A stretch of DNA of 64,000 nucleotides, taken from contig CASESI010000013.1 in assembly GCA_949290705.1 (NCBI GenBank), positions 76,755 to 140,754 on the forward strand, given 5' to 3'. A program made the translations under genes and the position numbers. Position 1 is the stretch's first letter; each line of letters starts with the position of its first letter. Shown here piece after piece: positions 1 to 64,000 of this stretch. The DNA is from an uncultured Holosporaceae bacterium. Its GTDB lineage: Bacteria; Pseudomonadota; Alphaproteobacteria; UBA3830; CASESI01. Under the pieces are notes generated by a model, which worked only from the letters and a program-made list of their open reading frames with translations, did not search any database and had not been told where the DNA came from.

Positions 1-361
1 CTTCAAGAGGGATAATATGAACGGGTTTTAAGAGATAATCCTCAACACCAAGCTGCATTACTTCTCTATAAAAATTTACATCATTTTGATCTGACAATAT
101 CACAATTTTCACACTTGGATCACATAAAGCTGCAATCTCACTTAGATCTTTCATTGGGACATCTCTCATTGAAAGATCCAATATAAGTAATTTCGGCAAT
201 TTTGAAGATTTCATATATTGCTTTGCATAATCAACTGATCCTTGAACAGCATGAGAATTTTTCAAATCAAAATTATTAAATAACTTTTTGATGATACTTA
301 GTGATGCATCATCTGTCACAAACGCTAAACATTCTGGAACTATCTGAGATTTTAAATCCAT
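1..361 (-). CDS. cpaE: Tad/Flp pilus assembly protein CpaE/TadZ, N-terminal receiver-like part (gene continues beyond left edge)
   Basis: Own translation of the minus strand from ATG at 359-361: MDLKSQIVPECLAFVTDDASLSIIKK...KLLILDLSMRDVPMKDL...VKIVILSDQNDVNFYREVMQLGVEDYLLKP. This is receiver-like, as in the CpaE/TadZ N-domain. It lies directly downstream of cpaD in the canonical cpaA-B-C-D-E order. Absent from the ORF track because it is truncated by the window edge. Confidence 0.6.
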   Translation of the reverse strand, partial: MDLKSQIVPECLAFVTDDASLSIIKKLFNNFDLKNSHAVQGSVDYAKQYMKSSKLPKLLILDLSMRDVPMKDLSEIAALCDPSVKIVILSDQNDVNFYREVMQLGVEDYLLKPVHIIPLE

Positions 362-374
362 ATTATCCCCTATA

Positions 375-1013
375 TTAATCCACGCCACTACTCTGATCTA
401 TCTGGTTTATTGCCTTTATTGCCGCACTTCTATCATTTGCAGTTTTTTTGTATTTATTCAAAGATGAAGGATAAGCAATTAATTTACCAAAATTTGCAAC
501 AGTGGAACAACCAAAACTTTTCATTGATTCTTCGATTGATTTTGCACCGTCATCTTTAAATGATTCACAGTTTGGAATTTTTAATTGATAAGAAATCACT
601 TTAACTACGAATCCTTCTTCATACCTTTGTGGCTCAATTTGACGTTTTATAAATACTTTGTTTAAAGGAATACCAAATCCGCACAAAATATCTCTAACTA
701 AAAATTCCCTGTTTAAAATTTTAGCATTATTATATAAATCACTTTTATAGACAGGAGTGATTTCAATTTCGACATCATTAGCCTTCGACAATATTCCTAT
801 AAGATTTTGTAACTTTAAATTTTCAGATTCTGGAAGTGTACTAATTTGATGAGGCCATACCAAGAAGAAGTTATTTTTTATTTTATTAATTTTTAATTGA
901 AATTGATTTTGGCGAATTGCCGATATTTCTTCGTCTGATTTAAATGCGCATGATAGGAGTAAAACAGAGAGTATACAACTTAAAACTGATTTAGTAATCC
1001 ATTGAAACTTCAT
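375..1013 (-). CDS. cpaD: Pilus assembly lipoprotein CpaD
   Basis: Lipoprotein-type signal (LLLSCAF). C-terminal FGCSTVANFGKLIAYPSSL...NDRSAAIKAI resembles the conserved CpaD C-terminal block (FGC..NLG..A.P.DL). 4-nt overlap with the cpaC end. Position between cpaC and cpaE. Confidence 0.65.
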   Translation of the reverse strand: MKFQWITKSVLSCILSVLLLSCAFKSDEEISAIRQNQFQLKINKIKNNFFLVWPHQISTLPESENLKLQNLIGILSKANDVEIEITPVYKSDLYNNAKILNREFLVRDILCGFGIPLNKVFIKRQIEPQRYEEGFVVKVISYQLKIPNCESFKDDGAKSIEESMKSFGCSTVANFGKLIAYPSSLNKYKKTANDRSAAIKAINQIDQSSGVD

Positions 1014-2392
1014 CTTGCCTCCAAAGGTTTTATATAATCTTTATCATAATCTTTTGTGATTCCACTACTTTTATCAAATTTTTTAATAACAGAATTCTTA
1101 ACTACACCTTTTGATTCAACACCATCAACAGGATAATAAAGCTTTTCTTTCGATGGCCTTATAATATATGGAGTGATTGTTATTACTAGCTCTGTCTCGT
1201 TAGAACTTAAAGCTTGATTTGGGGCAAACATATCCCCAATTATTGGTAAATTTGCAAAAAATCCATCTCTTGTTTTTGCTGTAGTATAATCCTTCTTTTG
1301 TAAACCAGCTATTGCAATTGTTTGTCCATCTGCCATTTGTACAGTTGTTTGTATTGACCTATCATTTGTTTCTCCACCTTGTCCTGGAACAGTAACTTTA
1401 CATTGATCCAACTTTATATTAATTAAATTTTCAGATACAACCGTAGGTGTAAATGTGATATTAACACCATAATCTGCAAATTGACTACCTTCTCTTACAT
1501 TACCACCTTGATCAATTATTGCAGTTGAATATGATTGTTTACCACCTGATGAAAAAGTGGCTTGTTCACCAGACAATGCAACAACAGTAGGCTCAGCGAG
1601 AACAGTTGCAAGTGATTCTTTTTCAAGAACATTTAATAATGCTGAAAGGTCCATTTTTATGCCATTTTTGGTATACTTCCAATTGGTAACAACGCCCTGA
1701 GTAAATTTATCAAATAATCCTTCAGCAGATGAATTACCTAGGTCCTTTATTATTGCACCATTAATAATTGATCCAAACGATAAACCATGTTCATTGCCTG
1801 TTCCATTACCAATTGTATTCCATTCAATCCCAAAGCCTTTCGTTATGTCTCGCGAAAGCTCAACAATTTTAATTTTAAGCATCACCTGAATTGGAAGTTC
1901 TATCTCTAATTTATTTATTACAACAATTTCTGGCTGATTCTCTCCTTGCAATCCTTTAAAATAATTTTTAGAAACCATTTCAAGATCTTTTGCTAGTTGA
2001 GGCGATTCAACTTTTCCCAGCAAAAACACCTGATTATTATAAGGTTTTATTGAAATATTTATGTTAGGATAAAGTTCATTAATCATTTTTACCAGAGGAG
2101 ATATTTTTAATTGCACATCTATATAAGAACTTAATAATACTCTACCATGTTTATCTTTTATTCTAATTACGGATTTACCTATTCCATCTGCTACCAATAA
2201 TATTTTATTTTTAGACATTACTTGTACATTTAATACGTTCGGATCAGAAATATATATTTCTCCTATTCTAATATCATCATTAAAAACAAGCTCTTTCACG
2301 AAATCTTTTTCGTAAGTTATTGTACTTGCTTTTAAAATATTAAAAATACAAATAGTTATCAAAAATAAAATACGTAGCACTTTTAAAATCAA
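1010..2392 (-). CDS. cpaC: Tad pilus secretin CpaC/RcpA
   Basis: 460 aa with a signal peptide and a secretin-like C-terminal half (LAEPTVVALSGEQATFSSGG...GVNITFTPTV...IAIAGL...IPIIGDMF...ELVITITP). Lies in the cpa operon. Confidence 0.85.
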   Translation of the reverse strand: MILKVLRILFLITICIFNILKASTITYEKDFVKELVFNDDIRIGEIYISDPNVLNVQVMSKNKILLVADGIGKSVIRIKDKHGRVLLSSYIDVQLKISPLVKMINELYPNINISIKPYNNQVFLLGKVESPQLAKDLEMVSKNYFKGLQGENQPEIVVINKLEIELPIQVMLKIKIVELSRDITKGFGIEWNTIGNGTGNEHGLSFGSIINGAIIKDLGNSSAEGLFDKFTQGVVTNWKYTKNGIKMDLSALLNVLEKESLATVLAEPTVVALSGEQATFSSGGKQSYSTAIIDQGGNVREGSQFADYGVNITFTPTVVSENLINIKLDQCKVTVPGQGGETNDRSIQTTVQMADGQTIAIAGLQKKDYTTAKTRDGFFANLPIIGDMFAPNQALSSNETELVITITPYIIRPSKEKLYYPVDGVESKGVVKNSVIKKFDKSSGITKDYDKDYIKPLEAR

Positions 2393-2670
2393 CCCCCATT
2401 ACTTTCAGATGCCTGTTCAGCAGGATTTGAACTTACGACAGAAACACCCTTTTGTTCTTCTTGTACTTTCTGTATTCCTTTTATCAAAACAATTTTATCA
2501 TCTTCTTGTTTTTGCTCAGGTTTGGACTCTTTTTCAGCGTCATTATTTGATTCTTCATGTTCAGTTTGTTCCTCAGAATGCCCCTTCTCTTCAGACGCAT
2601 GTAATGAAGCAATATTGGATATTCCGAACAAACTTAAAAATGTTAAGGTTAATAATTTTTTATATATCAT
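2389..2670 (-). CDS. Small secreted acidic protein of unknown function, translationally coupled inside the cpa operon
   Basis: 93 aa. Signal peptide (LLTLTFLSLFGISNIASLHA) followed by an E/K/Q-rich low-complexity region. ATGA-type 4-nt overlaps with the cpaB stop (2667-2670) and the cpaC start (2389-2392). Confidence 0.5.
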   Translation of the reverse strand: MIYKKLLTLTFLSLFGISNIASLHASEEKGHSEEQTEHEESNNDAEKESKPEQKQEDDKIVLIKGIQKVQEEQKGVSVVSSNPAEQASESNGG

Positions 2671-3662
2671 AATTCATCTCCTATTTTTGAGTTACTAGCA
2701 TGCGGTTTAACAAAACCAGCTTTATCCTTTTTAATAACAAGAACCATCGATTCATCTTCCATTTTGTTATTCTTGTTATCAGGAATATTTGTATTATTCA
2801 TATTTTGTTTAATTTCATTAATTCTTTTGTTATTTTGAAAAACATTATTGGTTTGATTCTCGGAATATATATTGTTCGCAAAAGGAATTTTCGAATCATC
2901 AGTATCATCTTCACTCATCAATACCAAATACACTCTTCCGCCACCTTTAAGATTTTGTATCATAATGTCCGCTTGTTTTTCAGTTAACTCTAATGTAACA
3001 GTATCAGGAAAATTTTGATGTTCTTTCACATGATGATCTGATAACTCTGCTTCATATTTCGAAATTTCAGTTCTACTATCGAAAGCTAATATTCTTACAT
3101 TAGAAATTTTTTTAGTTTTGTTTGGTAAATATACCTCCACAATGTCACCAGGTTTAAATGCGTTATGTTTTATAGAAGTTTTATCAACTGGTGCAGACAT
3201 AGCTCTCATTCCTTTACGCAATCTTATTGTATTATTGTTAAAAGAATTCTTCTTAATAAACATCTTTACAGAAATTGGTACGCCTTTTACGATATTAGAG
3301 TTTGCAACAAGACCGACTATTGACTCAAACGTCAATGAAGGATGTAAATACCTTCCATTTTCATCTTTCGCTATGAACTCTCGTGAAACATTTTCTATAG
3401 GCCACTTTATCCACTCTGTATTCCTCGAAAGCAATACATCTCCAACTGAGATATTTTCTTTTGCAACCAAGACTCTATTGTACATTGTTGTTTTTTCCTG
3501 AGTTGAACTAACATTCTGAGCGGAACTCCTAAAATCTTGACTTACAGTACTTTTTCTAGCGTTTGTATTGTAAAAGTATTCAGAAAAATATTCCAAGCCA
3601 AAACCAAATCCACCTGCTATACAAAGTGCTCCTACAAGTGCTATGACTTTATCCTTTTGCAT
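2667..3662 (-). CDS. cpaB: Flp pilus assembly protein CpaB/RcpC
   Basis: N-terminal TM segment. SAF-like segment VLVAKENISVGDVLLSRN. Position between cpaA and cpaC. Carries an N/K-rich low-complexity C-terminal tail. Confidence 0.8.
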   Translation of the reverse strand: MQKDKVIALVGALCIAGGFGFGLEYFSEYFYNTNARKSTVSQDFRSSAQNVSSTQEKTTMYNRVLVAKENISVGDVLLSRNTEWIKWPIENVSREFIAKDENGRYLHPSLTFESIVGLVANSNIVKGVPISVKMFIKKNSFNNNTIRLRKGMRAMSAPVDKTSIKHNAFKPGDIVEVYLPNKTKKISNVRILAFDSRTEISKYEAELSDHHVKEHQNFPDTVTLELTEKQADIMIQNLKGGGRVYLVLMSEDDTDDSKIPFANNIYSENQTNNVFQNNKRINEIKQNMNNTNIPDNKNNKMEDESMVLVIKKDKAGFVKPHASNSKIGDEL

Positions 3663-3665
3663 ATA

Positions 3666-4181
3666 TTAAATTCTACTCAACATAAAACCAATACAGATCG
3701 ATATCCCATAGGGAATTTCCATCTTCAAATAACTATTTTCCTCAACTATTATTAATTTTTGGTTTATACAAAATAATATTTTTGAAATAATTTTATATTT
3801 TGCTATTTTATAGATCATTTTTCGTATTTTATCGACTCTTTTCTGAAACATTAAAAAAATTATTACCTCACCTCCTCCAACAAAAGACATATAAATTAAA
3901 AAATTATAAATTTCCTCCGGAGATAATCCTATCATCAATACTAAAATCAATTTCACATCTCCCCCTCCAATCAAATCCTTATTACACAAAAAAATTAATA
4001 AAACAAAAGCTAAAATTATAATTAAAATTGAACATATATTAAATGTTGATAGTAAAAATAATTGCAATGTATTTAACAATAACAGAGATATTATATGTTG
4101 GTTTTTTATCTCATAAAATAATAAATCCGTAATAATTATTAAAAATAAAATAAAAAATTCAGCAGTATTAACTATAACCAT
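3666..4181 (-). CDS. cpaA: Prepilin peptidase CpaA/TadV (A24 family)
   Basis: 171 aa polytopic membrane protein with a GGGDVKL motif (GxGDxK of A24 aspartic peptidases). First gene of the cpa operon. Confidence 0.75.
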   Translation of the reverse strand: MVIVNTAEFFILFLIIITDLLFYEIKNQHIISLLLLNTLQLFLLSTFNICSILIIILAFVLLIFLCNKDLIGGGDVKLILVLMIGLSPEEIYNFLIYMSFVGGGEVIIFLMFQKRVDKIRKMIYKIAKYKIISKILFCINQKLIIVEENSYLKMEIPYGISICIGFMLSRI

Positions 4182-4282
4182 AATTATCTAGTACACCTTA
4201 AACTGGTAAAAAAAAGTTAAAAACATATTTTTTTTTAGTTAATTATGATATACAATTTACGTGTTTTTTAGCGCAAGTCTGT

Positions 4283-4780
4283 ATGTTGGCATTTTTAAGG
4301 TTTTGTTACAGTGGTTTTGTTGCCGACGTGCTGTTCTTTTTGTTGTTGCTTAACCTTTCGTATTTATGCCCATTCATAGGGATACGTCTTTTTTTGTTTA
4401 TAGCTACATATTGCTTAGAAAAGTACTTTTTTTCATTTTCTTTTGTTTACATTTTTTGTGTAAGTTTGATTTGTGACGCTTTTTATTGCGATATAATTGG
4501 AACTCATTTTTCGATATGCTTATTTATTGTATATTGCTTTTCTGATTTAAGAATCGAAAATCCAAAATTCTATTTAAGTTCTCATATTAATACCAAAAAC
4601 TTGCTTATCTGTTACGTATTTTTTATCTTATTATGGGGAGTTATTTTTTCCATTTTTAATTATAAATTAATAGACATAAAGTATATAATTCTTTGTATAG
4701 TATCAAGTACGTTGATTTTCCCATTAGTTGGAATGACGTGCAATTTGTTTTACAGAATTAGAAATGAGCAAAAAGTTTGA
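4283..4780 (+). CDS. mreD: Rod shape-determining protein MreD (putative)
   Basis: 165 aa, very hydrophobic and polytopic. Lies immediately upstream of PBP2 (mrdA) and overlaps it, which is the usual mreD position. Confidence 0.5.
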   Translation: MLAFLRFCYSGFVADVLFFLLLLNLSYLCPFIGIRLFLFIATYCLEKYFFSFSFVYIFCVSLICDAFYCDIIGTHFSICLFIVYCFSDLRIENPKFYLSSHINTKNLLICYVFFILLWGVIFSIFNYKLIDIKYIILCIVSSTLIFPLVGMTCNLFYRIRNEQKV

Positions 4781-6575
4781 GGCCCATAAATTTAAATCTA
4801 AAAGTTTCATAAAGGGATATAATCCAAATAAAATTAAAAATCAAATGTTTAAAAGGGTTATATTTACCATTTTATGTGAATTCATAGCTATTTTAATTTT
4901 GATCATCAAACTTACAAACATTCAAGTTATAAATACAGATAATTATAAATTATTATCTGATAAAAATAGGATACGAATTATTCCGCTCATTCCTGAACGA
5001 GGAATCATTTTTGATGCGTACGGAAATAAGATCGTTGAAAATAAAAAGATTTATAAGTTGATCATAGATAAAACATATGCCACAAATATTCCTTATATAC
5101 AGAAAAAAATTTCATCTATTCTACCCGACAGAGTTTTGGAAAAAGTAAATTTCAACAATTTTCAACAGGCAGTACTCCTTGATAAAATAACGTGGGAGGA
5201 GATCTCAAAATTATCCTTTCATATTCATGAAATGCCAGGTGTTTCTGTCGAATCTTATATGGAAAGATATTCTAAAAATCCAGAACCATTCGCTCATTTG
5301 ATAGGTATTTTAATAGATGATCCAGATGCAAACATTTTCGGATATAAAAGAGGAGATTCTGGAATAGAAGCTTTCTCTAACTCTGAACTTAAAGGTGAAC
5401 TTGGAAGAAAGGACGTAGAGGTCAATTCAATAGGAAAAATTATAAAAACTTTAAACGTTATAAACCCTATTCCTGGGAATGAAATTGAATTATCAGTTAT
5501 TGCAGAACTTCAAGAATATATATACAACCTGATGAAAGAAAAATACAAAGCTGGAGCTTGCGTTGTTGTAGATGTAAACACAGGAGAGATAAAAGCTCTT
5601 GTTTCGTATCCAAGTTTTAATTTTACAAAAATATATAAAAAGTATTGGGATACTCTTGTATCTGATAAGTTAAAACCTTTAAATAATCGCACAATTTCAG
5701 GACTTTACCCTCCTGGATCTGTATTTAAAATTGCGAGTGGAATAGCTATTAGTGAATCTGTTGATAGCAACCTAAATGTTAATTGTTATGGTGTGTTTCC
5801 ATTAGGAGATCATGAATTTCATTGTTGGAAAAAACAAGGTCATGGAGAAGTTGATTTAAGAAAAGCTATTTCAAATTCATGTGATATATTCTTTTACAAA
5901 AACTCCCAAATAGCAGGAATAAAGTCCATAGATAAATACGCTACCATATTAGGACTCGGGGAAAAAACGGGAATTGAAATTTCTGGTGAAAGTCAAGGAT
6001 TGATCCCAAGCCCCTCATGGAAAAAAAGCACATACTCAAAGCCTTGGTATCCTTACGAAACCATCATATCTGCCATCGGTCAAGGTTCTGTGTTAACAAC
6101 CCCTATTCAGTTAGCAAAAATGACTGCAATCGTTGCAAATGGTGGGAATTCTATGAACTTAACATTATTTAAAAATAAAACTCCTATTAAGAAAAAGGTT
6201 AAAATCTCCGATAAAACTTTAAACGAAATTCGCGAAGCTATGCACGATGTATGCTCAATTTGGGGCGGTACAGCATTTTATAACATATCAAAATTGAAAC
6301 TTCATAGGTCATTTGCAGGAAAAACAGGAACTTCCCAAGTCGTTAGAATAACTAAACAACAAAGAGAATCAAATACTTACAAAAATGAATTAAAACAATG
6401 GGAAGAGCGAGATCATGCTCTATTCGTTGGATTTTCACCGTTTGAATCTCCTAAATACGCTGTCGTGGTTATCCTTGAGCATGAATGTAGTGGATCGAGA
6501 GAGGCTGCCCCATTTGGAGTAAAGGTACTTAACAAAATTTTTGAAATAGAAGAAAAATATCAAAAAGAAAAATAA
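4764..6575 (+). CDS. mrdA: Penicillin-binding protein 2 (peptidoglycan D,D-transpeptidase)
   Basis: 603 aa with an N-terminal TM segment. Transpeptidase motifs SVFK (PPGSVFKIASG), SNS (ISNSCD) and KTGT (AGKTGTSQV). Confidence 0.9.
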   Translation: MSKKFEAHKFKSKSFIKGYNPNKIKNQMFKRVIFTILCEFIAILILIIKLTNIQVINTDNYKLLSDKNRIRIIPLIPERGIIFDAYGNKIVENKKIYKLIIDKTYATNIPYIQKKISSILPDRVLEKVNFNNFQQAVLLDKITWEEISKLSFHIHEMPGVSVESYMERYSKNPEPFAHLIGILIDDPDANIFGYKRGDSGIEAFSNSELKGELGRKDVEVNSIGKIIKTLNVINPIPGNEIELSVIAELQEYIYNLMKEKYKAGACVVVDVNTGEIKALVSYPSFNFTKIYKKYWDTLVSDKLKPLNNRTISGLYPPGSVFKIASGIAISESVDSNLNVNCYGVFPLGDHEFHCWKKQGHGEVDLRKAISNSCDIFFYKNSQIAGIKSIDKYATILGLGEKTGIEISGESQGLIPSPSWKKSTYSKPWYPYETIISAIGQGSVLTTPIQLAKMTAIVANGGNSMNLTLFKNKTPIKKKVKISDKTLNEIREAMHDVCSIWGGTAFYNISKLKLHRSFAGKTGTSQVVRITKQQRESNTYKNELKQWEERDHALFVGFSPFESPKYAVVVILEHECSGSREAAPFGVKVLNKIFEIEEKYQKEK

Positions 6576-6576
6576 G

Positions 6577-7086
6577 TTAAATATATTTTTTCAATAATAA
6601 AATTTTTAACAATAAAATCTTTAGAACTTCTGGAATAATAAATACAATAAATCCGCTATAGATTGCTGACTTCATACCAACAAAATGCGACAGTACTAAA
6701 ATCCCTGGAACAAAAATCGATACCTCACTTATAAATACTTTTAAACCAAACTTTGAATTATCGATATTTGTAGCTAAATACGAAGAAATTAAAAATCCTA
6801 ACAAATACCCACTTGTAACCGAATTGCATAAAACGCCTATTCCACAAAAACCTGATGTAAAAACAGGAGTAAAAATGCCAAACGCCATATACAGTAACAC
6901 AGAACAAAACGCTGTTTTACGAGACATAATGAAAGATATCATCATGACAGCAAAAGTTTGCATTGTAAAAGAAACAGGATACCAATCAATTTTTACATTT
7001 GTCATTAATAATAAGAAAAAAGCTCCCATCACAATATTAGATAAACATTTCACATTATGTATAAATCTACTTTCTATATTAACCAT
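6577..7086 (-). CDS. bioY: Biotin transporter BioY
   Basis: 169 aa membrane protein. PVSFTMQTFAVMMISFI...LLYMAFGIFTPVFTSG...SGYLLGFLISSYL matches the BioY pattern (P.TLQTF.V...GYL.GF). Confidence 0.8.
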   Translation of the reverse strand: MVNIESRFIHNVKCLSNIVMGAFFLLLMTNVKIDWYPVSFTMQTFAVMMISFIMSRKTAFCSVLLYMAFGIFTPVFTSGFCGIGVLCNSVTSGYLLGFLISSYLATNIDNSKFGLKVFISEVSIFVPGILVLSHFVGMKSAIYSGFIVFIIPEVLKILLLKILLLKKYI

Positions 7087-7139
7087 AAATCATCCTACAC
7101 GATTAAGAGTATACATAAAAATAATCTAACATCAATACT

Positions 7140-7754
7140 TTAAGAAAAATAAATTGGTTTAATGCTCGACATCAATCTATTTTCTGAAACATTAAATAAT
7201 GTTTTTGATGATGTATTTTCTATGTAGAACATTTCTTTGTTAGTAATTGTATCATATATATTTTTTATATTTGTAATAAGAACAGTATCTTTTGTATATT
7301 TTGGTAATTCATCAATTTTTAACAATGCTTTTTCATCATGTATAGAACTATCAGTATAAAATTTTTTTAAGTTAGTTTTTTGAAAATATACCAAACCTCT
7401 TCTTTTAGATTCGAGAACAACAACAACTTGCTTTTCTGCATTTACAAACTTATTATTTTCCTGAAGAAACTGCGTTATGAATAAATCAAATGTTGAACAT
7501 CCAAAAATCTTGCAATTTGTTACTGCTTGAATCCCTAGTGCTGTAGCAATTCCTATACGTACTCCTGTAAATGATCCTGGACCAATTGTAATAATTATTC
7601 TTTCGACTGAAGTATTTTTTGTTAAAACATTAATCGTAGGCACAAGGTTTTGAAAAGTATTCGCTCCTGCATCAATCGAAGTCACACCATTGCCTGATTT
7701 CAAAGAAACACTGCAATTGCTAAAACAAGTATCATATGCCAATATCTGTGCCAT
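7140..7754 (-). CDS. tsaB: tRNA t6A37 biosynthesis protein TsaB (YeaZ)
   Basis: MAQILAYDTCFSNCSVSL...IITIGPGSFTGVRIGIATALGI is a typical TsaB N-terminal ASKHA fold signature. Confidence 0.85.
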   Translation of the reverse strand: MAQILAYDTCFSNCSVSLKSGNGVTSIDAGANTFQNLVPTINVLTKNTSVERIIITIGPGSFTGVRIGIATALGIQAVTNCKIFGCSTFDLFITQFLQENNKFVNAEKQVVVVLESKRRGLVYFQKTNLKKFYTDSSIHDEKALLKIDELPKYTKDTVLITNIKNIYDTITNKEMFYIENTSSKTLFNVSENRLMSSIKPIYFS

Positions 7755-7834
7755 AATTTTAACTAACCAAATATAACCGATTTTAAATATTTTATTTCAC
7801 TTTTTCTAGTTAAAATTTAATATAATATAGTGAT

Positions 7835-9685
7835 ATGCAGATAGAAAAATTACCTCAATTCATAATCAATCAAATCGCAGCTGGAGAAGTAATAGAAAGA
7901 CCTGCTTCCATCATAAAAGAGCTCGTTGAAAACTCAATTGATGCTCACTCATCAAAAATAGAAATTTCTGTTGTAAACGCTGGAAAAAGCTATATTTCTA
8001 TATATGACAATGGAGATGGTATACAAAAAGATGATTTTCATAATGCCGTCACTCTACATGCTACGTCAAAACTACATAACCTTAATTTAAATGAAATTGA
8101 TTATCTCGGTTTTAGAGGTGAAGCTTTGGCGTCAATCGCAAGCGTTGCAAAAATATCAATTACATCGAAATATAAAGATTCAAATGAAACGTGGAAAGCA
8201 ATCTATGACAAAAACAATGTAAGAGATTTAATTCCTGCTACATTAAACTCCGGAACCAAAATAGAGGTAAGTGACTTATTTTTTTCTGTTCCTGCACGAC
8301 TAAATTTTTTAAAGACAGACATTACAGAATTATCAAATATAATTAACACATGCAAACAGATAATTCTGCCATATAATAATATCTCACTTAGATTATCAAG
8401 TAACAACAGGTTGATTCTTAATTATCCACCATCAACAATAAAAATTAGAATATCAGATATACTTGGAAACGAATTTACTGATGATTTATGTGAAGTAAAC
8501 TATGAATCTGAATCTTGTAAAATTACAGGGTTTGTTGGAAAACCAACATTAAACTTTAATACACAAAATAAATTATTCTTTTATATAAACGGAAGATATG
8601 TGAAAGATAAATACTTGTCACTTACGTTAAAAAGTACCTACTCCAGTTTAATTCCACATGATAGATATCCAATTGCTGTACTTTTTATTGATTTACCCAA
8701 AAAGGATTTCGATGTTAACGTTCATCCAAGAAAATTAGAAGTAAGATTTCGTGATATAAAAAAATTACAACAAAACATCGATGTAGCCGTAAAGAGTGTT
8801 ATATCAAAAGTATCCAACATTTCATCTATTTTTATAGCGAATAATTTTAGGGATTCTCTTATTGATATTCAAAATAAGAATTACCAAAAAAGTAATAAAA
8901 CCACAACAGAAATTAAAAAATTTAATAATGATTTGATTTTTAACAATCCAACACCTAAAATTAACTCCCTTCAGGAAGATTCTTCCGATTTTGAAATTGA
9001 CTTTATTCCTGAATTTTCAGATCAATCAAAAGAGCAAGAACATTTGCAGCAACAAAGTAATTTATTTGAACTACAAACTAATAAGCCAGACAATGACATA
9101 GACCTTGGAACAGCAGTTACACAATTCATGAATAAATACATCATATCTAAATCTTCAGAATTTATATTTCTGATAGATCAACATGCTGTTCACGAAAGAG
9201 TTGTATTTGAAAAGTTGAAAAAAAATTTTTATGATAAGAAGATAGAATCTCAGCAATTATTAATACCAGAAATGGTCTATCTTTCTGAAAATGATATTGA
9301 ATTACTAAATAATAACAAAGACAAAATTAAAGAGTTAGGAATAACATTTAAGAAAATTTCTAATGATTTAATTGAAATTACCTCTTTACCAATTATATTA
9401 ATCGAGTCTAATAAGTCTGAACTTATAAAAGATTTGATAGAGGATTTTACAAATGACGATGACATGACTTGCAATAACTCCATGAAAAATAAGATTGAAA
9501 GAATATTGGCTACATTCGCATGTCATACAAGTATAAGATCTGGGAAAACTCTATCTGTTGAAGAAATGAATCAAATATTAAGGCTGATTGAAACAACTGA
9601 AAATTCTGCACAATGCAACCATGGACGTCCATCTTATATAAAACTTTCTTTGAAAGATTTAGATAAGTTATTTGATAGGATTTAG
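7835..9685 (+). CDS. mutL: DNA mismatch repair protein MutL
   Basis: IAAGEVIERPASIIKELVENSIDA...DNGDGI...GFRGEALASIASV (GHKL ATPase). C-terminal ...ACHTSIRSGKTLSVEEM...CNHGRPSYIKL. Confidence 0.95.
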   Translation: MQIEKLPQFIINQIAAGEVIERPASIIKELVENSIDAHSSKIEISVVNAGKSYISIYDNGDGIQKDDFHNAVTLHATSKLHNLNLNEIDYLGFRGEALASIASVAKISITSKYKDSNETWKAIYDKNNVRDLIPATLNSGTKIEVSDLFFSVPARLNFLKTDITELSNIINTCKQIILPYNNISLRLSSNNRLILNYPPSTIKIRISDILGNEFTDDLCEVNYESESCKITGFVGKPTLNFNTQNKLFFYINGRYVKDKYLSLTLKSTYSSLIPHDRYPIAVLFIDLPKKDFDVNVHPRKLEVRFRDIKKLQQNIDVAVKSVISKVSNISSIFIANNFRDSLIDIQNKNYQKSNKTTTEIKKFNNDLIFNNPTPKINSLQEDSSDFEIDFIPEFSDQSKEQEHLQQQSNLFELQTNKPDNDIDLGTAVTQFMNKYIISKSSEFIFLIDQHAVHERVVFEKLKKNFYDKKIESQQLLIPEMVYLSENDIELLNNNKDKIKELGITFKKISNDLIEITSLPIILIESNKSELIKDLIEDFTNDDDMTCNNSMKNKIERILATFACHTSIRSGKTLSVEEMNQILRLIETTENSAQCNHGRPSYIKLSLKDLDKLFDRI

Positions 9686-9690
9686 CTATT

Positions 9691-10539
9691 ATGATTTTCT
9701 ATTATTCTTTTAAGAATTGTAACAATGACATTTTCTATGATGCTCTTTCAAAAAAATTTCAAATAGCAAAATTAGAAATTCATGAGGTAAATTTTGTTAA
9801 CGGAGAAGTATATCTCAATTCACCTAATAACATTTTACCATCTGATTACGTAATTTTAAATTTTGATAATGATCTCTACGGATCAGAATATATTATACGT
9901 TGTGCGCTAATCACAAGTCTTTTATCACATTTAACAGAAAATATAATTATATACATGCCATATATTCCATACGAACTTCAATCTGAATATAAAAAAAATT
10001 CTTCTGTTGGGTTTGACATTTTTAAATCTTTGTTTGATAAAAATTATATAAAAAAAATCGTTACGATAGACTCTCACATTTCATCTATTAGTTCTAAATT
10101 TGCAAACACAAATGTCGCAAATATAAGCCTCATGGAGTATCTTATAACAAAAAATATCAAAATATTTAAAAATAGTATAATTGTATTACCTGATAAAGGT
10201 GCTAGAAATCGATACGAACATCTTCTTCAAAAATTCTCTCTTAGATATATAGTATTAGAAAAATCGAGAGATTTTGGTGGAAATGTTAAAATAAAAAATA
10301 ACATTGATACAAATTTTGCAACTAAAAATAAATTTATATTTCTTGATGATATGATGCTCAGTGGAAAAACTTTGATTGAAGTAATGAAAATAATCCCAAA
10401 TATAAATTACTGTATGATAATAAAAAATTTTAATAAGAATTTTAACCAACAATTTCCAAATATTACATTAATACAACCTTCCACAGAAAATATTATGGAA
10501 AAAGTTTTAAGCAATATTTGTGAGACCATTATTATTTAG
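9691..10539 (+). CDS. Ribose-phosphate pyrophosphokinase-like protein (divergent Prs)
   Basis: Prs-like layout: FVNGEVYLN, IIIYMPYIPYELQS, IVTIDSHISS, LPDKGARNRY, and a PRTase-type loop FIFLDDMMLSGKTL. Several normally invariant Prs residues appear to be replaced. Confidence 0.55.
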   Translation: MIFYYSFKNCNNDIFYDALSKKFQIAKLEIHEVNFVNGEVYLNSPNNILPSDYVILNFDNDLYGSEYIIRCALITSLLSHLTENIIIYMPYIPYELQSEYKKNSSVGFDIFKSLFDKNYIKKIVTIDSHISSISSKFANTNVANISLMEYLITKNIKIFKNSIIVLPDKGARNRYEHLLQKFSLRYIVLEKSRDFGGNVKIKNNIDTNFATKNKFIFLDDMMLSGKTLIEVMKIIPNINYCMIIKNFNKNFNQQFPNITLIQPSTENIMEKVLSNICETIII

Positions 10540-10551
10540 GAAGATAAACTT

Positions 10552-11064
10552 ATGTATTATTTTACGCATTACGATTCTCCAATTGGAAAGCTTACAATAG
10601 CAAGTACTACAAAAAATATAATTGGATTATGGATTGAAAATCAAAAATATTTCCCCAATATTACAGATGATATTTACGTAAATAACGAGAACATTTCAAT
10701 ATTAAAGAAATGTAAAAGATGGCTCGATAATTATTTTAATGAAACGCCACAAGATATATCTGAATTAGAATTATCACCAGCAGGAACTCTATCTCAACAA
10801 AAAGTATGGAATATACTCATAAAAATACCATACGGAGAAACTATGACCTATGGTAATATAGCGAAAATTATATCATCGAACACTGGAAAAATGTGCAGTC
10901 GAGCAGTGGGACATGCCGTTGGACTGAATCCTATATCGATAATTATTCCATGTCACAGGGTTCTTGGATATAACAACAGAATTACAGGATACGCAGGAGG
11001 AATTGACAAGAAAATTCAACTCTTAAAACACGAAGGAATCGACATAAACAAACTGAAAATTTAA
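10552..11064 (+). CDS. ogt: Methylated-DNA--protein-cysteine methyltransferase
   Basis: The active-site motif IIIPCHRVLG (PCHRV) and the preceding YGNIAKII...RAVGHAVGLNP are typical of Ogt/Ada C-domains. Confidence 0.9.
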   Translation: MYYFTHYDSPIGKLTIASTTKNIIGLWIENQKYFPNITDDIYVNNENISILKKCKRWLDNYFNETPQDISELELSPAGTLSQQKVWNILIKIPYGETMTYGNIAKIISSNTGKMCSRAVGHAVGLNPISIIIPCHRVLGYNNRITGYAGGIDKKIQLLKHEGIDINKLKI

Positions 11065-11082
11065 CCGAACTACACCAAAACT

Positions 11083-11175
11083 GGCGGAGAGGGAGGGATT
11101 CGAACCCTCGATACGGATATACGTCCGTATAACGGTTTAGCAAACCGGCGCCTTCAGCCTCTCGGCCACCTCTCC
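11083..11175 (-). tRNA. tRNA-Ser (anticodon GCU)
   Basis: Reverse complement: GGAGAGGTGGCCGAGAGGCTGAAGGCGCCGGTTTGCTAAACCGTTATACGGACGTATATCCGTATCGAGGGTTCGAATCCCTCCCTCTCCGCCA. It has a 7-bp acceptor stem, anticodon loop TTGCTAA, a long variable arm, T-loop GGTTCGAATCC and an encoded CCA. Confidence 0.9.
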
Positions 11176-11286
11176 AATTCTCAGTGGATTCTATCATAAA
11201 CGACCAATGATTAAAAGAGAAAAATAAAAATTTGTTTTCAAAGTAAATTAATCCAATTGTAACTTTTTTTTGTTATCATGCGTTAT

Positions 11287-11883
11287 ATGAAACGGAGTTT
11301 GTTCTTTTTACTAGCATTATCTGTCACATGTGCAGCACAAATAAAAACGAGCAATCTTGATGATATTTTTAAAGAAATAGAAATAATAGAAAAGCTTCCC
11401 AAAGATATGCTTAAAGCTATCAGTATTAAGGAAACAGGAAAACCTTGGCCATGGACTGTATGCGTGAATGGCAAAGGTTATTATTTTCAAAATGAAAAGG
11501 AAGCAATAGCATTTGTGAAAAATGCACTTAAAGATACTGATAATGTTGACATAGGATGTATGCAAATTAACTTCCGACATCACGGTAAAAATTTTCGCAA
11601 CTTAACAGAAATGTTTAATCCTGAAAATAATATTAGATATGCAGCAAAATTATTAAAAAAATTAAAGCTAATTTCTATCTCATGGCAGGATGCAATTGAA
11701 AAATATCACTCTTTCAATAAAGAGTTTAATCAAACATATAGAACAAAGGTATTTAATATTTGGTCAACTATACGTGCAAACAAATTAAAAACCATCACTA
11801 AACGCCAAAAACCCATACGTACGAATAAAAAATTCTTGCAAAATCATTATATTGATGTATTTTATAGAAAGATTAGTACTTGA
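11287..11883 (+). CDS. Lytic transglycosylase (SLT-domain) with signal peptide
   Basis: Signal peptide MKRSLFFLLALSVTCAAQ. SLT-like blocks: LKAISIKETG...WPWTVCVNGKGYYF...DIGCMQINFRHHG...ENNIRYAAKLL. An alternative ATG is at 11278. Confidence 0.7.
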   Translation: MKRSLFFLLALSVTCAAQIKTSNLDDIFKEIEIIEKLPKDMLKAISIKETGKPWPWTVCVNGKGYYFQNEKEAIAFVKNALKDTDNVDIGCMQINFRHHGKNFRNLTEMFNPENNIRYAAKLLKKLKLISISWQDAIEKYHSFNKEFNQTYRTKVFNIWSTIRANKLKTITKRQKPIRTNKKFLQNHYIDVFYRKIST

Positions 11884-11891
11884 TATTTTGT

Positions 11892-12383
11892 ATGTCTCCA
11901 TACTATGATTATGATTCTTATGTTCAAGAAGCATTGCTAGGTGTCGTGAAGAAAATCCTAAAAAAAGTTCAAAATGAAGGAATTCTTGGTAACCATCATT
12001 TCTATATTACTTTCAAAACGAATCACAAAAATGTTATAATTCCAAAATTTCTAAAAGAAAAGTATCCAGATGAAATTACGATTGTTTTGCAGTATCAGTT
12101 TTGGAATTTGAATATCTTTGATGATCATTTTGAGGTATGTCTCAGTTTTAATGGAAATGAGGAGTTTTTATCAATACCTTTTGATGCTATTTCAGGTTTC
12201 GTTGATCCATATGTGAAATTTTGTTTACAATTTTCTGTCGATGATTCTTTATTAGATGAAGATAACAATATTGATACTTCTGAATCGGATAAAAATCAAA
12301 TCAGCGAATCATCAAACAAAAATGAAAAGGAAAATGTCGTTGTAAGCCTTGATGAGTTTAGAAAGAAGAAAAAAGACCATTAA
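11892..12383 (+). CDS. sspB: SspB-like ClpXP adaptor (alphaproteobacterial type)
   Basis: YDSYVQEALLGVVKKILKKVQNEG...HHFYITFKTNH..VIIPKFLKEKYPDEITIVLQYQFWNL...FEVCLSFNG matches the stringent starvation protein B fold pattern. Acidic tail ending in a basic C-terminus. The ORF track starts at TTG 11880; the first ATG is at 11892. Confidence 0.7.
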   Translation: MSPYYDYDSYVQEALLGVVKKILKKVQNEGILGNHHFYITFKTNHKNVIIPKFLKEKYPDEITIVLQYQFWNLNIFDDHFEVCLSFNGNEEFLSIPFDAISGFVDPYVKFCLQFSVDDSLLDEDNNIDTSESDKNQISESSNKNEKENVVVSLDEFRKKKKDH

Positions 12384-12847
12384 TTGAATTTTAAGAAATC
12401 TAACGCATTCTGTAAAATGTGTGCGGCTGCGAGTTTATCTATTACTTTTTTTCTTTTGTTACGGGAAAGATCAAATTCTATCAATATATTTTCGGCTAAC
12501 TTTGAGGAAAATCTTTCATCATAAAATGCAATAGGTAGATTGAATTTTTTATGTATTTCAATGCCAAATTTATATACCTTCTCTGCTATGATACCAATCG
12601 CTCCATCAAGGTTTTTGGGCAATCCTATAACAAATCCAGATGGATTATATTCCTTTACAATTTTATCTATTTTTGCAAACAATTCCTTATTATTATCAAG
12701 CACAACCAATGATGAAGCCATATCTTGCCCAGCATCTGATACAGCAATCCCTATACGCTTTTCTCCGAAATCAAATCCTAAAAGTCTACCTTTTAATTCT
12801 TTGAAATTTTTTATATCATATGTATTGAATTTTAAAGTGTCTTCCAT
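12380..12847 (-). CDS. ruvX: Holliday junction resolvase-like RNase RuvX (YqgF)
   Basis: The conserved part is LLGFDFGEKRIGIAVSD...GFVIGLPKNLDG...AFYDERFSS...KRKKVIDKLAAAHILQNALD. The first plausible start is ATG (MEDTLKF) at 12845-12847. The longer track ORF to 13318 is antisense to mfd and was discarded. Confidence 0.85.
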   Translation of the reverse strand: MEDTLKFNTYDIKNFKELKGRLLGFDFGEKRIGIAVSDAGQDMASSLVVLDNNKELFAKIDKIVKEYNPSGFVIGLPKNLDGAIGIIAEKVYKFGIEIHKKFNLPIAFYDERFSSKLAENILIEFDLSRNKRKKVIDKLAAAHILQNALDFLKFN

Positions 12848-15800
12848 GAAAAATATTACTCTGCAAAATGTCCCAAGTTGCGCTTCCGAATATGTACTCT
12901 CCCAATATATAAGAAAACTTGATAAAAATATATTTTTATTTTTAACAGATGAATCAAAAATTACAGATGCGTACGAATTAATAAAATTTTTCGCATCAAA
13001 TTGCGAAGTATATAAATTTCCTGATACTTTATCATATGATTCTGCAACCCAAGATAGAGCCACGACAATAAATGCACTCATCAACAATAATACTAAAAAT
13101 AAAAAAGTAATTATTGCATCTGTGAAAACTATTTCTGAAAAAATAGAAAATACAAAATTTATCTTGGATAACAAAATTGAGCTTAAAATTGATTCAACTA
13201 TAAACCTAGAACATTTTATCAAGCAACTCCAATTTATAGGGTATGAAAGAGTCACATTTGTAATAGAATCCGGACAATTCGCATCACGTGGAGACATAAT
13301 CGATATATTCACAGACAAACCTTACAGGATAGAATTCTTTGATGACACAATAGAAAACATAAGAGAGTTTAATATTTCATCTCAAAAAAGTATAAAAAAG
13401 GTACAAACAATCGAAATATACCCCATTAACTCACATGGCGACAAGACTGAAACTATAATATCATTATTAAATATTGATAACTCAATCGTTATATATAATC
13501 ACATAAAAATTATCCCCGAAAACGACGCTTTACAAAATTTATTAGAACAAATTTCCAAATTCAACTATATTAATTTTTCCAATTTTTCAGATAATTCTTC
13601 CGAAGAATTTAAATTTGAATGCAACGATAATCTTAGCATTAATTACTCAATACAAAAAGCTATTGATTTAATTGAAAGATCCAATAAAAACATATTAATA
13701 GCTGCGTATTCAGATTCAGCTATACAAAATTTAAAAAAAATATTAATAGAAAATACGAACAGAAAAAACAATAACATTAACATTGCAAAACTTCCAATTG
13801 AAAAAAGTTTCGAGACAAAAAATAATTTATTTATATCGGAAAAAGATATATTTAAATCACAATTATCAAACAAAAAATATAATGCTAAAAACTTTTTAAC
13901 TGACTTAAACGCCTTAACTGAAGGAGACTACGTAGTCCATATAAATCACGGTATTGGAGAATTTAAAAAACTCGAAACAATTGAAATCAATAAACTAAAA
14001 CATGAATTCATGCTAATTGTTTATGCTGAAGGAGATAAATTATACCTACCCGTTGAAAATATTAATCTTATATCTAGATATGGATCATTCGATGTAAGTG
14101 TTAAATTAGATTCTCTTGGATCGAATTCCTGGAAAAATAGACGTGATAAAATCTCCAAAAAAATATCCGACATCTCTAAAAAACTTATAGAAACAGCGGC
14201 ATTGAGAGAATTATCATCTCCATTCCAAGTTGAATTAACAGATGAATATACAAAATTCTGCAATCAATTTCCTTTTGTCGAAACTGATGACCAAAACGCA
14301 GCAATCAAAGACATTGAAAAAGATTTAACTTCATCCAAAATCATGGACAGATTAATTTGTGGTGATGTCGGATTCGGGAAAACAGAAGTTGCAATCCGTG
14401 CTGCATTTTTAACAGCTCAAGCAAAAAAACAGGTTGTAATTCTTGCTCCTACAACTATCCTTGCAAAACAACATTATGAAAGTTTCACAAAAAGATTCGA
14501 TGGCACAGGAATAAAGATATGCCAACTATCCAGATTTTCTAAATCATCTCAATTAAAGAAAGATATAGAATTTGGAAATTTTGATATCATAATCGGCACT
14601 AAAAGCGTTCTTTACCAAGAGTTTAAAAACCTTGGAATGCTGATCGTTGATGAAGAACAGCATTTTGGAGTAAAGGATAAGGAACATATAAAAAATTTAA
14701 AAAAATCTATTCATGTTCTAACACTATCCGCAACCCCTATTCCAAGAACTTTGCAATTATCACTAACCGGAATACGCGATTTAAGCATAATCTCTACCCC
14801 TCCTTTTGGAAAAATTCCTACAAAAACATTATTAACGGATGATAGGAACAATATAATTATAGAGGCTATCAACACCGAATTATCACGGAATGGTCAAGTA
14901 TTCGCTGTTTGCCCTCACATCACTGATTTAAATGAAGTGGCAACCTTCATAGCAGAAAAAGTCCCTGACGCTAAAATCATCATCGCGCATTCAAAATTAT
15001 CAACAAAAGACCTTGAAAATGCTATCGATAGCTTTATTAATAAAAGCTATAATGTCCTGATCGCAACAAATATAATTGAATCAGGACTAGATATTTCATC
15101 AGCGAATACATTAATCGTATTCAATGCACACATGTTCGGCCTGGCTAATTTATATCAGCTACGAGGAAGGGTCGGAAGATCTAATATACAAAGTTATGCA
15201 TACTTTGCCGTCCCTAAAAATAAACAACTTACCCGTCAGGCCGAAAAAAGACTTAACATATTAAAAAACATGGATAAGCTTGGATCTGGTTTCACAATCG
15301 CAACATACGATATGGATATAAGGGGAGCAGGCAACCTACTTGGTGAGGAACAATCAGGAGACCTCAAAGAAATAGGTGCAGAGCTCTATCAAAAAATGCT
15401 TAAAGAAGCTATAAACCAAATCAAAAATGACTCAAAAGTCTTTGAACAAACGGAGGATATAAAAGTCCACCTAAACCGTAATGTTCTCATTCCTGCAAGT
15501 TATATCGAAGATAACGATACAAGAATCGCGATGTACAGAAGAATCTCTGAAGCATCAAAGGAAGAAGAATTCGCATCAATTTATCAAGAAATGAAAGATA
15601 GATTTGGTAAAATCCCTGAAGAAGTGAAAAATCTATTTCTGTCCATCCGAATACAAATTCTTGCACGAGGACTTGGAATAAACAAGATAAGCGAAACCCA
15701 AAAAGGCTTCATCATCGAGTTTACAAAATTCACACAAATCACGGAATTATTAACTCTAATCCAAAAACATAGTTATGCGGAATTCATCCCATCTAATAAA

Positions 15801-15866
15801 ATAAAAATCTCCGGCAACATTAACAACCTGGAAGCATTTTTAAAAAAGTTACATAATATAACTTAG
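12846..15866 (+). CDS. mfd: Transcription-repair coupling factor Mfd
   Basis: Helicase motifs: LICGDVGFGKTEVA, LIVDEEQHFG, LTLSATPIPRTL, and QLRGRVGRS. Also a CarD-like segment (GDYVVHINHGIGEF) and a TRG region. Start taken at MKNITLQ (ATG 12846); the upstream part of the track ORF is antisense to ruvX. Confidence 0.95.
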   Translation: MKNITLQNVPSCASEYVLSQYIRKLDKNIFLFLTDESKITDAYELIKFFASNCEVYKFPDTLSYDSATQDRATTINALINNNTKNKKVIIASVKTISEKIENTKFILDNKIELKIDSTINLEHFIKQLQFIGYERVTFVIESGQFASRGDIIDIFTDKPYRIEFFDDTIENIREFNISSQKSIKKVQTIEIYPINSHGDKTETIISLLNIDNSIVIYNHIKIIPENDALQNLLEQISKFNYINFSNFSDNSSEEFKFECNDNLSINYSIQKAIDLIERSNKNILIAAYSDSAIQNLKKILIENTNRKNNNINIAKLPIEKSFETKNNLFISEKDIFKSQLSNKKYNAKNFLTDLNALTEGDYVVHINHGIGEFKKLETIEINKLKHEFMLIVYAEGDKLYLPVENINLISRYGSFDVSVKLDSLGSNSWKNRRDKISKKISDISKKLIETAALRELSSPFQVELTDEYTKFCNQFPFVETDDQNAAIKDIEKDLTSSKIMDRLICGDVGFGKTEVAIRAAFLTAQAKKQVVILAPTTILAKQHYESFTKRFDGTGIKICQLSRFSKSSQLKKDIEFGNFDIIIGTKSVLYQEFKNLGMLIVDEEQHFGVKDKEHIKNLKKSIHVLTLSATPIPRTLQLSLTGIRDLSIISTPPFGKIPTKTLLTDDRNNIIIEAINTELSRNGQVFAVCPHITDLNEVATFIAEKVPDAKIIIAHSKLSTKDLENAIDSFINKSYNVLIATNIIESGLDISSANTLIVFNAHMFGLANLYQLRGRVGRSNIQSYAYFAVPKNKQLTRQAEKRLNILKNMDKLGSGFTIATYDMDIRGAGNLLGEEQSGDLKEIGAELYQKMLKEAINQIKNDSKVFEQTEDIKVHLNRNVLIPASYIEDNDTRIAMYRRISEASKEEEFASIYQEMKDRFGKIPEEVKNLFLSIRIQILARGLGINKISETQKGFIIEFTKFTQITELLTLIQKHSYAEFIPSNKIKISGNINNLEAFLKKLHNIT

Positions 15867-15876
15867 CGGATACCTA

Positions 15877-16188
15877 TCATTCAAGCATAGATGCATTTTC
15901 CATTTCAAATCCGCCATTCATCTCATTTATCACTCGTCGTTTACTTTTCTTTAATAAACGTTTATTCAGCGCAGTCCTATCATTCATTGCCTTTGCATCT
16001 ATGTTAACTTTTCCATCTGCAGAAACGGAAAGTGGCGAACTAACATCTATCGCCGTACGACGAGAATCTTTAACAGTATTATAAACTTCATTTGCGACCT
16101 TATTATTCATCGGTACCTTAGCGCCTAGGTCGACAGCCAGCAATGAACACGTTAACGAAAAAATAAAACTCAAACGCATATAATCCAA
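15877..16188 (-). CDS. Small hypothetical secreted protein
   Basis: 103 aa ORF with an N-terminal hydrophobic signal-like segment (LSFIFSLTCSLLAVDLGA). No recognisable family. Fills an otherwise empty gap. Confidence 0.35.
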   Translation of the reverse strand: MDYMRLSFIFSLTCSLLAVDLGAKVPMNNKVANEVYNTVKDSRRTAIDVSSPLSVSADGKVNIDAKAMNDRTALNKRLLKKSKRRVINEMNGGFEMENASMLE

Positions 16189-16257
16189 CCTCTATCAAAT
16201 ACAGTCAAATTATACACAAAAAAAATTAAAAAATGATTAATAAAAAAATAATTTCCT

Positions 16258-16611
16258 TTATAAAGCAGACTTAGCCTTTGCAACCAATTCCTCAAAAACA
16301 GAAGAACTCTTCACAGCCAAATCAGCCAAAATCTTTCTATCAATAGAAATTCCAAGCTTTTTCAAAGCATTGATGAACTCAGAATATTTCAAACCATACT
16401 GACGTACAGCAGCATTTATCCTTTGAATCCACAAAGAACGAAAATCTCTCTTACGAGCCTTCCTATCCCTATAAGCATATTGCAAAGCCTTTTCAACCTT
16501 TTCAATAGCAACACAGAAACAGTTCTTTGACCTTCCTCTATATCCTTTTGCAAGCTTTATAATTTTTTTATGCTTTGCATGAGATGTCACACCTCTTTTA
16601 ACTCTAGCCAT
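16258..16611 (-). CDS. rplT: 50S ribosomal protein L20
   Basis: [30 protein letters not shown]...[24 protein letters not shown] is a canonical L20 sequence. Confidence 0.97.
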
Positions 16612-16631
16612 AATATCCTCCAGAAATACAA

Positions 16632-16832
16632 TTAAAACTTGTAAGGAATCAAATACGATACAAGCCTCTTATCACCTTCACACAACACAAACATACCACG
16701 CGACTGCCTCCTTGCGGTCACACTCCTCTTCCTCAAGTTATGCCGCTTGAAAGCATACCCAACCTTAATTTCACCAGACGAAGTAACCTTAAAACGCTTC
16801 TTCGCACTACTCTTCGTTTTTATCTTAGGCAT
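16632..16832 (-). CDS. rpmI: 50S ribosomal protein L35
   Basis: [23 protein letters not shown]...HNLRKRS is a canonical L35 sequence. Lies upstream of rplT. Confidence 0.95.
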
Positions 16833-16861
16833 TCTTAAATCTATTACTTAAAGATGTTTTT

Positions 16862-16890
16862 ATTGTATCACATAATTTTCAAAAAGTCAA
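16862..16890 (-). promoter_or_regulatory. Sigma70-type promoter for rpmI-rplT
   Basis: On the minus strand: TTGACT (16885-16890), a 17-nt spacer, then TACAAT (16862-16867). Lies about 30 nt upstream of the rpmI start. Confidence 0.6.
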
Positions 16891-16965
16891 GCATTATTTT
16901 ACAAATTTTGTATTTAAATACTACATTTAAATTTTTTTTTACCTTTTAAGATTAGTATCTGTTGC

Positions 16966-17994
16966 ATGACATTTGATCACTTTATAGAGGTAATTTTAAA
17001 AGACCTTGCGATCAGGAGTTTATTGATCGGAATAGTATTTTTCATATCGTACTGCATATTGGATAAAATATTTATTTCATCAAAAAAACTTATCTCAAAT
17101 CATAAAAATACAAATCCAAACGTTCGCATATTAAAAATTATGGGGCCTTATCGAAAAACCAGTAAAAAACCTAAAAACAAAGTTGATATATCAAAATACG
17201 CATTTAAAACATCTTTTTTTTCTAAAATTATTATTTTAATTAAGCATTCCAGACTTTGGAGAAAAATATCGATTCATGGTATAAGATTATTCGTTATAAA
17301 TTATATTTTACCATTAATATTGTCATTATTTGTGTTTCTTCTTGTTCAACATCATGTTACAATTTTACCGAAAAATATATTGTTCATAGTAATTCTTATA
17401 TTAATGCTTTTTTCTGTTAATTCTTTTACACAAAAATTATATGAAATAAAAAAAAATAAATTCGTACAAAACTTTCCGAATACGATTGATTCTTTCAAAA
17501 GATCTATGAAAGCAGGATTTACTATCTCAAAATCAATTGAAATTGCAGGAAAAGATTCTGGGTTTAAACCTATCTCTAAACTATTTAAGGAAATGCACGA
17601 AAAAATAGAACTTGGAATGTCAGTTCAAAATGCGGTAAAACTTGTATCTGCCAAATCTGATATAGATGAATTTAAATTCTTTGCTGTTACATTATCACTC
17701 TATTCAAGTAATGGAGGTAACATAATAGAAATTTTAAATAATTTTTCGAATCTGATCAGAAAAAGAAGTCAACTTGCAATGAAAATTAAAGCTGTATCAT
17801 CAGAAGCAAGAATGACAGGATACATACTGCTATCTCTTCCTTTTATCATAGCATCCATAATATATTTCATTAATCCAGAACATTTAATGGTATTGGTAAA
17901 TTCAGATAATGGCAAAACTTTACTTTTAATCACATCAATAATGTTTATAACAGGTGCAATATTAATGTTTAAAATTACTCATATAAGGGTGTAG
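16966..17994 (+). CDS. tadB: Tad pilus inner-membrane platform protein TadB
   Basis: T2SSF-type domain: FPNTIDSFKRSMKAGFTISKSIE...ELGMSVQNAV...DEFKFFAVTLSLYSSNGGNIIEILNNFSNLIRKRSQLAMKIKAVSSEARMTGYIL. Confidence 0.75.
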   Translation: MTFDHFIEVILKDLAIRSLLIGIVFFISYCILDKIFISSKKLISNHKNTNPNVRILKIMGPYRKTSKKPKNKVDISKYAFKTSFFSKIIILIKHSRLWRKISIHGIRLFVINYILPLILSLFVFLLVQHHVTILPKNILFIVILILMLFSVNSFTQKLYEIKKNKFVQNFPNTIDSFKRSMKAGFTISKSIEIAGKDSGFKPISKLFKEMHEKIELGMSVQNAVKLVSAKSDIDEFKFFAVTLSLYSSNGGNIIEILNNFSNLIRKRSQLAMKIKAVSSEARMTGYILLSLPFIIASIIYFINPEHLMVLVNSDNGKTLLLITSIMFITGAILMFKITHIRV

Positions 17995-17995
17995 C

Positions 17996-18874
17996 ATGGG
18001 AACATATTTTCACGTTATTTTATCATGTATATTATTTGTTGTAGTGTATAAAATTTTATCGTCAAAAAATTCACCTACATCTAGAATTGAAAAATTCATT
18101 CCAACAATTAGAACTTCATCAAAGAGTTCAAAACTTGTAACTAATATGAATTTTAAAATTAATAGGAATAAGAACAAATCTATTTTTAACACATATGTCA
18201 CCAACCAACAAACACTACTCTTAAGCGCTGGATTTGACGATAATAACAACTTTAAAATCCTTTTATGTTTGAAGTTATTAATTACAACATTTATTATATT
18301 TATATTAAAAATTTCGTATCAACAATATATCACGTTAAATATCTTGTTGAGTATAATGATTTTAATCGAACTCTGTTCAACAAGATATATAAAATATTTA
18401 GCAAAACAACGACTAGTTGAAATCGGATTAGAATTACCAAATGTGCTGGATTTTTTCGCAATTCTTATAAATAGTGGATACACTATTCCTAAAATGTTCA
18501 AAGAAGCCGCAAATGAACTATCTTTTTCAAGTCCCATTATGTCTTTGGAACTCGCCAAAACAGCATTAGAATTCGATTTATCACCTGATGTTGAAGCTAT
18601 ATTGAACCATTTTGCAGAAAGACTTCCACTTAACGATATTCAAACTCTTTCGTCAATTTTAATACAAACATATAAATTTGGTGGAGGAGTAAAAGAATCA
18701 ATTTCAACACTATCTTCAGACCTTCAAAATAGAAGATTATTATCAATAGAGGACAAAGCAGGAAAAATTCCAAACATATTGATAATGCCTCTAATATTTT
18801 TTATACTACCTTGTTTATTGATTGTGATCCTTGCACCGTTGATCGTTAATTTACTTGGAAATATTCTTGGCTAG
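17996..18874 (+). CDS. tadC: Tad pilus inner-membrane platform protein TadC
   Basis: Second T2SSF-type protein: ELPNVLDFFAILINSGYTIP...IQTYKFGGGVKESISTLSSDLQNRRLLSIEDKAGKIPNILIMPLI. Lies directly after tadB. Confidence 0.7.
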   Translation: MGTYFHVILSCILFVVVYKILSSKNSPTSRIEKFIPTIRTSSKSSKLVTNMNFKINRNKNKSIFNTYVTNQQTLLLSAGFDDNNNFKILLCLKLLITTFIIFILKISYQQYITLNILLSIMILIELCSTRYIKYLAKQRLVEIGLELPNVLDFFAILINSGYTIPKMFKEAANELSFSSPIMSLELAKTALEFDLSPDVEAILNHFAERLPLNDIQTLSSILIQTYKFGGGVKESISTLSSDLQNRRLLSIEDKAGKIPNILIMPLIFFILPCLLIVILAPLIVNLLGNILG

Positions 18875-28534: not shown

Positions 28535-29068
28535 TCATAATTTATCCTTATTGTTTGTTTTTGTGAGATAGTAATCTATATCAGCATACGCTCTATTCAG
28601 CCATCCATTTTCAAAAACTTTCAGTCTATCATTCTTTGTTATAATAATCCTATAATATCCAGCTATTTCGGATTTTAGTGCAGATAATAATATTCCTCCG
28701 TCAATTTTGTTAACTGAATTAATAGTCTTTTCACCAATTATTCCATCTTCACTTAACATTATTCCAGAAGCTCTAACTGCCCTTTGCAGAATTCTTGCCG
28801 CAACTTTAAGACCTGTATTTACTGAAATATCAAACAATTTTATTGCAACCTTAGTATGTATGATTTTATCACATTTATTTTTTAACCAAAAATCTTCATA
28901 GTATATATTTTTAGCCTCTTCTAATGTTAATTGAGTAATATCAATATTTGGATAAGACCTCTCCGAAATACCAAACTTTGTAATACCACCTTTGTCATTT
29001 TTGTCATCAGAAAATCCACCTTCAAATAACAACAAATAATTAAAAGCTTGTTCAAACAATTTATCCAT
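28535..29068 (-). CDS. Glycoside hydrolase family 108 (lysozyme-like) protein with predicted peptidoglycan-binding C-domain
   Basis: N-terminal FNYLLLFEGGFSDDKNDKGGITKFGIS...EEAKNIYYEDFW is the GH108 signature. C-terminal ...GIIGEKTINSVN... resembles PG_binding_3. Confidence 0.8.
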   Translation of the reverse strand: MDKLFEQAFNYLLLFEGGFSDDKNDKGGITKFGISERSYPNIDITQLTLEEAKNIYYEDFWLKNKCDKIIHTKVAIKLFDISVNTGLKVAARILQRAVRASGIMLSEDGIIGEKTINSVNKIDGGILLSALKSEIAGYYRIIITKNDRLKVFENGWLNRAYADIDYYLTKTNNKDKL

Positions 29069-31442
29069 TTACTGTTTCCTTTTTACTTCTTTTGGTAGAT
29101 TTAGCTTTTGAATCGATCTTACTTTTACCTAACGATTTCTTTTTAGGTGCATTTTTTATAAATTCAATAGCCGTGTTTAAATCCATATTTATAAAAATAC
29201 TGAAATCTTTTACAGAATAATACTTATTGTCGTATTTTATATATGGCCCAAATGGTCCTATTGCAATTGTAATATCCTCTCCTTCAAAATCTCCCAATTT
29301 CTTTGGTAAAGATAACAATTTAACAGCCAAATCATAATTTAAATCTTCAATACTAATTATCTTAGGAATAGCGGTCCTTTTCACCTTCTTGCCTTCTTGA
29401 TGGGATAAGTACAATCCATATGGCCCTTTCTTTAAAATAATACTTGTGCCATTCAATTCACCCAAAGACCTTTCTTCAAAAATATCCGTTTCTTGTTTTA
29501 AATTTTCATTATCCTTATCATCACCTTGTGAATCCATTTGTATACGTTTTGTATAAGAGCAATCAGGATAATTAGAACACGCTATAAACGCACCATACCT
29601 GCCAAGTTTTAATCCTAACATTCCACCACATTTTGGGCATTTTCTATCAACACCATTATCTTGTGCTTTAAACAGGTAATCATCCAAATCTTTTTCTAAA
29701 TAATTTATCACATCTGTAATTCTTAATTTATCAGCACTTTGAATACTTTTATAAAATTCATCCCAAAAATTATGCAACACCAATTTCCAAGATTTTTGTC
29801 CATTAGAAATATCATCAAGTTGTTGTTCAAGATTTGCAGTAAAATCAAATTCCACATATTTGGAGAAAAAATTCTTTAAAAACGAAGTTACAAAACGTCC
29901 TAAATCTTCTATATAAAACTTTTTCTGCCGTAGCTTCACGTAACCTCTTTGTTGCAACACATATAGTATTGTTGCATACGTTGAAGGGCGTCCTATTCCC
30001 AACTCTTCCAATTTTTTTACCAAAGATGCCTCTGTATACCTAAATGGAGGTTTCGTAAAATGTTGAGCGGTTACTATATCTGTTAGATTTACGGTATCAT
30101 TTTCATTTAAATCCGGCAATAGTTGCTTATCAGAATCATTTTGATCATTTTTAACAGCTTCATCTAAAGACTCATCATAAACCTTTAAAAACCCATCAAA
30201 TACTAAAGTTGATCCACTTGCCCTAAATGTTGCAGAGCTAACGTCATTCGCCATATCAATAATAACTTGATTAAATTTTGCATTTGTCATCTGAGATGCG
30301 ATAGTTCTTTTCCAAATTAAATCATACAAAGCATACAAATTATCATCAATTTGCCCCTTTATTTTGGATGGGGGCAAATCAAATCTTGATGGCCGAATCG
30401 CTTCATGAGCTTCTTGGGCATTTTTAACTTTACTCGAATATTTAATTGATGTTTTTGGTAAATAATCATTTGTATATACATTCGAGATAAATGCCCTAAT
30501 GCCACTCAAAGCTTCATCCGATAAATTAACACTGTCTGTCCTCATGTAAGTTATAAGTCCTGTTTGCTCTCCATTTATAACAACTCCTTCATAAAGCCTT
30601 TGCGCAAGCGACATCGTATTTCTAGCGGAAAAACCTAATTTCCTAGAAGCTTCTTGTTGTAATGTTGATGTAATAAACGGAGCAAAAGGTTTTCTATATG
30701 TAACTTTTCTATCAATTGAAGCAATCGCATATTGTTCATGCAAAAGAGAATCCTTAATTTTTTTCGCTTCTAATTCATTCTTAATCGATAATTTCTCTAA
30801 CTTTTTTCCATCAAATGTTATTAATCTTGCACTTAAACCCCCTTTTTTAGAAGAAAAATTCCCAACTACATCCCAGTACTCTTCTGATTTAAATTTATCA
30901 ATCTCACATTCTCTTTCATATATCAAACGCAAAGCCACAGATTGTACTCTGCCAGCGGATTTGCTCTTTGGTAATTTTCGCCATAAAATTGGTGATAATT
31001 TGAAACCAACGAGATAATCCAATGCTCTCCTTGCAAGATATGCCTCAACTAAATTTATATCAAGTCCCCTTGGATCAGAAATAGCTTTAGTAACAGCACT
31101 CTTTGTGATTTCGTGAAAAACAACTCTTTTCACAGGAACATGCAACTTATCCTTTAAAATTTCCACCAAATGCCACGATATGGCCTCTCCTTCCCGATCT
31201 GGATCTGTTGCCAAGAAAACTTCATCAGCTGTTTTAATAGCTTTCTCTATGGCTGCAATATGTTTATTTCCAACAGAATCAATATGCCATTTCATCGCAA
31301 AGTCACGATCCGGATCAACAGACCCATCTTTTGATACCAAATCCCTTATATGACCATAGCTAGCCAGTACTTTAAAATCCTTGCCCAAATATTTCTCAAT
31401 CGTCTTTGCTTTCGCAGGCGATTCAACTATCATCAACTTCAT
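29061..31442 (-). CDS. topA: DNA topoisomerase I
   Basis: MKLMIVESPAKAKTIEKYLG... (TOPRIM), DPDREGEAISWH, active-site region GLITYMRTDS, and C-terminal Zn-ribbon CPKCGG...CSNYPDC. ATG at 31440-31442 is preferred over the track's GTG at 31454. Confidence 0.95.
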   Translation of the reverse strand: MKLMIVESPAKAKTIEKYLGKDFKVLASYGHIRDLVSKDGSVDPDRDFAMKWHIDSVGNKHIAAIEKAIKTADEVFLATDPDREGEAISWHLVEILKDKLHVPVKRVVFHEITKSAVTKAISDPRGLDINLVEAYLARRALDYLVGFKLSPILWRKLPKSKSAGRVQSVALRLIYERECEIDKFKSEEYWDVVGNFSSKKGGLSARLITFDGKKLEKLSIKNELEAKKIKDSLLHEQYAIASIDRKVTYRKPFAPFITSTLQQEASRKLGFSARNTMSLAQRLYEGVVINGEQTGLITYMRTDSVNLSDEALSGIRAFISNVYTNDYLPKTSIKYSSKVKNAQEAHEAIRPSRFDLPPSKIKGQIDDNLYALYDLIWKRTIASQMTNAKFNQVIIDMANDVSSATFRASGSTLVFDGFLKVYDESLDEAVKNDQNDSDKQLLPDLNENDTVNLTDIVTAQHFTKPPFRYTEASLVKKLEELGIGRPSTYATILYVLQQRGYVKLRQKKFYIEDLGRFVTSFLKNFFSKYVEFDFTANLEQQLDDISNGQKSWKLVLHNFWDEFYKSIQSADKLRITDVINYLEKDLDDYLFKAQDNGVDRKCPKCGGMLGLKLGRYGAFIACSNYPDCSYTKRIQMDSQGDDKDNENLKQETDIFEERSLGELNGTSIILKKGPYGLYLSHQEGKKVKRTAIPKIISIEDLNYDLAVKLLSLPKKLGDFEGEDITIAIGPFGPYIKYDNKYYSVKDFSIFINMDLNTAIEFIKNAPKKKSLGKSKIDSKAKSTKRSKKETVNG

Positions 31443-31539
31443 AAAACTAATCACTCAAACTATAGATTAGGTAAAACTTAACAAATCGAATCCAATTCGT
31501 ATCACAAAAAGAACCTAATATCAAATTATTTTTTGAATA

Positions 31540-32271
31540 CTATAAAGAGAATAGTACTCCTGTTTCAACATTAAAGTTATTAATTGAACTATTTTTCTTC
31601 TCATCGAATTGCTCTTTTTTGGCGTGATGTCTTAATCTAACAGACGTTGAAAAGGTAATATTTTTATTGACTTGATATTCAACCGCTCCATGCACAACAT
31701 AACCTAAATTCGTTTTCATAGCTTCTCTCGAAGGTGAAAAAGCACACTTTGATACCCCTCCTCCGAATGAAATTGCTGTCCTAGCCCAAGTTAAATTGTA
31801 TTTAAACATAACAAGTAAATCCATATAGCGTAAACTTCCATTTTTTACTAAATCTCCATTTACACTATCTTCTCCATCATAAGCACTTGGGTCAGCCATT
31901 TCAACACTTGTTGCTCCCTCTTCAACTGATTCAGCATTTTCATCTTCTGTAGTTGTAATAGGATTTATAGAATAAAAATCTTTCAATTTAAACCTACTTA
32001 TACAACATTGCAATCCTACTAATCTTTCCTTTGATATTTTATAGAAAACATTACCAATAACACCTGCACTTAATGATTGACCTATTTTGTCATAACAAAT
32101 CTTACCAGAATCTTTTTCTCTTTCTTTAGGAGTTTTCGCAAATGAAAAACCAACGATAGGACCTAACAAAAATACTGGCCCTCTTGATTCATATCCACTA
32201 AATGATGCATTTGATATACGTAAAAAAGATATCAACATTATGATAGAAAATCCGAAAACTCCTTGTTTCAT
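31540..32271 (-). CDS. Outer-membrane beta-barrel protein (porin/OMP_b-brl-like)
   Basis: Signal peptide, alternating beta-strand pattern, a C-terminal aromatic-rich strand (VETGVLFSL), and an acidic surface-loop insertion. Confidence 0.55.
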   Translation of the reverse strand: MKQGVFGFSIIMLISFLRISNASFSGYESRGPVFLLGPIVGFSFAKTPKEREKDSGKICYDKIGQSLSAGVIGNVFYKISKERLVGLQCCISRFKLKDFYSINPITTTEDENAESVEEGATSVEMADPSAYDGEDSVNGDLVKNGSLRYMDLLVMFKYNLTWARTAISFGGGVSKCAFSPSREAMKTNLGYVVHGAVEYQVNKNITFSTSVRLRHHAKKEQFDEKKNSSINNFNVETGVLFSL

Positions 32272-32390
32272 ATAAAACCCGTAAAACTACCTTTTCAAAT
32301 ACTCTATTACACTTAATTTAATAAACAATTAATTTAATCAAATATTTTTATATAAACATCGCATAACAGAACATGCTGTTAGCTTAAAAT

Positions 32391-32419
32391 TTGATTTTAT
32401 GTACAACACATTGTATAAT
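32391..32419 (+). promoter_or_regulatory. Sigma70-type promoter abutting the M23 peptidase start
   Basis: TTGATT (32391-32396), a 17-nt spacer, then TATAAT (32414-32419). In-frame ATG codons follow at 32421 and 32427. Confidence 0.55.
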
Positions 32420-32420
32420 C

Positions 32421-33539
32421 ATGAGCATGAGGCATGGTATATTACTTTGGAAGGCTAGTATTTCTGTATGTGTTGGAGTGTGCATTTCTGTATTTATTAA
32501 GGAATTTGATCGCGCCGATAATTGTACAGTGGAACAACATCTTTATTCAAATAACGTGATGCTCACAAATGTCACACTAAATAACGAATCTACACCTATA
32601 GTGAGTGATAACGCATCTGCGATTAGTGGCAGTATAGCTACAAACACCAATTCTGACAATATAATAAATATAAATGATGTGTTATCTAACATTAAGTCAA
32701 ATTTGAATGATGATAGATTAAAGAGTTTCGCTGACAATTCTATAGTAAAATTACACAATGATAACATTCTGATATCATTTAAAATACATAACAACTTGTA
32801 CTCCGATGCCAGAAAATGCAAAGTTCCTCAGAAAGTGATTTCAAAAATGATCAATTTGTACAAACATCAGTTGAATTTTAAATCGGATTTAAAAACTGGG
32901 GATATAGTGAAACTTATATACGACAGTAATGATAATCAATTAATTTTTACATCTATCTCCAATTCTAAAAAAACTTATTCTATTTATAGGTATAGCAAAA
33001 ACGGATCAGATCTTGGGTATTATAACGATAAGGGAATATGTCTAAATCAGGACACTTTTCTTACTCCAGTAAAGAATGCTAGAATTTCATCTAGATTTGG
33101 TATGCGTGTACACCCAGTAAAAAAGATTAGAAAAATCCACAAAGGAACAGATTTTGCCGCTAATATTGGTACTCCTATCATGGCTGCAAATTCTGGCAGG
33201 GTAATTCACATAGGTCACAGAGGTGGGTACGGCAAGTGTATAATACTGAGACATACTAACGGATATAAAACGCTTTACGGACATATGTCAAAATATGCTG
33301 ATGGTGTGACCGTAAATAAATCTGTAACAAAAGGAGATGTAATCGGATATGTCGGGAAGAGTGGCTTGGCGACAGGCCCTCATTTACATTTTGAAATCAT
33401 GAAGAATAATGTAAAAATAAATCCTGAAAAAGCCAACTTTATTTCGATTGCTGACTTGACAGCGAAAGAAAAAATACGATTCAATGCGTATAAAAATCGA
33501 ATTCAATCTCAACTTGAAACGTATTCTGCATCATATTAA
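32421..33539 (+). CDS. M23 (LytM-type) peptidoglycan endopeptidase
   Basis: FGMRVHPVKKIRKIHKGTDFAANIGTPIMAANSGRV...GYGKCIILRHTNGYKTLYGHMS...GKSGLATGPHLHFEI carries the HxxxD and HxH M23 motifs. N-terminal TM/signal segment. Start is uncertain (32421 or 32427). Confidence 0.85.
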   Translation: MSMRHGILLWKASISVCVGVCISVFIKEFDRADNCTVEQHLYSNNVMLTNVTLNNESTPIVSDNASAISGSIATNTNSDNIININDVLSNIKSNLNDDRLKSFADNSIVKLHNDNILISFKIHNNLYSDARKCKVPQKVISKMINLYKHQLNFKSDLKTGDIVKLIYDSNDNQLIFTSISNSKKTYSIYRYSKNGSDLGYYNDKGICLNQDTFLTPVKNARISSRFGMRVHPVKKIRKIHKGTDFAANIGTPIMAANSGRVIHIGHRGGYGKCIILRHTNGYKTLYGHMSKYADGVTVNKSVTKGDVIGYVGKSGLATGPHLHFEIMKNNVKINPEKANFISIADLTAKEKIRFNAYKNRIQSQLETYSASY

Positions 33540-34297
33540 TTTCTGTTGTTTATTACTATTATAAATTCCCCCTTTATGCTTTTAGATCTAATTATTTCTA
33601 TCACATTACAGATTTTACCTCTTAACGTTTCTTCAAATTTTTTTGTGATTTCACGAGATACTGAGATTTCCACATCATTACCAAATACTTCACTTATAGC
33701 ATGCAATGTATTAATAACTTTAAATGGAGATTCGTAAATAATTATAGTGGTTTTTATCGTATGTAACAGTTGTAATTCACTTAACTTTTTTCCATTTTTT
33801 GGTGATAAAAAACCATAAAAGAAAAATGAATCTGTCGGAAGAGCTGATAATGTTAATGCTGAAATTGCCGCACTTGGACCTGGTACAGAAAAGACGTTCA
33901 TTCCTAATTTTGTAATTTCTCTAACCAACTTAAAACCTGGATCTGATATCATTGGAGTTCCAGCATCAGATACAACAGCAACTATATCATTCTCTTTTAT
34001 CATATTAATATATTTTTCAAGATTTTTATTTTCAGTAATATCGTTGAAACAAACTAATTTCCTATTCTCTATTCCATAGAATTGCAACAGTTTCATAGTT
34101 ACTCTAGTGTCTTCACAAAGTATAATATTTGCAACATTTAATATGCTTATTGCCCTTATCGTAATATCTAATATATTCCCTATAGGTGTTGAAATTATAT
34201 AAACCCCTTTCAATAATTCTTGAGAATCTATTTTATCTTTTATATTTTTGTTGTAAACTATACTGGTATTGTTCATATTGCTACCATGATGAGACAC
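33536..34297 (-). CDS. rsmI: 16S rRNA (cytidine1402-2'-O)-methyltransferase RsmI
   Basis: VYIISTPIGNILDITIRAISIL..ANIILCEDTRVTMKLL...VSDAGTPMISDPG is the tetrapyrrole-methylase fold typical of RsmI. An alternative start is at 34276. Confidence 0.9.
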   Translation of the reverse strand: MSHHGSNMNNTSIVYNKNIKDKIDSQELLKGVYIISTPIGNILDITIRAISILNVANIILCEDTRVTMKLLQFYGIENRKLVCFNDITENKNLEKYINMIKENDIVAVVSDAGTPMISDPGFKLVREITKLGMNVFSVPGPSAAISALTLSALPTDSFFFYGFLSPKNGKKLSELQLLHTIKTTIIIYESPFKVINTLHAISEVFGNDVEISVSREITKKFEETLRGKICNVIEIIRSKSIKGEFIIVINNRN

Positions 34298-35290
34298 ATC
34301 GCTCCGATTATATTGTTATTAATATTAACATCTTGTGTCAACAATGATAAAGACTATTTTTCAAAACGTCCAGATACTGAATTTGTTTTAGATACTAAGA
34401 AAAATTCTAGTGATATAGTACTAATAGTTATAGATCAAGAACTTGTTGGAAGTAAATCCACAGATGAAATAATAAATGCTTCTCAATTAGCTTTTATGTG
34501 GTATGCAGAAAATAAATTCAAAAATCAAAAGCCATATAAAATAGCAATAGAGAAACTCTCACCGACAGATATAAAAAATATTTACCATCTGTATGAAAAG
34601 TATAAGAATAAAAATATAACAAATGTTATATCATTCCTCAATATGAATGAACTTAGAAAAGTGTCGTTTTTTTTCAAAACAGCATCTGTGTATTCAATGC
34701 AAAATTTCAAAGACTTATCTTTTAGAAACATAAAATACCTCAATAACAATATGAATGATATTCTATCTAGTGTTACGAATATTGTAAAAAGTAGTTCAAA
34801 AATCTTGTTTATAGATTACAACGAAAAATTAAAATTTAAGTTCGACAAAACATTAGTGGATATGAACTTTACAAATGATATGATGATTGATTACGTACCT
34901 TTTAATTCATTAAATAAACAAACTTTCGAATCATTTATTACAACCAATAAAATCGATACCTTAATATTAAATACCAATATATTTGATACAAAAGAGTTGT
35001 TAGAAAATACTAATTTTTCTGGAACACTTGTCCTATTGAATCCTCTCGATGTAGAAATTGCTAACCTACCAAAAATTGAAAAGATGTATTTTACTTTTTT
35101 AGACTTTGAATTATTTAAAGATTTTTCAAATACATATACAAGATTCTTTAATCAAGATCCACCTTCATTATATAGCTATATAACCTACAAACTTGTTCTT
35201 TCGATACTTCTGGATAATGAAATAGACCTATCGGGAATGCAGAAATTTGTTATTTACAAAAAATTTGGGAATAAAATTATAAAATATTAG
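34286..35290 (+). CDS. Lipoprotein of unknown function, divergent from rsmI (the position LpoA occupies in E. coli)
   Basis: MMRHIAPIILLLILTSC lipobox. No family recognised by eye. Divergent rsmI/lipoprotein arrangement. The part of the track ORF upstream of 34286 is antisense to rsmI. Confidence 0.5.
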   Translation: MMRHIAPIILLLILTSCVNNDKDYFSKRPDTEFVLDTKKNSSDIVLIVIDQELVGSKSTDEIINASQLAFMWYAENKFKNQKPYKIAIEKLSPTDIKNIYHLYEKYKNKNITNVISFLNMNELRKVSFFFKTASVYSMQNFKDLSFRNIKYLNNNMNDILSSVTNIVKSSSKILFIDYNEKLKFKFDKTLVDMNFTNDMMIDYVPFNSLNKQTFESFITTNKIDTLILNTNIFDTKELLENTNFSGTLVLLNPLDVEIANLPKIEKMYFTFLDFELFKDFSNTYTRFFNQDPPSLYSYITYKLVLSILLDNEIDLSGMQKFVIYKKFGNKIIKY

Positions 35291-35291
35291 C

Positions 35292-35861
35292 ATGAAAATT
35301 ATCTCCTTAAAAACTATAGATAGTACGAGTCTTGAATTAAAGAGGTTGCTTGATAACAGAGTTAAACTTGGTAGTGATTCAATCCTTGTTATTGCGGATA
35401 CACAAACAAATGGGTATGGAACTCATAATAGGATATGGGAATCTCCAAAAGGGAATATTTATTTGTCGTTTAACCTAAAATACGAACGATATGAACATTT
35501 ATCTTATTTCATATCATACGCTCTTTTTGAAACTATAAAATTTTACATAAGTAAAAAACATAATATCCATATCAAATGGCCAAACGACATAATGATAGAT
35601 AGTCTTAAAATCGCTGGAATTTTAATTGAATATTATTTAGAGGAATACCTAATAGGAATAGGAGTGAATTTATCTGTATCACCAATTTCAACTTCAACTT
35701 GTATAAAAAATGTTTTAGGAGAAAACTCTCTCCCGTCCAGAGCGCAATTCATAGAAACATTTATTAAAAATTTCGAAAAAAATAAAGCAATTATACAACA
35801 AAAAGGATTTCTAGCATTTAAAAGAAAATGGAAACAAGTAACAAATAATTTTAAATATTAA
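35292..35861 (+). CDS. birA: Biotin--[acetyl-CoA-carboxylase] ligase (BirA catalytic domain only)
   Basis: ADTQTNGYGTHNRIWESPKGNIYLSF corresponds to the GRGRxGRxWxSPxGxLYxS motif. KWPNDIMIDSLKIAGILIE corresponds to KWPND..KKIAGIL. No N-terminal HTH domain. Confidence 0.8.
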   Translation: MKIISLKTIDSTSLELKRLLDNRVKLGSDSILVIADTQTNGYGTHNRIWESPKGNIYLSFNLKYERYEHLSYFISYALFETIKFYISKKHNIHIKWPNDIMIDSLKIAGILIEYYLEEYLIGIGVNLSVSPISTSTCIKNVLGENSLPSRAQFIETFIKNFEKNKAIIQQKGFLAFKRKWKQVTNNFKY

Positions 35862-35934
35862 TCCTTTATGATGTTTCCACAATCCACGATGATATTTAGC
35901 TGTGATATGGAAGTCTAGAAAACTAATAAATTAA

Positions 35935-35963
35935 TTGATAATTCTTGCAAAATGAAGTATAAT
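35935..35963 (+). promoter_or_regulatory. Sigma70-type promoter for rpmG
   Basis: TTGATA (35935-35940), a 17-nt spacer, then TATAAT (35958-35963). About 30 nt upstream of the rpmG ATG. Confidence 0.6.
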
Positions 35964-35992
35964 GCCAGCTATTGTTTTTGAATATATATCAA

Positions 35993-36163
35993 ATGGCTAG
36001 AAAAACTGCGTCTTTATTGATAAAAATGATTAGCTCTGAGGGTACTGGTTATTTCTACGTTAGAAAAAAGAACCCAAAGAAAAAACCTGAAAAATTGGAA
36101 TTGAAGAAATATGACCCTATTGTTCGTAAGCATGTGGTCTTTAGAGAGTCAAAGATGAGATAG
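35993..36163 (+). CDS. rpmG: 50S ribosomal protein L33
   Basis: [54 protein letters not shown] is a canonical L33 sequence. Confidence 0.9.
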
Positions 36164-36177
36164 TGTTTTATCTCTCT

Positions 36178-36663
36178 TCAATTTTTTAGGAAATTATTAA
36201 GTACTTGGTCCATTTCGTTTAGGGTTGAATTTAACGTTTTTGGATTGAATCTATTGTTTATTTTTGATATCGTTTTAATTTGTTTGTCGAATATGCTTTC
36301 TATTTTTGAGAGTAGATCTAGTCCTTTTTTTGATAGCTTTATTAATGATGACCTTTTATCTCTCGTGGACTGAGTTTGTTCAATATATCCTGCATGCACC
36401 AATTTTTTGAGATTATATGATACATTTGAACCTATGTAATATCCCCTTGAAATTAGCTCTGTAATGTAAATTTGATCTCTACCTAGGTTATATAAAATCA
36501 AGCTTTGTATATTATTAATGTCATTAACATTTAAATTCGTAAGTTCTTTTTTTACGACATTTAAAAACACTTTATATAATTTATCGAGCAATAACACTGA
36601 ATTAATGTAAGCTCCTTTTTCACCATCACGTTGAGATTGGATAATGCCAATATTTTTTTTCAT
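36178..36663 (-). CDS. MarR-family transcriptional regulator
   Basis: Winged-helix pattern (NIQSLILYNLGRDQIYITELISRGYYIGSNVSYNLKKLVHAGYIEQTQSTRDKRSSLIKLSKKG). ATG at 36661-36663 is preceded by GAGG. Same strand as the flagellin array and directly downstream of it. Confidence 0.8.
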   Translation of the reverse strand: MKKNIGIIQSQRDGEKGAYINSVLLLDKLYKVFLNVVKKELTNLNVNDINNIQSLILYNLGRDQIYITELISRGYYIGSNVSYNLKKLVHAGYIEQTQSTRDKRSSLIKLSKKGLDLLSKIESIFDKQIKTISKINNRFNPKTLNSTLNEMDQVLNNFLKN

Positions 36664-36759
36664 ATTTACCTCAAAATATAACATTAGTATAACAATTTTT
36701 GGTTAATTTTTAGTTAAAATGATAATTTTTTTTAATATTAAAATAAAATAATAATGTTT

Positions 36760-38349
36760 TTAATTTTGTATAAGCTTCATAAGAACTCTTGCACTATCTT
36801 TTACTTTCATGACAGCTTCTGAACTAATATTTTCCAATACCTCAACTTGCATTAAATCAATTGTTTCATCTTGTACATCTATGTCTTCAATATTACTGAC
36901 TATATAATTAATATTATTTGTAGATAAATTATTTAAATATTCTATGTTTGCAACCTGAGCAAGCATATCTGAAATTGCGGACTTATTATTTGATATATCA
37001 TCAAGTACTCCATCTATCAGTCCTATTATTACATCTTTGTTATACTGCATAAAAAGATCTTCATCAAAATCTCCTCCACTTTCACCAGTATCCAATGCAA
37101 ATAATTTATATTTATCATCATCTAAAACATTAGGTAATTTCTTAAGTAATTGGTCCATATATAAATTTGTTTGATAAAGATAAAGTTTTCTATTTTCAAG
37201 CAATCCAGTCATCACTATTTCATCTCTAACCACTAAGTCATTATCAGGATTTTTATTAAAATACCCTATTAATGCTTCATCACCAAATGTAGTTGAAGAT
37301 ATGACATTTTTTATTGATTTAACTCTTAACATTATTTCATCTTTCAAACTATTCCTAACAGATTCTTTATCCAAATTTTGTTGACCGTTGGATGCTTCGA
37401 CAACCAATGTTCGCAATGATTTCATATCACTTTCTATAATTTCCTCGGCATTGTACAAAGTATCCATCATGGAATTATAATACTCAACTTGCCTATTAGA
37501 CCTTTTTTTATCCTCCAAAATCATTTTCACACTTTTATTATTGAAAAAAACTGTTGTTTCAGATACTGTTTCCAATTGGTTCTCTTGATCGATAATAAGT
37601 TGTTTTGCAGCTTCTATACCTTCTTTCGCATCATTAAATTGATTCCTTACTTCACCTGTAATCCTTTGCATATAATCAAGAACCCGTGACGAATACCTCA
37701 TTGTACCAACATGGTTTATTTTATTCTGATAACTATTAGTTTCTGATCCAAAATTCCCTGGTCTAACATATCTGATATGATTAAGTTTTAAGTACTTGTG
37801 TGCAACATTATTCCACTCTGGTAATATAATAGATATATTTTTATTATATACTCCATCTACTTTAAAACTAAATGTCTGTCGCTTATATCTATTGTTAACT
37901 CGTGGAGTAACTCTTCTGAAATTATTAGAGTATTCTTTTGACGTCAATAAATTATTAACTTCATCAATAATGCCAGGAGCTTTTGTATTATAATTTGTCC
38001 AATGCCCAGGTGTTTTTGCACTAACAGTTGGTATATTGGCAGCAATTGCATTACTCCAACCTAAATTCCATAATTCTTTGTATTTTTCATGCATGTTTGT
38101 CAATACACCTATTATATCATCAAGTTGTTTAATATCTTTATCGATTTTGGCTATCGTATTGTTTTCATCAGCTGTTGTCCCTTGTAATATTGTACTTTTA
38201 GATTCAGTTATAAAAACAGAATCTTTAATCTTCTGACCGGTTTTTCCACTTGCCAAACGTTCAAGAATTTCGCCTTTTTGAATACCATGCGTACGATTAC
38301 TAGTGGTAATTGACGTTACACTTCTTGTACCTATACCTCCTGTAATCAT
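36760..38349 (-). CDS. Flagellin-family protein, short-class paralog 5 (529 aa, enlarged)
   Basis: N-terminal ...KGEILERLASGKTG.KIKDS... and C-terminal IEDIDVQDETIDLMQVEVLENISSEAVMKVKDSARVLMKLIQN are shared with the four genes upstream. Internal SLRTLVVEASNGQQNLDKESVRNSLKDEIMLRVKSIKNVISSTTFGDEALIG resembles a canonical flagellin ND1 segment. Confidence 0.65.
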   Translation of the reverse strand: MITGGIGTRSVTSITTSNRTHGIQKGEILERLASGKTGQKIKDSVFITESKSTILQGTTADENNTIAKIDKDIKQLDDIIGVLTNMHEKYKELWNLGWSNAIAANIPTVSAKTPGHWTNYNTKAPGIIDEVNNLLTSKEYSNNFRRVTPRVNNRYKRQTFSFKVDGVYNKNISIILPEWNNVAHKYLKLNHIRYVRPGNFGSETNSYQNKINHVGTMRYSSRVLDYMQRITGEVRNQFNDAKEGIEAAKQLIIDQENQLETVSETTVFFNNKSVKMILEDKKRSNRQVEYYNSMMDTLYNAEEIIESDMKSLRTLVVEASNGQQNLDKESVRNSLKDEIMLRVKSIKNVISSTTFGDEALIGYFNKNPDNDLVVRDEIVMTGLLENRKLYLYQTNLYMDQLLKKLPNVLDDDKYKLFALDTGESGGDFDEDLFMQYNKDVIIGLIDGVLDDISNNKSAISDMLAQVANIEYLNNLSTNNINYIVSNIEDIDVQDETIDLMQVEVLENISSEAVMKVKDSARVLMKLIQN

Positions 38350-38361
38350 AATTCACCTCTT

Positions 38362-39546
38362 TTATGATTGAATCAACCTTACTATGTATTTTGAACTTTC
38401 TTTTATCTTCACAAGAGCCTCTGAGCTTAACTGTTCCAAAATTTCTTCATTCATCAAATTCATCATCTCTTCCTGCACGTCTGTATCTTCAATAGAGCTC
38501 AATGCAGCTTGAATATTATTCTTTTGAATTGTTAACAATGTTTCAGAATTATCTATGTTCGTTATAGCAGATAGTTCAGCCTGATAATTATTCGCTACAT
38601 TATCAATCGTTGCCGAAATCGCAGCAAGAATATTTGTTCTTGATAAACTATTTTCTCTTACAAAGTCACGAATGGCTTTTACAACATCATTTTTATCACC
38701 ACCAGCCTTAACATTCGTAATAATACCATCTAATTTGTTCTTTAGTTGCGTATCATTCACTGCAGTTTGTGCAGCAGTTTTAGCTTCATTCAAGTCTTGT
38801 GCTTCAGCTGCACCCTTAATTGCGTCTTGGATTTTTTCCATATCAGCATCGGAAATTACGGAAGAATCTTTACTTGCAAATAACTTATACAAATCATCAT
38901 TAGAAAATAAATTTTTTAAATCCGATGTTCCGCCATCGTACCTATTTTCTGTATCATCGTACGTACCACTATAAGCCGTAATATTACTTGCAAAATCTAT
39001 ATTCTTAACAGTTATGTCAAAATCATCATGTGGACTCATTGAAAAGTGTATTGTTTTTGTTAGATTTAAATCATCATTTAACCTATCAGTTTTTTGGAAT
39101 GTTTTTTCCCCAAGGAAATCTGTATTATTTATTGTACTTTCTATCGTATTTATTATAACATTTATCTCCTCTTGTAGAGCTTGCCTGGTTGATTTACCTC
39201 TTATATACTCTTGATCTGTATTTCCGCCATTAATTTTAAAATCTGTCGCAATATCATTAATTTTTGTTTTCAAACTTTCATATTTTTCGCGCAATAACTG
39301 CGTTGTTTCAAGAGCTATTTCCATCCTACTGGAATATTTTGAAATATTTTTAAACAGGTTGTTATACTGACTTATAGAAGTTTTCAGTGTAGAAATATTT
39401 CTAAATTCAGATATACCATCTCTTGGGTGGTTATAATTCTTTCCTGAAGCCAATTTTGTTAATGTCTCTCCTTTCGATTTTGCATTATTTTTATTGCTCT
39501 TCATAATAGAGTTTTGCGATCTGATGCTTACGAATGATATAGCCAT
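38362..39546 (-). CDS. Flagellin-family protein, short-class paralog 4 (394 aa)
   Basis: MAISFVSIRSQNSIM...KGETLTKLASGKNYNHPRDGISEF... aligns to flagellin ND0/ND1. C-terminal IEDTDVQEEMMNLMNEEILEQLSSEALVKIKESSKYIVRLIQS aligns to CD0. GGAGG RBS. Confidence 0.75.
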   Translation of the reverse strand: MAISFVSIRSQNSIMKSNKNNAKSKGETLTKLASGKNYNHPRDGISEFRNISTLKTSISQYNNLFKNISKYSSRMEIALETTQLLREKYESLKTKINDIATDFKINGGNTDQEYIRGKSTRQALQEEINVIINTIESTINNTDFLGEKTFQKTDRLNDDLNLTKTIHFSMSPHDDFDITVKNIDFASNITAYSGTYDDTENRYDGGTSDLKNLFSNDDLYKLFASKDSSVISDADMEKIQDAIKGAAEAQDLNEAKTAAQTAVNDTQLKNKLDGIITNVKAGGDKNDVVKAIRDFVRENSLSRTNILAAISATIDNVANNYQAELSAITNIDNSETLLTIQKNNIQAALSSIEDTDVQEEMMNLMNEEILEQLSSEALVKIKESSKYIVRLIQS

Positions 39547-39582
39547 TTTCTGTTCCTCCTTGTATTTTCATCTTTCATATTA

Positions 39583-40527
39583 CTAATTTTGTACCAACCT
39601 TATTACAAATCTGGCGCTGTCCTTAATTGCCTTTAATGCCTCTGCGCTGAGCTCCTCCAAAATCTGCGCCTGCATCAAATTTACCATTTCTTCTTGAATA
39701 TCAACATCTTCCATAGCGCTTATCGCAGCTTCTGTATTAGCTTTTTTAACATATGATAAATCTTCCATATTACTCAAAGTTTCTATATTGCTGAGTAAAA
39801 TATTATAGTTATTGTACGCCGTCCTTGCCGCCGTTGTTAATGCATCATAAAGTGTAGATTTTTTCATGTGATTTGCAGTTGTACCAGAAAAAGTATTATA
39901 ATTACCTAATTCTCCAGTAGGAGGGGTAGTACCAGCTGCATCGGCTCTATACACCAACTTTTTCAAATTATCCTCCGTAACATTTGTTGTTGTACCAACT
40001 GCAAGTGCGGCCAATGACACATCAAGCTTAACACCATCTCTCTCTGAAATTATCAACTCTATTTTTGTTCCATCTGCATTCACAACATTTTTACCATCAA
40101 GTTTTGTATTAAGTAAATTCTTAATTGCGTCAATAGAGACATTTACGTCATTCTGTAATTGTTGCCTTAATATTTTATTGAATTTCTCTGTATCAGTAGG
40201 AGTTGCAGACCAGCCGCCGATATTAGTTGGTATATCATTAATCTTTATTGCAAGTTTTGTATATTGTTCATAAACCAAATCAACCACAGAAAGCGCCGTC
40301 TCTAATCTACTTTTCGCAAGCTTTATATTTTTAGTAGTTTTTTCATATTCATTCAAATCCTTCCGCATCCTTTGAATGCGTGAAAATTCTTCTATTCCAT
40401 CGCTTGAGTTAAATATTTTCTTTCCAGTAGACAATCGTTTCAACACAGCACCTTTATTCCTTGCGACATTCCGCGAAGTTTGCATTATATTAAGTTGGTC
40501 TCTGATTGGTATAAATGATATAGCCAT
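39583..40527 (-). CDS. Flagellin-family protein, short-class paralog 3 (314 aa)
   Basis: MAISFIPIRDQLNIM...KGAVLKRLSTGKKIFNSSDGIEEF... at the N-terminus. C-terminal MEDVDIQEEMVNLMQAQILEELSAEALKAIKDSARFVIRLVQN. GGAGG RBS. Confidence 0.75.
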   Translation of the reverse strand: MAISFIPIRDQLNIMQTSRNVARNKGAVLKRLSTGKKIFNSSDGIEEFSRIQRMRKDLNEYEKTTKNIKLAKSRLETALSVVDLVYEQYTKLAIKINDIPTNIGGWSATPTDTEKFNKILRQQLQNDVNVSIDAIKNLLNTKLDGKNVVNADGTKIELIISERDGVKLDVSLAALAVGTTTNVTEDNLKKLVYRADAAGTTPPTGELGNYNTFSGTTANHMKKSTLYDALTTAARTAYNNYNILLSNIETLSNMEDLSYVKKANTEAAISAMEDVDIQEEMVNLMQAQILEELSAEALKAIKDSARFVIRLVQN

Positions 40528-40799
40528 CTTTTCCTCCCTGTTTTTAAACCTTAACTACATAAACTACGCCCTTATCAAATTCACAATATATTTCGAACTT
40601 TCTTTAATCTTAATCAAAGCTTCTGAGCTGAGTTCCTCCAGAATCTGCGCCTGCATCAGATTTATCATTTCCTCTTGAACATCAATATCCTCCAAAGCAC
40701 TTATTGCTGCCTCGGTGTTGGTTTTCTGTACCTGCGCCAAAGTGTCAATGTTCGACAAATTCGTAATACCGGAAAGTATTAATCGATAGTTATTGTCTG
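40494..40799. repeat. Tandem repeat copy A: 5' codons of a flagellin gene + intergenic + 3' end of the next flagellin gene
   Basis: Direct comparison with 41538-41842. The 3' coding stretch 40564-40799 vs 41607-41842 differs at about a dozen positions by eye. The intergenic CCATCTTTTCCTCCCTGTTTT(T)AAACCTTAACTACATAAACTACGCCC differs by one T. Confidence 0.85.
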
Positions 40800-41571
40800 T
40801 CTTTGATTTATTTTCTGTAACGTTGTGAATGAAAACATCTATTTGCTTAAATTGACCCTTCCATGGATCTGTTCCACTTGATAAAACTAACTCTACAGTT
40901 TTAATTGTGTTCGCTGCACCAATTGTACTTAATGGTAACAAAGGGCTTTCTGTTACACTAACTGTACCATAATCATTAAGTGCAAATGAAAGGCTACTAT
41001 TTGTTTGATAATTAAAACTTGCAGGCGGGGTGAAAGTTTTTTCTTTCCATTTTTTATTAGTAGCGTCAACTTCTTGTACTTTACTATTTAACATTATATT
41101 TTGCTCTTGTAGGAAGTCAGATTTTCCATTTGTTCTTGTCCCCATCTCAAAAGCAACGGCACTCCCATCAAATTTGGTTTGCAATGTACTATTAATCGTA
41201 TTAATCGTCGCGTTGATTTCCGCTGTGTAATACGCATCATCAGCTGACCCTGCAGGCAATGTTGTAAGGCTTTTAACTTCATTTAATTGCTTTAACAAAG
41301 TATCATATTGTTCACCCAAGGATTGCTGAACCGAAAGCGCAGTCTCAAGTTGGCTTATCCCAAGTGAAACATCCTTTATTGCTCTTGCATACGAATCAAG
41401 GGATGTACGCATATTTGAAATCTTTCTGTAATCCGCAACATCATCTCTTGGATCGGCAACCTTTTTTCCCGTCGCAAGTCTTTTCAAAACTTGTCCCTTG
41501 TTCTCCGCACTTGACCTGTTTCCTGTGATCACTCTTGCTTGGTCTCTGACCGGTATAAATGATATAGCCAT
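40564..41571 (-). CDS. Flagellin-family protein, short-class paralog 2 (335 aa)
   Basis: MAISFIPVRDQARVITGNRSSAENKGQVLKRLATGKKVADPRDDVADYRKISNMRTSL...LGISQLETAL aligns to flagellin ...ERLSSGLRINSAKDDAAG...GIS.AQT.EGAL. C-terminal LEDIDVQEEMINLMQAQILEELSSEALIKIKESSKYIVNLIRA. Confidence 0.8.
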   Translation of the reverse strand: MAISFIPVRDQARVITGNRSSAENKGQVLKRLATGKKVADPRDDVADYRKISNMRTSLDSYARAIKDVSLGISQLETALSVQQSLGEQYDTLLKQLNEVKSLTTLPAGSADDAYYTAEINATINTINSTLQTKFDGSAVAFEMGTRTNGKSDFLQEQNIMLNSKVQEVDATNKKWKEKTFTPPASFNYQTNSSLSFALNDYGTVSVTESPLLPLSTIGAANTIKTVELVLSSGTDPWKGQFKQIDVFIHNVTENKSKTDNNYRLILSGITNLSNIDTLAQVQKTNTEAAISALEDIDVQEEMINLMQAQILEELSSEALIKIKESSKYIVNLIRA

Positions 41572-41842
41572 CTTTTCCTCCCTGTTTTAAACCTTAACTA
41601 CATAAACTACGCCCTTATCAAATTCACAATATATTTCGAACTTTCTTTAATCTTAATCAACGCTTCTGAGCTGAGTTCCTCCAGAATCTGCGCCTGCATC
41701 AGATTTATCATTTCCTCTTGGACATCGATATCCTCCAAAGCACTTATCGCAGCCTCGGTGTTGGTTTTTTGCACCTGCGCCAAAGTGTCAATATTCGACA
41801 AATTCGTAATACCGGAAAGTATTAACCGATAATTGTTGTCTG
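41538..41842. repeat. Tandem repeat copy B (partner of 40494-40799)
   Basis: See copy A. In addition, 41393-41571 and 42253-42431 (the 5' coding ends of the two genes) are highly similar. Confidence 0.85.
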
Positions 41843-42431
41843 CTTTCGTCACGTTACCTGTTGCATGAACTATTGCATTGCCCTCTACAGCAGTTTTTAA
41901 ATCATTCCAAGCGGTATACGTATAAAACTCATTAAATTGAGTCGTTGTGACAGTTGTATCATTGTAATCCTTAATTTTCACTGTTAATACTTGATTACCT
42001 GGGGTTGCCGCGCTAGACACAACAGTTTCATTATTAAATTTTGTGGCAAGAGTACTATTAATTGCAGCAATTGTGCCATTAACACTATTTAAATAATAGG
42101 TTTGATTGGTATTTGTTGTATTTTTATTTTCTTTGGCTTCTTCAAGCTGTTTTCCAAGTGTTGTATACAACTCCATCAAACTCTGTGTTACGGAAAGCGC
42201 TGTTTCAAATTTGCTTATTCCGAACGAAACTTCTTTTATCGCATTTTTATATGAATCAAGCGATGTACGCATGTTCGAAATCTTTCTATAATCCGCAACA
42301 TCATCTCTTGGATCGGCAACCTTTTTTCCCGTCGCAAGTCTTTTCAAAACACGACCTTTATTTTCCGCACTTGATCTGTTTCCTGCGATCACTCTTGCTT
42401 GGTCTCTGACCGGTATAAATGATATAGCCAT
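41607..42431 (-). CDS. Flagellin-family protein, short-class paralog 1 (274 aa)
   Basis: N- and C-terminal regions are nearly identical to the 335-aa paralog but the central region differs. Start taken at MAISF (ATG 42429-42431), since the GGAGG RBS lies within the 4 extra codons of the track ORF. Confidence 0.8.
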   Translation of the reverse strand: MAISFIPVRDQARVIAGNRSSAENKGRVLKRLATGKKVADPRDDVADYRKISNMRTSLDSYKNAIKEVSFGISKFETALSVTQSLMELYTTLGKQLEEAKENKNTTNTNQTYYLNSVNGTIAAINSTLATKFNNETVVSSAATPGNQVLTVKIKDYNDTTVTTTQFNEFYTYTAWNDLKTAVEGNAIVHATGNVTKADNNYRLILSGITNLSNIDTLAQVQKTNTEAAISALEDIDVQEEMINLMQAQILEELSSEALIKIKESSKYIVNLIRA

Positions 42432-42511
42432 CTTTTCCTCCATGTTTTAAGCTATCTTCTAATACTAGAAAAAAAACAAAACTACAGAGAAAAAACACTA
42501 CAAATGAAAAA

Positions 42512-45034
42512 CTAAAATAATTTTAATAAATTTTGTTTTGCCTTAAGTTCACGTGAAAGTGATTCTATTGCAGCAGATTGTTGTAATTCGAATTGCGACA
42601 AATTCACCATTTCTGAAGGAATATCCAAATCGAATATCGCACTTGCAGCCAATTGTGCATTTTTTACAGTATTTGCAAGGTTATCTATTGTCTTTTCAAC
42701 ACGATTTTGTGCAACCGCAATGTCAGCAACCCTCATAAGAACAGCTTCCAATATTCCATCAAGACGGTCTTTTGTTCTAGGGACATTATCCCTGGTTTTA
42801 ATTTCAAAATCATCCTTATCCATTCCTAACCTTGCAGAAGTCACGGCTTCAATCCTGACAGAAATCCTATCAAAATCCTCTTCCGAAGCACCAACCTTGA
42901 AAACCAAATCTATGCTGTCCGAATGATTTGCAAATGTAATAGATGTATTTTTCAGTTCATTCAGTGTAATAACTTTCGTATTATCAGGAATTTTTTTCAT
43001 AGCATCTTTGTAAGATATGGTACTATTTTCCGAAATTTCAATTTTCATTACAAGTGTATCTATTCTATCTACACCCTTCTTATTGAAATGTCTTTTGAAT
43101 GTTATTTCGTGTATTCCTTGACCAAGTCTCTTCTCAGCCAACCCATCATCATCTTTTAATGTATAATCATGTTCATTGTTAGTTATATTGTAATCAAACT
43201 CTGACTCAAACCTACTTCCATCTTCAGCCTCTAGGTATAATTTTGATTTACCAAAAGTTCCTGACATCTTTACGTCAAAAGACTTTAAATCTGTAAGATT
43301 TCCACTCAAAGAAGTAATATATGGTGATGGAACTTGAATATTTTTCATTTTCACTTTCACATCAGATTGATTTTGCAATCTTACTGTCTTTCCTTTTTCG
43401 TACACATACCCGTCCCCATCAACATCATATTTATTATTAAATTCTGTAAGATTTGTTGTTATAAGAGTCGATACTTCATCTTTCCTGGTTATTGCACCAT
43501 TTTTCGGCTTATAAACCATATTGTTGCGGTCAAGTTCAATATCACTACTAATAGTAAATTGTGCATTAACAGCAGCGCCTGTTCCACCACTTGTTTGTAA
43601 TTTATTTACATGTGCTGTATCAGATTTATCATATACATATCCGTCTTTATCCAGAATATGTTGTACAGGATCAAATGTAAATGTTCCACTTGTAGCATCA
43701 CCTACTATTCTATTAGCGCCATTTTTAAGCGTATACGAAGATTTATCTAAATCCTCCTCAACCTCTATCTTAATTTCAACACCATTATTCGCTTGATACC
43801 TAACATTTCCAGTAGACGTACCATTTTCACCATCACCTTTCAGGTATACATATCCATCATTTGCAACATAAAATTTACCATCTGGCTTTAATGTATCCGT
43901 GGTATTCATAATTTGATACGAACCATCTATATTCTGCACAGGAACCACTTTTCTTTCATTATTTACCATACGGATCGTAATACCATTTCCATCATCATTT
44001 AACTTATTGATGTATTTATTATTTCCTGTATCCCAAGTTAATAATTTTCCAGTATCATAATCTATGTAATCAGGGTGATTAGGAGTTGTATTTAAATCTA
44101 AACCGTATACACCACCGTCTGCTCCAAGATATTTTCCTGTTTTTTCATCAGTTAATGGTTCTCTCAAAATCATTGGATTTATAGAAAATTTGCCATTCGC
44201 AGAATTAATATCATAATTAACATTCAATAAAGCATTATTTTCGTTTGTCTGTGAAAGTTTATCTGCATACTTCATACCAAAGCTTTTTGTTTTATCAAAA
44301 TATGAGTTCAGCGATATATTGAGTTTCATTTGATGGAATCTGTACTTTTCCGTTTTTCCATCTTCTATATCCTTTTCATCAAGAACAACATATTCAGATT
44401 CTCCTGTATTAACACTTATAGCTGTTAACTTTTTCGTTTCGGCATCATATTCAAATCTTGTACCACCTGAAACTGAATCACTGTCAAAAGTAATATTTTG
44501 TATTCCTCCTCCAAATGTGCGTTCACTACTTAAAAAACCTTCTCTCAATGATACATCATCCGGATCAGCCGGATCAATTTCACCAAATTTATCACTTTCT
44601 ATAGTAATACTTCCAGACAACAAATGCATGTTGTTGAATTCCGTAGTTTTTGCAATTCTATCTATTTCATCACGTGAATCGAGAAACTCCTTATTAATTT
44701 TTTCTCTATCACTATCTGACAATTGCTCTCCTGCAGCTTGTTCAGCAAGTGTACGCATTCTTGTAATCAACGCTGTAATACTTGATAATGCGGAATCAGC
44801 GACATCAAGTGTAGAATTTATTTGAGTCGAAGAGATTAATACCTGGTTTATAGACTGCATCTTCATCTTTAACTTCGTTCCGATTGCAGCATCAGCAACA
44901 GCATCAGAGGCCTTTTCAACACGCAAGGCAGAAGATATTTTTCTCAACGAATCCGATCTTCTTACTTCTGACAACCCTATGTGCTTAATAGAGCTTATCG
45001 ATCCTCTTCCCTCTGAAAATCCTACATTTCTCAT
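42512..45034 (-). CDS. Giant flagellin (840 aa)
   Basis: The canonical N-domain is LRKISSALRVEKASDAVADAAIGTKLKMKMQSINQ...DVADSALSSITALITRMRTLAEQAAGEQLSDSDREKINKEFLDSRDEIDRIAKTTEFNNMHLLSG. The C-domain is ...VAQNRVEKTIDNLANTVKNAQLAASAIFDLDIPSEMVNLSQFELQQSAAIESLSRELKAKQNLLKLF. A large central insert lies between them. AGAGG RBS. Confidence 0.85.
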   Translation of the reverse strand: MRNVGFSEGRGSISSIKHIGLSEVRRSDSLRKISSALRVEKASDAVADAAIGTKLKMKMQSINQVLISSTQINSTLDVADSALSSITALITRMRTLAEQAAGEQLSDSDREKINKEFLDSRDEIDRIAKTTEFNNMHLLSGSITIESDKFGEIDPADPDDVSLREGFLSSERTFGGGIQNITFDSDSVSGGTRFEYDAETKKLTAISVNTGESEYVVLDEKDIEDGKTEKYRFHQMKLNISLNSYFDKTKSFGMKYADKLSQTNENNALLNVNYDINSANGKFSINPMILREPLTDEKTGKYLGADGGVYGLDLNTTPNHPDYIDYDTGKLLTWDTGNNKYINKLNDDGNGITIRMVNNERKVVPVQNIDGSYQIMNTTDTLKPDGKFYVANDGYVYLKGDGENGTSTGNVRYQANNGVEIKIEVEEDLDKSSYTLKNGANRIVGDATSGTFTFDPVQHILDKDGYVYDKSDTAHVNKLQTSGGTGAAVNAQFTISSDIELDRNNMVYKPKNGAITRKDEVSTLITTNLTEFNNKYDVDGDGYVYEKGKTVRLQNQSDVKVKMKNIQVPSPYITSLSGNLTDLKSFDVKMSGTFGKSKLYLEAEDGSRFESEFDYNITNNEHDYTLKDDDGLAEKRLGQGIHEITFKRHFNKKGVDRIDTLVMKIEISENSTISYKDAMKKIPDNTKVITLNELKNTSITFANHSDSIDLVFKVGASEEDFDRISVRIEAVTSARLGMDKDDFEIKTRDNVPRTKDRLDGILEAVLMRVADIAVAQNRVEKTIDNLANTVKNAQLAASAIFDLDIPSEMVNLSQFELQQSAAIESLSRELKAKQNLLKLF

Positions 45035-45060
45035 TTCTTGTTACCTCTTTTTGTATTCAT

Positions 45061-45076
45061 TGCAATTTACGTGCCA
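45061..45076 (-). promoter_or_regulatory. Sigma54 (-24/-12) promoter of the 840-aa flagellin gene
   Basis: The minus strand reads TGGCAC-GTAAA-TTGCA, an exact match to the TGGCAC-N5-TTGCW consensus. The -12 element lies about 27 nt upstream of the ATG, leaving room for a short leader with the AGAGG RBS. Confidence 0.75.
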
Positions 45077-45182
45077 AACTTACACTAAATTACTAATTTT
45101 TTTAACTTTCATAAACATATCCTAAAACTAGTAAATCTTTTATTAACATTGCAAAAAAAATAATAAAAATACAAAAATAAAA

Positions 45183-47621
45183 CTAAAACAACTTTAATAA
45201 GTTTTGTTTAGACCTCATTTCACGAGACAAAACCTCAATTGACGATTGCTCCATCATTTCACTTTGAGAAAGTTCAACCATTTCTTCTGGAATATCAAGG
45301 TCGAATATAGCACTTACAGCTGCCTGCGAGTTAGTGATTGATGTCTGAATATTAGAGTCAGCAACATTAAGTCTGTTATCTCCAACAGCAACTTTCGAAC
45401 GCACTGATTGTACTGTATCAATAGCTGTTCTTATTGTCTCTATTATCTTTTGCAATGATTCTTGATCATCACTGAGTTCTACTTTTAAATTTGTTTTATT
45501 ATCTACCAATTGTAATCTAAATGCGGTAATAGAATCTATTGTAACTTTAACAGAGTTCTCATCTCCACCTCCTGTTCCAACTTGGAAAGATAAGTCCGTC
45601 TTATCACTTGATTCTTGATACGCAACAACGGTATTCTTAAGCTCATTCAATGATACAAATACATTATTGTTAAAATATCCTGAATCTACAAATGGATTTG
45701 TACCAGCCGCGTCAGCAGCCATCTGCCCTACATTTGCCATAGCCAGGTTTTTTGGAGCATCTGCATCTGTCAATTTGGCAGCTTCTATTATTCCGCCAGT
45801 TTTCATTTTATTCAAATCAATTGTGATAGCATCAACTCTTTGGCCGTTTGTCATTGTCCTCGATAACGTTACACGTCCTCTTTCAAGTCGATTTTTCGCT
45901 ACATAAGAACTAGTATTCTCGTTGTAATCTATATCTGTAAGATTAAAATAATCCGATTCTAAAACTCCATCTGCAGCCTCCATATATAATTTAGCCATAC
46001 CATTTGTTCCTTTTATCTTTACATCAAAAGAAGTCAAATCTGTTAAATTACCAGAAATTCTAGCAACATCAACATTATTAGTTTTTTTATTATTTAATTT
46101 CAATTGAACTGTAGAATTAGGATCACCGTCTATTGTTGTAATTTTTTTGCCTGACTTGTCATAGACATACCCATCGTCACCTATAATATCTGTGCTTTTT
46201 AATTTGTACGATCCACCTTTTAGCACAACTGCATTTCCGTCAACATCTTTTTCAATTGATTGTTTATCATAATCGATTCCAAATGTTCCATTTTCATACG
46301 TAGCCGCATCCAGTTTAAATGTACCTGTTATTGTAACCTCAACACCGTTTGCATCACCATTTCCATTAAGACTAGATGCAGCTTCAAATGTCACTATTCC
46401 ATCTTTTGAATAATCTGTAATTTTAAATAATTTCAAATCATTCAATTGTGTTACTGTATCAGCACCAGCAATACTAGCTTTAACTTTTATTTCAGTAATA
46501 GTAACTCCTTGCCCACCTAACTCATTATTAAATGCCTCCAACTCAGTTGTTGAAAAAATATCACCGTTTGCTTTGCCCGCTATTCCTATAGATTTACCAG
46601 GAACTCCTAATCCAAGTGCTAATTTAATATCATTTAAAGCTGTCCTACCATCTGCTGTATTATTATCTATTGAGTCTGTTGTGTTCGTAGGAAGAATAAT
46701 CTCAGTTCCTCTTGCATCACCATCAACTTTAACTTTTCCAGCCGTAAGTTTTGGTTTAAACAACTCTTCTCCAATTACAGAAGCATTATCAATCAACTTA
46801 TCACTAATAGAATTTATAAGTTCAATATTTTTCTTGTTATTTTGATTGTATTGTGGATCCATCATTAATGCCGTATCTGTTCCAATTGACATCCCCTTAT
46901 CAAAATTATTATTTAATTTTACAGTAATACCAAATTTACTGAAATTTAAACTTTCCAAATCTCCAGATTTAATGTCATCTGATGCAACTTTCATTTCATC
47001 AAAACTCGACCTGTCATTAAGGTTTGTTATTCTGAACAATCTTGTTTCTTGATTATAACTTAAAGTATACGCCGTATTGGACTTTGAATTATCAATTGCG
47101 ATTGCCTCAATACCTTGTCCATCTTTTGATAAAAATCCATCCCTTAAATCATCCCCATTAATAGTTTCTGAAAATGTATCTGTAATAACTTTTTGTGTAC
47201 CTGATAATAACTGTTTTGAGTTAAAGTTTGTAGCTTTTGCTATACGATCAATTTCATCTATTAAAGCTACGAACTCTTGGTTAATTTTTGCAATATCTTC
47301 AGCTTTGTAAATTCCATTTTTTGCAGACATTGCAAGTGTATTCATACGGGTTAATGTTTTCGTAATTTCCCCCAAACCACCCTCGGCAATATCCAATGCC
47401 GCCTTTGCCTGAGCAGTTCCAACTAATAATTGTTTTAAAGAATCAACTTCAACTTTTAATTTCGTACCAATAGCAGAATCAGCAACAGCATCTGAAGCTT
47501 TCCTAATTTTTAATGATGATGATATTTTAGAAATCGAAGTCGTTCTCGTAGTTTCCGACTTTTGAATCTGGGTCAACGTATTTAACGCACCAGTTCCTTT
47601 TGAAAATGATATAATAGCCAT
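45183..47621 (-). CDS. Giant flagellin (812 aa)
   Basis: The N-domain is MAIISFSKGTGALNT...ISKISSSLKIRKASDAVADSAIGTKLKVEVDSLKQ...IAEGGLGEITKTLTRMNTLAMSAKNGIYKAEDIAKINQEFVALIDEIDRIAKATNFNSKQLLSG. The C-terminus is AIFDLDIPEEMVELSQSEMMEQSSIEVLSREMRSKQNLLKLF. GGAGG RBS. Confidence 0.85.
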   Translation of the reverse strand: MAIISFSKGTGALNTLTQIQKSETTRTTSISKISSSLKIRKASDAVADSAIGTKLKVEVDSLKQLLVGTAQAKAALDIAEGGLGEITKTLTRMNTLAMSAKNGIYKAEDIAKINQEFVALIDEIDRIAKATNFNSKQLLSGTQKVITDTFSETINGDDLRDGFLSKDGQGIEAIAIDNSKSNTAYTLSYNQETRLFRITNLNDRSSFDEMKVASDDIKSGDLESLNFSKFGITVKLNNNFDKGMSIGTDTALMMDPQYNQNNKKNIELINSISDKLIDNASVIGEELFKPKLTAGKVKVDGDARGTEIILPTNTTDSIDNNTADGRTALNDIKLALGLGVPGKSIGIAGKANGDIFSTTELEAFNNELGGQGVTITEIKVKASIAGADTVTQLNDLKLFKITDYSKDGIVTFEAASSLNGNGDANGVEVTITGTFKLDAATYENGTFGIDYDKQSIEKDVDGNAVVLKGGSYKLKSTDIIGDDGYVYDKSGKKITTIDGDPNSTVQLKLNNKKTNNVDVARISGNLTDLTSFDVKIKGTNGMAKLYMEAADGVLESDYFNLTDIDYNENTSSYVAKNRLERGRVTLSRTMTNGQRVDAITIDLNKMKTGGIIEAAKLTDADAPKNLAMANVGQMAADAAGTNPFVDSGYFNNNVFVSLNELKNTVVAYQESSDKTDLSFQVGTGGGDENSVKVTIDSITAFRLQLVDNKTNLKVELSDDQESLQKIIETIRTAIDTVQSVRSKVAVGDNRLNVADSNIQTSITNSQAAVSAIFDLDIPEEMVELSQSEMMEQSSIEVLSREMRSKQNLLKLF

Positions 47622-47808
47622 AATTTTCCTCCATGTAAATTAAATAACAGCAAAATAACCGCTAATAAAAATTCGGAAAAACTATGAAACAACAAGAATA
47701 ACATGTGAAGATTTTTACAAATCTCCAAACTCTAGATATCATAATAGCAAATAAAGGTAAAAAATGAATTAATTAAAATAAATATTTTTAGATAAATTTG
47801 GATATTTT

Positions 47809-48615
47809 TTATATTCCTAAAGATTTTATTCTGTATTCTAATAATTTTTGTTCCTTTTCATTTTGTGCTTTTAATTCCTCTCTGCACTTTTCTATATGCT
47901 CATTCCATAATTTCTGCGCTGTTTCTTGATCAGAAGCAATTATATTATTTATCAAAGCTCGTGAACTTATTTCAAAATGCATAAAATCCATAGGCTGCCT
48001 CCAATAACCTCCCCACCTGTTGAATCCATATTTTTTAAAGATTTTTGCATGAAATTCGTTTGTCATTCCTGGTCTATGCACTAATCGGTTGACAAAAGCA
48101 TCATCACTTTCTTTTTCCTGCATAATATATTTTTGCACAAATAATTCCATTTTATCACTTGGAATCGTAGTGGTACATTCCAATAAATCTTCTGCAATGT
48201 CATCAATTGCCATTCCCCTCATATCGGGAGTCATTTTGTTATTAATGATATCGGCATGAGGATTCATATAATAATTAACATCAATCGCTGCACCATATGC
48301 ATGTTTAGAAAGAGTGTTTGTTCCTGCTATATTCCTACCGTTGTAACAACTTGTACAATATATCGGAAGCTCATCCACTCCCTCTAGCAATGATAATTCT
48401 TCAAAAATACTTTTGACACTATCAACAGATGTGTCCAACACACGTATTTTTAAAGTTGAAAATTTTGCTTCTTGTATACCTTCAAAATTACGTACAGGAA
48501 TTTCAACATCAACTATTTTATGCTCGCCTAAACTTGTTACATAAGCCTTGTTATCACATCTAAAGCTGCATACCACAAGCATTAAATGTAAAAAAATTAT
48601 ATTAAAAAATTTCAT
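47809..48615 (-). CDS. M15-family (VanY/LAS-type) peptidoglycan metallopeptidase with signal peptide
   Basis: LSKHAYGAAIDVN (SxHxxGxAxD) and ...PMDFMHFEIS (DxMHFE) are typical of zinc D-Ala-D-Ala carboxypeptidase-like M15 enzymes. Start taken at MKFFNIIFLHLMLVVC (ATG 48613-48615). Confidence 0.7.
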   Translation of the reverse strand: MKFFNIIFLHLMLVVCSFRCDNKAYVTSLGEHKIVDVEIPVRNFEGIQEAKFSTLKIRVLDTSVDSVKSIFEELSLLEGVDELPIYCTSCYNGRNIAGTNTLSKHAYGAAIDVNYYMNPHADIINNKMTPDMRGMAIDDIAEDLLECTTTIPSDKMELFVQKYIMQEKESDDAFVNRLVHRPGMTNEFHAKIFKKYGFNRWGGYWRQPMDFMHFEISSRALINNIIASDQETAQKLWNEHIEKCREELKAQNEKEQKLLEYRIKSLGI

Positions 48616-48680
48616 ATATCGTTTCTCATTACATATAATACTATACATAACAACCAGAAAAATATCAATACAAAACACAA

Positions 48681-48757
48681 TGGTGGGAATAGTAGGATTC
48701 GAACCTGCGACCTCTACGATGTCAACGTAGCGCTCTAACCAACTGAGCTATATTCCC
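48681..48757 (-). tRNA. tRNA-Val (anticodon GAC)
   Basis: Reverse complement: GGGAATATAGCTCAGTTGGTTAGAGCGCTACGTTGACATCGTAGAGGTCGCAGGTTCGAATCCTACTATTCCCACCA. Anticodon loop TTGACAT, encoded CCA. Confidence 0.9.
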
Positions 48758-48868
48758 GATAAGAACTCAGTAAATATAGCATAAAATAATTCTGTTTCAA
48801 AGGAAAAAATAATAATTTATTAACCAATAGGTTATAAATTATTACCTCAAGTATACTTTGTAATAATA

Positions 48869-50191
48869 ATGTCATTAGAAAACCTATTGAAGAAAATTCC
48901 ATACAGCGTACAATGGCACGATGGAATGCTTTTATCAAGCCAACATTTCCAAACTTTTGACCATTACCATAATTCTTTATGCACGCTAATTGGCAGGTGT
49001 GCTAATTCTTTCGATTACGGAATATTAAGATTAAAAATAGATGAATCAGCTTTGGTATCAGGAACAATTATAATTAATGAAATCCTAGGAATTCTTGATG
49101 ACGGTACAATTTTAAATTACAATTCTGAATATGAAAATTACAAACTTGAATATAATATTTCGGAACACATAAAAAATATTAACAAAACTAAAATATATTT
49201 ATGTGTGTTAAAACATACACATGGAAATAATAACTTTGAACAAAATCTTCCAAGATATTTCTCGATATTGAATGAGGATATCAAAGATGAAAATACAGGA
49301 GAAAATCCAATTAATATTCCTTCCAAAAAACCAAAATTTCTATTAATGTCAGAAAGTGAACTATCTGATAAATTCTCATACCTTCCATTGATAGAAATCA
49401 CTAAAAAAGATAACGTTTTATCTAAAACTGACTTTATCTCTCCTTATATTAAATTAACTAACGAGTGTCCTTTATATGAACTTTTATCTAATATTGTGAA
49501 ATCATCTAAACAAAAAATAGGGTATATTTTAAGTAAAAAAAACCTAGCCAAAGATAATTATATAATAGACTCCGCATTAAGGATATTAGTTGCTTATTCT
49601 ATAACGATAGAATCGTTGTTAAATACTCAATTCATATCGCCATTTGAAATTTACAAAGTAACTCTTGAATTTGCAGCACAGCTATTAGGATTTTCAGTAT
49701 CAAACATCGTTCCTATATTACCAAGTTATAATCATCTAGATAGTATGAATTGCTTTAAAAAATTAGAAGAACACATAGATAAATCCTTGAACCAAATTAT
49801 TGAATTTTCTTCAGCAATACCATTCATATTAGAAGAAAATATATTTAAATTAAAGCTTATAAAAGACTGGGATTCAAAGAAAGAACTTATTATAGGAATA
49901 AAAAGATCTGATAAATCCACTCAAGATGAATTTATTACATGGGTAAATGGTGCTCAGATAGTTTCAGAATCAATGATAGACGATATCAAACAAAAACGTG
50001 TACTTGGTGCAAATAGGAATGCGGTCAGTTCGTATGATTTAGGATTTGAGAATATTCAAGAGAATCTCATTGTATTAAAAATAACAACTGACTCGCATTA
50101 TATAAAGTTTGGAGAAAATCTATGCATATTTAATAGCTCTTTTACAATTTTACCAGATGAAATAGTGTTTTTCCAAAAAGAAAGTACATGA
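48869..50191 (+). CDS. tssK: T6SS baseplate protein TssK (ImpJ/VasE)
   Basis: The N-terminus IPYSVQWHDGMLLSSQHFQTFDHYH matches the TssK signature (V.W.EGM.L.PQHFQQ.DRY). 440 aa. Followed by tssL-tssM. Confidence 0.85.
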   Translation: MSLENLLKKIPYSVQWHDGMLLSSQHFQTFDHYHNSLCTLIGRCANSFDYGILRLKIDESALVSGTIIINEILGILDDGTILNYNSEYENYKLEYNISEHIKNINKTKIYLCVLKHTHGNNNFEQNLPRYFSILNEDIKDENTGENPINIPSKKPKFLLMSESELSDKFSYLPLIEITKKDNVLSKTDFISPYIKLTNECPLYELLSNIVKSSKQKIGYILSKKNLAKDNYIIDSALRILVAYSITIESLLNTQFISPFEIYKVTLEFAAQLLGFSVSNIVPILPSYNHLDSMNCFKKLEEHIDKSLNQIIEFSSAIPFILEENIFKLKLIKDWDSKKELIIGIKRSDKSTQDEFITWVNGAQIVSESMIDDIKQKRVLGANRNAVSSYDLGFENIQENLIVLKITTDSHYIKFGENLCIFNSSFTILPDEIVFFQKEST

Positions 50192-50199
50192 GGTGTTAA

Positions 50200-50937
50200 A
50201 TGGAATTTTTAAATTACTCGACTTCTGATATTTTTGATAACTTTATAGAGATTTTAAGTGAACAAAAATCCATAGCTATAAAATCTAATGATAATAATGC
50301 TGAAATAATTGCATCACAAATAATAAAAAAATTATCTGATTTCATCAGCTCAATTAATTACTCCCTTAATCAAGACAATTTAAACTTAAACAATAACTCA
50401 CTATATGATTTGGAATATGCCCTTGTTGCATTATCTGACGAAGTATTTTTAAACCTCCAATGGAAGGGTAATGAATTCTGGAAAGCCAACTTACTTGAAA
50501 CTAAATTTTCAAAAACTCAATCAGCAGGCGACACTATTTTTGATAAGATCGATACGATACTAAATCGTAAAAATTTCTTATCCGTAGAAAATGCAATTAT
50601 TTATCTAAAATTATTAGCATTGGGATTTCAAGGAAAATATAGAAACACAAATTCATATCAAAAAATTAATGACTATAAACATAAATTATATCTTTTTATT
50701 ACCTCTAATACATCTGGAATAAATCCAGGCGATATGATATTCCCGGATGGGTACAAATATACACTAACTGGACTACCCAAGATTTTTACTCCTAATGAAT
50801 ACTCAATAGATCACATCTTCTATACAATAATTGTATTATTCGTAATTGGAACAGGAATTTTTTGGGAATATGAACATATAAAATTACAAGAAGTAATAAA
50901 CCTCTTAGATTCGACAAATGGTGATAAAAATGAGTAG
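50200..50937 (+). CDS. tssL: T6SS membrane complex protein TssL (DotU/ImpK family)
   Basis: DotU-like core: YALVALSDEVFLNLQWKGNEFWKANLLETKF...IIYLKLLALGFQGKYRN. Single C-terminal TM (IFYTIIVLFVIGTGIFW). GAGG RBS. Confidence 0.8.
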   Translation: MEFLNYSTSDIFDNFIEILSEQKSIAIKSNDNNAEIIASQIIKKLSDFISSINYSLNQDNLNLNNNSLYDLEYALVALSDEVFLNLQWKGNEFWKANLLETKFSKTQSAGDTIFDKIDTILNRKNFLSVENAIIYLKLLALGFQGKYRNTNSYQKINDYKHKLYLFITSNTSGINPGDMIFPDGYKYTLTGLPKIFTPNEYSIDHIFYTIIVLFVIGTGIFWEYEHIKLQEVINLLDSTNGDKNE

Positions 50938-53900
50938 TTTATTTGAAAAGTTATTACTAATATTTACCATAATCTCTGTATTAATCCTATCTGTATTAAT
51001 AATTTCTCATTTATATAGAAAAAAAGATGACAACTCTTCCATTAATGAAAATATATCTTTCTTATCACCTTCCATATACGCATTTTTTGTTAGATTAGGG
51101 ATCATCAAAACATCCGCATTATCAAAAGCTTTTATCAATTCATTACACACATTAAAAAATACAATTCCATCCTCAGATTACAGATATGCCATTCCATGGT
51201 ATCTTGTCGTTGGATTATCTAATTCTGGAAAAACTACATTACTTGATAATCTTTCAGAATTTAAACTTCCAGGAAATGACTATAATAACCTACCAGAAAA
51301 CTCAACATGTAAATGGTTCATATATACAAATGCAATAGCAATTGAAGTATCAAGTTCTATTTTCGAAACATCTTTTTCAAACAAAAAAATTAATAACAAC
51401 TGGCAATTTTTGGCTAAACTATTATCCTATTACAGACCAAGACGACCACTTGACGGCATAATACTTACAATCCCAGCAGATACACTTTTAAAAGATGAAG
51501 ATTACCCAGGAGCGAACAAAGTTATTGCGCAAAATATATTCGAAAATTTGTGGTGGCTACAATCCAAAATTAATACCAGATTACCTGTATATACCATAAT
51601 AACAAAAACAGACTCCGTAAAAGGAATGAACGAACTATTGCAAAATCTATCATTAGAAGAGAAAAATCAAATTTTTGGTTGGTCAACACCTTATAGCCTT
51701 GATGAAGCATATTCCCATACATGGATTGATACTGCATTTAAATCAATTTTAACATCCATACAAAATCTTATATTAAAAATTGCAGCAAATAACACCTATA
51801 ACGATGCATTCGAGAGCACTTTATCATTTAAGAAAAATTTCGAAAAATTAAAAATCAAAATTCAACAATTCACTAATCCTATATTCAGTCCTCACGATCG
51901 CAATGAAGGTTTATTATTTCGTGGACTATTTTTTACAGCATCCGAATCTGTATCAGGGTTAAATTTTAATGTAGATGATAAATCTGTCAAACTGTCATTT
52001 AGCTCATCAGCATTAAGTTTCGTAAGAGATCTATTCACAAAAAAAATCTTCGTCGAATATAACATTGCTCAGCCAATTTTTAAAACAGAAATATTCAATA
52101 AAGGAAAAAGCTTAATTAAACATTCCATCATGTACATAATTATGGCTTTTCTTTTATTTGGATTTTATTTTCAATACTCAAAATTACAAGATAACTTTGC
52201 TCAACTTGGAGACGAAATAATTGATATAAACTCTTCTGTAAAAAAACTTAAAACAATTGATTCTTCACAAAAAACACTCCTAGATCAAGAATTGAAAAAT
52301 ATTTTAAATACTATTTCAGAATTGGACACTTCCGGAATAAAGTCAATATTCGTTCCTTTATCTTGGTTTGTAGATGTTACTGATGAAATAAAACAATCTA
52401 TCTCTAATTCGTTTGATAATGCAATCATAAATTCTATATACTTTGAACTTAACCTAAGGGCTAATTATATAAGGAGAAAATACGAACCAAAAAGTTATGA
52501 TCGTTTAAAAATCAATACAAATGTCTTAAACTCCAAAGCTTTCAAAGAATTAGAACTCTACATTCAAAAAGTTATTGCATTGCAAAATGTAGAAGAAAAG
52601 TACAATTCTTTACTTGAAAAAGACAGAAGTGAATATATAAATACAATTACGTCTTTTCTATTTTCAAAGGAATTCAATATAGAAAAATTCTTAAGAACAA
52701 GAAGAAAACAAAACCTTAAATTACCAAAATTTTCAATTGAACTTTATTCTGAAATCATCAGAGAAAACATAAAAGTACTATTTTCAAATTTCATTAAATA
52801 TTGTTTTTCTGATACGTATGAAAAGATATTCAATAATCTCGAAATAAATATAAAAAATTTATTATCTGAACTTCAAGATATCAACAACAATATATATGCT
52901 TCGGATATAAAAAATTTATTAAAAAAAGTAGAAACAATTATAAAATTTATATCATCTGAAAATAATTCTTGGCTTTCGAACAATAATTTTAATCCTGGAA
53001 ATAAATTTTTAGAATTAATGGATCAATTATCAACAATTAAAGCAATTGACTCAAAATTCATAAGTTCACTCCAAGGATTTGCAGACGAAAATTTAATATT
53101 ATTCAAAAACAAATTATTAAAATACCAAACATCATTAACTGGCACTTTTCTGAAAAACACAAAAAGCAAAGTTGAGATGTATCCATCTAATAATTTTATA
53201 GAATTTTATAAAAACCTTGAAACCTTATCAAAAGAAACATTTATGTTAAATATCCCAAACAGAGATATTATAAATGACATTCCTAACTCCAAACTTTTAA
53301 TTTGGAATGAAGATATCATAAACAATATAAGTGACTTAATAATAGAGTTTAATAATTTTAAAAACACTAAAATAAAGTCTATGAAAATAGAAAACGCTCA
53401 AGTGTATAAAGAAATTGCAAAAAGAGTATTGAGGAACAACATTATTAATATGATTGCAAAAGCTGAAAACTTCGACGATATGAATCTTTCATCAAATAAA
53501 GACATAAAACTCGGTTTAATAAAAAATAGTATTAGAAATCTTAGTGCCATCAAAACAAAATTACTGTCAATTATAGAATTCCTGGATTCTGAATTTTCTA
53601 CTCATAAAAACATGGTATTTAACTTACTAAAAAATTATTACGGAAGAATCCTAATTGAAACGGATACTCTCTTTGAAAAAAATCAACCTTATGATATAAA
53701 ATTCAACTCTATAAATACATGGGATGGAATTTCTAATGTAAGTATGCTAGTTTTTAATTCTATAAGTGAATCAGAAATAATAGATTACCTGAAAATACAA
53801 AACCACTCATTGAAAGTATTCACAAAAGACATAATTGAACCTATACTTGATTTGTTGGATTACAAAGCACTACGTTTACCAAATGAATATCAATTCACAG

Positions 53901-54940
53901 TTAGTAAATGGAAAGAATTAATTTCTTACATGAATGATTATCTAGAAAAAAAACCTGGAAATTCAATTGCAATGTTAGAAAATTTTTTAACAAATTATTT
54001 GTCGCAAGTTACTCTGGAAAATTTTAAACAAAAAGATATAAATTCTAAATTCGAACTTATAACGAGAGATTTTTTCTTATACAAAAGATCCAGAATTGCA
54101 TCCGCTTTGAAAGCAAGAATTAACGAACTTTCTCAAGAAAAATATATTACAATTTATAATCAAATTGCTGACCTATTTAATACAAATCTTGCAGGAACAT
54201 TTCCTTTTGTAAAATTATCAAATTATTATACTGAAGATGCATTAATAGATGATGTTGAAAATTTTATACAGCAATTCAATAATTTTATTAATCCAGGAAT
54301 GATTGAATTTCTGAAAAAGAAACAAAAATCATCTCCTAAAATTGGTGTTAATGAAGCCTTAACATTTTTGAACCAAATTTCAACATTAAAAGATCTGCTT
54401 GTTACGATAATAGGAAGTGCCAAAAAGGTTTATAATAACAAAAATAAAATAATATTATCTGCAGTTTTTAAAGCAAACCCACGAGAGGAAATAGGAGGAA
54501 GTCAAATCTTAGACACAAAAATATCTGTAGGAAATTCATACATAAGTTACCTAGAATCACCTAACAAAGCAATAGAATGGTATAGCGGAGATGAAATAAA
54601 TTGTTCATTCCAATGGGCATCAAATGGATATACAATACCATATGGAAAATCAAACTATGTACTTTCTGTGAATGGAAACAATGCTAAATTTACATATAAA
54701 GGAAAATGGGCCCTTCTTAGATTACTACAAGATGCAGGATATACGCATGAAAGCTTCCCTGGAAACGGATCTTTATTAAAATTTTTAATCCCAACAATAG
54801 ATAAAAAAACAGGAAGGTTCAAACAAACAGCAAAATTATTCATAAGATTGAAAGTTAATCTGGATATAGCTAATAAATTAGAATCATTGTCTTTAACGAA
54901 ATTTCCTTATTTTGCACCAAAAATATTAGAGAAATTTTAA
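50930..54940 (+). CDS. tssM: T6SS membrane complex protein TssM (IcmF/ImpL)
   Basis: About 1336 aa. N-terminal TM helices, Walker A (VVGLSNSGKTTLL), a third TM around FLLFGFYF, and a long periplasmic C-region. Overlaps the tssL stop. The track ORF starts 12 nt earlier. Confidence 0.85.
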   Translation: MSSLFEKLLLIFTIISVLILSVLIISHLYRKKDDNSSINENISFLSPSIYAFFVRLGIIKTSALSKAFINSLHTLKNTIPSSDYRYAIPWYLVVGLSNSGKTTLLDNLSEFKLPGNDYNNLPENSTCKWFIYTNAIAIEVSSSIFETSFSNKKINNNWQFLAKLLSYYRPRRPLDGIILTIPADTLLKDEDYPGANKVIAQNIFENLWWLQSKINTRLPVYTIITKTDSVKGMNELLQNLSLEEKNQIFGWSTPYSLDEAYSHTWIDTAFKSILTSIQNLILKIAANNTYNDAFESTLSFKKNFEKLKIKIQQFTNPIFSPHDRNEGLLFRGLFFTASESVSGLNFNVDDKSVKLSFSSSALSFVRDLFTKKIFVEYNIAQPIFKTEIFNKGKSLIKHSIMYIIMAFLLFGFYFQYSKLQDNFAQLGDEIIDINSSVKKLKTIDSSQKTLLDQELKNILNTISELDTSGIKSIFVPLSWFVDVTDEIKQSISNSFDNAIINSIYFELNLRANYIRRKYEPKSYDRLKINTNVLNSKAFKELELYIQKVIALQNVEEKYNSLLEKDRSEYINTITSFLFSKEFNIEKFLRTRRKQNLKLPKFSIELYSEIIRENIKVLFSNFIKYCFSDTYEKIFNNLEINIKNLLSELQDINNNIYASDIKNLLKKVETIIKFISSENNSWLSNNNFNPGNKFLELMDQLSTIKAIDSKFISSLQGFADENLILFKNKLLKYQTSLTGTFLKNTKSKVEMYPSNNFIEFYKNLETLSKETFMLNIPNRDIINDIPNSKLLIWNEDIINNISDLIIEFNNFKNTKIKSMKIENAQVYKEIAKRVLRNNIINMIAKAENFDDMNLSSNKDIKLGLIKNSIRNLSAIKTKLLSIIEFLDSEFSTHKNMVFNLLKNYYGRILIETDTLFEKNQPYDIKFNSINTWDGISNVSMLVFNSISESEIIDYLKIQNHSLKVFTKDIIEPILDLLDYKALRLPNEYQFTVSKWKELISYMNDYLEKKPGNSIAMLENFLTNYLSQVTLENFKQKDINSKFELITRDFFLYKRSRIASALKARINELSQEKYITIYNQIADLFNTNLAGTFPFVKLSNYYTEDALIDDVENFIQQFNNFINPGMIEFLKKKQKSSPKIGVNEALTFLNQISTLKDLLVTIIGSAKKVYNNKNKIILSAVFKANPREEIGGSQILDTKISVGNSYISYLESPNKAIEWYSGDEINCSFQWASNGYTIPYGKSNYVLSVNGNNAKFTYKGKWALLRLLQDAGYTHESFPGNGSLLKFLIPTIDKKTGRFKQTAKLFIRLKVNLDIANKLESLSLTKFPYFAPKILEKF

Positions 54941-55028
54941 TTTAGTTTTTACTGATTATTTTATTTTCAAGTGGTATGATTAGCTGTCGATTATATTTTT
55001 CGACGTAATAATTTTTAAGGAGTATATT

Positions 55029-56462
55029 ATGTTAAACATAAAATTTAACGATGGTACAAAACCATTAAGAAACCTTATCATAGGATTACGTGACAAAGAT
55101 GAACTTCAAAACTTCAAAAACTGTATAACTGAAGAAGCTTTTCGAAAAGCGGAAAAAATAATTTCTGAATTTGATTTTAAAAAATCAGAATATGACATTA
55201 TAAAACTTCCAGATGATAATACCGATTTCATAGGCTTATTTTCGATTGAAGCAGAGACAGATTCAACCAAGATTGCTGATTCTATTATTACTATTTCAAA
55301 TAATCTAAAAAAATTCGACGATATAAATGTAACATTCGATTTAAGTGAAGAATTAACGTTGGACATACTCGAAATTGTAAAATTGAAATCTTGGACTTTC
55401 GATAAATACAAATCTAAAAAAGATGCAAAAGATAAAAATATAAACTTTATTTCAAACAATAAAAAATTAGAAAACGCATTTGAGACTCGAAACAATGTTA
55501 TTAATTCCGTATCATTTGCAAAGGAATTGATTTCTGAACCTGCAAGCATTGTAACTCCTAAATCATTTGAAGGATATGCGAAAGAACTAGAAAATCTTGG
55601 AGTAGAAGTATCGGTATTAGATTTTAATTACCTAAAACAACACAAAATGGGTGGTATTGTTGCTGTTGGAGAAGGAAGTGATATCGAACCCAGGATTATC
55701 GTATTAAAATACATGAACAATAAATCCTCTGATGAGGCAACTGTTCTTGTTGGTAAAGGAATTACGTTTGATAGCGGTGGATTAAACCTAAAACCATCTC
55801 AAGCAATCTACGACATGAAGACAGATATGTCAGGAGCTGCTGCGGTTATTGCAACAATTAAAGCAGTTGCATCAAACAAATTAAATAAAAACGTTGTTGG
55901 TATACTTGGACTTGCTGAAAACCTACCTTCTGGGCATTCTTATAAGCCAGGCGATGTTATTACTATGATGAATGGAATGACAGTTGAGGTTGGAGATACT
56001 GATGCAGAGGGCAGATTAGTCCTCGCAGATTGTTTAACATATGCTCAAAAAAATTTCAAAGTAAAAGAAATTATTGATCTTGCTACATTAACTGGAGCTT
56101 GCATAATAGCCCTTGGATACAGATTCTGCGGATTATTTGCAAATGATGATCAGTTGAAGTACGAATTATTAAAATCTTCAAAAACAACGAAAGAAGCACT
56201 TTGGGAACTTCCTATGTGTGATTTCTTTGATAAAGCAATTAATTCCGACATAGCTGATATAAAGAACATTGCAAGATCTGGAACAGGAGCTGGAAGCTCT
56301 ACAGCGGCTCATTTCCTTAAGAGGTTTATTGAAAAAAATATAAAATGGTCACACCTTGACATAGCCGGAGTTGCATTTACAAAAGAAAGTACTCCTGTCT
56401 CTGCAAAAGGTGCAACTGGATTTGGAGTTAGATTACTTTATAACTTCATAGAGAATAATTAA
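55029..56462 (+). CDS. pepA: Leucyl aminopeptidase (M17)
   Basis: VGKGITFDSGGLNLKP, MKTDMSGAAAV, GDTDAEGRLVLAD and DLATLTGA are the canonical M17 motifs. AAGGAG RBS. Confidence 0.95.
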   Translation: MLNIKFNDGTKPLRNLIIGLRDKDELQNFKNCITEEAFRKAEKIISEFDFKKSEYDIIKLPDDNTDFIGLFSIEAETDSTKIADSIITISNNLKKFDDINVTFDLSEELTLDILEIVKLKSWTFDKYKSKKDAKDKNINFISNNKKLENAFETRNNVINSVSFAKELISEPASIVTPKSFEGYAKELENLGVEVSVLDFNYLKQHKMGGIVAVGEGSDIEPRIIVLKYMNNKSSDEATVLVGKGITFDSGGLNLKPSQAIYDMKTDMSGAAAVIATIKAVASNKLNKNVVGILGLAENLPSGHSYKPGDVITMMNGMTVEVGDTDAEGRLVLADCLTYAQKNFKVKEIIDLATLTGACIIALGYRFCGLFANDDQLKYELLKSSKTTKEALWELPMCDFFDKAINSDIADIKNIARSGTGAGSSTAAHFLKRFIEKNIKWSHLDIAGVAFTKESTPVSAKGATGFGVRLLYNFIENN

Positions 56463-56511
56463 AAAATATGATGCAAAAATAAGTATTATATGATACACTC
56501 TAAGGAGAGTT

Positions 56512-56582
56512 GGCCGGATGGCAGAATGGTTATGCAGAGGATTGCAAATCCTTGGACGTTGGTTCGATTCCGACTTCGGCCT
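56512..56582 (+). tRNA. tRNA-Cys (anticodon GCA)
   Basis: GGCCGGATGGCAGAATGGTTATGCAGAGGATTGCAAATCCTTGGACGTTGGTTCGATTCCGACTTCGGCCT. Acceptor GGCCGGA/TTCGGCC, anticodon loop TTGCAAA. CCA is not encoded. Confidence 0.85.
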
Positions 56583-56663
56583 CTTTTTTCCGTTATTTTC
56601 AATGGTTAAATTTTCTTTAATATTTAATAAATAATTAACCTTTTAGTTTTAAATTAATAAATT

Positions 56664-57569
56664 ATGGTGGATAATATATGTTTTTTCGAAGCAAGTAGTA
56701 TGCAACATGCATTACTAGTAATACGAGAAAAATATGGAGACGATGGAGTAATTCTATTCCAAAGTCCTATTAAAAACTCTTCAGAAAAAATCATAGTTTG
56801 TGCCGCTAAACAAATCTCTGATATGGATTCTATCGAATTGAAAGCCACATCTGACACAATAAAAATTCTTGTAAAGTATGGTTTTTCAAAAAATTTTATA
56901 AAACGTGCATACCAAACATTGGATCAAAGACACAAAATTATTTTACCTAATATCGCCTCATACCTAGATACCATATTTGAATGTAATATAATTTCTGAAA
57001 TATCCACGAAAGGAAAATCATTTATATTCATAGGGGCATTCGGTGCTGGGAAAACAACAATGCTGACTAAATTCGTGAAAAACTGCATAGATAACACTAT
57101 TTACCCAAACATATACTATTGCACTATTGATAAAAATTATAAAACCTATGATTTAAACATAATATTAAAAAAGCTACACTTAAACATGAAAGTCATTTCA
57201 ATTAATGATATAGAAACAATCAAAAACTCTAGCAATATAAATTTTATAGATACCCAAGGAATAGATTGCGATGCAAAGCAAGACATTGAATTAATAACAA
57301 AGTTGATCTCAAATAACATCATTCCTATTTATGTTGTAAGATCAGATGTTAATCCTCAAAAACTAAAACAACATGTAAAAGAATTAAAAAACATAGGTGT
57401 ACATTATTTTATAATAAATCATTTGGGAAATAAAAAACTCCTCGGAGGAACACTTTCTATCCTATCTGATTTCGATTGCACAATACTCAGCATAAATCAA
57501 TCTGGAATTTTAAAACAACCAATTTCCCTTGACGTTAAAACAGATATTATAAACATAATAAATTCGTAA
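56664..57569 (+). CDS. flhF: Flagellar biosynthesis SRP-type GTPase FlhF (short form)
   Basis: The N-terminus (FFEASSMQHALLVIREKYGDDGVILFQ) resembles the FlhF B-domain start. P-loop (FIGAFGAGKTTMLTKF) and DTQG (FIDTQG) as in the SRP-GTPase G1/G3 motifs. Confidence 0.65.
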   Translation: MVDNICFFEASSMQHALLVIREKYGDDGVILFQSPIKNSSEKIIVCAAKQISDMDSIELKATSDTIKILVKYGFSKNFIKRAYQTLDQRHKIILPNIASYLDTIFECNIISEISTKGKSFIFIGAFGAGKTTMLTKFVKNCIDNTIYPNIYYCTIDKNYKTYDLNIILKKLHLNMKVISINDIETIKNSSNINFIDTQGIDCDAKQDIELITKLISNNIIPIYVVRSDVNPQKLKQHVKELKNIGVHYFIINHLGNKKLLGGTLSILSDFDCTILSINQSGILKQPISLDVKTDIINIINS

Positions 57570-57580
57570 AACTTCGTATA

Positions 57581-57609
57581 TTGACTTATATTAATTACTT
57601 TGATATAAT
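57581..57609 (+). promoter_or_regulatory. Sigma70-type promoter for tRNA-His
   Basis: TTGACT (57581-57586), a 17-nt spacer, then TATAAT (57604-57609). The tRNA starts 11 nt downstream. Confidence 0.7.
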
Positions 57610-57619
57610 GGAAACATGA

Positions 57620-57697
57620 GGCGAATGTAGCTCAGCAGGTTAGAGCGCCAGATTGTGGTCCTGGATGTCGTCGGTTCGATTCCGATCGTTCGCCCCA
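57620..57697 (+). tRNA. tRNA-His (anticodon GUG) with encoded G-1
   Basis: G-GCGAATGTAGCTCAGCAGGTTAGAGCGCCAGATTGTGGTCCTGGATGTCGTCGGTTCGATTCCGATCGTTCGCCCCA. Anticodon loop TTGTGGT. The extra 5' G is opposite C73, as expected for tRNA-His. Encoded CCA. Confidence 0.9.
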
Positions 57698-57764
57698 ATT
57701 TCATCATACAACTTATTCTGCTTTGTTAATTTAAAATTAACCTTTCAATATTATCATATTCCCT

Positions 57765-59588
57765 ATGCAAAATATTTATAAAGAATTCTTTGAAGCGTAT
57801 CGTGATTTCAATTTAAAAAATCTAAGCTTAATAAATGATTTTTACAAAAATACGCTTAATGGATCGTCATTCAGTTTCTTTAATGAAGATCACATTAAAT
57901 CGATAAATGAAGCAAACAAAATATTATTTTCTGATCCTGAATTTATCAAAGCGAAAAATGATGAATTACTGAATAATATGAAAATGATATTCGAAAGATT
58001 TTATCAAAAAATGCACGATAAGTACTCTGAATACCTCAATAAGGATTCCAAAGAAAAAGAAACTGAAATTACAAGTTATATAAGCTTTATTCATCCAAAA
58101 GATAAAAGATTCTCTGATTCAGAATGGACTAATAACCCCTTCTCCGATCTTGCGAAAGAGTTTTATGGCGCTTTTTCAAATTGGCTCACAAATCTTTACA
58201 GCTCAAAAAAAGATGAAATCAAAGATTATCAAACTGTTGAATTCATTGTAAAACAATACATAGATGCGATATCACCTTCTAATAATCCTATGATAAACCC
58301 AACGGTTGTAAAAAATCTTATAGAATCAAATGGGGAAAGTTTCATAAATGGTATGAAAAATCTTTTAGAAGATTTTAAAGATGGAAAAACGCTTTTAAAT
58401 CCAACAACAAATGACCAGAAATACTTTGAAATAGGAAAAAATATAGCAACAACAAAAGGAAAAGTTGTATACCAAAATGATATGATGCAACTTATACAAT
58501 ACGACTCAACAACCAAGAAAAATTATTCCGTTCCTATTTTAATAATCTCTCCTTGGATCAACAAATATTACATAATGGATTTATCTCCTGATTCGTCATT
58601 TGTAAAATGGCTTGTAGATCAAGGTTTCACAGTATTTATTGTTTCATGGGTAAATCCTGATTCTCAATACAGAAATAAATCATTTGAAAATTACGCAAAC
58701 GAAGGAATTATAACTGCATTAAATAAAATTCATGAACTTCTAAATGTTACAGAAACAAATGTTATAGGGTATTGTTTGGGAGGAACGTTGCTTGCTTCTA
58801 CACTTGCAATTTTAAACAGTAAAGAATGTAAAATAAAACTTCCAAACAAAATAAAAACAGGAACTTTCATCGCAACACTGACTGATTTTACGAATGTTGG
58901 AGATTTTTCAATTTTTACTACGGAAAAATTCATAAGCAATATAGAAAAACTTATGGAAAAAACCGGATACTTAGATAAATCTATTATGTTTAAAACATTC
59001 AATTTGTTAAAAGCAAACGATATGATTTGGTCCAACGTAGTCAGAAATTATCTAATGGGACAAGAACCTATCAAAATGGACATCCTCTCCTGGAACGCTG
59101 ATACAACAAATATGCCTTATGCAATGCACAGCTTCTTGTTACGTAATATGTACCAAAAAAATCTTTTAAAAGAGCCGGGAAAATTAAAACTACTCGGACT
59201 CCCTGTGGATTTACGCAAAGTTAACATACCGACGTTTATGCTTGCAACAGAAAAAGATCATATTGCCCCTTGGAAATCCACATTCTCTGCAACAAAACTT
59301 TTCTCTGGGCCAATGAAATTTGTACTTGCTGGATCTGGACATGTAGCAGGAGTTATTAATTCTGTAAAACAAAACAAATACTACTATTACGTGAATGATC
59401 AAATAAAAAAATCAGCTGATGAGTGGCTAAAAAATGCTCAAAAATTCAACGGATCTTGGTGGAATGAATGGCAGAAATGGATCACTCAATTCGCAGGGGA
59501 AATGATCCCATCAAGAACAATAAAGAAATGGATCGAAGAAGCGCCTGGAAGCTATGTAAAAAACTTCGTTCCCCAAATCAAAAAATAA
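57765..59588 (+). CDS. phaC: Class I poly(R)-hydroxyalkanoate synthase PhaC
   Basis: 607 aa. Lipase-box-like GYCLGGTLL (G-x-C-x-G-G). PhaC N-domain (...DKRFSDSEWTNNPF...). C-terminal ...GHVAGVIN... with catalytic His context. Confidence 0.9.
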   Translation: MQNIYKEFFEAYRDFNLKNLSLINDFYKNTLNGSSFSFFNEDHIKSINEANKILFSDPEFIKAKNDELLNNMKMIFERFYQKMHDKYSEYLNKDSKEKETEITSYISFIHPKDKRFSDSEWTNNPFSDLAKEFYGAFSNWLTNLYSSKKDEIKDYQTVEFIVKQYIDAISPSNNPMINPTVVKNLIESNGESFINGMKNLLEDFKDGKTLLNPTTNDQKYFEIGKNIATTKGKVVYQNDMMQLIQYDSTTKKNYSVPILIISPWINKYYIMDLSPDSSFVKWLVDQGFTVFIVSWVNPDSQYRNKSFENYANEGIITALNKIHELLNVTETNVIGYCLGGTLLASTLAILNSKECKIKLPNKIKTGTFIATLTDFTNVGDFSIFTTEKFISNIEKLMEKTGYLDKSIMFKTFNLLKANDMIWSNVVRNYLMGQEPIKMDILSWNADTTNMPYAMHSFLLRNMYQKNLLKEPGKLKLLGLPVDLRKVNIPTFMLATEKDHIAPWKSTFSATKLFSGPMKFVLAGSGHVAGVINSVKQNKYYYYVNDQIKKSADEWLKNAQKFNGSWWNEWQKWITQFAGEMIPSRTIKKWIEEAPGSYVKNFVPQIKK

Positions 59589-59599
59589 TCTTTTTAATT

Positions 59600-60202
59600 T
59601 TATTTTTTTCCAACAATTTTTATATAACTGATAATTTTTTTCACCCCAACTAAACTCTTAGCTATTGCTATAACAGAATCCAACTCTTTTTCAGAATTAA
59701 CCGTTCCAATCAAATAAATATTAAATTTATAAACTAAAATTTTATAATTCAAAGACTTTGTATCATTATTAATCACTGTCCTTGCGTTAAAATCTGCTAT
59801 CATCAAGTTATCACTACAAGCATCTACAAAGCTATAACTCTCACCTATTTTCATTTCATCATAAACATCATGAACATTTTTTATAGATTTTATTGTCTCC
59901 AGAATACTACACTTTGATTCATTACTAGGCACTGACCCGACAATTAAAACATCCCCATTCTTTACGACATAAAAAATATCTTTTTTTAATTTATGACTTA
60001 ACTTCCCAAGTGCATCATCAACCTTCACTGTAAGTTCAACATCAGAAATCTTTCCCCCAATTCCTTTTTCATTCCGAATAGCATATCCACCTGCTGTTAC
60101 ACCTGTTCCTATAAAAAGAGGAACACAAGACGTTAATAACACTGAACACAAGACTAAAAATATCTTACACATAAAAACCATGCTAAAAACTTTAATATAC
60201 AT
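59600..60202 (-). CDS. BON-domain lipoprotein (DolP/YraP/OsmY-like)
   Basis: Lipobox VLLTSC. Two BON-like repeats (...VVKNGDVLIVGSVPSNESK... and ...VYKFNIYLIGTVNSEKELD...AKSLVGVKKI). An alternative start is at 60181. Confidence 0.7.
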   Translation of the reverse strand: MYIKVFSMVFMCKIFLVLCSVLLTSCVPLFIGTGVTAGGYAIRNEKGIGGKISDVELTVKVDDALGKLSHKLKKDIFYVVKNGDVLIVGSVPSNESKCSILETIKSIKNVHDVYDEMKIGESYSFVDACSDNLMIADFNARTVINNDTKSLNYKILVYKFNIYLIGTVNSEKELDSVIAIAKSLVGVKKIISYIKIVGKK

Positions 60203-60266
60203 ATTAAGTATTTTTTAACCTTTTTATTATATTATAAATATTACAAATTGTAATGGAGAAAAATTT

Positions 60267-60704
60267 ATGAAAATGGACCCTAAAGATTTTCAAGATTTTA
60301 TAAAGAAAATCACACCAAAAGTTGATATGAATGAAATACTTGAGATGTATAAGAAAAATTTGGATTATATAACATCATGCAACAAGGTTTTAATGGCAAC
60401 ATTGCAAGATATCTATAACTTAAATGTTGATTTCATGAAACAACAATCAAAGGTTGCAAAGGATAACATGGGACATATGATGGATGTTAAAAACATTGGC
60501 GATTATGCAAAAGTTACATCAGAGGCTATGTCTGCTTATTTCAAAGATTATACAAATCATATTAACAGTATAAAAGATAACATTGTCAATTCCTCGACAA
60601 AAATGACTGATATTGCAAAAGAGCGCACAGAAGATGTTATTAACACAACAAAAGATAACATGCAGAAAATGCAAGAAACAATGAAAAAAGCCGCTTCAAA
60701 GTAA
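60267..60704 (+). CDS. phaP: Phasin (PHA granule-associated protein), putative
   Basis: 145 aa, helical and K/E/M-rich. Lies between phaC and phaA. The layout resembles the phasin_2 family. Called from position and composition. Confidence 0.55.
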   Translation: MKMDPKDFQDFIKKITPKVDMNEILEMYKKNLDYITSCNKVLMATLQDIYNLNVDFMKQQSKVAKDNMGHMMDVKNIGDYAKVTSEAMSAYFKDYTNHINSIKDNIVNSSTKMTDIAKERTEDVINTTKDNMQKMQETMKKAASK

Positions 60705-60727
60705 TATCATGCAAACTTTCTTAATTT

Positions 60728-60769
60728 CACAATTTTTATGGAATACCTGTAAAGATTGTGCTCTTTTTA
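60728..60769 (+). terminator. Putative intrinsic terminator after the phasin gene
   Basis: CACAATTTTTA (60728-60738) pairs with TAAAGATTGTG (60750-60760), an 11-bp stem with one mismatch and an 11-nt loop. It is followed by CTCTTTTTA. The stem is AT-rich and therefore weak. Confidence 0.4.
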
Positions 60770-60886
60770 TTGGAAAAAATTTTTTAAAAACAACTCTCAA
60801 AATGTACCATTTTTAATTTTATTTTGTACATGTAAAAATTATTTTTGATTAACCGATTTTTAATTTAAAAGATTTATATTTTTACT

Positions 60887-62053
60887 ATGGACAATATTGT
60901 AATAGTTAATTATAAAAGAACACCTCTTGGAGCTTTCCAAGGTGCTCTCAAAGGGTTTAGTAGTACTGATCTCGGATCTCATGTGATAAAAGGATGCCTC
61001 GAAGGATTTGATAATGTAAGGGTCGATAATGTATTAATGGGATGCGTACTTCCTGCTGGATTGGGCCAAGCTCCTGCAAGACAAGCTGCAATCAATGCTG
61101 GATTGCCATTTAACGTCAACGCAATTACTATCAACAAAGTGTGCGGGTCAGGAATGCAAAGTATTATGCTCGCCCATGATATGATTATGGCTGGCACAAG
61201 CAGCGTTGCAATTGCTGGAGGAATGGAAAGCATGACAAACGCCCCTTATTTATTGGAAAAAGCAAGAAGTGGATACAGACTTGGTCACAACAAAATCATA
61301 GATCACATGTTCAAAGATGGTCTTGAAGATGCTTACAGTAACGGAAAATTGATGGGAGAATTTGCTGAAGATACAGCTGAACTATATAAATTCTCACGCG
61401 AAGATCAAGATAATTATGCAATAAAATCTGTACAAAAAGCTCAAAAGAATCTTGATAATTTAAAAAATGAAATTTATCCACTCGAAATCAAATCTAAAAA
61501 AGGATCCGAAATTTTGGACAAAGACGAAACTCCTTTAAAAGTTGATATAGAAAAAATAAAAAAACTAAGACCTGCATTCAGATCAAACGGTACTGTCACT
61601 GCTGCTTCCTCAAGCTCTATCGCAGACGGAGCTGGATGTGTGCTTTTGATGAAGGAATCAATGGCTGCAAAACTTAATTGTACTCCTATCGCAAAAATTG
61701 TTTCATTCTCAAGTTTCTCACAAGATCCAAAATTCTTCACGACAGCCCCAATAGGATCTATAAAAGATGCCCTTTCAAAAGCTGATTGGCAACTTAATGA
61801 CGTAGATTTGTTCGAAATCAACGAAGCATTCGCCGTTGTCGCAATGTCCGCAATGCATGACCTTGAAATCCCTGAGGAAAAAGTCAATATTTTCGGTGGA
61901 GCATGTGCTCTTGGCCATCCTCTCGGGGCAAGCGGTGTCCGCATTGTCATCACATTACTCAATGCATTAAAAACAACTGGACAAAGGCGCGGACTTGCAA
62001 CACTTTGCGTCGGTGGCGGAGAAGGTGTCGCAATAACAGTCGAAATGATTTAA
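60887..62053 (+). CDS. phaA: Acetyl-CoA C-acetyltransferase (beta-ketothiolase)
   Basis: NKVCGSGMQSI (active-site Cys), ...NEAFAVV..., GGACALGHPLGASG and CVGGGEGVAITVEMI are the canonical thiolase II motifs. Confidence 0.95.
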   Translation: MDNIVIVNYKRTPLGAFQGALKGFSSTDLGSHVIKGCLEGFDNVRVDNVLMGCVLPAGLGQAPARQAAINAGLPFNVNAITINKVCGSGMQSIMLAHDMIMAGTSSVAIAGGMESMTNAPYLLEKARSGYRLGHNKIIDHMFKDGLEDAYSNGKLMGEFAEDTAELYKFSREDQDNYAIKSVQKAQKNLDNLKNEIYPLEIKSKKGSEILDKDETPLKVDIEKIKKLRPAFRSNGTVTAASSSSIADGAGCVLLMKESMAAKLNCTPIAKIVSFSSFSQDPKFFTTAPIGSIKDALSKADWQLNDVDLFEINEAFAVVAMSAMHDLEIPEEKVNIFGGACALGHPLGASGVRIVITLLNALKTTGQRRGLATLCVGGGEGVAITVEMI

Positions 62054-62064
62054 TTTTCTATCTT

Positions 62065-63180
62065 TTACATATTTTCTATTTTTTCTGCTAATTCGTATAT
62101 CGGACCTATAATATTCAGCAAAATTGTCGAAAGAATTATTCCTGAAAATACATTTAAAAATATTGAAAGATTCGAAGATAGCTTATCCAAATCATACATC
62201 AAATCATCGTATACAGTTTTTGAAAATTTCTCCATCGTTTCTTGTAACGAATTATTATTCTCCCCTATCTTAATAGAATCTTTAAATGATCTACTAAAAA
62301 TATCATTGCTATTTATCAAATCAGAAAATGATTCTCCTGATTTAGTGTTTGCCAATATATTTATAAAAGTATTCTTAAGCGTGATATTTTTAACAGACAT
62401 AGCCGCAATCGATATACTTTCAACTGTATTCAGTTTTGCTTTTAAACATAATGAGAGATTATTTGTAAACACCCAAAGATTTGTATTCAGCAATATCTTT
62501 CCTATTATTGGATCCTTAAAAACATGTTTGTTAAAAACTGTAAACATTAATGCATAGTATAACAATACCAACAATATTCCCGCTTCATAATACACAATAA
62601 AGTTATTTATTGAATCACTTGCCGTAATATCTGCTACAATCGGGGATATGTACGAAATAATCACTCCTAATACAACTGTTATAAAAACAAAAGATATAAG
62701 AGGGAGCCTTAATTTCCTTAACATATGTGAATACATTTCTGTTTTCAAAGTATAATAAGAAACTAAGTAATCCAATATCGCCAAAAAGTCCCCTGTCCTT
62801 TCTATATGCCTGATCAAATTATATGCATTTGAATCAATTATACCAAGACAAGCATTTGCAAACGTTTCTCCTGATTTCAATCCTATATCGCATACTTTTG
62901 CATGATACACCAATTTATAATCATCATATGCATTAATAAAATTATCAACAGCAGTCTGCAACGGTATCCCATTTGTAATTTGAAATTTCAAATATTTAAA
63001 AAAATTTATTATCTCATCATTCGAAAGCCTAAGAAAAATCTTAGGAATTCTAATTATAAAGACAACCTGATAATGATTAAATATCTGAACCTTATCCCGT
63101 GTTGAAATAATTTTCGTCTGCACCTTAATGGAAGTCATATTGCGAAATAACACAAAATAGCAACTAATATTATTACTCAT
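62065..63180 (-). CDS. GspF/PilC-family inner-membrane platform protein
   Basis: 371 aa. T2SSF-like repeats (LSNDEIINFFKYLKFQITNGIPLQTAV... and ...FINILANTKSGESFSDLI...). Three hydrophobic segments. Lies immediately downstream of the GspE-like ATPase. Confidence 0.65.
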   Translation of the reverse strand: MSNNISCYFVLFRNMTSIKVQTKIISTRDKVQIFNHYQVVFIIRIPKIFLRLSNDEIINFFKYLKFQITNGIPLQTAVDNFINAYDDYKLVYHAKVCDIGLKSGETFANACLGIIDSNAYNLIRHIERTGDFLAILDYLVSYYTLKTEMYSHMLRKLRLPLISFVFITVVLGVIISYISPIVADITASDSINNFIVYYEAGILLVLLYYALMFTVFNKHVFKDPIIGKILLNTNLWVFTNNLSLCLKAKLNTVESISIAAMSVKNITLKNTFINILANTKSGESFSDLINSNDIFSRSFKDSIKIGENNNSLQETMEKFSKTVYDDLMYDLDKLSSNLSIFLNVFSGIILSTILLNIIGPIYELAEKIENM

Positions 63181-63181
63181 G

Positions 63182-64000
63182 CTAATCCCCCAATATTTTC
63201 GTTATTTCCTCTTTATCGATAACATTATCCAAAACTAACTGATTGGCTTTTTCTCGCATAGTTTTATATTTAGGAATGTACTTTTTAAGCTCTGAAATTG
63301 TTTCAAATTTTATGTAATTCGGAACATTCAAAAAATTTATTATCTCCCCAACTGCAAATCTTTTATTTGAACTTTTATCAAAAAACAATCTTTGCGACAT
63401 GACTGTATTAATATTCTGCACCAAATAGTTGATATCCAATTTCAAATCAACCAATCTCGACAAAGCTTCAAATGCATCAAAAGCATGAATCGTTGTAAAT
63501 ACCAACTTTCCAGTTAAAGATGCCCTTATTGCTGCATTCGCCGTTTCGGTATCTCTGATCTCTCCTATCAACAATACGTCAGGATCATGCCTTAAAGAGG
63601 ATTTTATACACTCATCATAAGTTAATTTAGAATTTTCGTTAATATCCATCTGCTTAAATTCAGGAACGATAATCTCAACAGGATCCTCAATTGTCATAAT
63701 ATTCTTATTAGAAATTTCTTTTAAAATTGAGTATATAGTTGTTGTTTTTCCAACACCAACAGGACCAGACAGTATAAAAAGCCCCTTCTGGTATTTTATT
63801 GATTTTCGTATTGAATCAACAACATCTGCATCAAACCCAAGTGTTTCCACATTAAGCTCATCGTAGTTATTTTCCTGTATTCTTATTGTGATATTTTCTC
63901 CAAAAATCCCAGGATGAGTTGAAACTCTTATATAGCAACATTTATCCACATAAAAAATATTTGCAGCTCCACTTTGAGGGTTAATTTCATCAGCAATATT
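63182..64000 (-). CDS. GspE/PilB-family secretion ATPase (C-terminal part; gene continues beyond right edge)
   Basis: IRVSTHPGIFGENITIRI, Walker A (LSGPVGVGKTTTIYS), Asp box (MTIEDPVEI), Walker B (DPDVLLIGEIRDTETA) and His box (TGKLVFTTIHAFDAFEA). The frame stays open upstream of the track's GVG start (own translation ...NIADEINPQSGAANIFY-VDKCC), so the gene is truncated by the window. Confidence 0.8.
   Translation of the reverse strand, partial: NIADEINPQSGAANIFYVDKCCYIRVSTHPGIFGENITIRIQENNYDELNVETLGFDADVVDSIRKSIKYQKGLFILSGPVGVGKTTTIYSILKEISNKNIMTIEDPVEIIVPEFKQMDINENSKLTYDECIKSSLRHDPDVLLIGEIRDTETANAAIRASLTGKLVFTTIHAFDAFEALSRLVDLKLDINYLVQNINTVMSQRLFFDKSSNKRFAVGEIINFLNVPNYIKFETISELKKYIPKYKTMREKANQLVLDNVIDKEEITKILGD

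Follow-up and report, generated by a model that had tools for sequence, protein, structure and literature searches.

A seven-gene array encoding two divergent flagellin families in an uncultured bacterium from gut-type metagenomes

Flagellar filaments built from several flagellins are known from Caulobacter, Helicobacter and Vibrio, and in Alphaproteobacteria it is normal for flagellin loci to lie apart from the genes of the flagellar apparatus. Caulobacter fljK and fljL have sigma-54-dependent promoters. The tandem flagellin paralogs of Caulobacter crescentus (FljJ, K, L, M, N, O), located apart from the apparatus genes, are all ~270 aa long and mutually similar. One of them is specialised as a regulator (PMC7591256). 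Alphaproteobacterial tandem arrays of two size classes occur in Bradyrhizobium diazoefficiens, where FliC1-4 (68 kDa) and LafA1-2 (34 kDa) belong to two complete systems encoded at separate loci, the lateral set within its own flagellar cluster (PMC4823718). Large inserts in flagellins arose in many lineages, Alphaproteobacteria included (PMC6248924, Thomson et al. 2018), and further precedents exist for tandem flagellin genes and for filaments made of several flagellins (PMC7591256; PMC4823718; PMC6299084). In Helicobacter and Campylobacter (FlaB-FlaA) and in Vibrio (FlaA versus FlaB-E), the partner flagellins are close paralogs with a sigma-54/sigma-28 split, and the junction protein FlgL has N- and C-terminal helical domains in common with flagellins.

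The array described here lies in a window of 64 kb, the whole stretch of DNA analyzed, from an uncultured AT-rich bacterium that is known solely from gut-type metagenomes and is probably alphaproteobacterial. The ORF coordinates bear out the first-pass annotation in its account of seven co-oriented minus-strand flagellin-like genes and their sizes at positions 36760-47621 (F1-F7, Table 1). As in Caulobacter, tandem flagellin paralogs are found apart from apparatus genes, and the short, D0/D1-dominated Caulobacter flagellins are the best structural match to F4; unlike Caulobacter, the array holds two families with at most 26% N-terminal identity, including members of 812-840 aa and one of 529 aa in which two regions are ND1-like, and has no flaF or flbT nearby. 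The two size classes resemble those of B. diazoefficiens but occupy one contiguous array. F1, F2 and a solitary large-class paralog of 951-975 aa at another locus, an eighth flagellin, have the canonical D0/D1 and a very large central insert without known domain, as do described large and giant flagellins (PMC6248924), from which the locus differs in that a short flagellin family shares the array. The two genes initially called giant are large (>800 aa) but remain under the 1000-aa line used for that term (PMC6248924). The locus is an unusual variant of the well-known multi-flagellin arrangement, not a new kind of system. With moderate confidence, we read it as a filament-protein (flagellin) cluster whose two families enter a single composite flagellum; the narrower claim, that F1-F7 belong to the flagellar filament family and are produced and exported in that capacity, can be made with considerably more assurance.

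Table 1. Features of the array and its surroundings, in window coordinates.
Feature	Coordinates	Strand	Details
F1, large flagellin	45183..47621	-	812 aa; Flagellin_N 81.9 bits, Flagellin_C 45.4 bits
F2, large flagellin, conserved over whole length	42512..45034	-	840 aa; Flagellin_N 74.4 bits, Flagellin_C 40.7 bits
F3, short-class flagellin	41607..42431	-	274 aa; Flagellin_N 27.3 bits, Flagellin_C 28.8 bits; in short-class alignment
F4, short-class flagellin, centre strain-variable	40564..41571	-	335 aa; Flagellin_C 28.1 bits
F5, short-class flagellin, conserved type	39583..40527	-	314 aa; Flagellin_N 26.0 bits, Flagellin_C 28.6 bits
F6, short-class flagellin, conserved ortholog type	38362..39546	-	394 aa; Flagellin_N 25.5 bits, Flagellin_C 30.2 bits
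F7, derived flagellin paralog, two regions align to ND1	36760..38349	-	529 aa; Pfam below threshold; hhalign to short class
Sigma-54 (-24/-12) promoter TGGCACGTAAATTGC	45062..45076	-	predicted; 27 nt upstream of F2 start codon
Conserved block upstream of sigma-54 promoter	45097..45159	-	candidate enhancer or IHF site, function inferred
F1 leader and translation-initiation region	47622..47664	-	43 nt; contains ACATGGAGGAAAA
MarR-family regulator gene	36178..36684	-	Pfam HTH_27 and MarR_2; co-oriented, 75 nt downstream of F7
tssKLM	48869-54940		only M15 peptidase gene and tRNA-Val between tssKLM and array
tssBC	22774-25124		11.6 kb from array; unrelated, mostly housekeeping genes between

Measured against the Pfam gathering thresholds (Flagellin_N, 26.6 bits; Flagellin_C, 23 bits), F1 and F2, which are 30% identical across their full length, pass on both counts, and the large-class family profile matches solved flagellins (E 8e-34). 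For the short class the same profiles were positive in part: Flagellin_C is significant in F3-F6 (28.1-30.2 bits), but Flagellin_N (23.6-27.3 bits) is over threshold in F3 only, and F7 reaches neither. The N-terminal (RL[AS][ST]GK or ISS[AS]L..KASDAVAD) and C-terminal (D[IL]D[VI][QP]EEM..L[MS]Q) motifs were found as claimed, and an MAI(I)SF start is present, though five genes (F1, F3-F6) carry it rather than six. Against solved structures, the short-class profile matches flagellins only (best E 2.6e-7), in its N- and C-terminal regions alike. The AlphaFold2 (AF2) model of F4 consists of an ND0 helix, two ND1 helices and a single long CD1/CD0 helix, and its top Foldseek matches are the Caulobacter FljN/K/M/L filaments (E 1e-6, TM 0.64-0.67 on target). 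Moreover, F1-F7 contain no cysteine in 3,498 residues, where 37.5 are expected from the 44 other ORFs of the window (1.07% Cys; Poisson P 5e-17), an export-type composition that we count as support. By Pfam and NCBIfam matches, by the profiles and, for F7, by likeness to F3-F6, all seven are flagellin-superfamily axial proteins with conserved, cysteine-free D0/D1 termini, and their division into two deeply different classes, as originally proposed, is supported.

The strong divergence attributed to the short class is equally well supported, since profile-profile comparison (hhalign) with the large class aligns 39 C-terminal columns and no more, and the nearest canonical flagellins score ~55 bits, versus 190-450 bits inside the family. 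A comparison of F3-F6 with 1.84 billion representatives gives 11 clusters at E<=1e-30, and these four proteins are an isolated, very divergent, lineage-specific flagellin subfamily, within which F3 and F4 are 96% identical in nucleotides over the 3' 258 nt and 89% over the 5' 261 nt. The first-pass suggestion that the product of this class may be a structure of another kind than a conventional filament segment finds no positive evidence: the F4 model is of ordinary D0/D1 type and best matches Caulobacter filament flagellins, the sequence matches to solved structures are all flagellins, and the proteins are cysteine-free and follow the classic flagellin selection pattern.

F7 lies below both Pfam thresholds (19.0 and 13.2 bits on Flagellin_N and Flagellin_C), and its AF2 model is of poor quality. 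By hhalign, residues 286-529 correspond to short-class 66-329 (99%, E 3e-18) and residues 1-138 to short-class 1-133 (95.6%, E 1e-8), so that the ND1 helices are matched by two distinct regions of the protein; it is through this similarity to F3-F6, and not through Pfam, that F7 is placed in the family. The F7 ortholog in the second (JGI) lineage has 538 aa and 30% identity, and dN/dS among close strains is 0.58, indicating relaxed constraint. F7 is a derived, faster-evolving paralog.

In comparisons of close strains, dN/dS is 0-0.05 in the termini of F1, F2, F3 and F6, and a nearly neutral 0.76-0.93 in the centres of F1 (0.76, with terminal dN ~0), F3 (0.93, with termini at 0.03) and F6 (0.89, with terminal dN ~0), and the centre of F4 is replaced in a close strain. 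F2 and F5 are 99% and 97% identical in close strains (dN/dS 0.09 and 0.17). Purifying selection is strong on the termini, and the centres of F1, F3, F4 and F6 vary, which is the usual flagellin pattern; surface-exposed flagellin domains are typically variable. All seven genes and the flanking regions are kept in the JGI lineage at only 30-66% identity (66% for F1, 59-60% for F6, 45% for F5). There the set comprises two large genes, an F5-type, two F3/F4-type, an F6-type and an F7-type, and the F6-type and F7-type genes are single copy and fixed in position in both lineages.

The genes are separated, from F1 to F7, by 148, 80, 35, 36, 36 and 12 nt, and the tight spacing and strong ribosome-binding sites (RBSs) first reported are real, with 12-36 nt among F3-F7; the GGAGG-type RBS said to precede most genes is found in five of the seven, but F2 and F7 have AGAGGT, and the F7 site is weak. 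The mechanical ORF of F3 begins 12 nt further upstream, at an ATG within the Shine-Dalgarno sequence, and homology and RBS spacing favor the start of the 274-aa version. The upstream regions of F1, F2 and the F3-F7 block differ from one another. The sigma-54 site of F2 is the sole perfect match in the 64 kb (0.07 expected) and is kept at the equivalent position in L005/L006 and L018, the divergent lineage included; the block upstream of it is nearly invariant between lineages, and the bases beside the promoter vary. Similarly, the F1 leader is 100% identical across lineages whose F1 proteins share 66% identity, and has no significant RNA fold. By eye, no sigma-28-type promoter was recognized in the upstream regions, and no minus-strand terminator-like site was predicted from F1 to the MarR gene. 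F3-F7 would be co-transcribed, judged purely on spacing, and the unit may end with the MarR gene, whose location is common to both lineages. Neither rpoN nor a competent sigma-54 activator was found in the ~100 kb of contigs read; the single nearby protein of enhancer-binding type resembles NtrX and has no GAFTGA.

We propose that F1-F7 would leave the cell unfolded, through a flagellar type III apparatus whose genes would lie in another part of the genome, and polymerize on the hook. Expression would fall into three parts, with F1 read from its own promoter through the invariant leader, F2 driven by the sigma-54 promoter with its conserved upstream element, and F3-F7 transcribed together, possibly along with the MarR gene, with GGAGG before F3-F6 and AGAGGT before F7. 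Most likely, both families would be laid down in one composite flagellum, in successive or mixed segments, on the model of Caulobacter, Helicobacter and Vibrio. As in the split pairs of Helicobacter, Campylobacter and Vibrio, a single flagellin gene, F2, has a -24/-12 promoter that its neighbours lack, which suggests staged or spatially ordered incorporation; the partners in those pairs, unlike the flagellins here, are close paralogs. The invariant types F2 and F5 may take fixed structural positions, the variable-centre types F1, F3, F4 and F6 may form the exposed bulk, diversified through recombination and selection, and F7, the last and fastest-evolving gene, may be a specialized minor component. 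Because identity between the two families is 16-26% in the first 100 residues and 28-38% in the last 80, a single composite filament is not assured; flagellins that share a filament are usually more alike.

The two classes could instead serve separate flagellar systems (for example polar and lateral), with F1, F2 and the 951-aa paralog in one and the short class in the other. The distance between the classes is as great as that from either to unrelated flagellins, the upstream regions of F1, F2 and the F3-F7 block differ, and B. diazoefficiens has such a split between four subpolar 68-kDa and two lateral 34-kDa flagellins; known dual systems, however, keep their flagellin sets at their own loci (PMC4823718), and here a single array has no apparatus gene near it. 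In addition, derived C-terminal features are common to both classes (D-[IL]-D-[VI]-[QP]-E-E-M; loss of the AQAN motif), and a second apparatus of 40-50 genes would be less parsimonious in a gene-dense, AT-rich genome, so that we consider two systems unlikely.

Equally doubtful is the possibility that some short-class proteins are flagellin-derived accessories, with F6, F7 or both acting at the junction or tip as analogues of FlgL, FlgK or a cap adaptor, or one protein acting as a regulator like Caulobacter FljJ, the precedent being five structural flagellins and one regulatory (PMC7591256). The fixed single-copy F6-type and F7-type orthologs would suit such roles, as would the atypical F7 with its weak RBS and rapid divergence, the presence of FlgL (hook-filament-junction) chains among the Foldseek matches, and the lack of flgK or flgL nearby. 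The FlgL model of NCBIfam matches F1-F6 weakly and is the best NCBIfam match of F6, though at just 22.8 bits; all seven proteins score at most 46.6 bits against an equivalog cut-off of 127.2, and F1-F5 consistently match flagellin better. No FlgL is among the solved structures matched by short-class sequence, F7 has no Pfam match to a FlgK or FliD domain, and the near-neutral centre of F6 is unexpected for a protein that lies buried at the hook in a junction role. We know of no precedent for five junction-protein paralogs.

The preferred reading, a composite filament, places the apparatus genes elsewhere, and the ~100 kb of the organism's contigs read contain none of them, nor fliS, fliD, flgK or flgL. 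The absence of hook, basal-body, cap and fliS genes from the 64 kb is uninformative because separate flagellin loci are normal in Alphaproteobacteria. The gene described as an orphan flhF (56664-57569) was not established as such, scoring 52.9 bits on TIGR03499 (cut-off 174) with SRP54 below threshold. To our knowledge, no type VI secretion system (T6SS) substrate with a flagellin fold has been described. The array had been placed between two T6SS sub-loci, which is loosely put, since tssKLM adjoins it but tssBC is at a distance. A non-motility use, as adhesins, host-interaction factors or decoys working via a reduced flagellar export apparatus or tied to the T6SS, is very improbable: tssKLM and the M15 peptidase gene adjoin the array in both lineages, the gene content is like that of Holosporales-type symbionts, whose flagella have been proposed as an extra, conditionally expressed secretion system (PMC11909080), the 'cell-surface flagellin' 3k8v is among the Foldseek matches and apparatus genes have so far not been seen, but Pfam and NCBIfam find no T6SS-effector hallmark in any of the seven proteins and the strongly conserved polymerization termini (dN ~0) point to filament assembly. 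Moreover, the T6SS side and the opposite, housekeeping flank are both kept in the second lineage; because the latter is equally conserved, the adjacency of array and T6SS suggests inherited gene order rather than a functional link.

Seven consecutive minus-strand flagellin-family ORFs (F1 to F7 in transcription order) occupy positions 36760-47621, as the first-pass annotation had proposed, and the best-supported reading is that this array is a putative filament-gene cluster of the organism's flagellum, ordinary in function and unusual in configuration. It comprises a large class (F1 and F2), a short class (F3-F6) and F7, a derived paralog of the short class. Gaps of 148, 80, 35, 36, 36 and 12 nt from F1 through F7 bear out the tight spacing described for the short genes, and the window is AT-rich, as noted earlier (GC content of 0.25-0.37 in 2-kb windows), with ORFs covering nearly all of it. 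The N- and C-terminal sequence motifs quoted for the array proteins are present; the MAI(I)SF start was found in five genes rather than the six claimed, and GGAGG ribosome-binding sites, attributed to most of the genes, precede five, with F2 and F7 having AGAGGT. The MAISF start that gives F3 its 274 aa is real, the mechanically called ORF opening at an ATG within the Shine-Dalgarno sequence.

Positions of the array genes and other features, in the window unless a contig is named; bit scores are for the Pfam models, identities are to orthologs in the JGI lineage (a second, divergent lineage with the same array), and ranges are shared by F3-F6 (Flagellin_C) or by F3 and F4 (identity).
Feature	Position	Strand	Length (aa)	Flagellin_N (bits)	Flagellin_C (bits)	Identity	Remark
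F1	45183-47621	-	812	81.9	45.4	66%	
F2	42512-45034	-	840	74.4	40.7	63%	
F3	41607-42431	-	274	27.3	28.1-30.2	42-52%	
F4	40564-41571	-	335	23.6	28.1-30.2	42-52%	
F5	39583-40527	-	314	26.0	28.1-30.2	45%	
F6	38362-39546	-	394	25.5	28.1-30.2	59-60%	
F7	36760-38349	-	529	19.0	13.2	30%	Flagellin_N match to internal stretch only
F1 leader	47622-47664	-					43 nt
F2 sigma-54 promoter	45062-45076						27 nt upstream of start codon
F3/F4 3' ends	40542-40799 / 41585-41842						258 nt
F3/F4 5' ends	41330-41590 / 42190-42450						261 nt
M15_4 peptidase (peptidoglycan)	47809-48678						between tssK and F1
tRNA-Val							M15 peptidase / tssKLM side of array
tssK/L/M (T6SS)	48869-54940						divergently transcribed; directly beside this side of array
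MarR gene	36178-36684						other flank; co-oriented with array
rpmG, biotin-ligase-family gene, further housekeeping genes, topA							beyond MarR gene
tssB/C (T6SS)	22774-25124						11.6 kb from array
ORF after tssC	25138-25686						
Candidate flhF	56664-57569	+	301				
PHA genes	57765-62053						
Tad/Flp-pilus, type IV pilus/T2SS genes	375-4181; 16966-18874; 62065-63949; L013 10626-13326						L013: contig running beyond window position 1
Other peptidoglycan hydrolase genes	28535-29068; 32391-33539; 11278-11883						
ruvX (mechanical ORF)	12380-13318	-	312				TTG start
mfd (mechanical ORF)	12540-15866	+					TTG start
Response regulator with sigma-54-interaction domain	L013 16335-17702	-					about 5.7 kb beyond window position 1
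Solitary flagellin	L022 5583-8438 (ERZ16268256 scaffold_2)		951-975				also on contigs L023, L024 and L025
HMG-CoA synthase gene (mevalonate pathway)	L022 2927-4093						near solitary flagellin

In a Pfam check of all seven proteins for flagellin-family domains, F1-F6 pass the gathering threshold of Flagellin_C (PF00700; 23 bits) and F7 alone fails; for Flagellin_N (PF00669; 26.6 bits), F1, F2 and F3 pass, F4, F5 and F6 fall slightly under, and F7 is below. The only NCBIfam models matched by the array are those for flagellin and FlgL, all far under the equivalog cut-offs. No cysteine occurs in the 3,498 residues of F1-F7, against 37.5 expected from the 44 other ORFs of the window. Because flagellins are usually cysteine-free, this fits export as unfolded flagellar substrates, the absence of cysteine being a supportive feature of flagellins and not a strictly defining one.

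Three more specific identities were rejected. For FlgL (TIGR02550; hook-associated protein 3), all scores lie below the 127.2-bit cut-off (F1 46.6, F2 41.0, F3 14.7, F4 17.6, F5 23.4 and F6 22.8 bits; no match for F7). The only matches to flagellinolysin (NF033876), 31.7 and 29.8 bits against a cut-off of 205, are confined to ND1, an N-terminal helix of the flagellin D0/D1 domains; the HExxH metallopeptidase motif was not found, and F1 is without any histidine. F1 and F2 had also been called giant, but by the published definition, in which large flagellins exceed 800 aa and giant ones exceed 1000 aa (Thomson et al., 2018, PMC6248924), they are large, and they and a solitary paralog encoded elsewhere are all shorter than giant flagellins.

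The large class is close to known flagellins: its profile recovers flagellins of solved structure at E 8e-34 through the N- and C-terminal domains, and the central ~570 residues have no counterpart in that search. F1 and F2 share 30% identity over their full length. The short class forms a family that is small and isolated. Among 5.8 billion proteins, a word-based search returned 32 clusters, all metagenomic. When 1.84 billion representatives were searched exhaustively with the short-class profile, 11 matches reached E<=1e-30 and 17 reached E<=1e-10, and ordinary flagellins appeared no higher than about 55 bits (E about 5e-10). Scans with the short-class alignment yielded 307 pattern matches but no relative among GTDB representative genomes, and nothing among JGI metagenome contigs, though another search returned JGI contigs. 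The solved structures that the short-class profile matches are flagellins only (best E 2.6e-7), with both termini, including ND1, aligned. The AlphaFold model of F4 (pLDDT 68.7) places helices at residues 8-33, 45-101, 110-130 and 243-334, corresponding to ND0, a pair of ND1 helices and a single long CD1/CD0 helix (CD0 and CD1 being the C-terminal helices of the same domains), and Foldseek ranks the Caulobacter FljN/K/M/L filaments highest for it (E 1e-6), with FlgL chains lower; the predicted F4 fold thus has the D0/D1 helical-hairpin architecture of solved filament subunits.

The two classes are far apart, as first described: they are 16-26% identical in their first 100 residues and 28-38% identical in their last 80, and their profiles align with each other over 39 C-terminal columns only (93% probability). 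F7 belongs to a family of only four clusters. Its residues 286-529 align with short-class residues 66-329 (99% probability, E 3e-18) and its residues 1-138 with short-class residues 1-133 (95.6% probability), and it is therefore a flagellin paralog with two ND1-aligning regions, a description that denotes two separate alignments to the short-class profile. About 150 residues without an assigned fold part these regions, and a direct test for internal duplication, comparing the middle region with the C-terminal half, was negative. At pLDDT 55 the F7 model is too weak to assign a fold, its best structural matches being flagellins at E >= 0.06.

The array is conserved beyond this genome. The JGI lineage (3300029305, 3300031555 and 3300032167) has the same arrangement of tssKLM, M15 peptidase, two large, three short, F6-type and F7-type genes, MarR and rpmG. 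In comparison with the close strain L018, the termini of F1, F2, F3 and F6 evolve under dN/dS of 0-0.05 and the centres of F1, F3 and F6 under 0.76-0.93; F2 (0.09) and F5 (0.17) are conserved throughout, the F4 centre has been replaced outright, and F7 is relaxed (0.58). Conserved termini with variable centres are the classic signature of surface-exposed filament subunits. F3 and F4 have unrelated centres despite near-identical ends, the 3' ends being 96% identical over 258 nt, intergenic spacer included, and the 5' ends 89% identical over 261 nt. Their GC3 is raised (0.33-0.345 versus 0.228 +/- 0.035 in other genes), and in number of 90%-identity clusters the F3/F4 type exceeds all others; together, these features suggest that the termini undergo gene conversion and that central cassettes are exchanged.

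Most likely, both families contribute to one composite filament, in which F2 and F5 would be conserved subunits at fixed positions, F1, F3, F4 and F6 exposed variable subunits, and F7 a specialised minor protein. Less probably, each flagellin family builds its own flagellum, a model that draws on the low similarity of the two families; dual flagella have a precedent in Bradyrhizobium (PMC4823718). F6 and F7 may possibly be accessory or regulatory paralogs, analogous to Caulobacter FljJ (PMC7591256). We think it unlikely that F3-F7, in a Holosporales-like symbiont, assemble into a separate fibre derived from flagellin, or into a filament with a new layered or segmented design, rather than a mere extension of the canonical filament, with F7 as a new type of axial adaptor and a role in host interaction (adhesion, invasion, secretion) as much as in swimming. 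Multi-flagellin arrays, large flagellins, sigma-54 flagellin promoters and hypervariable central domains are already known; what is new is the lineage-restricted, barely detectable flagellin subfamily, its occurrence beside near-canonical large flagellins within a single conserved array, and the architecture of F7. No finding here indicates a new biological principle.

The reason why many bacteria retain several flagellins is only partly understood, and this locus is an extreme natural case, in which one conserved array holds two families almost unrelated in their polymerisation domains and five ortholog types each follow an evolutionary regime of their own (invariant, variable-centre, cassette-swapped or fast-evolving). 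Should the two families occur in the same filament, as in the preferred composite reading, the array would test the limits of D0/D1 divergence in filament packing; otherwise, a compact, symbiont-like bacterium would be keeping two kinds of filament. Flagellin sequence space also gains, with the short family and F7, a clade barely detected by current Pfam and NCBIfam models, which matters for motility annotation in uncultured gut symbionts.

F2 is preceded by a sigma-54 promoter sequence, TGGCACGTAAATTGC, that fits the consensus perfectly; the window contains no other perfect match (0.07 expected), and F2 is the only array gene with the pattern TGGCAC-N5-TTGC upstream. The site is kept in the divergent lineage though adjoining bases differ, and another 20-80 nt upstream there is a conserved block. 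The F1 leader shows 100% identity between the two lineages, compared with only 66% for the F1 proteins; a structured RNA there was not supported, with no significant fold (z-score -1.0). The start sites of F1, F3, F4 and F5 have in common the motif ACA(T/G)GGAGGAAAA, which we take to resemble a CsrA-binding site (ACARGGA). Terminator prediction placed none on the minus strand within the array, and scans for sigma-70 and terminator consensus sequences gave no enrichment. Neither rpoN nor a GAFTGA activator of the FlbD, FleQ or FlrC type was found in the window and the flanks read. The response regulator on L013, considered as a nearby sigma-54-type activator in support of the promoter, was rejected as it has no GAFTGA motif, and therefore looks like NtrX; an NtrX-like regulator of this kind is a typically alphaproteobacterial feature.

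Hook, junction (flgK/L), fliD, fliS, flaF, flbT and other apparatus genes were not found in the window, within 10 kb past either of its ends or around the solitary-flagellin locus, the reading beyond the window covering roughly 35 kb of extra flanks. The gene previously named flhF is not established as such, scoring 52.9 bits over about 85 residues against 174 for TIGR03499 and 17.7 bits against a threshold of 22.7 for SRP54, and no relative of it was found among solved structures; it encodes a P-loop GTPase with partial similarity to FlhF/SRP54, and its position beside pepA and phaC is conserved among related contigs.

T6SS genes fall on both sides of the array, tssB/C at a distance of 11.6 kb and tssK/L/M directly beside it, and the ORF after tssC has no match to Hcp or any other family. 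Apart from kept gene order, no support was found for a functional link of the array to the T6SS, and the order on the housekeeping side is equally conserved. Tad/Flp-pilus and related type IV pilus/T2SS genes lie in three pieces of the window and on L013, a scattered set of cpaA, cpaB, secretin, cpaD, cpaE, cpaF, tadB/C-like genes and a further T2SS-F/E pair, with housekeeping genes interspersed. Besides the M15 peptidase, the peptidoglycan hydrolases comprise a GH108 lysozyme with a PG-binding domain, an M23 peptidase and an SLT-like transglycosylase. The mechanical ruvX and mfd ORFs overlap by ~780 nt; the RuvX domain covers only residues 178-307, so the true ruvX start is probably much further downstream, and the overlap is an ORF-calling artefact rather than real.

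The window corresponds, in reverse complement, to ENA ERZ16268146 scaffold_118 (147.8 kb), and an NCBI contig of 148,407 bp encodes the same proteins. The gene content, with CpaD, the NtrX-like regulator without GAFTGA, split PntAB, PHA synthesis, T6SS, flagellar genes and about 30% GC, agrees with what has been published on Holosporales-type symbionts (PMC11724238, PMC11909080) and offers a lead toward a Holosporales-like symbiont. A scan of GTDB representative genomes with the window's TopA returned only two distant Bacteroidota matches.

An eighth flagellin gene, between holC and ssb-gyrA, encodes the solitary paralog, 53-59% identical to F1. It was found alongside the array in four samples and in both lineages, and so probably belongs to the same genome. 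Near it on L022 lies an HMG-CoA synthase gene, which is unusual in a proteobacterium.

What the first reader, a model, noticed from the sequence alone, without database searches (positions are those of the whole stretch)
42512..47621. Two tandem giant flagellins (840 and 812 aa) with large central inserts carrying a recurring DGYVY-x-K motif
- Typical flagellins have roughly 130-170 residues of conserved N-domain and 90-100 residues of C-domain. Here the conserved ends bracket several hundred residues of additional sequence.
- The 840-aa protein contains NDGYVYLKGDG, DKDGYVYDKSD and DGDGYVYEKGK. The 812-aa protein contains DDGYVYDKSGK. This suggests a repeated small module.
- Both share the block (I/L)SGNLTDL(T/K)SFDVK(I/M).G..G..KLY(M/L)EA.DG and homologous segments just after ND1.
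- Elsewhere the inserts differ; the 812-aa insert has G/T/A/N-rich beta-like stretches.
- Giant flagellins forming thick filaments, and flagellins with enzymatic inserts, are known from a few gamma-proteobacteria and others. I do not recognise this insert architecture.
Basis: partly seen in the sequence, partly recalled or inferred. Interest (0 to 1): 0.75.

Follow-up and report, generated by a model that had tools for sequence, protein, structure and literature searches.

The report
Two large flagellins with unfamiliar outer domains
Two neighbouring genes encode unusually large flagellins (flagellar filament proteins) whose roughly 530-residue surface-exposed part matches no catalogued domain and sits at an unusual point in the conserved core; this is a rare new variant of a well-known protein, not a new kind of system.

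Summary
Window 42512-45034(-) and 45183-47621(-) encode 840-aa (A) and 812-aa (B) proteins. Both have Pfam Flagellin_N and Flagellin_C ends and 520-550 residues in between with no Pfam, NCBIfam or PDB sequence match. DGYVY occurs three times in A and once in B. It is conserved in orthologues of 55-60% identity and recurs more than chance allows.

- **Layout.** Both proteins read N-core, module M1, variable middle, DGYVY hairpin plus module M3, D1 beta-hairpin, C-core. The insert therefore lies before the D1 beta-hairpin, not after it as in Salmonella FliC or Bacillus Hag.
- **Shared modules.** M1 also occurs in about 40 other protein clusters, including other flagellins, FliD caps and RTX proteins. 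M3 also occurs in a secreted non-flagellin protein.
- **Differing middles.** The middle regions of A and B are unrelated. A's holds two further DGYVY units, two of the three being a real ~70-aa duplication. B's is an alpha/beta domain where dN is at least dS between close strains.
- **Regulation and context.** A has a perfect, conserved sigma-54 promoter. Five smaller flagellin-like paralogues follow on the same strand.
- **Rarity.** The full architecture is rare: 6 representatives at E<=1e-30 among 1.84 billion.

Verdict: real flagellins and a new variant of a known kind. They are "large" rather than "giant" (the literature cut-off is >1000 aa). Interest is moderate.

The parts
45183..47621 (-). 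B812: 812-aa large flagellin (B-type)
   Evidence: ORF. Pfam Flagellin_N covers residues 12-143 and Flagellin_C covers 728-812. An identical protein, P0006, lies on a 148-kb metagenome/NCBI contig.
42512..45034 (-). A840: 840-aa large flagellin (A-type)
   Evidence: ORF. Pfam Flagellin_N covers residues 27-143 and Flagellin_C covers 768-840. Orthologues P0001-P0004 are 55-99% identical.
44600..45034 (-). A840 residues 1-145: ND0, ND1a and ND1b helices
   Evidence: Pfam and PDB flagellin alignments. AF2 predicts helices 20-102 and 107-139.
44282..44536 (-). A840 module M1 (residues 167-251), a beta domain directly after ND1b
   Evidence: Conserved between A and B. pLDDT is ~70-77. The same module is found in ~40 other clusters, including FliD and RTX proteins.
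43490..44281 (-). A840 variable middle region (residues 252-515), with DGYVY units 365-440 and 441-515
   Evidence: hhalign S1-S2 gives probability 93%. No counterpart exists in B. AF2 confidence is low.
43844..43858 (-). DGYVY copy 1 (A residues 393-397)
   Evidence: Conserved in orthologues.
43631..43645 (-). DGYVY copy 2 (A residues 464-468)
43400..43414 (-). DGYVY copy 3 (A residues 541-545), the hairpin that opens module M3
   Evidence: G542, V544 and Y545 are invariant across the A and B families.
43025..43489 (-). A840 hairpin plus module M3 (residues 516-670)
   Evidence: Orthologous to B residues 471-610 (hhalign 95.6% and 97.7%). pLDDT is 60-68 for residues 590-660.
42827..42964 (-). 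A840 'NELKNT' motif plus D1 beta-hairpin (residues 691-736), located after the insert
   Evidence: Sequence LVFKVGASEEDFDRISVRIEAVTSARL. The homologous B segment aligns with the Hag and FlaB hairpin.
42512..42793 (-). A840 CD1 and CD0 helices (residues 748-840) and stop codon
   Evidence: Pfam Flagellin_C. AF2 predicts helices 748-801 and 807-839.
47187..47621 (-). B812 residues 1-145: ND0, ND1a and ND1b
46887..47135 (-). B812 module M1 (residues 163-245)
   Evidence: pLDDT is ~74-82.
46287..46769 (-). B812 middle alpha/beta domain (residues 285-445), B-type specific and variable between strains
   Evidence: pLDDT is 85-93. Against strain L001, dN is 0.05-0.27 and at least equal to dS. It is unrelated to A's middle region.
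45807..46211 (-). B812 DGYVY hairpin (46161-46175) plus module M3 (residues 471-605)
   Evidence: It is 32% identical to the non-flagellin protein P0044 over 147 residues.
45651..45806 (-). B812 variable linker (residues 606-657); the 951-975-aa relatives carry about 150 extra residues here
   Evidence: Alignment columns 730-900. pLDDT is below 50. dS is 0.3-0.6 against strain L001.
45513..45650 (-). B812 'NELKNT' motif plus D1 beta-hairpin (residues 658-703), after the insert
   Evidence: B812 with residues 147-664 deleted aligns end to end with B. subtilis Hag (5wjx, query 10-293 to chain 7-302) and Leptospira FlaB (9lrz). In that alignment DLSFQVGTGGGDENSVKV lies on NLVFQIGANATQQISVNI.
45183..45464 (-). 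B812 CD1 and CD0 (residues 720-812) and stop codon
45062..45076 (-). Sigma-54-type -24/-12 promoter element TGGCACgtaaaTTGC, 27 nt upstream of the A840 start codon
   Evidence: It is the only perfect match in the 64-kb window on either strand. It lies at the same offset before every A-type gene fetched, including L010 and L011, whose proteins are only 55-60% identical.
45099..45159 (-). Conserved ~60-nt block upstream of the sigma-54 element; a possible activator or IHF binding region (inferred)
   Evidence: Nearly invariant between the window and L010/L011, although the coding sequences have diverged to 55-60% aa identity.
47622..47666 (-). 45-nt leader immediately upstream of the B812 start codon
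   Evidence: The last 43 nt before the start codon are 100% identical between the window, L001 and the distant L010/L011.
36760..42443 (-). Five further flagellin-superfamily paralogues on the same strand: 278, 335, 314, 394 and 529 aa
   Evidence: The four smaller ones give weak Pfam Flagellin_N/C hits. The 529-aa protein has flagellin-like termini. Intergenic gaps are 12-68 nt.

Best explanation
B812 and A840 are paralogous structural flagellins of an uncultured bacterium with about 30% G+C.

**How they most likely work**
- The N-terminal ~145 and C-terminal ~95 residues form the conserved D0/D1 helices that polymerise into the filament core. (Shown by homology.)
- The ~520-550 residues in between form several beta-rich outer domains that project from the filament surface and should give a thick, decorated filament. 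(Inferred.)

**Where the insert sits**
- The outer region lies in the loop between helix ND1b and the D1 beta-hairpin. (Shown by alignment.)
- The canonical gap between the hairpin and CD1 stays short, as it is in Bacillus Hag.

**How the outer region is built**
- It is modular: M1, then a lineage-specific middle, then a DGYVY beta-hairpin plus M3.
- M1 and M3 are conserved and probably form the inner layer next to the core. (Inferred.)
- The middle is the outermost, fast-changing part. In A it is built from DGYVY-containing ~70-aa units. In B it is an alpha/beta domain that diversifies between strains. (The dN/dS result is shown; its surface position is inferred.)

**Regulation and partners**
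- The A gene is transcribed from its own sigma-54 promoter. (Sequence evidence only, but strong.)
- Together with five smaller paralogues downstream, the two proteins probably build a filament made of several flagellins. (Inferred.)
For: - **Core identity.** Pfam N and C domains score well above their cut-offs. The best NCBIfam and PDB matches are all flagellins. Foldseek with the B model returns only flagellar proteins; the best is the 793-aa Geovibrio flagellin 9au6 at E 2e-12.
- **Topology.** B812 with residues 147-664 deleted aligns in a single stretch with the minimal flagellins Hag and FlaB, hairpin on hairpin. AF2 places strands 674-680 and 690-696 just before CD1. The canonical order is hairpin, then loop or D2/D3, then CD1 (PMC5643327).
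- **Modules.** A profile search of 1.84 billion representatives found 46 hits. The full architecture occurs in about 6 clusters and M1 alone in about 40. M3 also occurs in P0044.
- **Repeats.**
- **Selection.** Against a close strain, A has dN/dS 0.09. B has 0.73 overall, with dN at least equal to dS across residues 271-450.
- **Promoter.**
- **Conserved synteny.** The B-A-small-paralogue order recurs in relatives.
- **Another flagellar gene.** An FlhF-like gene lies in the window.
Against: - No filament, motility or expression data exist; the organism is known only from metagenomes.
- No flagellar basal-body, hook or export gene lies in the 64-kb window. The FlhF-like hit is below NCBIfam's cut-off (52.9 bits against 174).
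- The A model is unreliable (pLDDT 47). M3 and the linkers of B are also predicted with low confidence. The domain packing (M1 and M3 inner, middle outer) is therefore inference.
- The dN/dS result rests on a single pair of strains.
- Both scans of GTDB representative genomes found no relative, so the host's taxonomy is only hinted at by a partial alphaproteobacterial-type AddB hit.
Confidence: 0.75

Rival explanations
1. The two proteins are flagellin-derived secreted or surface proteins, such as adhesins, that use flagellin termini for export but are not major filament subunits. The cell-surface 'flagellin homologue' of Sphingomonas would be a precedent.
For: - Their modules also occur in non-filament proteins: M1 in RTX proteins and FliD caps, M3 in a signal-peptide protein.
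- One M1 member weakly hits Pfam pAdhesive_11 (E 4e-4).
- No other flagellar structural genes lie in the window.
- Five smaller paralogues could supply the filament itself.
Against: - A and B have by far the most canonical D0/D1 sequences in the locus: 74-82 bits for Flagellin_N, against 23-27 bits for the small paralogues.
- Complete D0 ends and the D1 hairpin are retained.
- Large flagellins of similar size do form filaments (9au6; PMC11532411).
Confidence: 0.1
2. They are hook-filament junction or cap-type proteins (FlgL-like or HAP-like) rather than flagellins.
For: NCBIfam FlgL models give weak hits: TIGR02550 at 41 and 46.6 bits. M1 also occurs in FliD proteins.
Against: - The FlgL scores are far below the cut-off of 127.2 bits.
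- Flagellin models score much better (E 1e-28 to 1e-33).
- Pfam Flagellin_C is clearly present.
- Two diversifying tandem copies fit a filament surface protein better than a junction protein.
Confidence: 0.04
3. The insert is an enzyme displayed on the filament, as in flagellinolysin.
For: The insert is large enough. NCBIfam flagella_HExxH gives a hit.
Against: - That hit covers only D1 residues 113-144/164, which is not the protease domain.
- There is no HExxH in either protein.
- No enzyme family is found in Pfam even at E<=10.
- There is no cysteine at all, and the predicted folds are beta-rich.
Confidence: 0.03
4. The DGYVY recurrence is chance or a composition effect and has no structural meaning.
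For: Outside the motif, copy 3 shows no detectable similarity to copies 1 and 2.
Against: - Only 10 of 20,000 shuffles give any 5-mer three times.
- All sites are conserved in orthologues of 55-60% identity. The last site is conserved across A, B and more distant flagellins, and in P0044 as DGFVY.
- Units 1 and 2 remain similar after the motif columns are removed.
Confidence: 0.02

Closest known systems
Geovibrio thiophilus flagellin (PDB 9au6, 793 aa, outer domains D2-D5; Fields et al. 2024, PMC11532411)
   Same: - It is a large flagellin of similar length with several beta-rich outer domains that give a 240-Angstrom filament.
- It is the best Foldseek hit (E 2e-12) and the best PDB sequence hit for the core.
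- Its genome also holds several similar flagellin genes.
   Different: - There is no sequence similarity in the outer region.
- TM-score is only 0.24, so the match is driven by the helical core.
- In 9au6 a hairpin-like segment follows ND1b directly, whereas here the hairpin comes after the insert.
Giant flagellins of Bermanella marisrubri and Oleibacter marinus (Thomson et al. 2018, PMC6248924)
   Same: The central region is greatly expanded, has no enzyme similarity and is expected to thicken the filament.
   Different: - Those proteins exceed 1000 aa, while these have 812 and 840.
- They come from gammaproteobacteria.
- No sequence relationship in the insert was detected in any search.
Minimal flagellins: Bacillus subtilis Hag (5wjx) and Leptospira FlaB (9lrz)
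   Same: With the insert removed, B812 aligns with them end to end. The link between the hairpin and CD1 is equally short (PMC5643327).
   Different: These proteins have no outer domains. The window's proteins carry about 520-550 residues between ND1b and the hairpin.
Salmonella FliC and E. coli FliC (1ucu, 8cxm): the canonical D0-D3 architecture
   Same: The D0/D1 core and a surface-exposed variable region.
   Different: In FliC the outer domains D2/D3 are inserted after the D1 hairpin, and the FliC hairpin aligns with the construct directly after ND1b (8cxm residues 11-181). Here they are inserted before it. The outer folds are unrelated by sequence.
Multi-flagellin, sigma-54-controlled flagellin loci such as that of Caulobacter crescentus (my own background knowledge; PMC10369909 for the six flagellins)
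   Same: Several tandem flagellin paralogues, and a -24/-12 promoter in front of a flagellin gene with conserved upstream DNA.
   Different: Caulobacter flagellins are small and lack outer domains. Whether rpoN and an activator exist in this genome could not be tested.

Membership tests
Bacterial flagellin (FliC/FlaA; Pfam PF00669 + PF00700) | N-terminal D0/D1 helical region above Pfam's gathering score | tested here: met
   74.4 bits (A) and 81.9 bits (B) against a cut-off of 26.6.
Bacterial flagellin (FliC/FlaA; Pfam PF00669 + PF00700) | C-terminal D1/D0 helical region above the gathering score | tested here: met
   40.7 and 45.4 bits against a cut-off of 23.
Bacterial flagellin (FliC/FlaA; Pfam PF00669 + PF00700) | D1 beta-hairpin (the 'FQVGan...' segment) is present | tested here: met
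   B residues 675-703 align with the hairpins of Hag and FlaB. AF2 predicts strands 674-680 and 690-696.
Bacterial flagellin (FliC/FlaA; Pfam PF00669 + PF00700) | Export by the flagellar type III system and assembly into a filament | not testable with these tools
   This needs proteomics or microscopy of the organism.
Bacterial flagellin (FliC/FlaA; Pfam PF00669 + PF00700) | The genome encodes a flagellar apparatus | tested here: inconclusive
   Only an FlhF-like gene, below the NCBIfam cut-off (52.9 bits against 174), and further flagellin paralogues lie in the window. The rest of the genome was not available.
Canonical FliC-type domain order (outer domains between the D1 hairpin and CD1) | The variable or outer region follows the D1 beta-hairpin | tested here: not met
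   The insert (B residues 147-657) precedes the hairpin, and the hairpin-CD1 link is only about 17 residues. The canonical order is given in PMC5643327.
Giant flagellins sensu Thomson et al. 2018 | Length greater than 1000 amino acids | tested here: not met
   812 and 840 aa. The definition is in PMC6248924. Relatives reach 951-975 aa.
Giant flagellins sensu Thomson et al. 2018 | Filaments thicker than canonical ones | not testable with these tools
   This needs electron microscopy.
Flagellinolysin (proteolytic flagellin, NF033876) | HExxH zinc-metalloprotease domain within the variable region | tested here: not met
   There is no HExxH. NF033876 matches only D1 residues 113-144/164, at about 30 bits against a cut-off of 205.
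FlgL / hook-associated protein 3 (TIGR02550) | Score above the model's trusted cut-off | tested here: not met
   41 and 46.6 bits against 127.2.
Known short beta-hairpin repeat families (Rhs/YD, cell-wall-binding repeats, EF-hand/DxDxDG loops), considered for DGYVY-x-K | A significant match to the family profile | tested here: not met
   No such Pfam family appears at E<=10, apart from EF-hand_1 at E 0.29 on DVDGDGYVYEKG, which is not significant.

The most novel reading that the evidence does not exclude
These proteins represent an undescribed topological class of flagellins.
- The outer domains are inserted into the loop between ND1b and the D1 beta-hairpin.
- A conserved pair of 'adaptor' modules, M1 and M3, frames an exchangeable outermost domain.
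- The adaptor modules are traded with FliD caps, RTX proteins and secreted proteins.
- The DGYVY hairpin unit would be a new small fold, possibly metal-binding or adhesive, that tiles the filament surface.
Probability: 0.3. Interest if true: 0.6.

Novelty: new variant of a known kind. Interest (0 to 1): 0.45.

Why it matters
- **Diversity is expected.** Flagellin outer domains are already known to be very diverse: 682 structural clusters in PMC11532411. One more unmatched outer region is therefore not surprising in itself.
- **What is worth keeping: the anatomy.**
  - The insertion point lies before the D1 hairpin. This shows the filament core tolerates large domains at a second site, which is useful for flagellin display engineering and for automated trimming of D0/D1 in structure surveys.
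  - Two conserved framing modules are shared with cap proteins and RTX proteins.
  - In a tandem pair, one copy is conserved and sigma-54-driven, while the other diversifies at its outermost domain. That pattern suggests selection by phages, predators or a host.
- **Limit.** Nothing here opens a long-standing question.

Tried and rejected
- **Genome scans.** Two scans of GTDB representative genomes, one with the flagellin family and one with TopA, found no relatives. Cluster look-ups returned no names.
- **Structure prediction.** AF2 of A840 with 14 sequences gave pLDDT 47, too poor to test the repeat fold. I therefore did not run Foldseek on it.
- **Fold search.** Foldseek with the B model against the PDB was dominated by the helical core (TM about 0.2). 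It could not classify single outer domains, because the tool takes whole models only. Foldseek against viral structures found nothing at E<=1e-3.
- **Sequence and profile searches.**
  - Profiles of the whole insert and of M1 against the PDB found nothing significant.
  - Pfam on each module at E<=10 gave only noise.
  - Self-BLAST of the inserts found no internal repeats. Only profile-profile comparison did.
- **Sigma-54 motif before B.** It is absent: in AGCGGTTATTTTGC the GG and GC elements are separated by 7 nt instead of 10.
- **Link to the neighbouring T6SS genes.** I rejected it as unsupported. The genes lie on the opposite strand and are separated by a tRNA and a peptidase gene.
- **Third large flagellin in the same genome?** Unresolved. 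The 951-aa relative lies in the same assembly, but G+C is 0.34 against 0.30 and tetranucleotide r is 0.98, the same as for a different species.
Full report

Yes. ORFs of 840 aa (42512-45034, minus strand; here 'A') and 812 aa (45183-47621, minus strand; 'B') are present. Both start at ATG behind good ribosome-binding sites.

Pfam finds Flagellin_N and Flagellin_C, well above their gathering scores, only at the two ends of each protein. Nothing is found in between. NCBIfam and PDB sequence searches return only flagellins, again matching only residues ~10-150 and the last ~90.

DGYVY sits at A residues 393, 464 and 541 and at B residue 483. Neither protein has HExxH. In 20,000 shuffles of A, some 5-mer recurred three times in only 10. 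All three sites are kept in orthologues that are only 55-60% identical. A and B are paralogues, 32-36% identical along their whole length, and the SGNLTDL.SFDVK...KLY.EA.DG block is among the columns invariant across the family.

**2. How rare is it?**

- Word-indexed searches of 5.8 billion proteins with each insert found only about 20 proteins. All have flagellin ends, all come from metagenomes and none carries a name.
- They fall into three groups: A-type (828-840 aa), B-type (800-818 aa) and long B-type (951-975 aa).
- An exhaustive HMMER profile search of 1.84 billion cluster representatives gave 46 hits at E<=1e-3 and only 6 at E<=1e-30.
- The tandem order B-then-A, followed by smaller flagellin genes and flanked by an M15 peptidase gene and T6SS tssK/tssL/tssM, is conserved in a close strain (L001) and in a more distant species (L010/L011).

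**3. Anatomy**

*(a) Core and insertion point.* When residues 147-664 of B are deleted, the remaining 294 residues align in one uninterrupted stretch with minimal flagellins. These are B. subtilis Hag (5wjx, query 10-293 to chain 7-302) and Leptospira FlaB (9lrz). In that alignment DLSFQVGTGGGDENSVKVTIDSITAFRLQL lies on the Hag hairpin NLVFQIGANATQQISVNIEDMGADALGI.

The D1 beta-hairpin therefore lies after the insert. AF2 agrees: strands 674-680 and 690-696 come shortly before the CD1 helix, which starts at residue 720. In canonical flagellins the order is ND1b, hairpin, then a loop or D2/D3, then CD1 (PMC5643327). E. coli K-12 FliC aligns its hairpin directly after ND1b (8cxm residues 11-181).

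Here the hairpin-CD1 link is as short as in Hag, and the whole outer region sits in the loop between ND1b and the hairpin. Every other M1-containing flagellin I inspected has the same order. No PDB flagellin showed it. I did not find this point discussed in the two structural papers I read, but I cannot claim it has never been noted.

*(b) Module M1* (A residues 167-251, B residues 163-245) is a beta domain predicted with pLDDT ~70-82. It is the most widespread part. An HMM of it finds 80 copies among the proteins collected here. These include other flagellins of 510-880 aa, two very long FliD cap proteins, and RTX-repeat proteins that carry two copies. An M1 profile has no significant Pfam or PDB match.

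*(c) Middle region.* The middles of A (252-515) and B (246-470) are unrelated by profile-profile comparison.
- B's is an alpha/beta domain (285-445), predicted confidently at pLDDT 85-93.
- A's is predicted poorly. It contains two ~70-75-aa units (365-440 and 441-515), each centred on a DGYVY.
- hhalign relates these two units at 93% probability, with a score of 38 against a maximum of 22 in 60 column shuffles. The relation survives deletion of the five motif columns (P 5e-4).

*(d) Hairpin plus M3* (A residues 516-670, B residues 471-605). The last DGYVY of A and the only one in B open this module, which is the most conserved part of the insert. It is retained, as DG[YKN]V, in more distant large flagellins. 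It also occurs in 550-aa flagellins that have only M1 and M3. A 460-aa protein with a signal peptide and no flagellin ends (P0044) carries it too, at 32% identity over 147 residues and with the motif DGFVYNHDGK.

So DGYVY marks a beta-hairpin motif. In context it reads, for example, YVANDGYVYLKG, ILDKDGYVYDKS and DVDGDGYVYEKG. It has been duplicated twice more in the A lineage. Copy 3 resembles copies 1 and 2 only in the motif itself.

*(e) Variable linker.* A linker follows M3 (B residues 606-657). The long B-type proteins carry about 150 extra residues at this position.

**4. Selection and regulation**

I compared the window with the close strain L001. Background values there are dS 0.02-0.07, and dN/dS 0.07-0.31 in the T6SS genes.
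- A has dN/dS 0.09.
- B has dN/dS 0.73 overall. The changes concentrate in residues 271-450, where dN is 0.05-0.27 and at least equal to dS. This is the confidently folded middle domain.
- A second patch at residues 571-690 has dS 0.3-0.6, which looks like imported sequence.

This pattern is what one expects of the outermost surface of a filament. It rests on one pair of strains.

The only perfect TGGCAC-N5-TTGC in the window, on either strand, lies 27 nt upstream of the A start codon. It is found at the same offset before every A-type gene fetched, including the 55-60%-identity species. A nearly invariant ~60-nt block lies upstream of it. I read this as a sigma-54 promoter with an activator or IHF region; the binding role is inferred.

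B has no such element. The last 43 nt before its start codon are identical across these species, which suggests a regulatory leader of unknown function.

**5. Context**

- The window is chromosomal and has about 30% G+C. It carries Tad-pilus, T6SS, PHB, DNA-repair and tRNA genes.
- A partial hit to the alphaproteobacterial AddB model hints at the lineage. Both scans of GTDB representative genomes found no relative.
- Downstream of A, on the same strand and with gaps of 12-68 nt, lie five more flagellin-superfamily genes of 278, 335, 314, 394 and 529 aa. They form a separate, much more divergent clade.
- An FlhF-like gene, scoring below its cut-off, lies at 56664-57569.

**6. Interpretation**

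The best-supported reading is that A and B are true filament subunits whose outer region forms a multi-domain coat. M1 and M3 would lie next to the core, with the lineage-specific middle outermost. A would be sigma-54-controlled and conserved, and B antigenically or functionally variable.

The homology of the core, the insertion point, the module distribution, the repeat relationship, the promoter motif and the dN/dS pattern are shown. The packing of the modules, filament thickness, multi-flagellin assembly and any adhesive or metal-binding role of the DGYVY hairpin are inferred. For the last of these, the EF-hand-like match at E 0.29 is not significant.

The rival readings are all weaker, for the reasons listed under rival explanations:
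- a non-filament adhesin;
- a junction or cap protein;
- an enzyme displayed on the filament;
- a chance motif.

**7. Comparison and novelty**

The closest solved relative is the 793-aa Geovibrio thiophilus flagellin (9au6). It resembles these proteins in size and in its beta-rich, multi-domain build, but it shares no outer-domain sequence and shows the usual hairpin position.

The 'giant flagellins' of Thomson et al. are defined as longer than 1000 aa, so the label does not strictly apply. A recent survey already counts 682 structural clusters of outer domains. A new, unmatched outer region is therefore a new variant of a known kind.

The points that raise it above routine are the non-canonical insertion site, the M1/M3 framing modules shared with FliD and RTX proteins, and the conserved/diversifying tandem pair. 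Interest: 0.45.

Noticed in passing
window 36760-42443 (-): Five further flagellin-superfamily genes (278, 335, 314, 394 and 529 aa) follow A840 with gaps of 12-68 nt. They form a divergent clade, only 12-26% identical to A and B over the N-terminal 110 aa. The 529-aa protein has no Pfam hit but has flagellin-like termini.
   Followed up: partly
window 40564-42443 (-): The 278-aa and 335-aa paralogues share 98% identity over their last 80 residues and 77% over the first 110, but differ in the middle. This suggests gene conversion or a recent duplication. In strain L001 the 335-aa gene is replaced by a 300-aa allele of only 57% identity.
   Followed up: partly
window 47622-47666 (-): The leader before the B812 start codon is conserved, the last 43 nt being 100% identical across species whose proteins are about 56% identical in the insert. 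It may be a translational-control element. No sigma-54 motif is present there.
   Followed up: partly
window 47809-48678 (-): This M15_4 peptidase gene next to B812 is only 69% identical in protein between the window and strain L001 (dN/dS 0.88), while neighbouring genes are 98-99% identical. The GTG start of the 289-aa ORF is probably too far upstream, since related contigs-279 aa.
   Followed up: partly
window 56664-57569 (+): A 301-aa GTPase with a sub-threshold match to FlhF (TIGR03499, E 5e-14, 52.9 bits against a cut-off of 174). Apart from the flagellin paralogues, it is the only flagellum-related gene in the window.
   Followed up: no
window 22774-25124 (+) and 48869-54940 (+): The T6SS genes are split into two clusters: tssB/tssC, and tssK/tssL(DotU)/tssM(IcmF-like, 1340 aa). 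The TssB homologue is unusually long: 303 aa, with the family domain in residues 18-171.
   Followed up: no
L012 1001-3856 and L006 5583-8438: A 951-aa long B-type flagellin lies alone between holC (DNA polymerase III chi) and ssb/gyrA. It sits on scaffold_1 of the same ENA assembly (ERZ16268146) that holds the window's contig (scaffold_118). It could be a third large flagellin of the same genome or belong to a co-occurring relative. Composition does not decide (G+C 0.34 against 0.30).
   Followed up: partly
protein P0044 (460 aa; from the representative library, no locus): A non-flagellin protein with a signal-peptide-like N-terminus carries the DGFVY hairpin plus M3 module (32% identity to B812 residues 471-614). 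The module is therefore mobile between flagellins and other secreted proteins.
   Followed up: partly
window 375-4181 (-), 16966-18874 (+), 62065-63949 (-): Tad/Flp-pilus genes (CpaD, secretin, CpaB, prepilin peptidase, TadB/C-like, TadA-like ATPase) are scattered in three places in the window.
   Followed up: no
window 18871-21315 (-): An 814-aa PD-(D/E)XK protein partially matches the alphaproteobacterial AddB model (TIGR02786, E 3e-33, below the cut-off). It is the only taxonomic hint obtained for the host.
   Followed up: no
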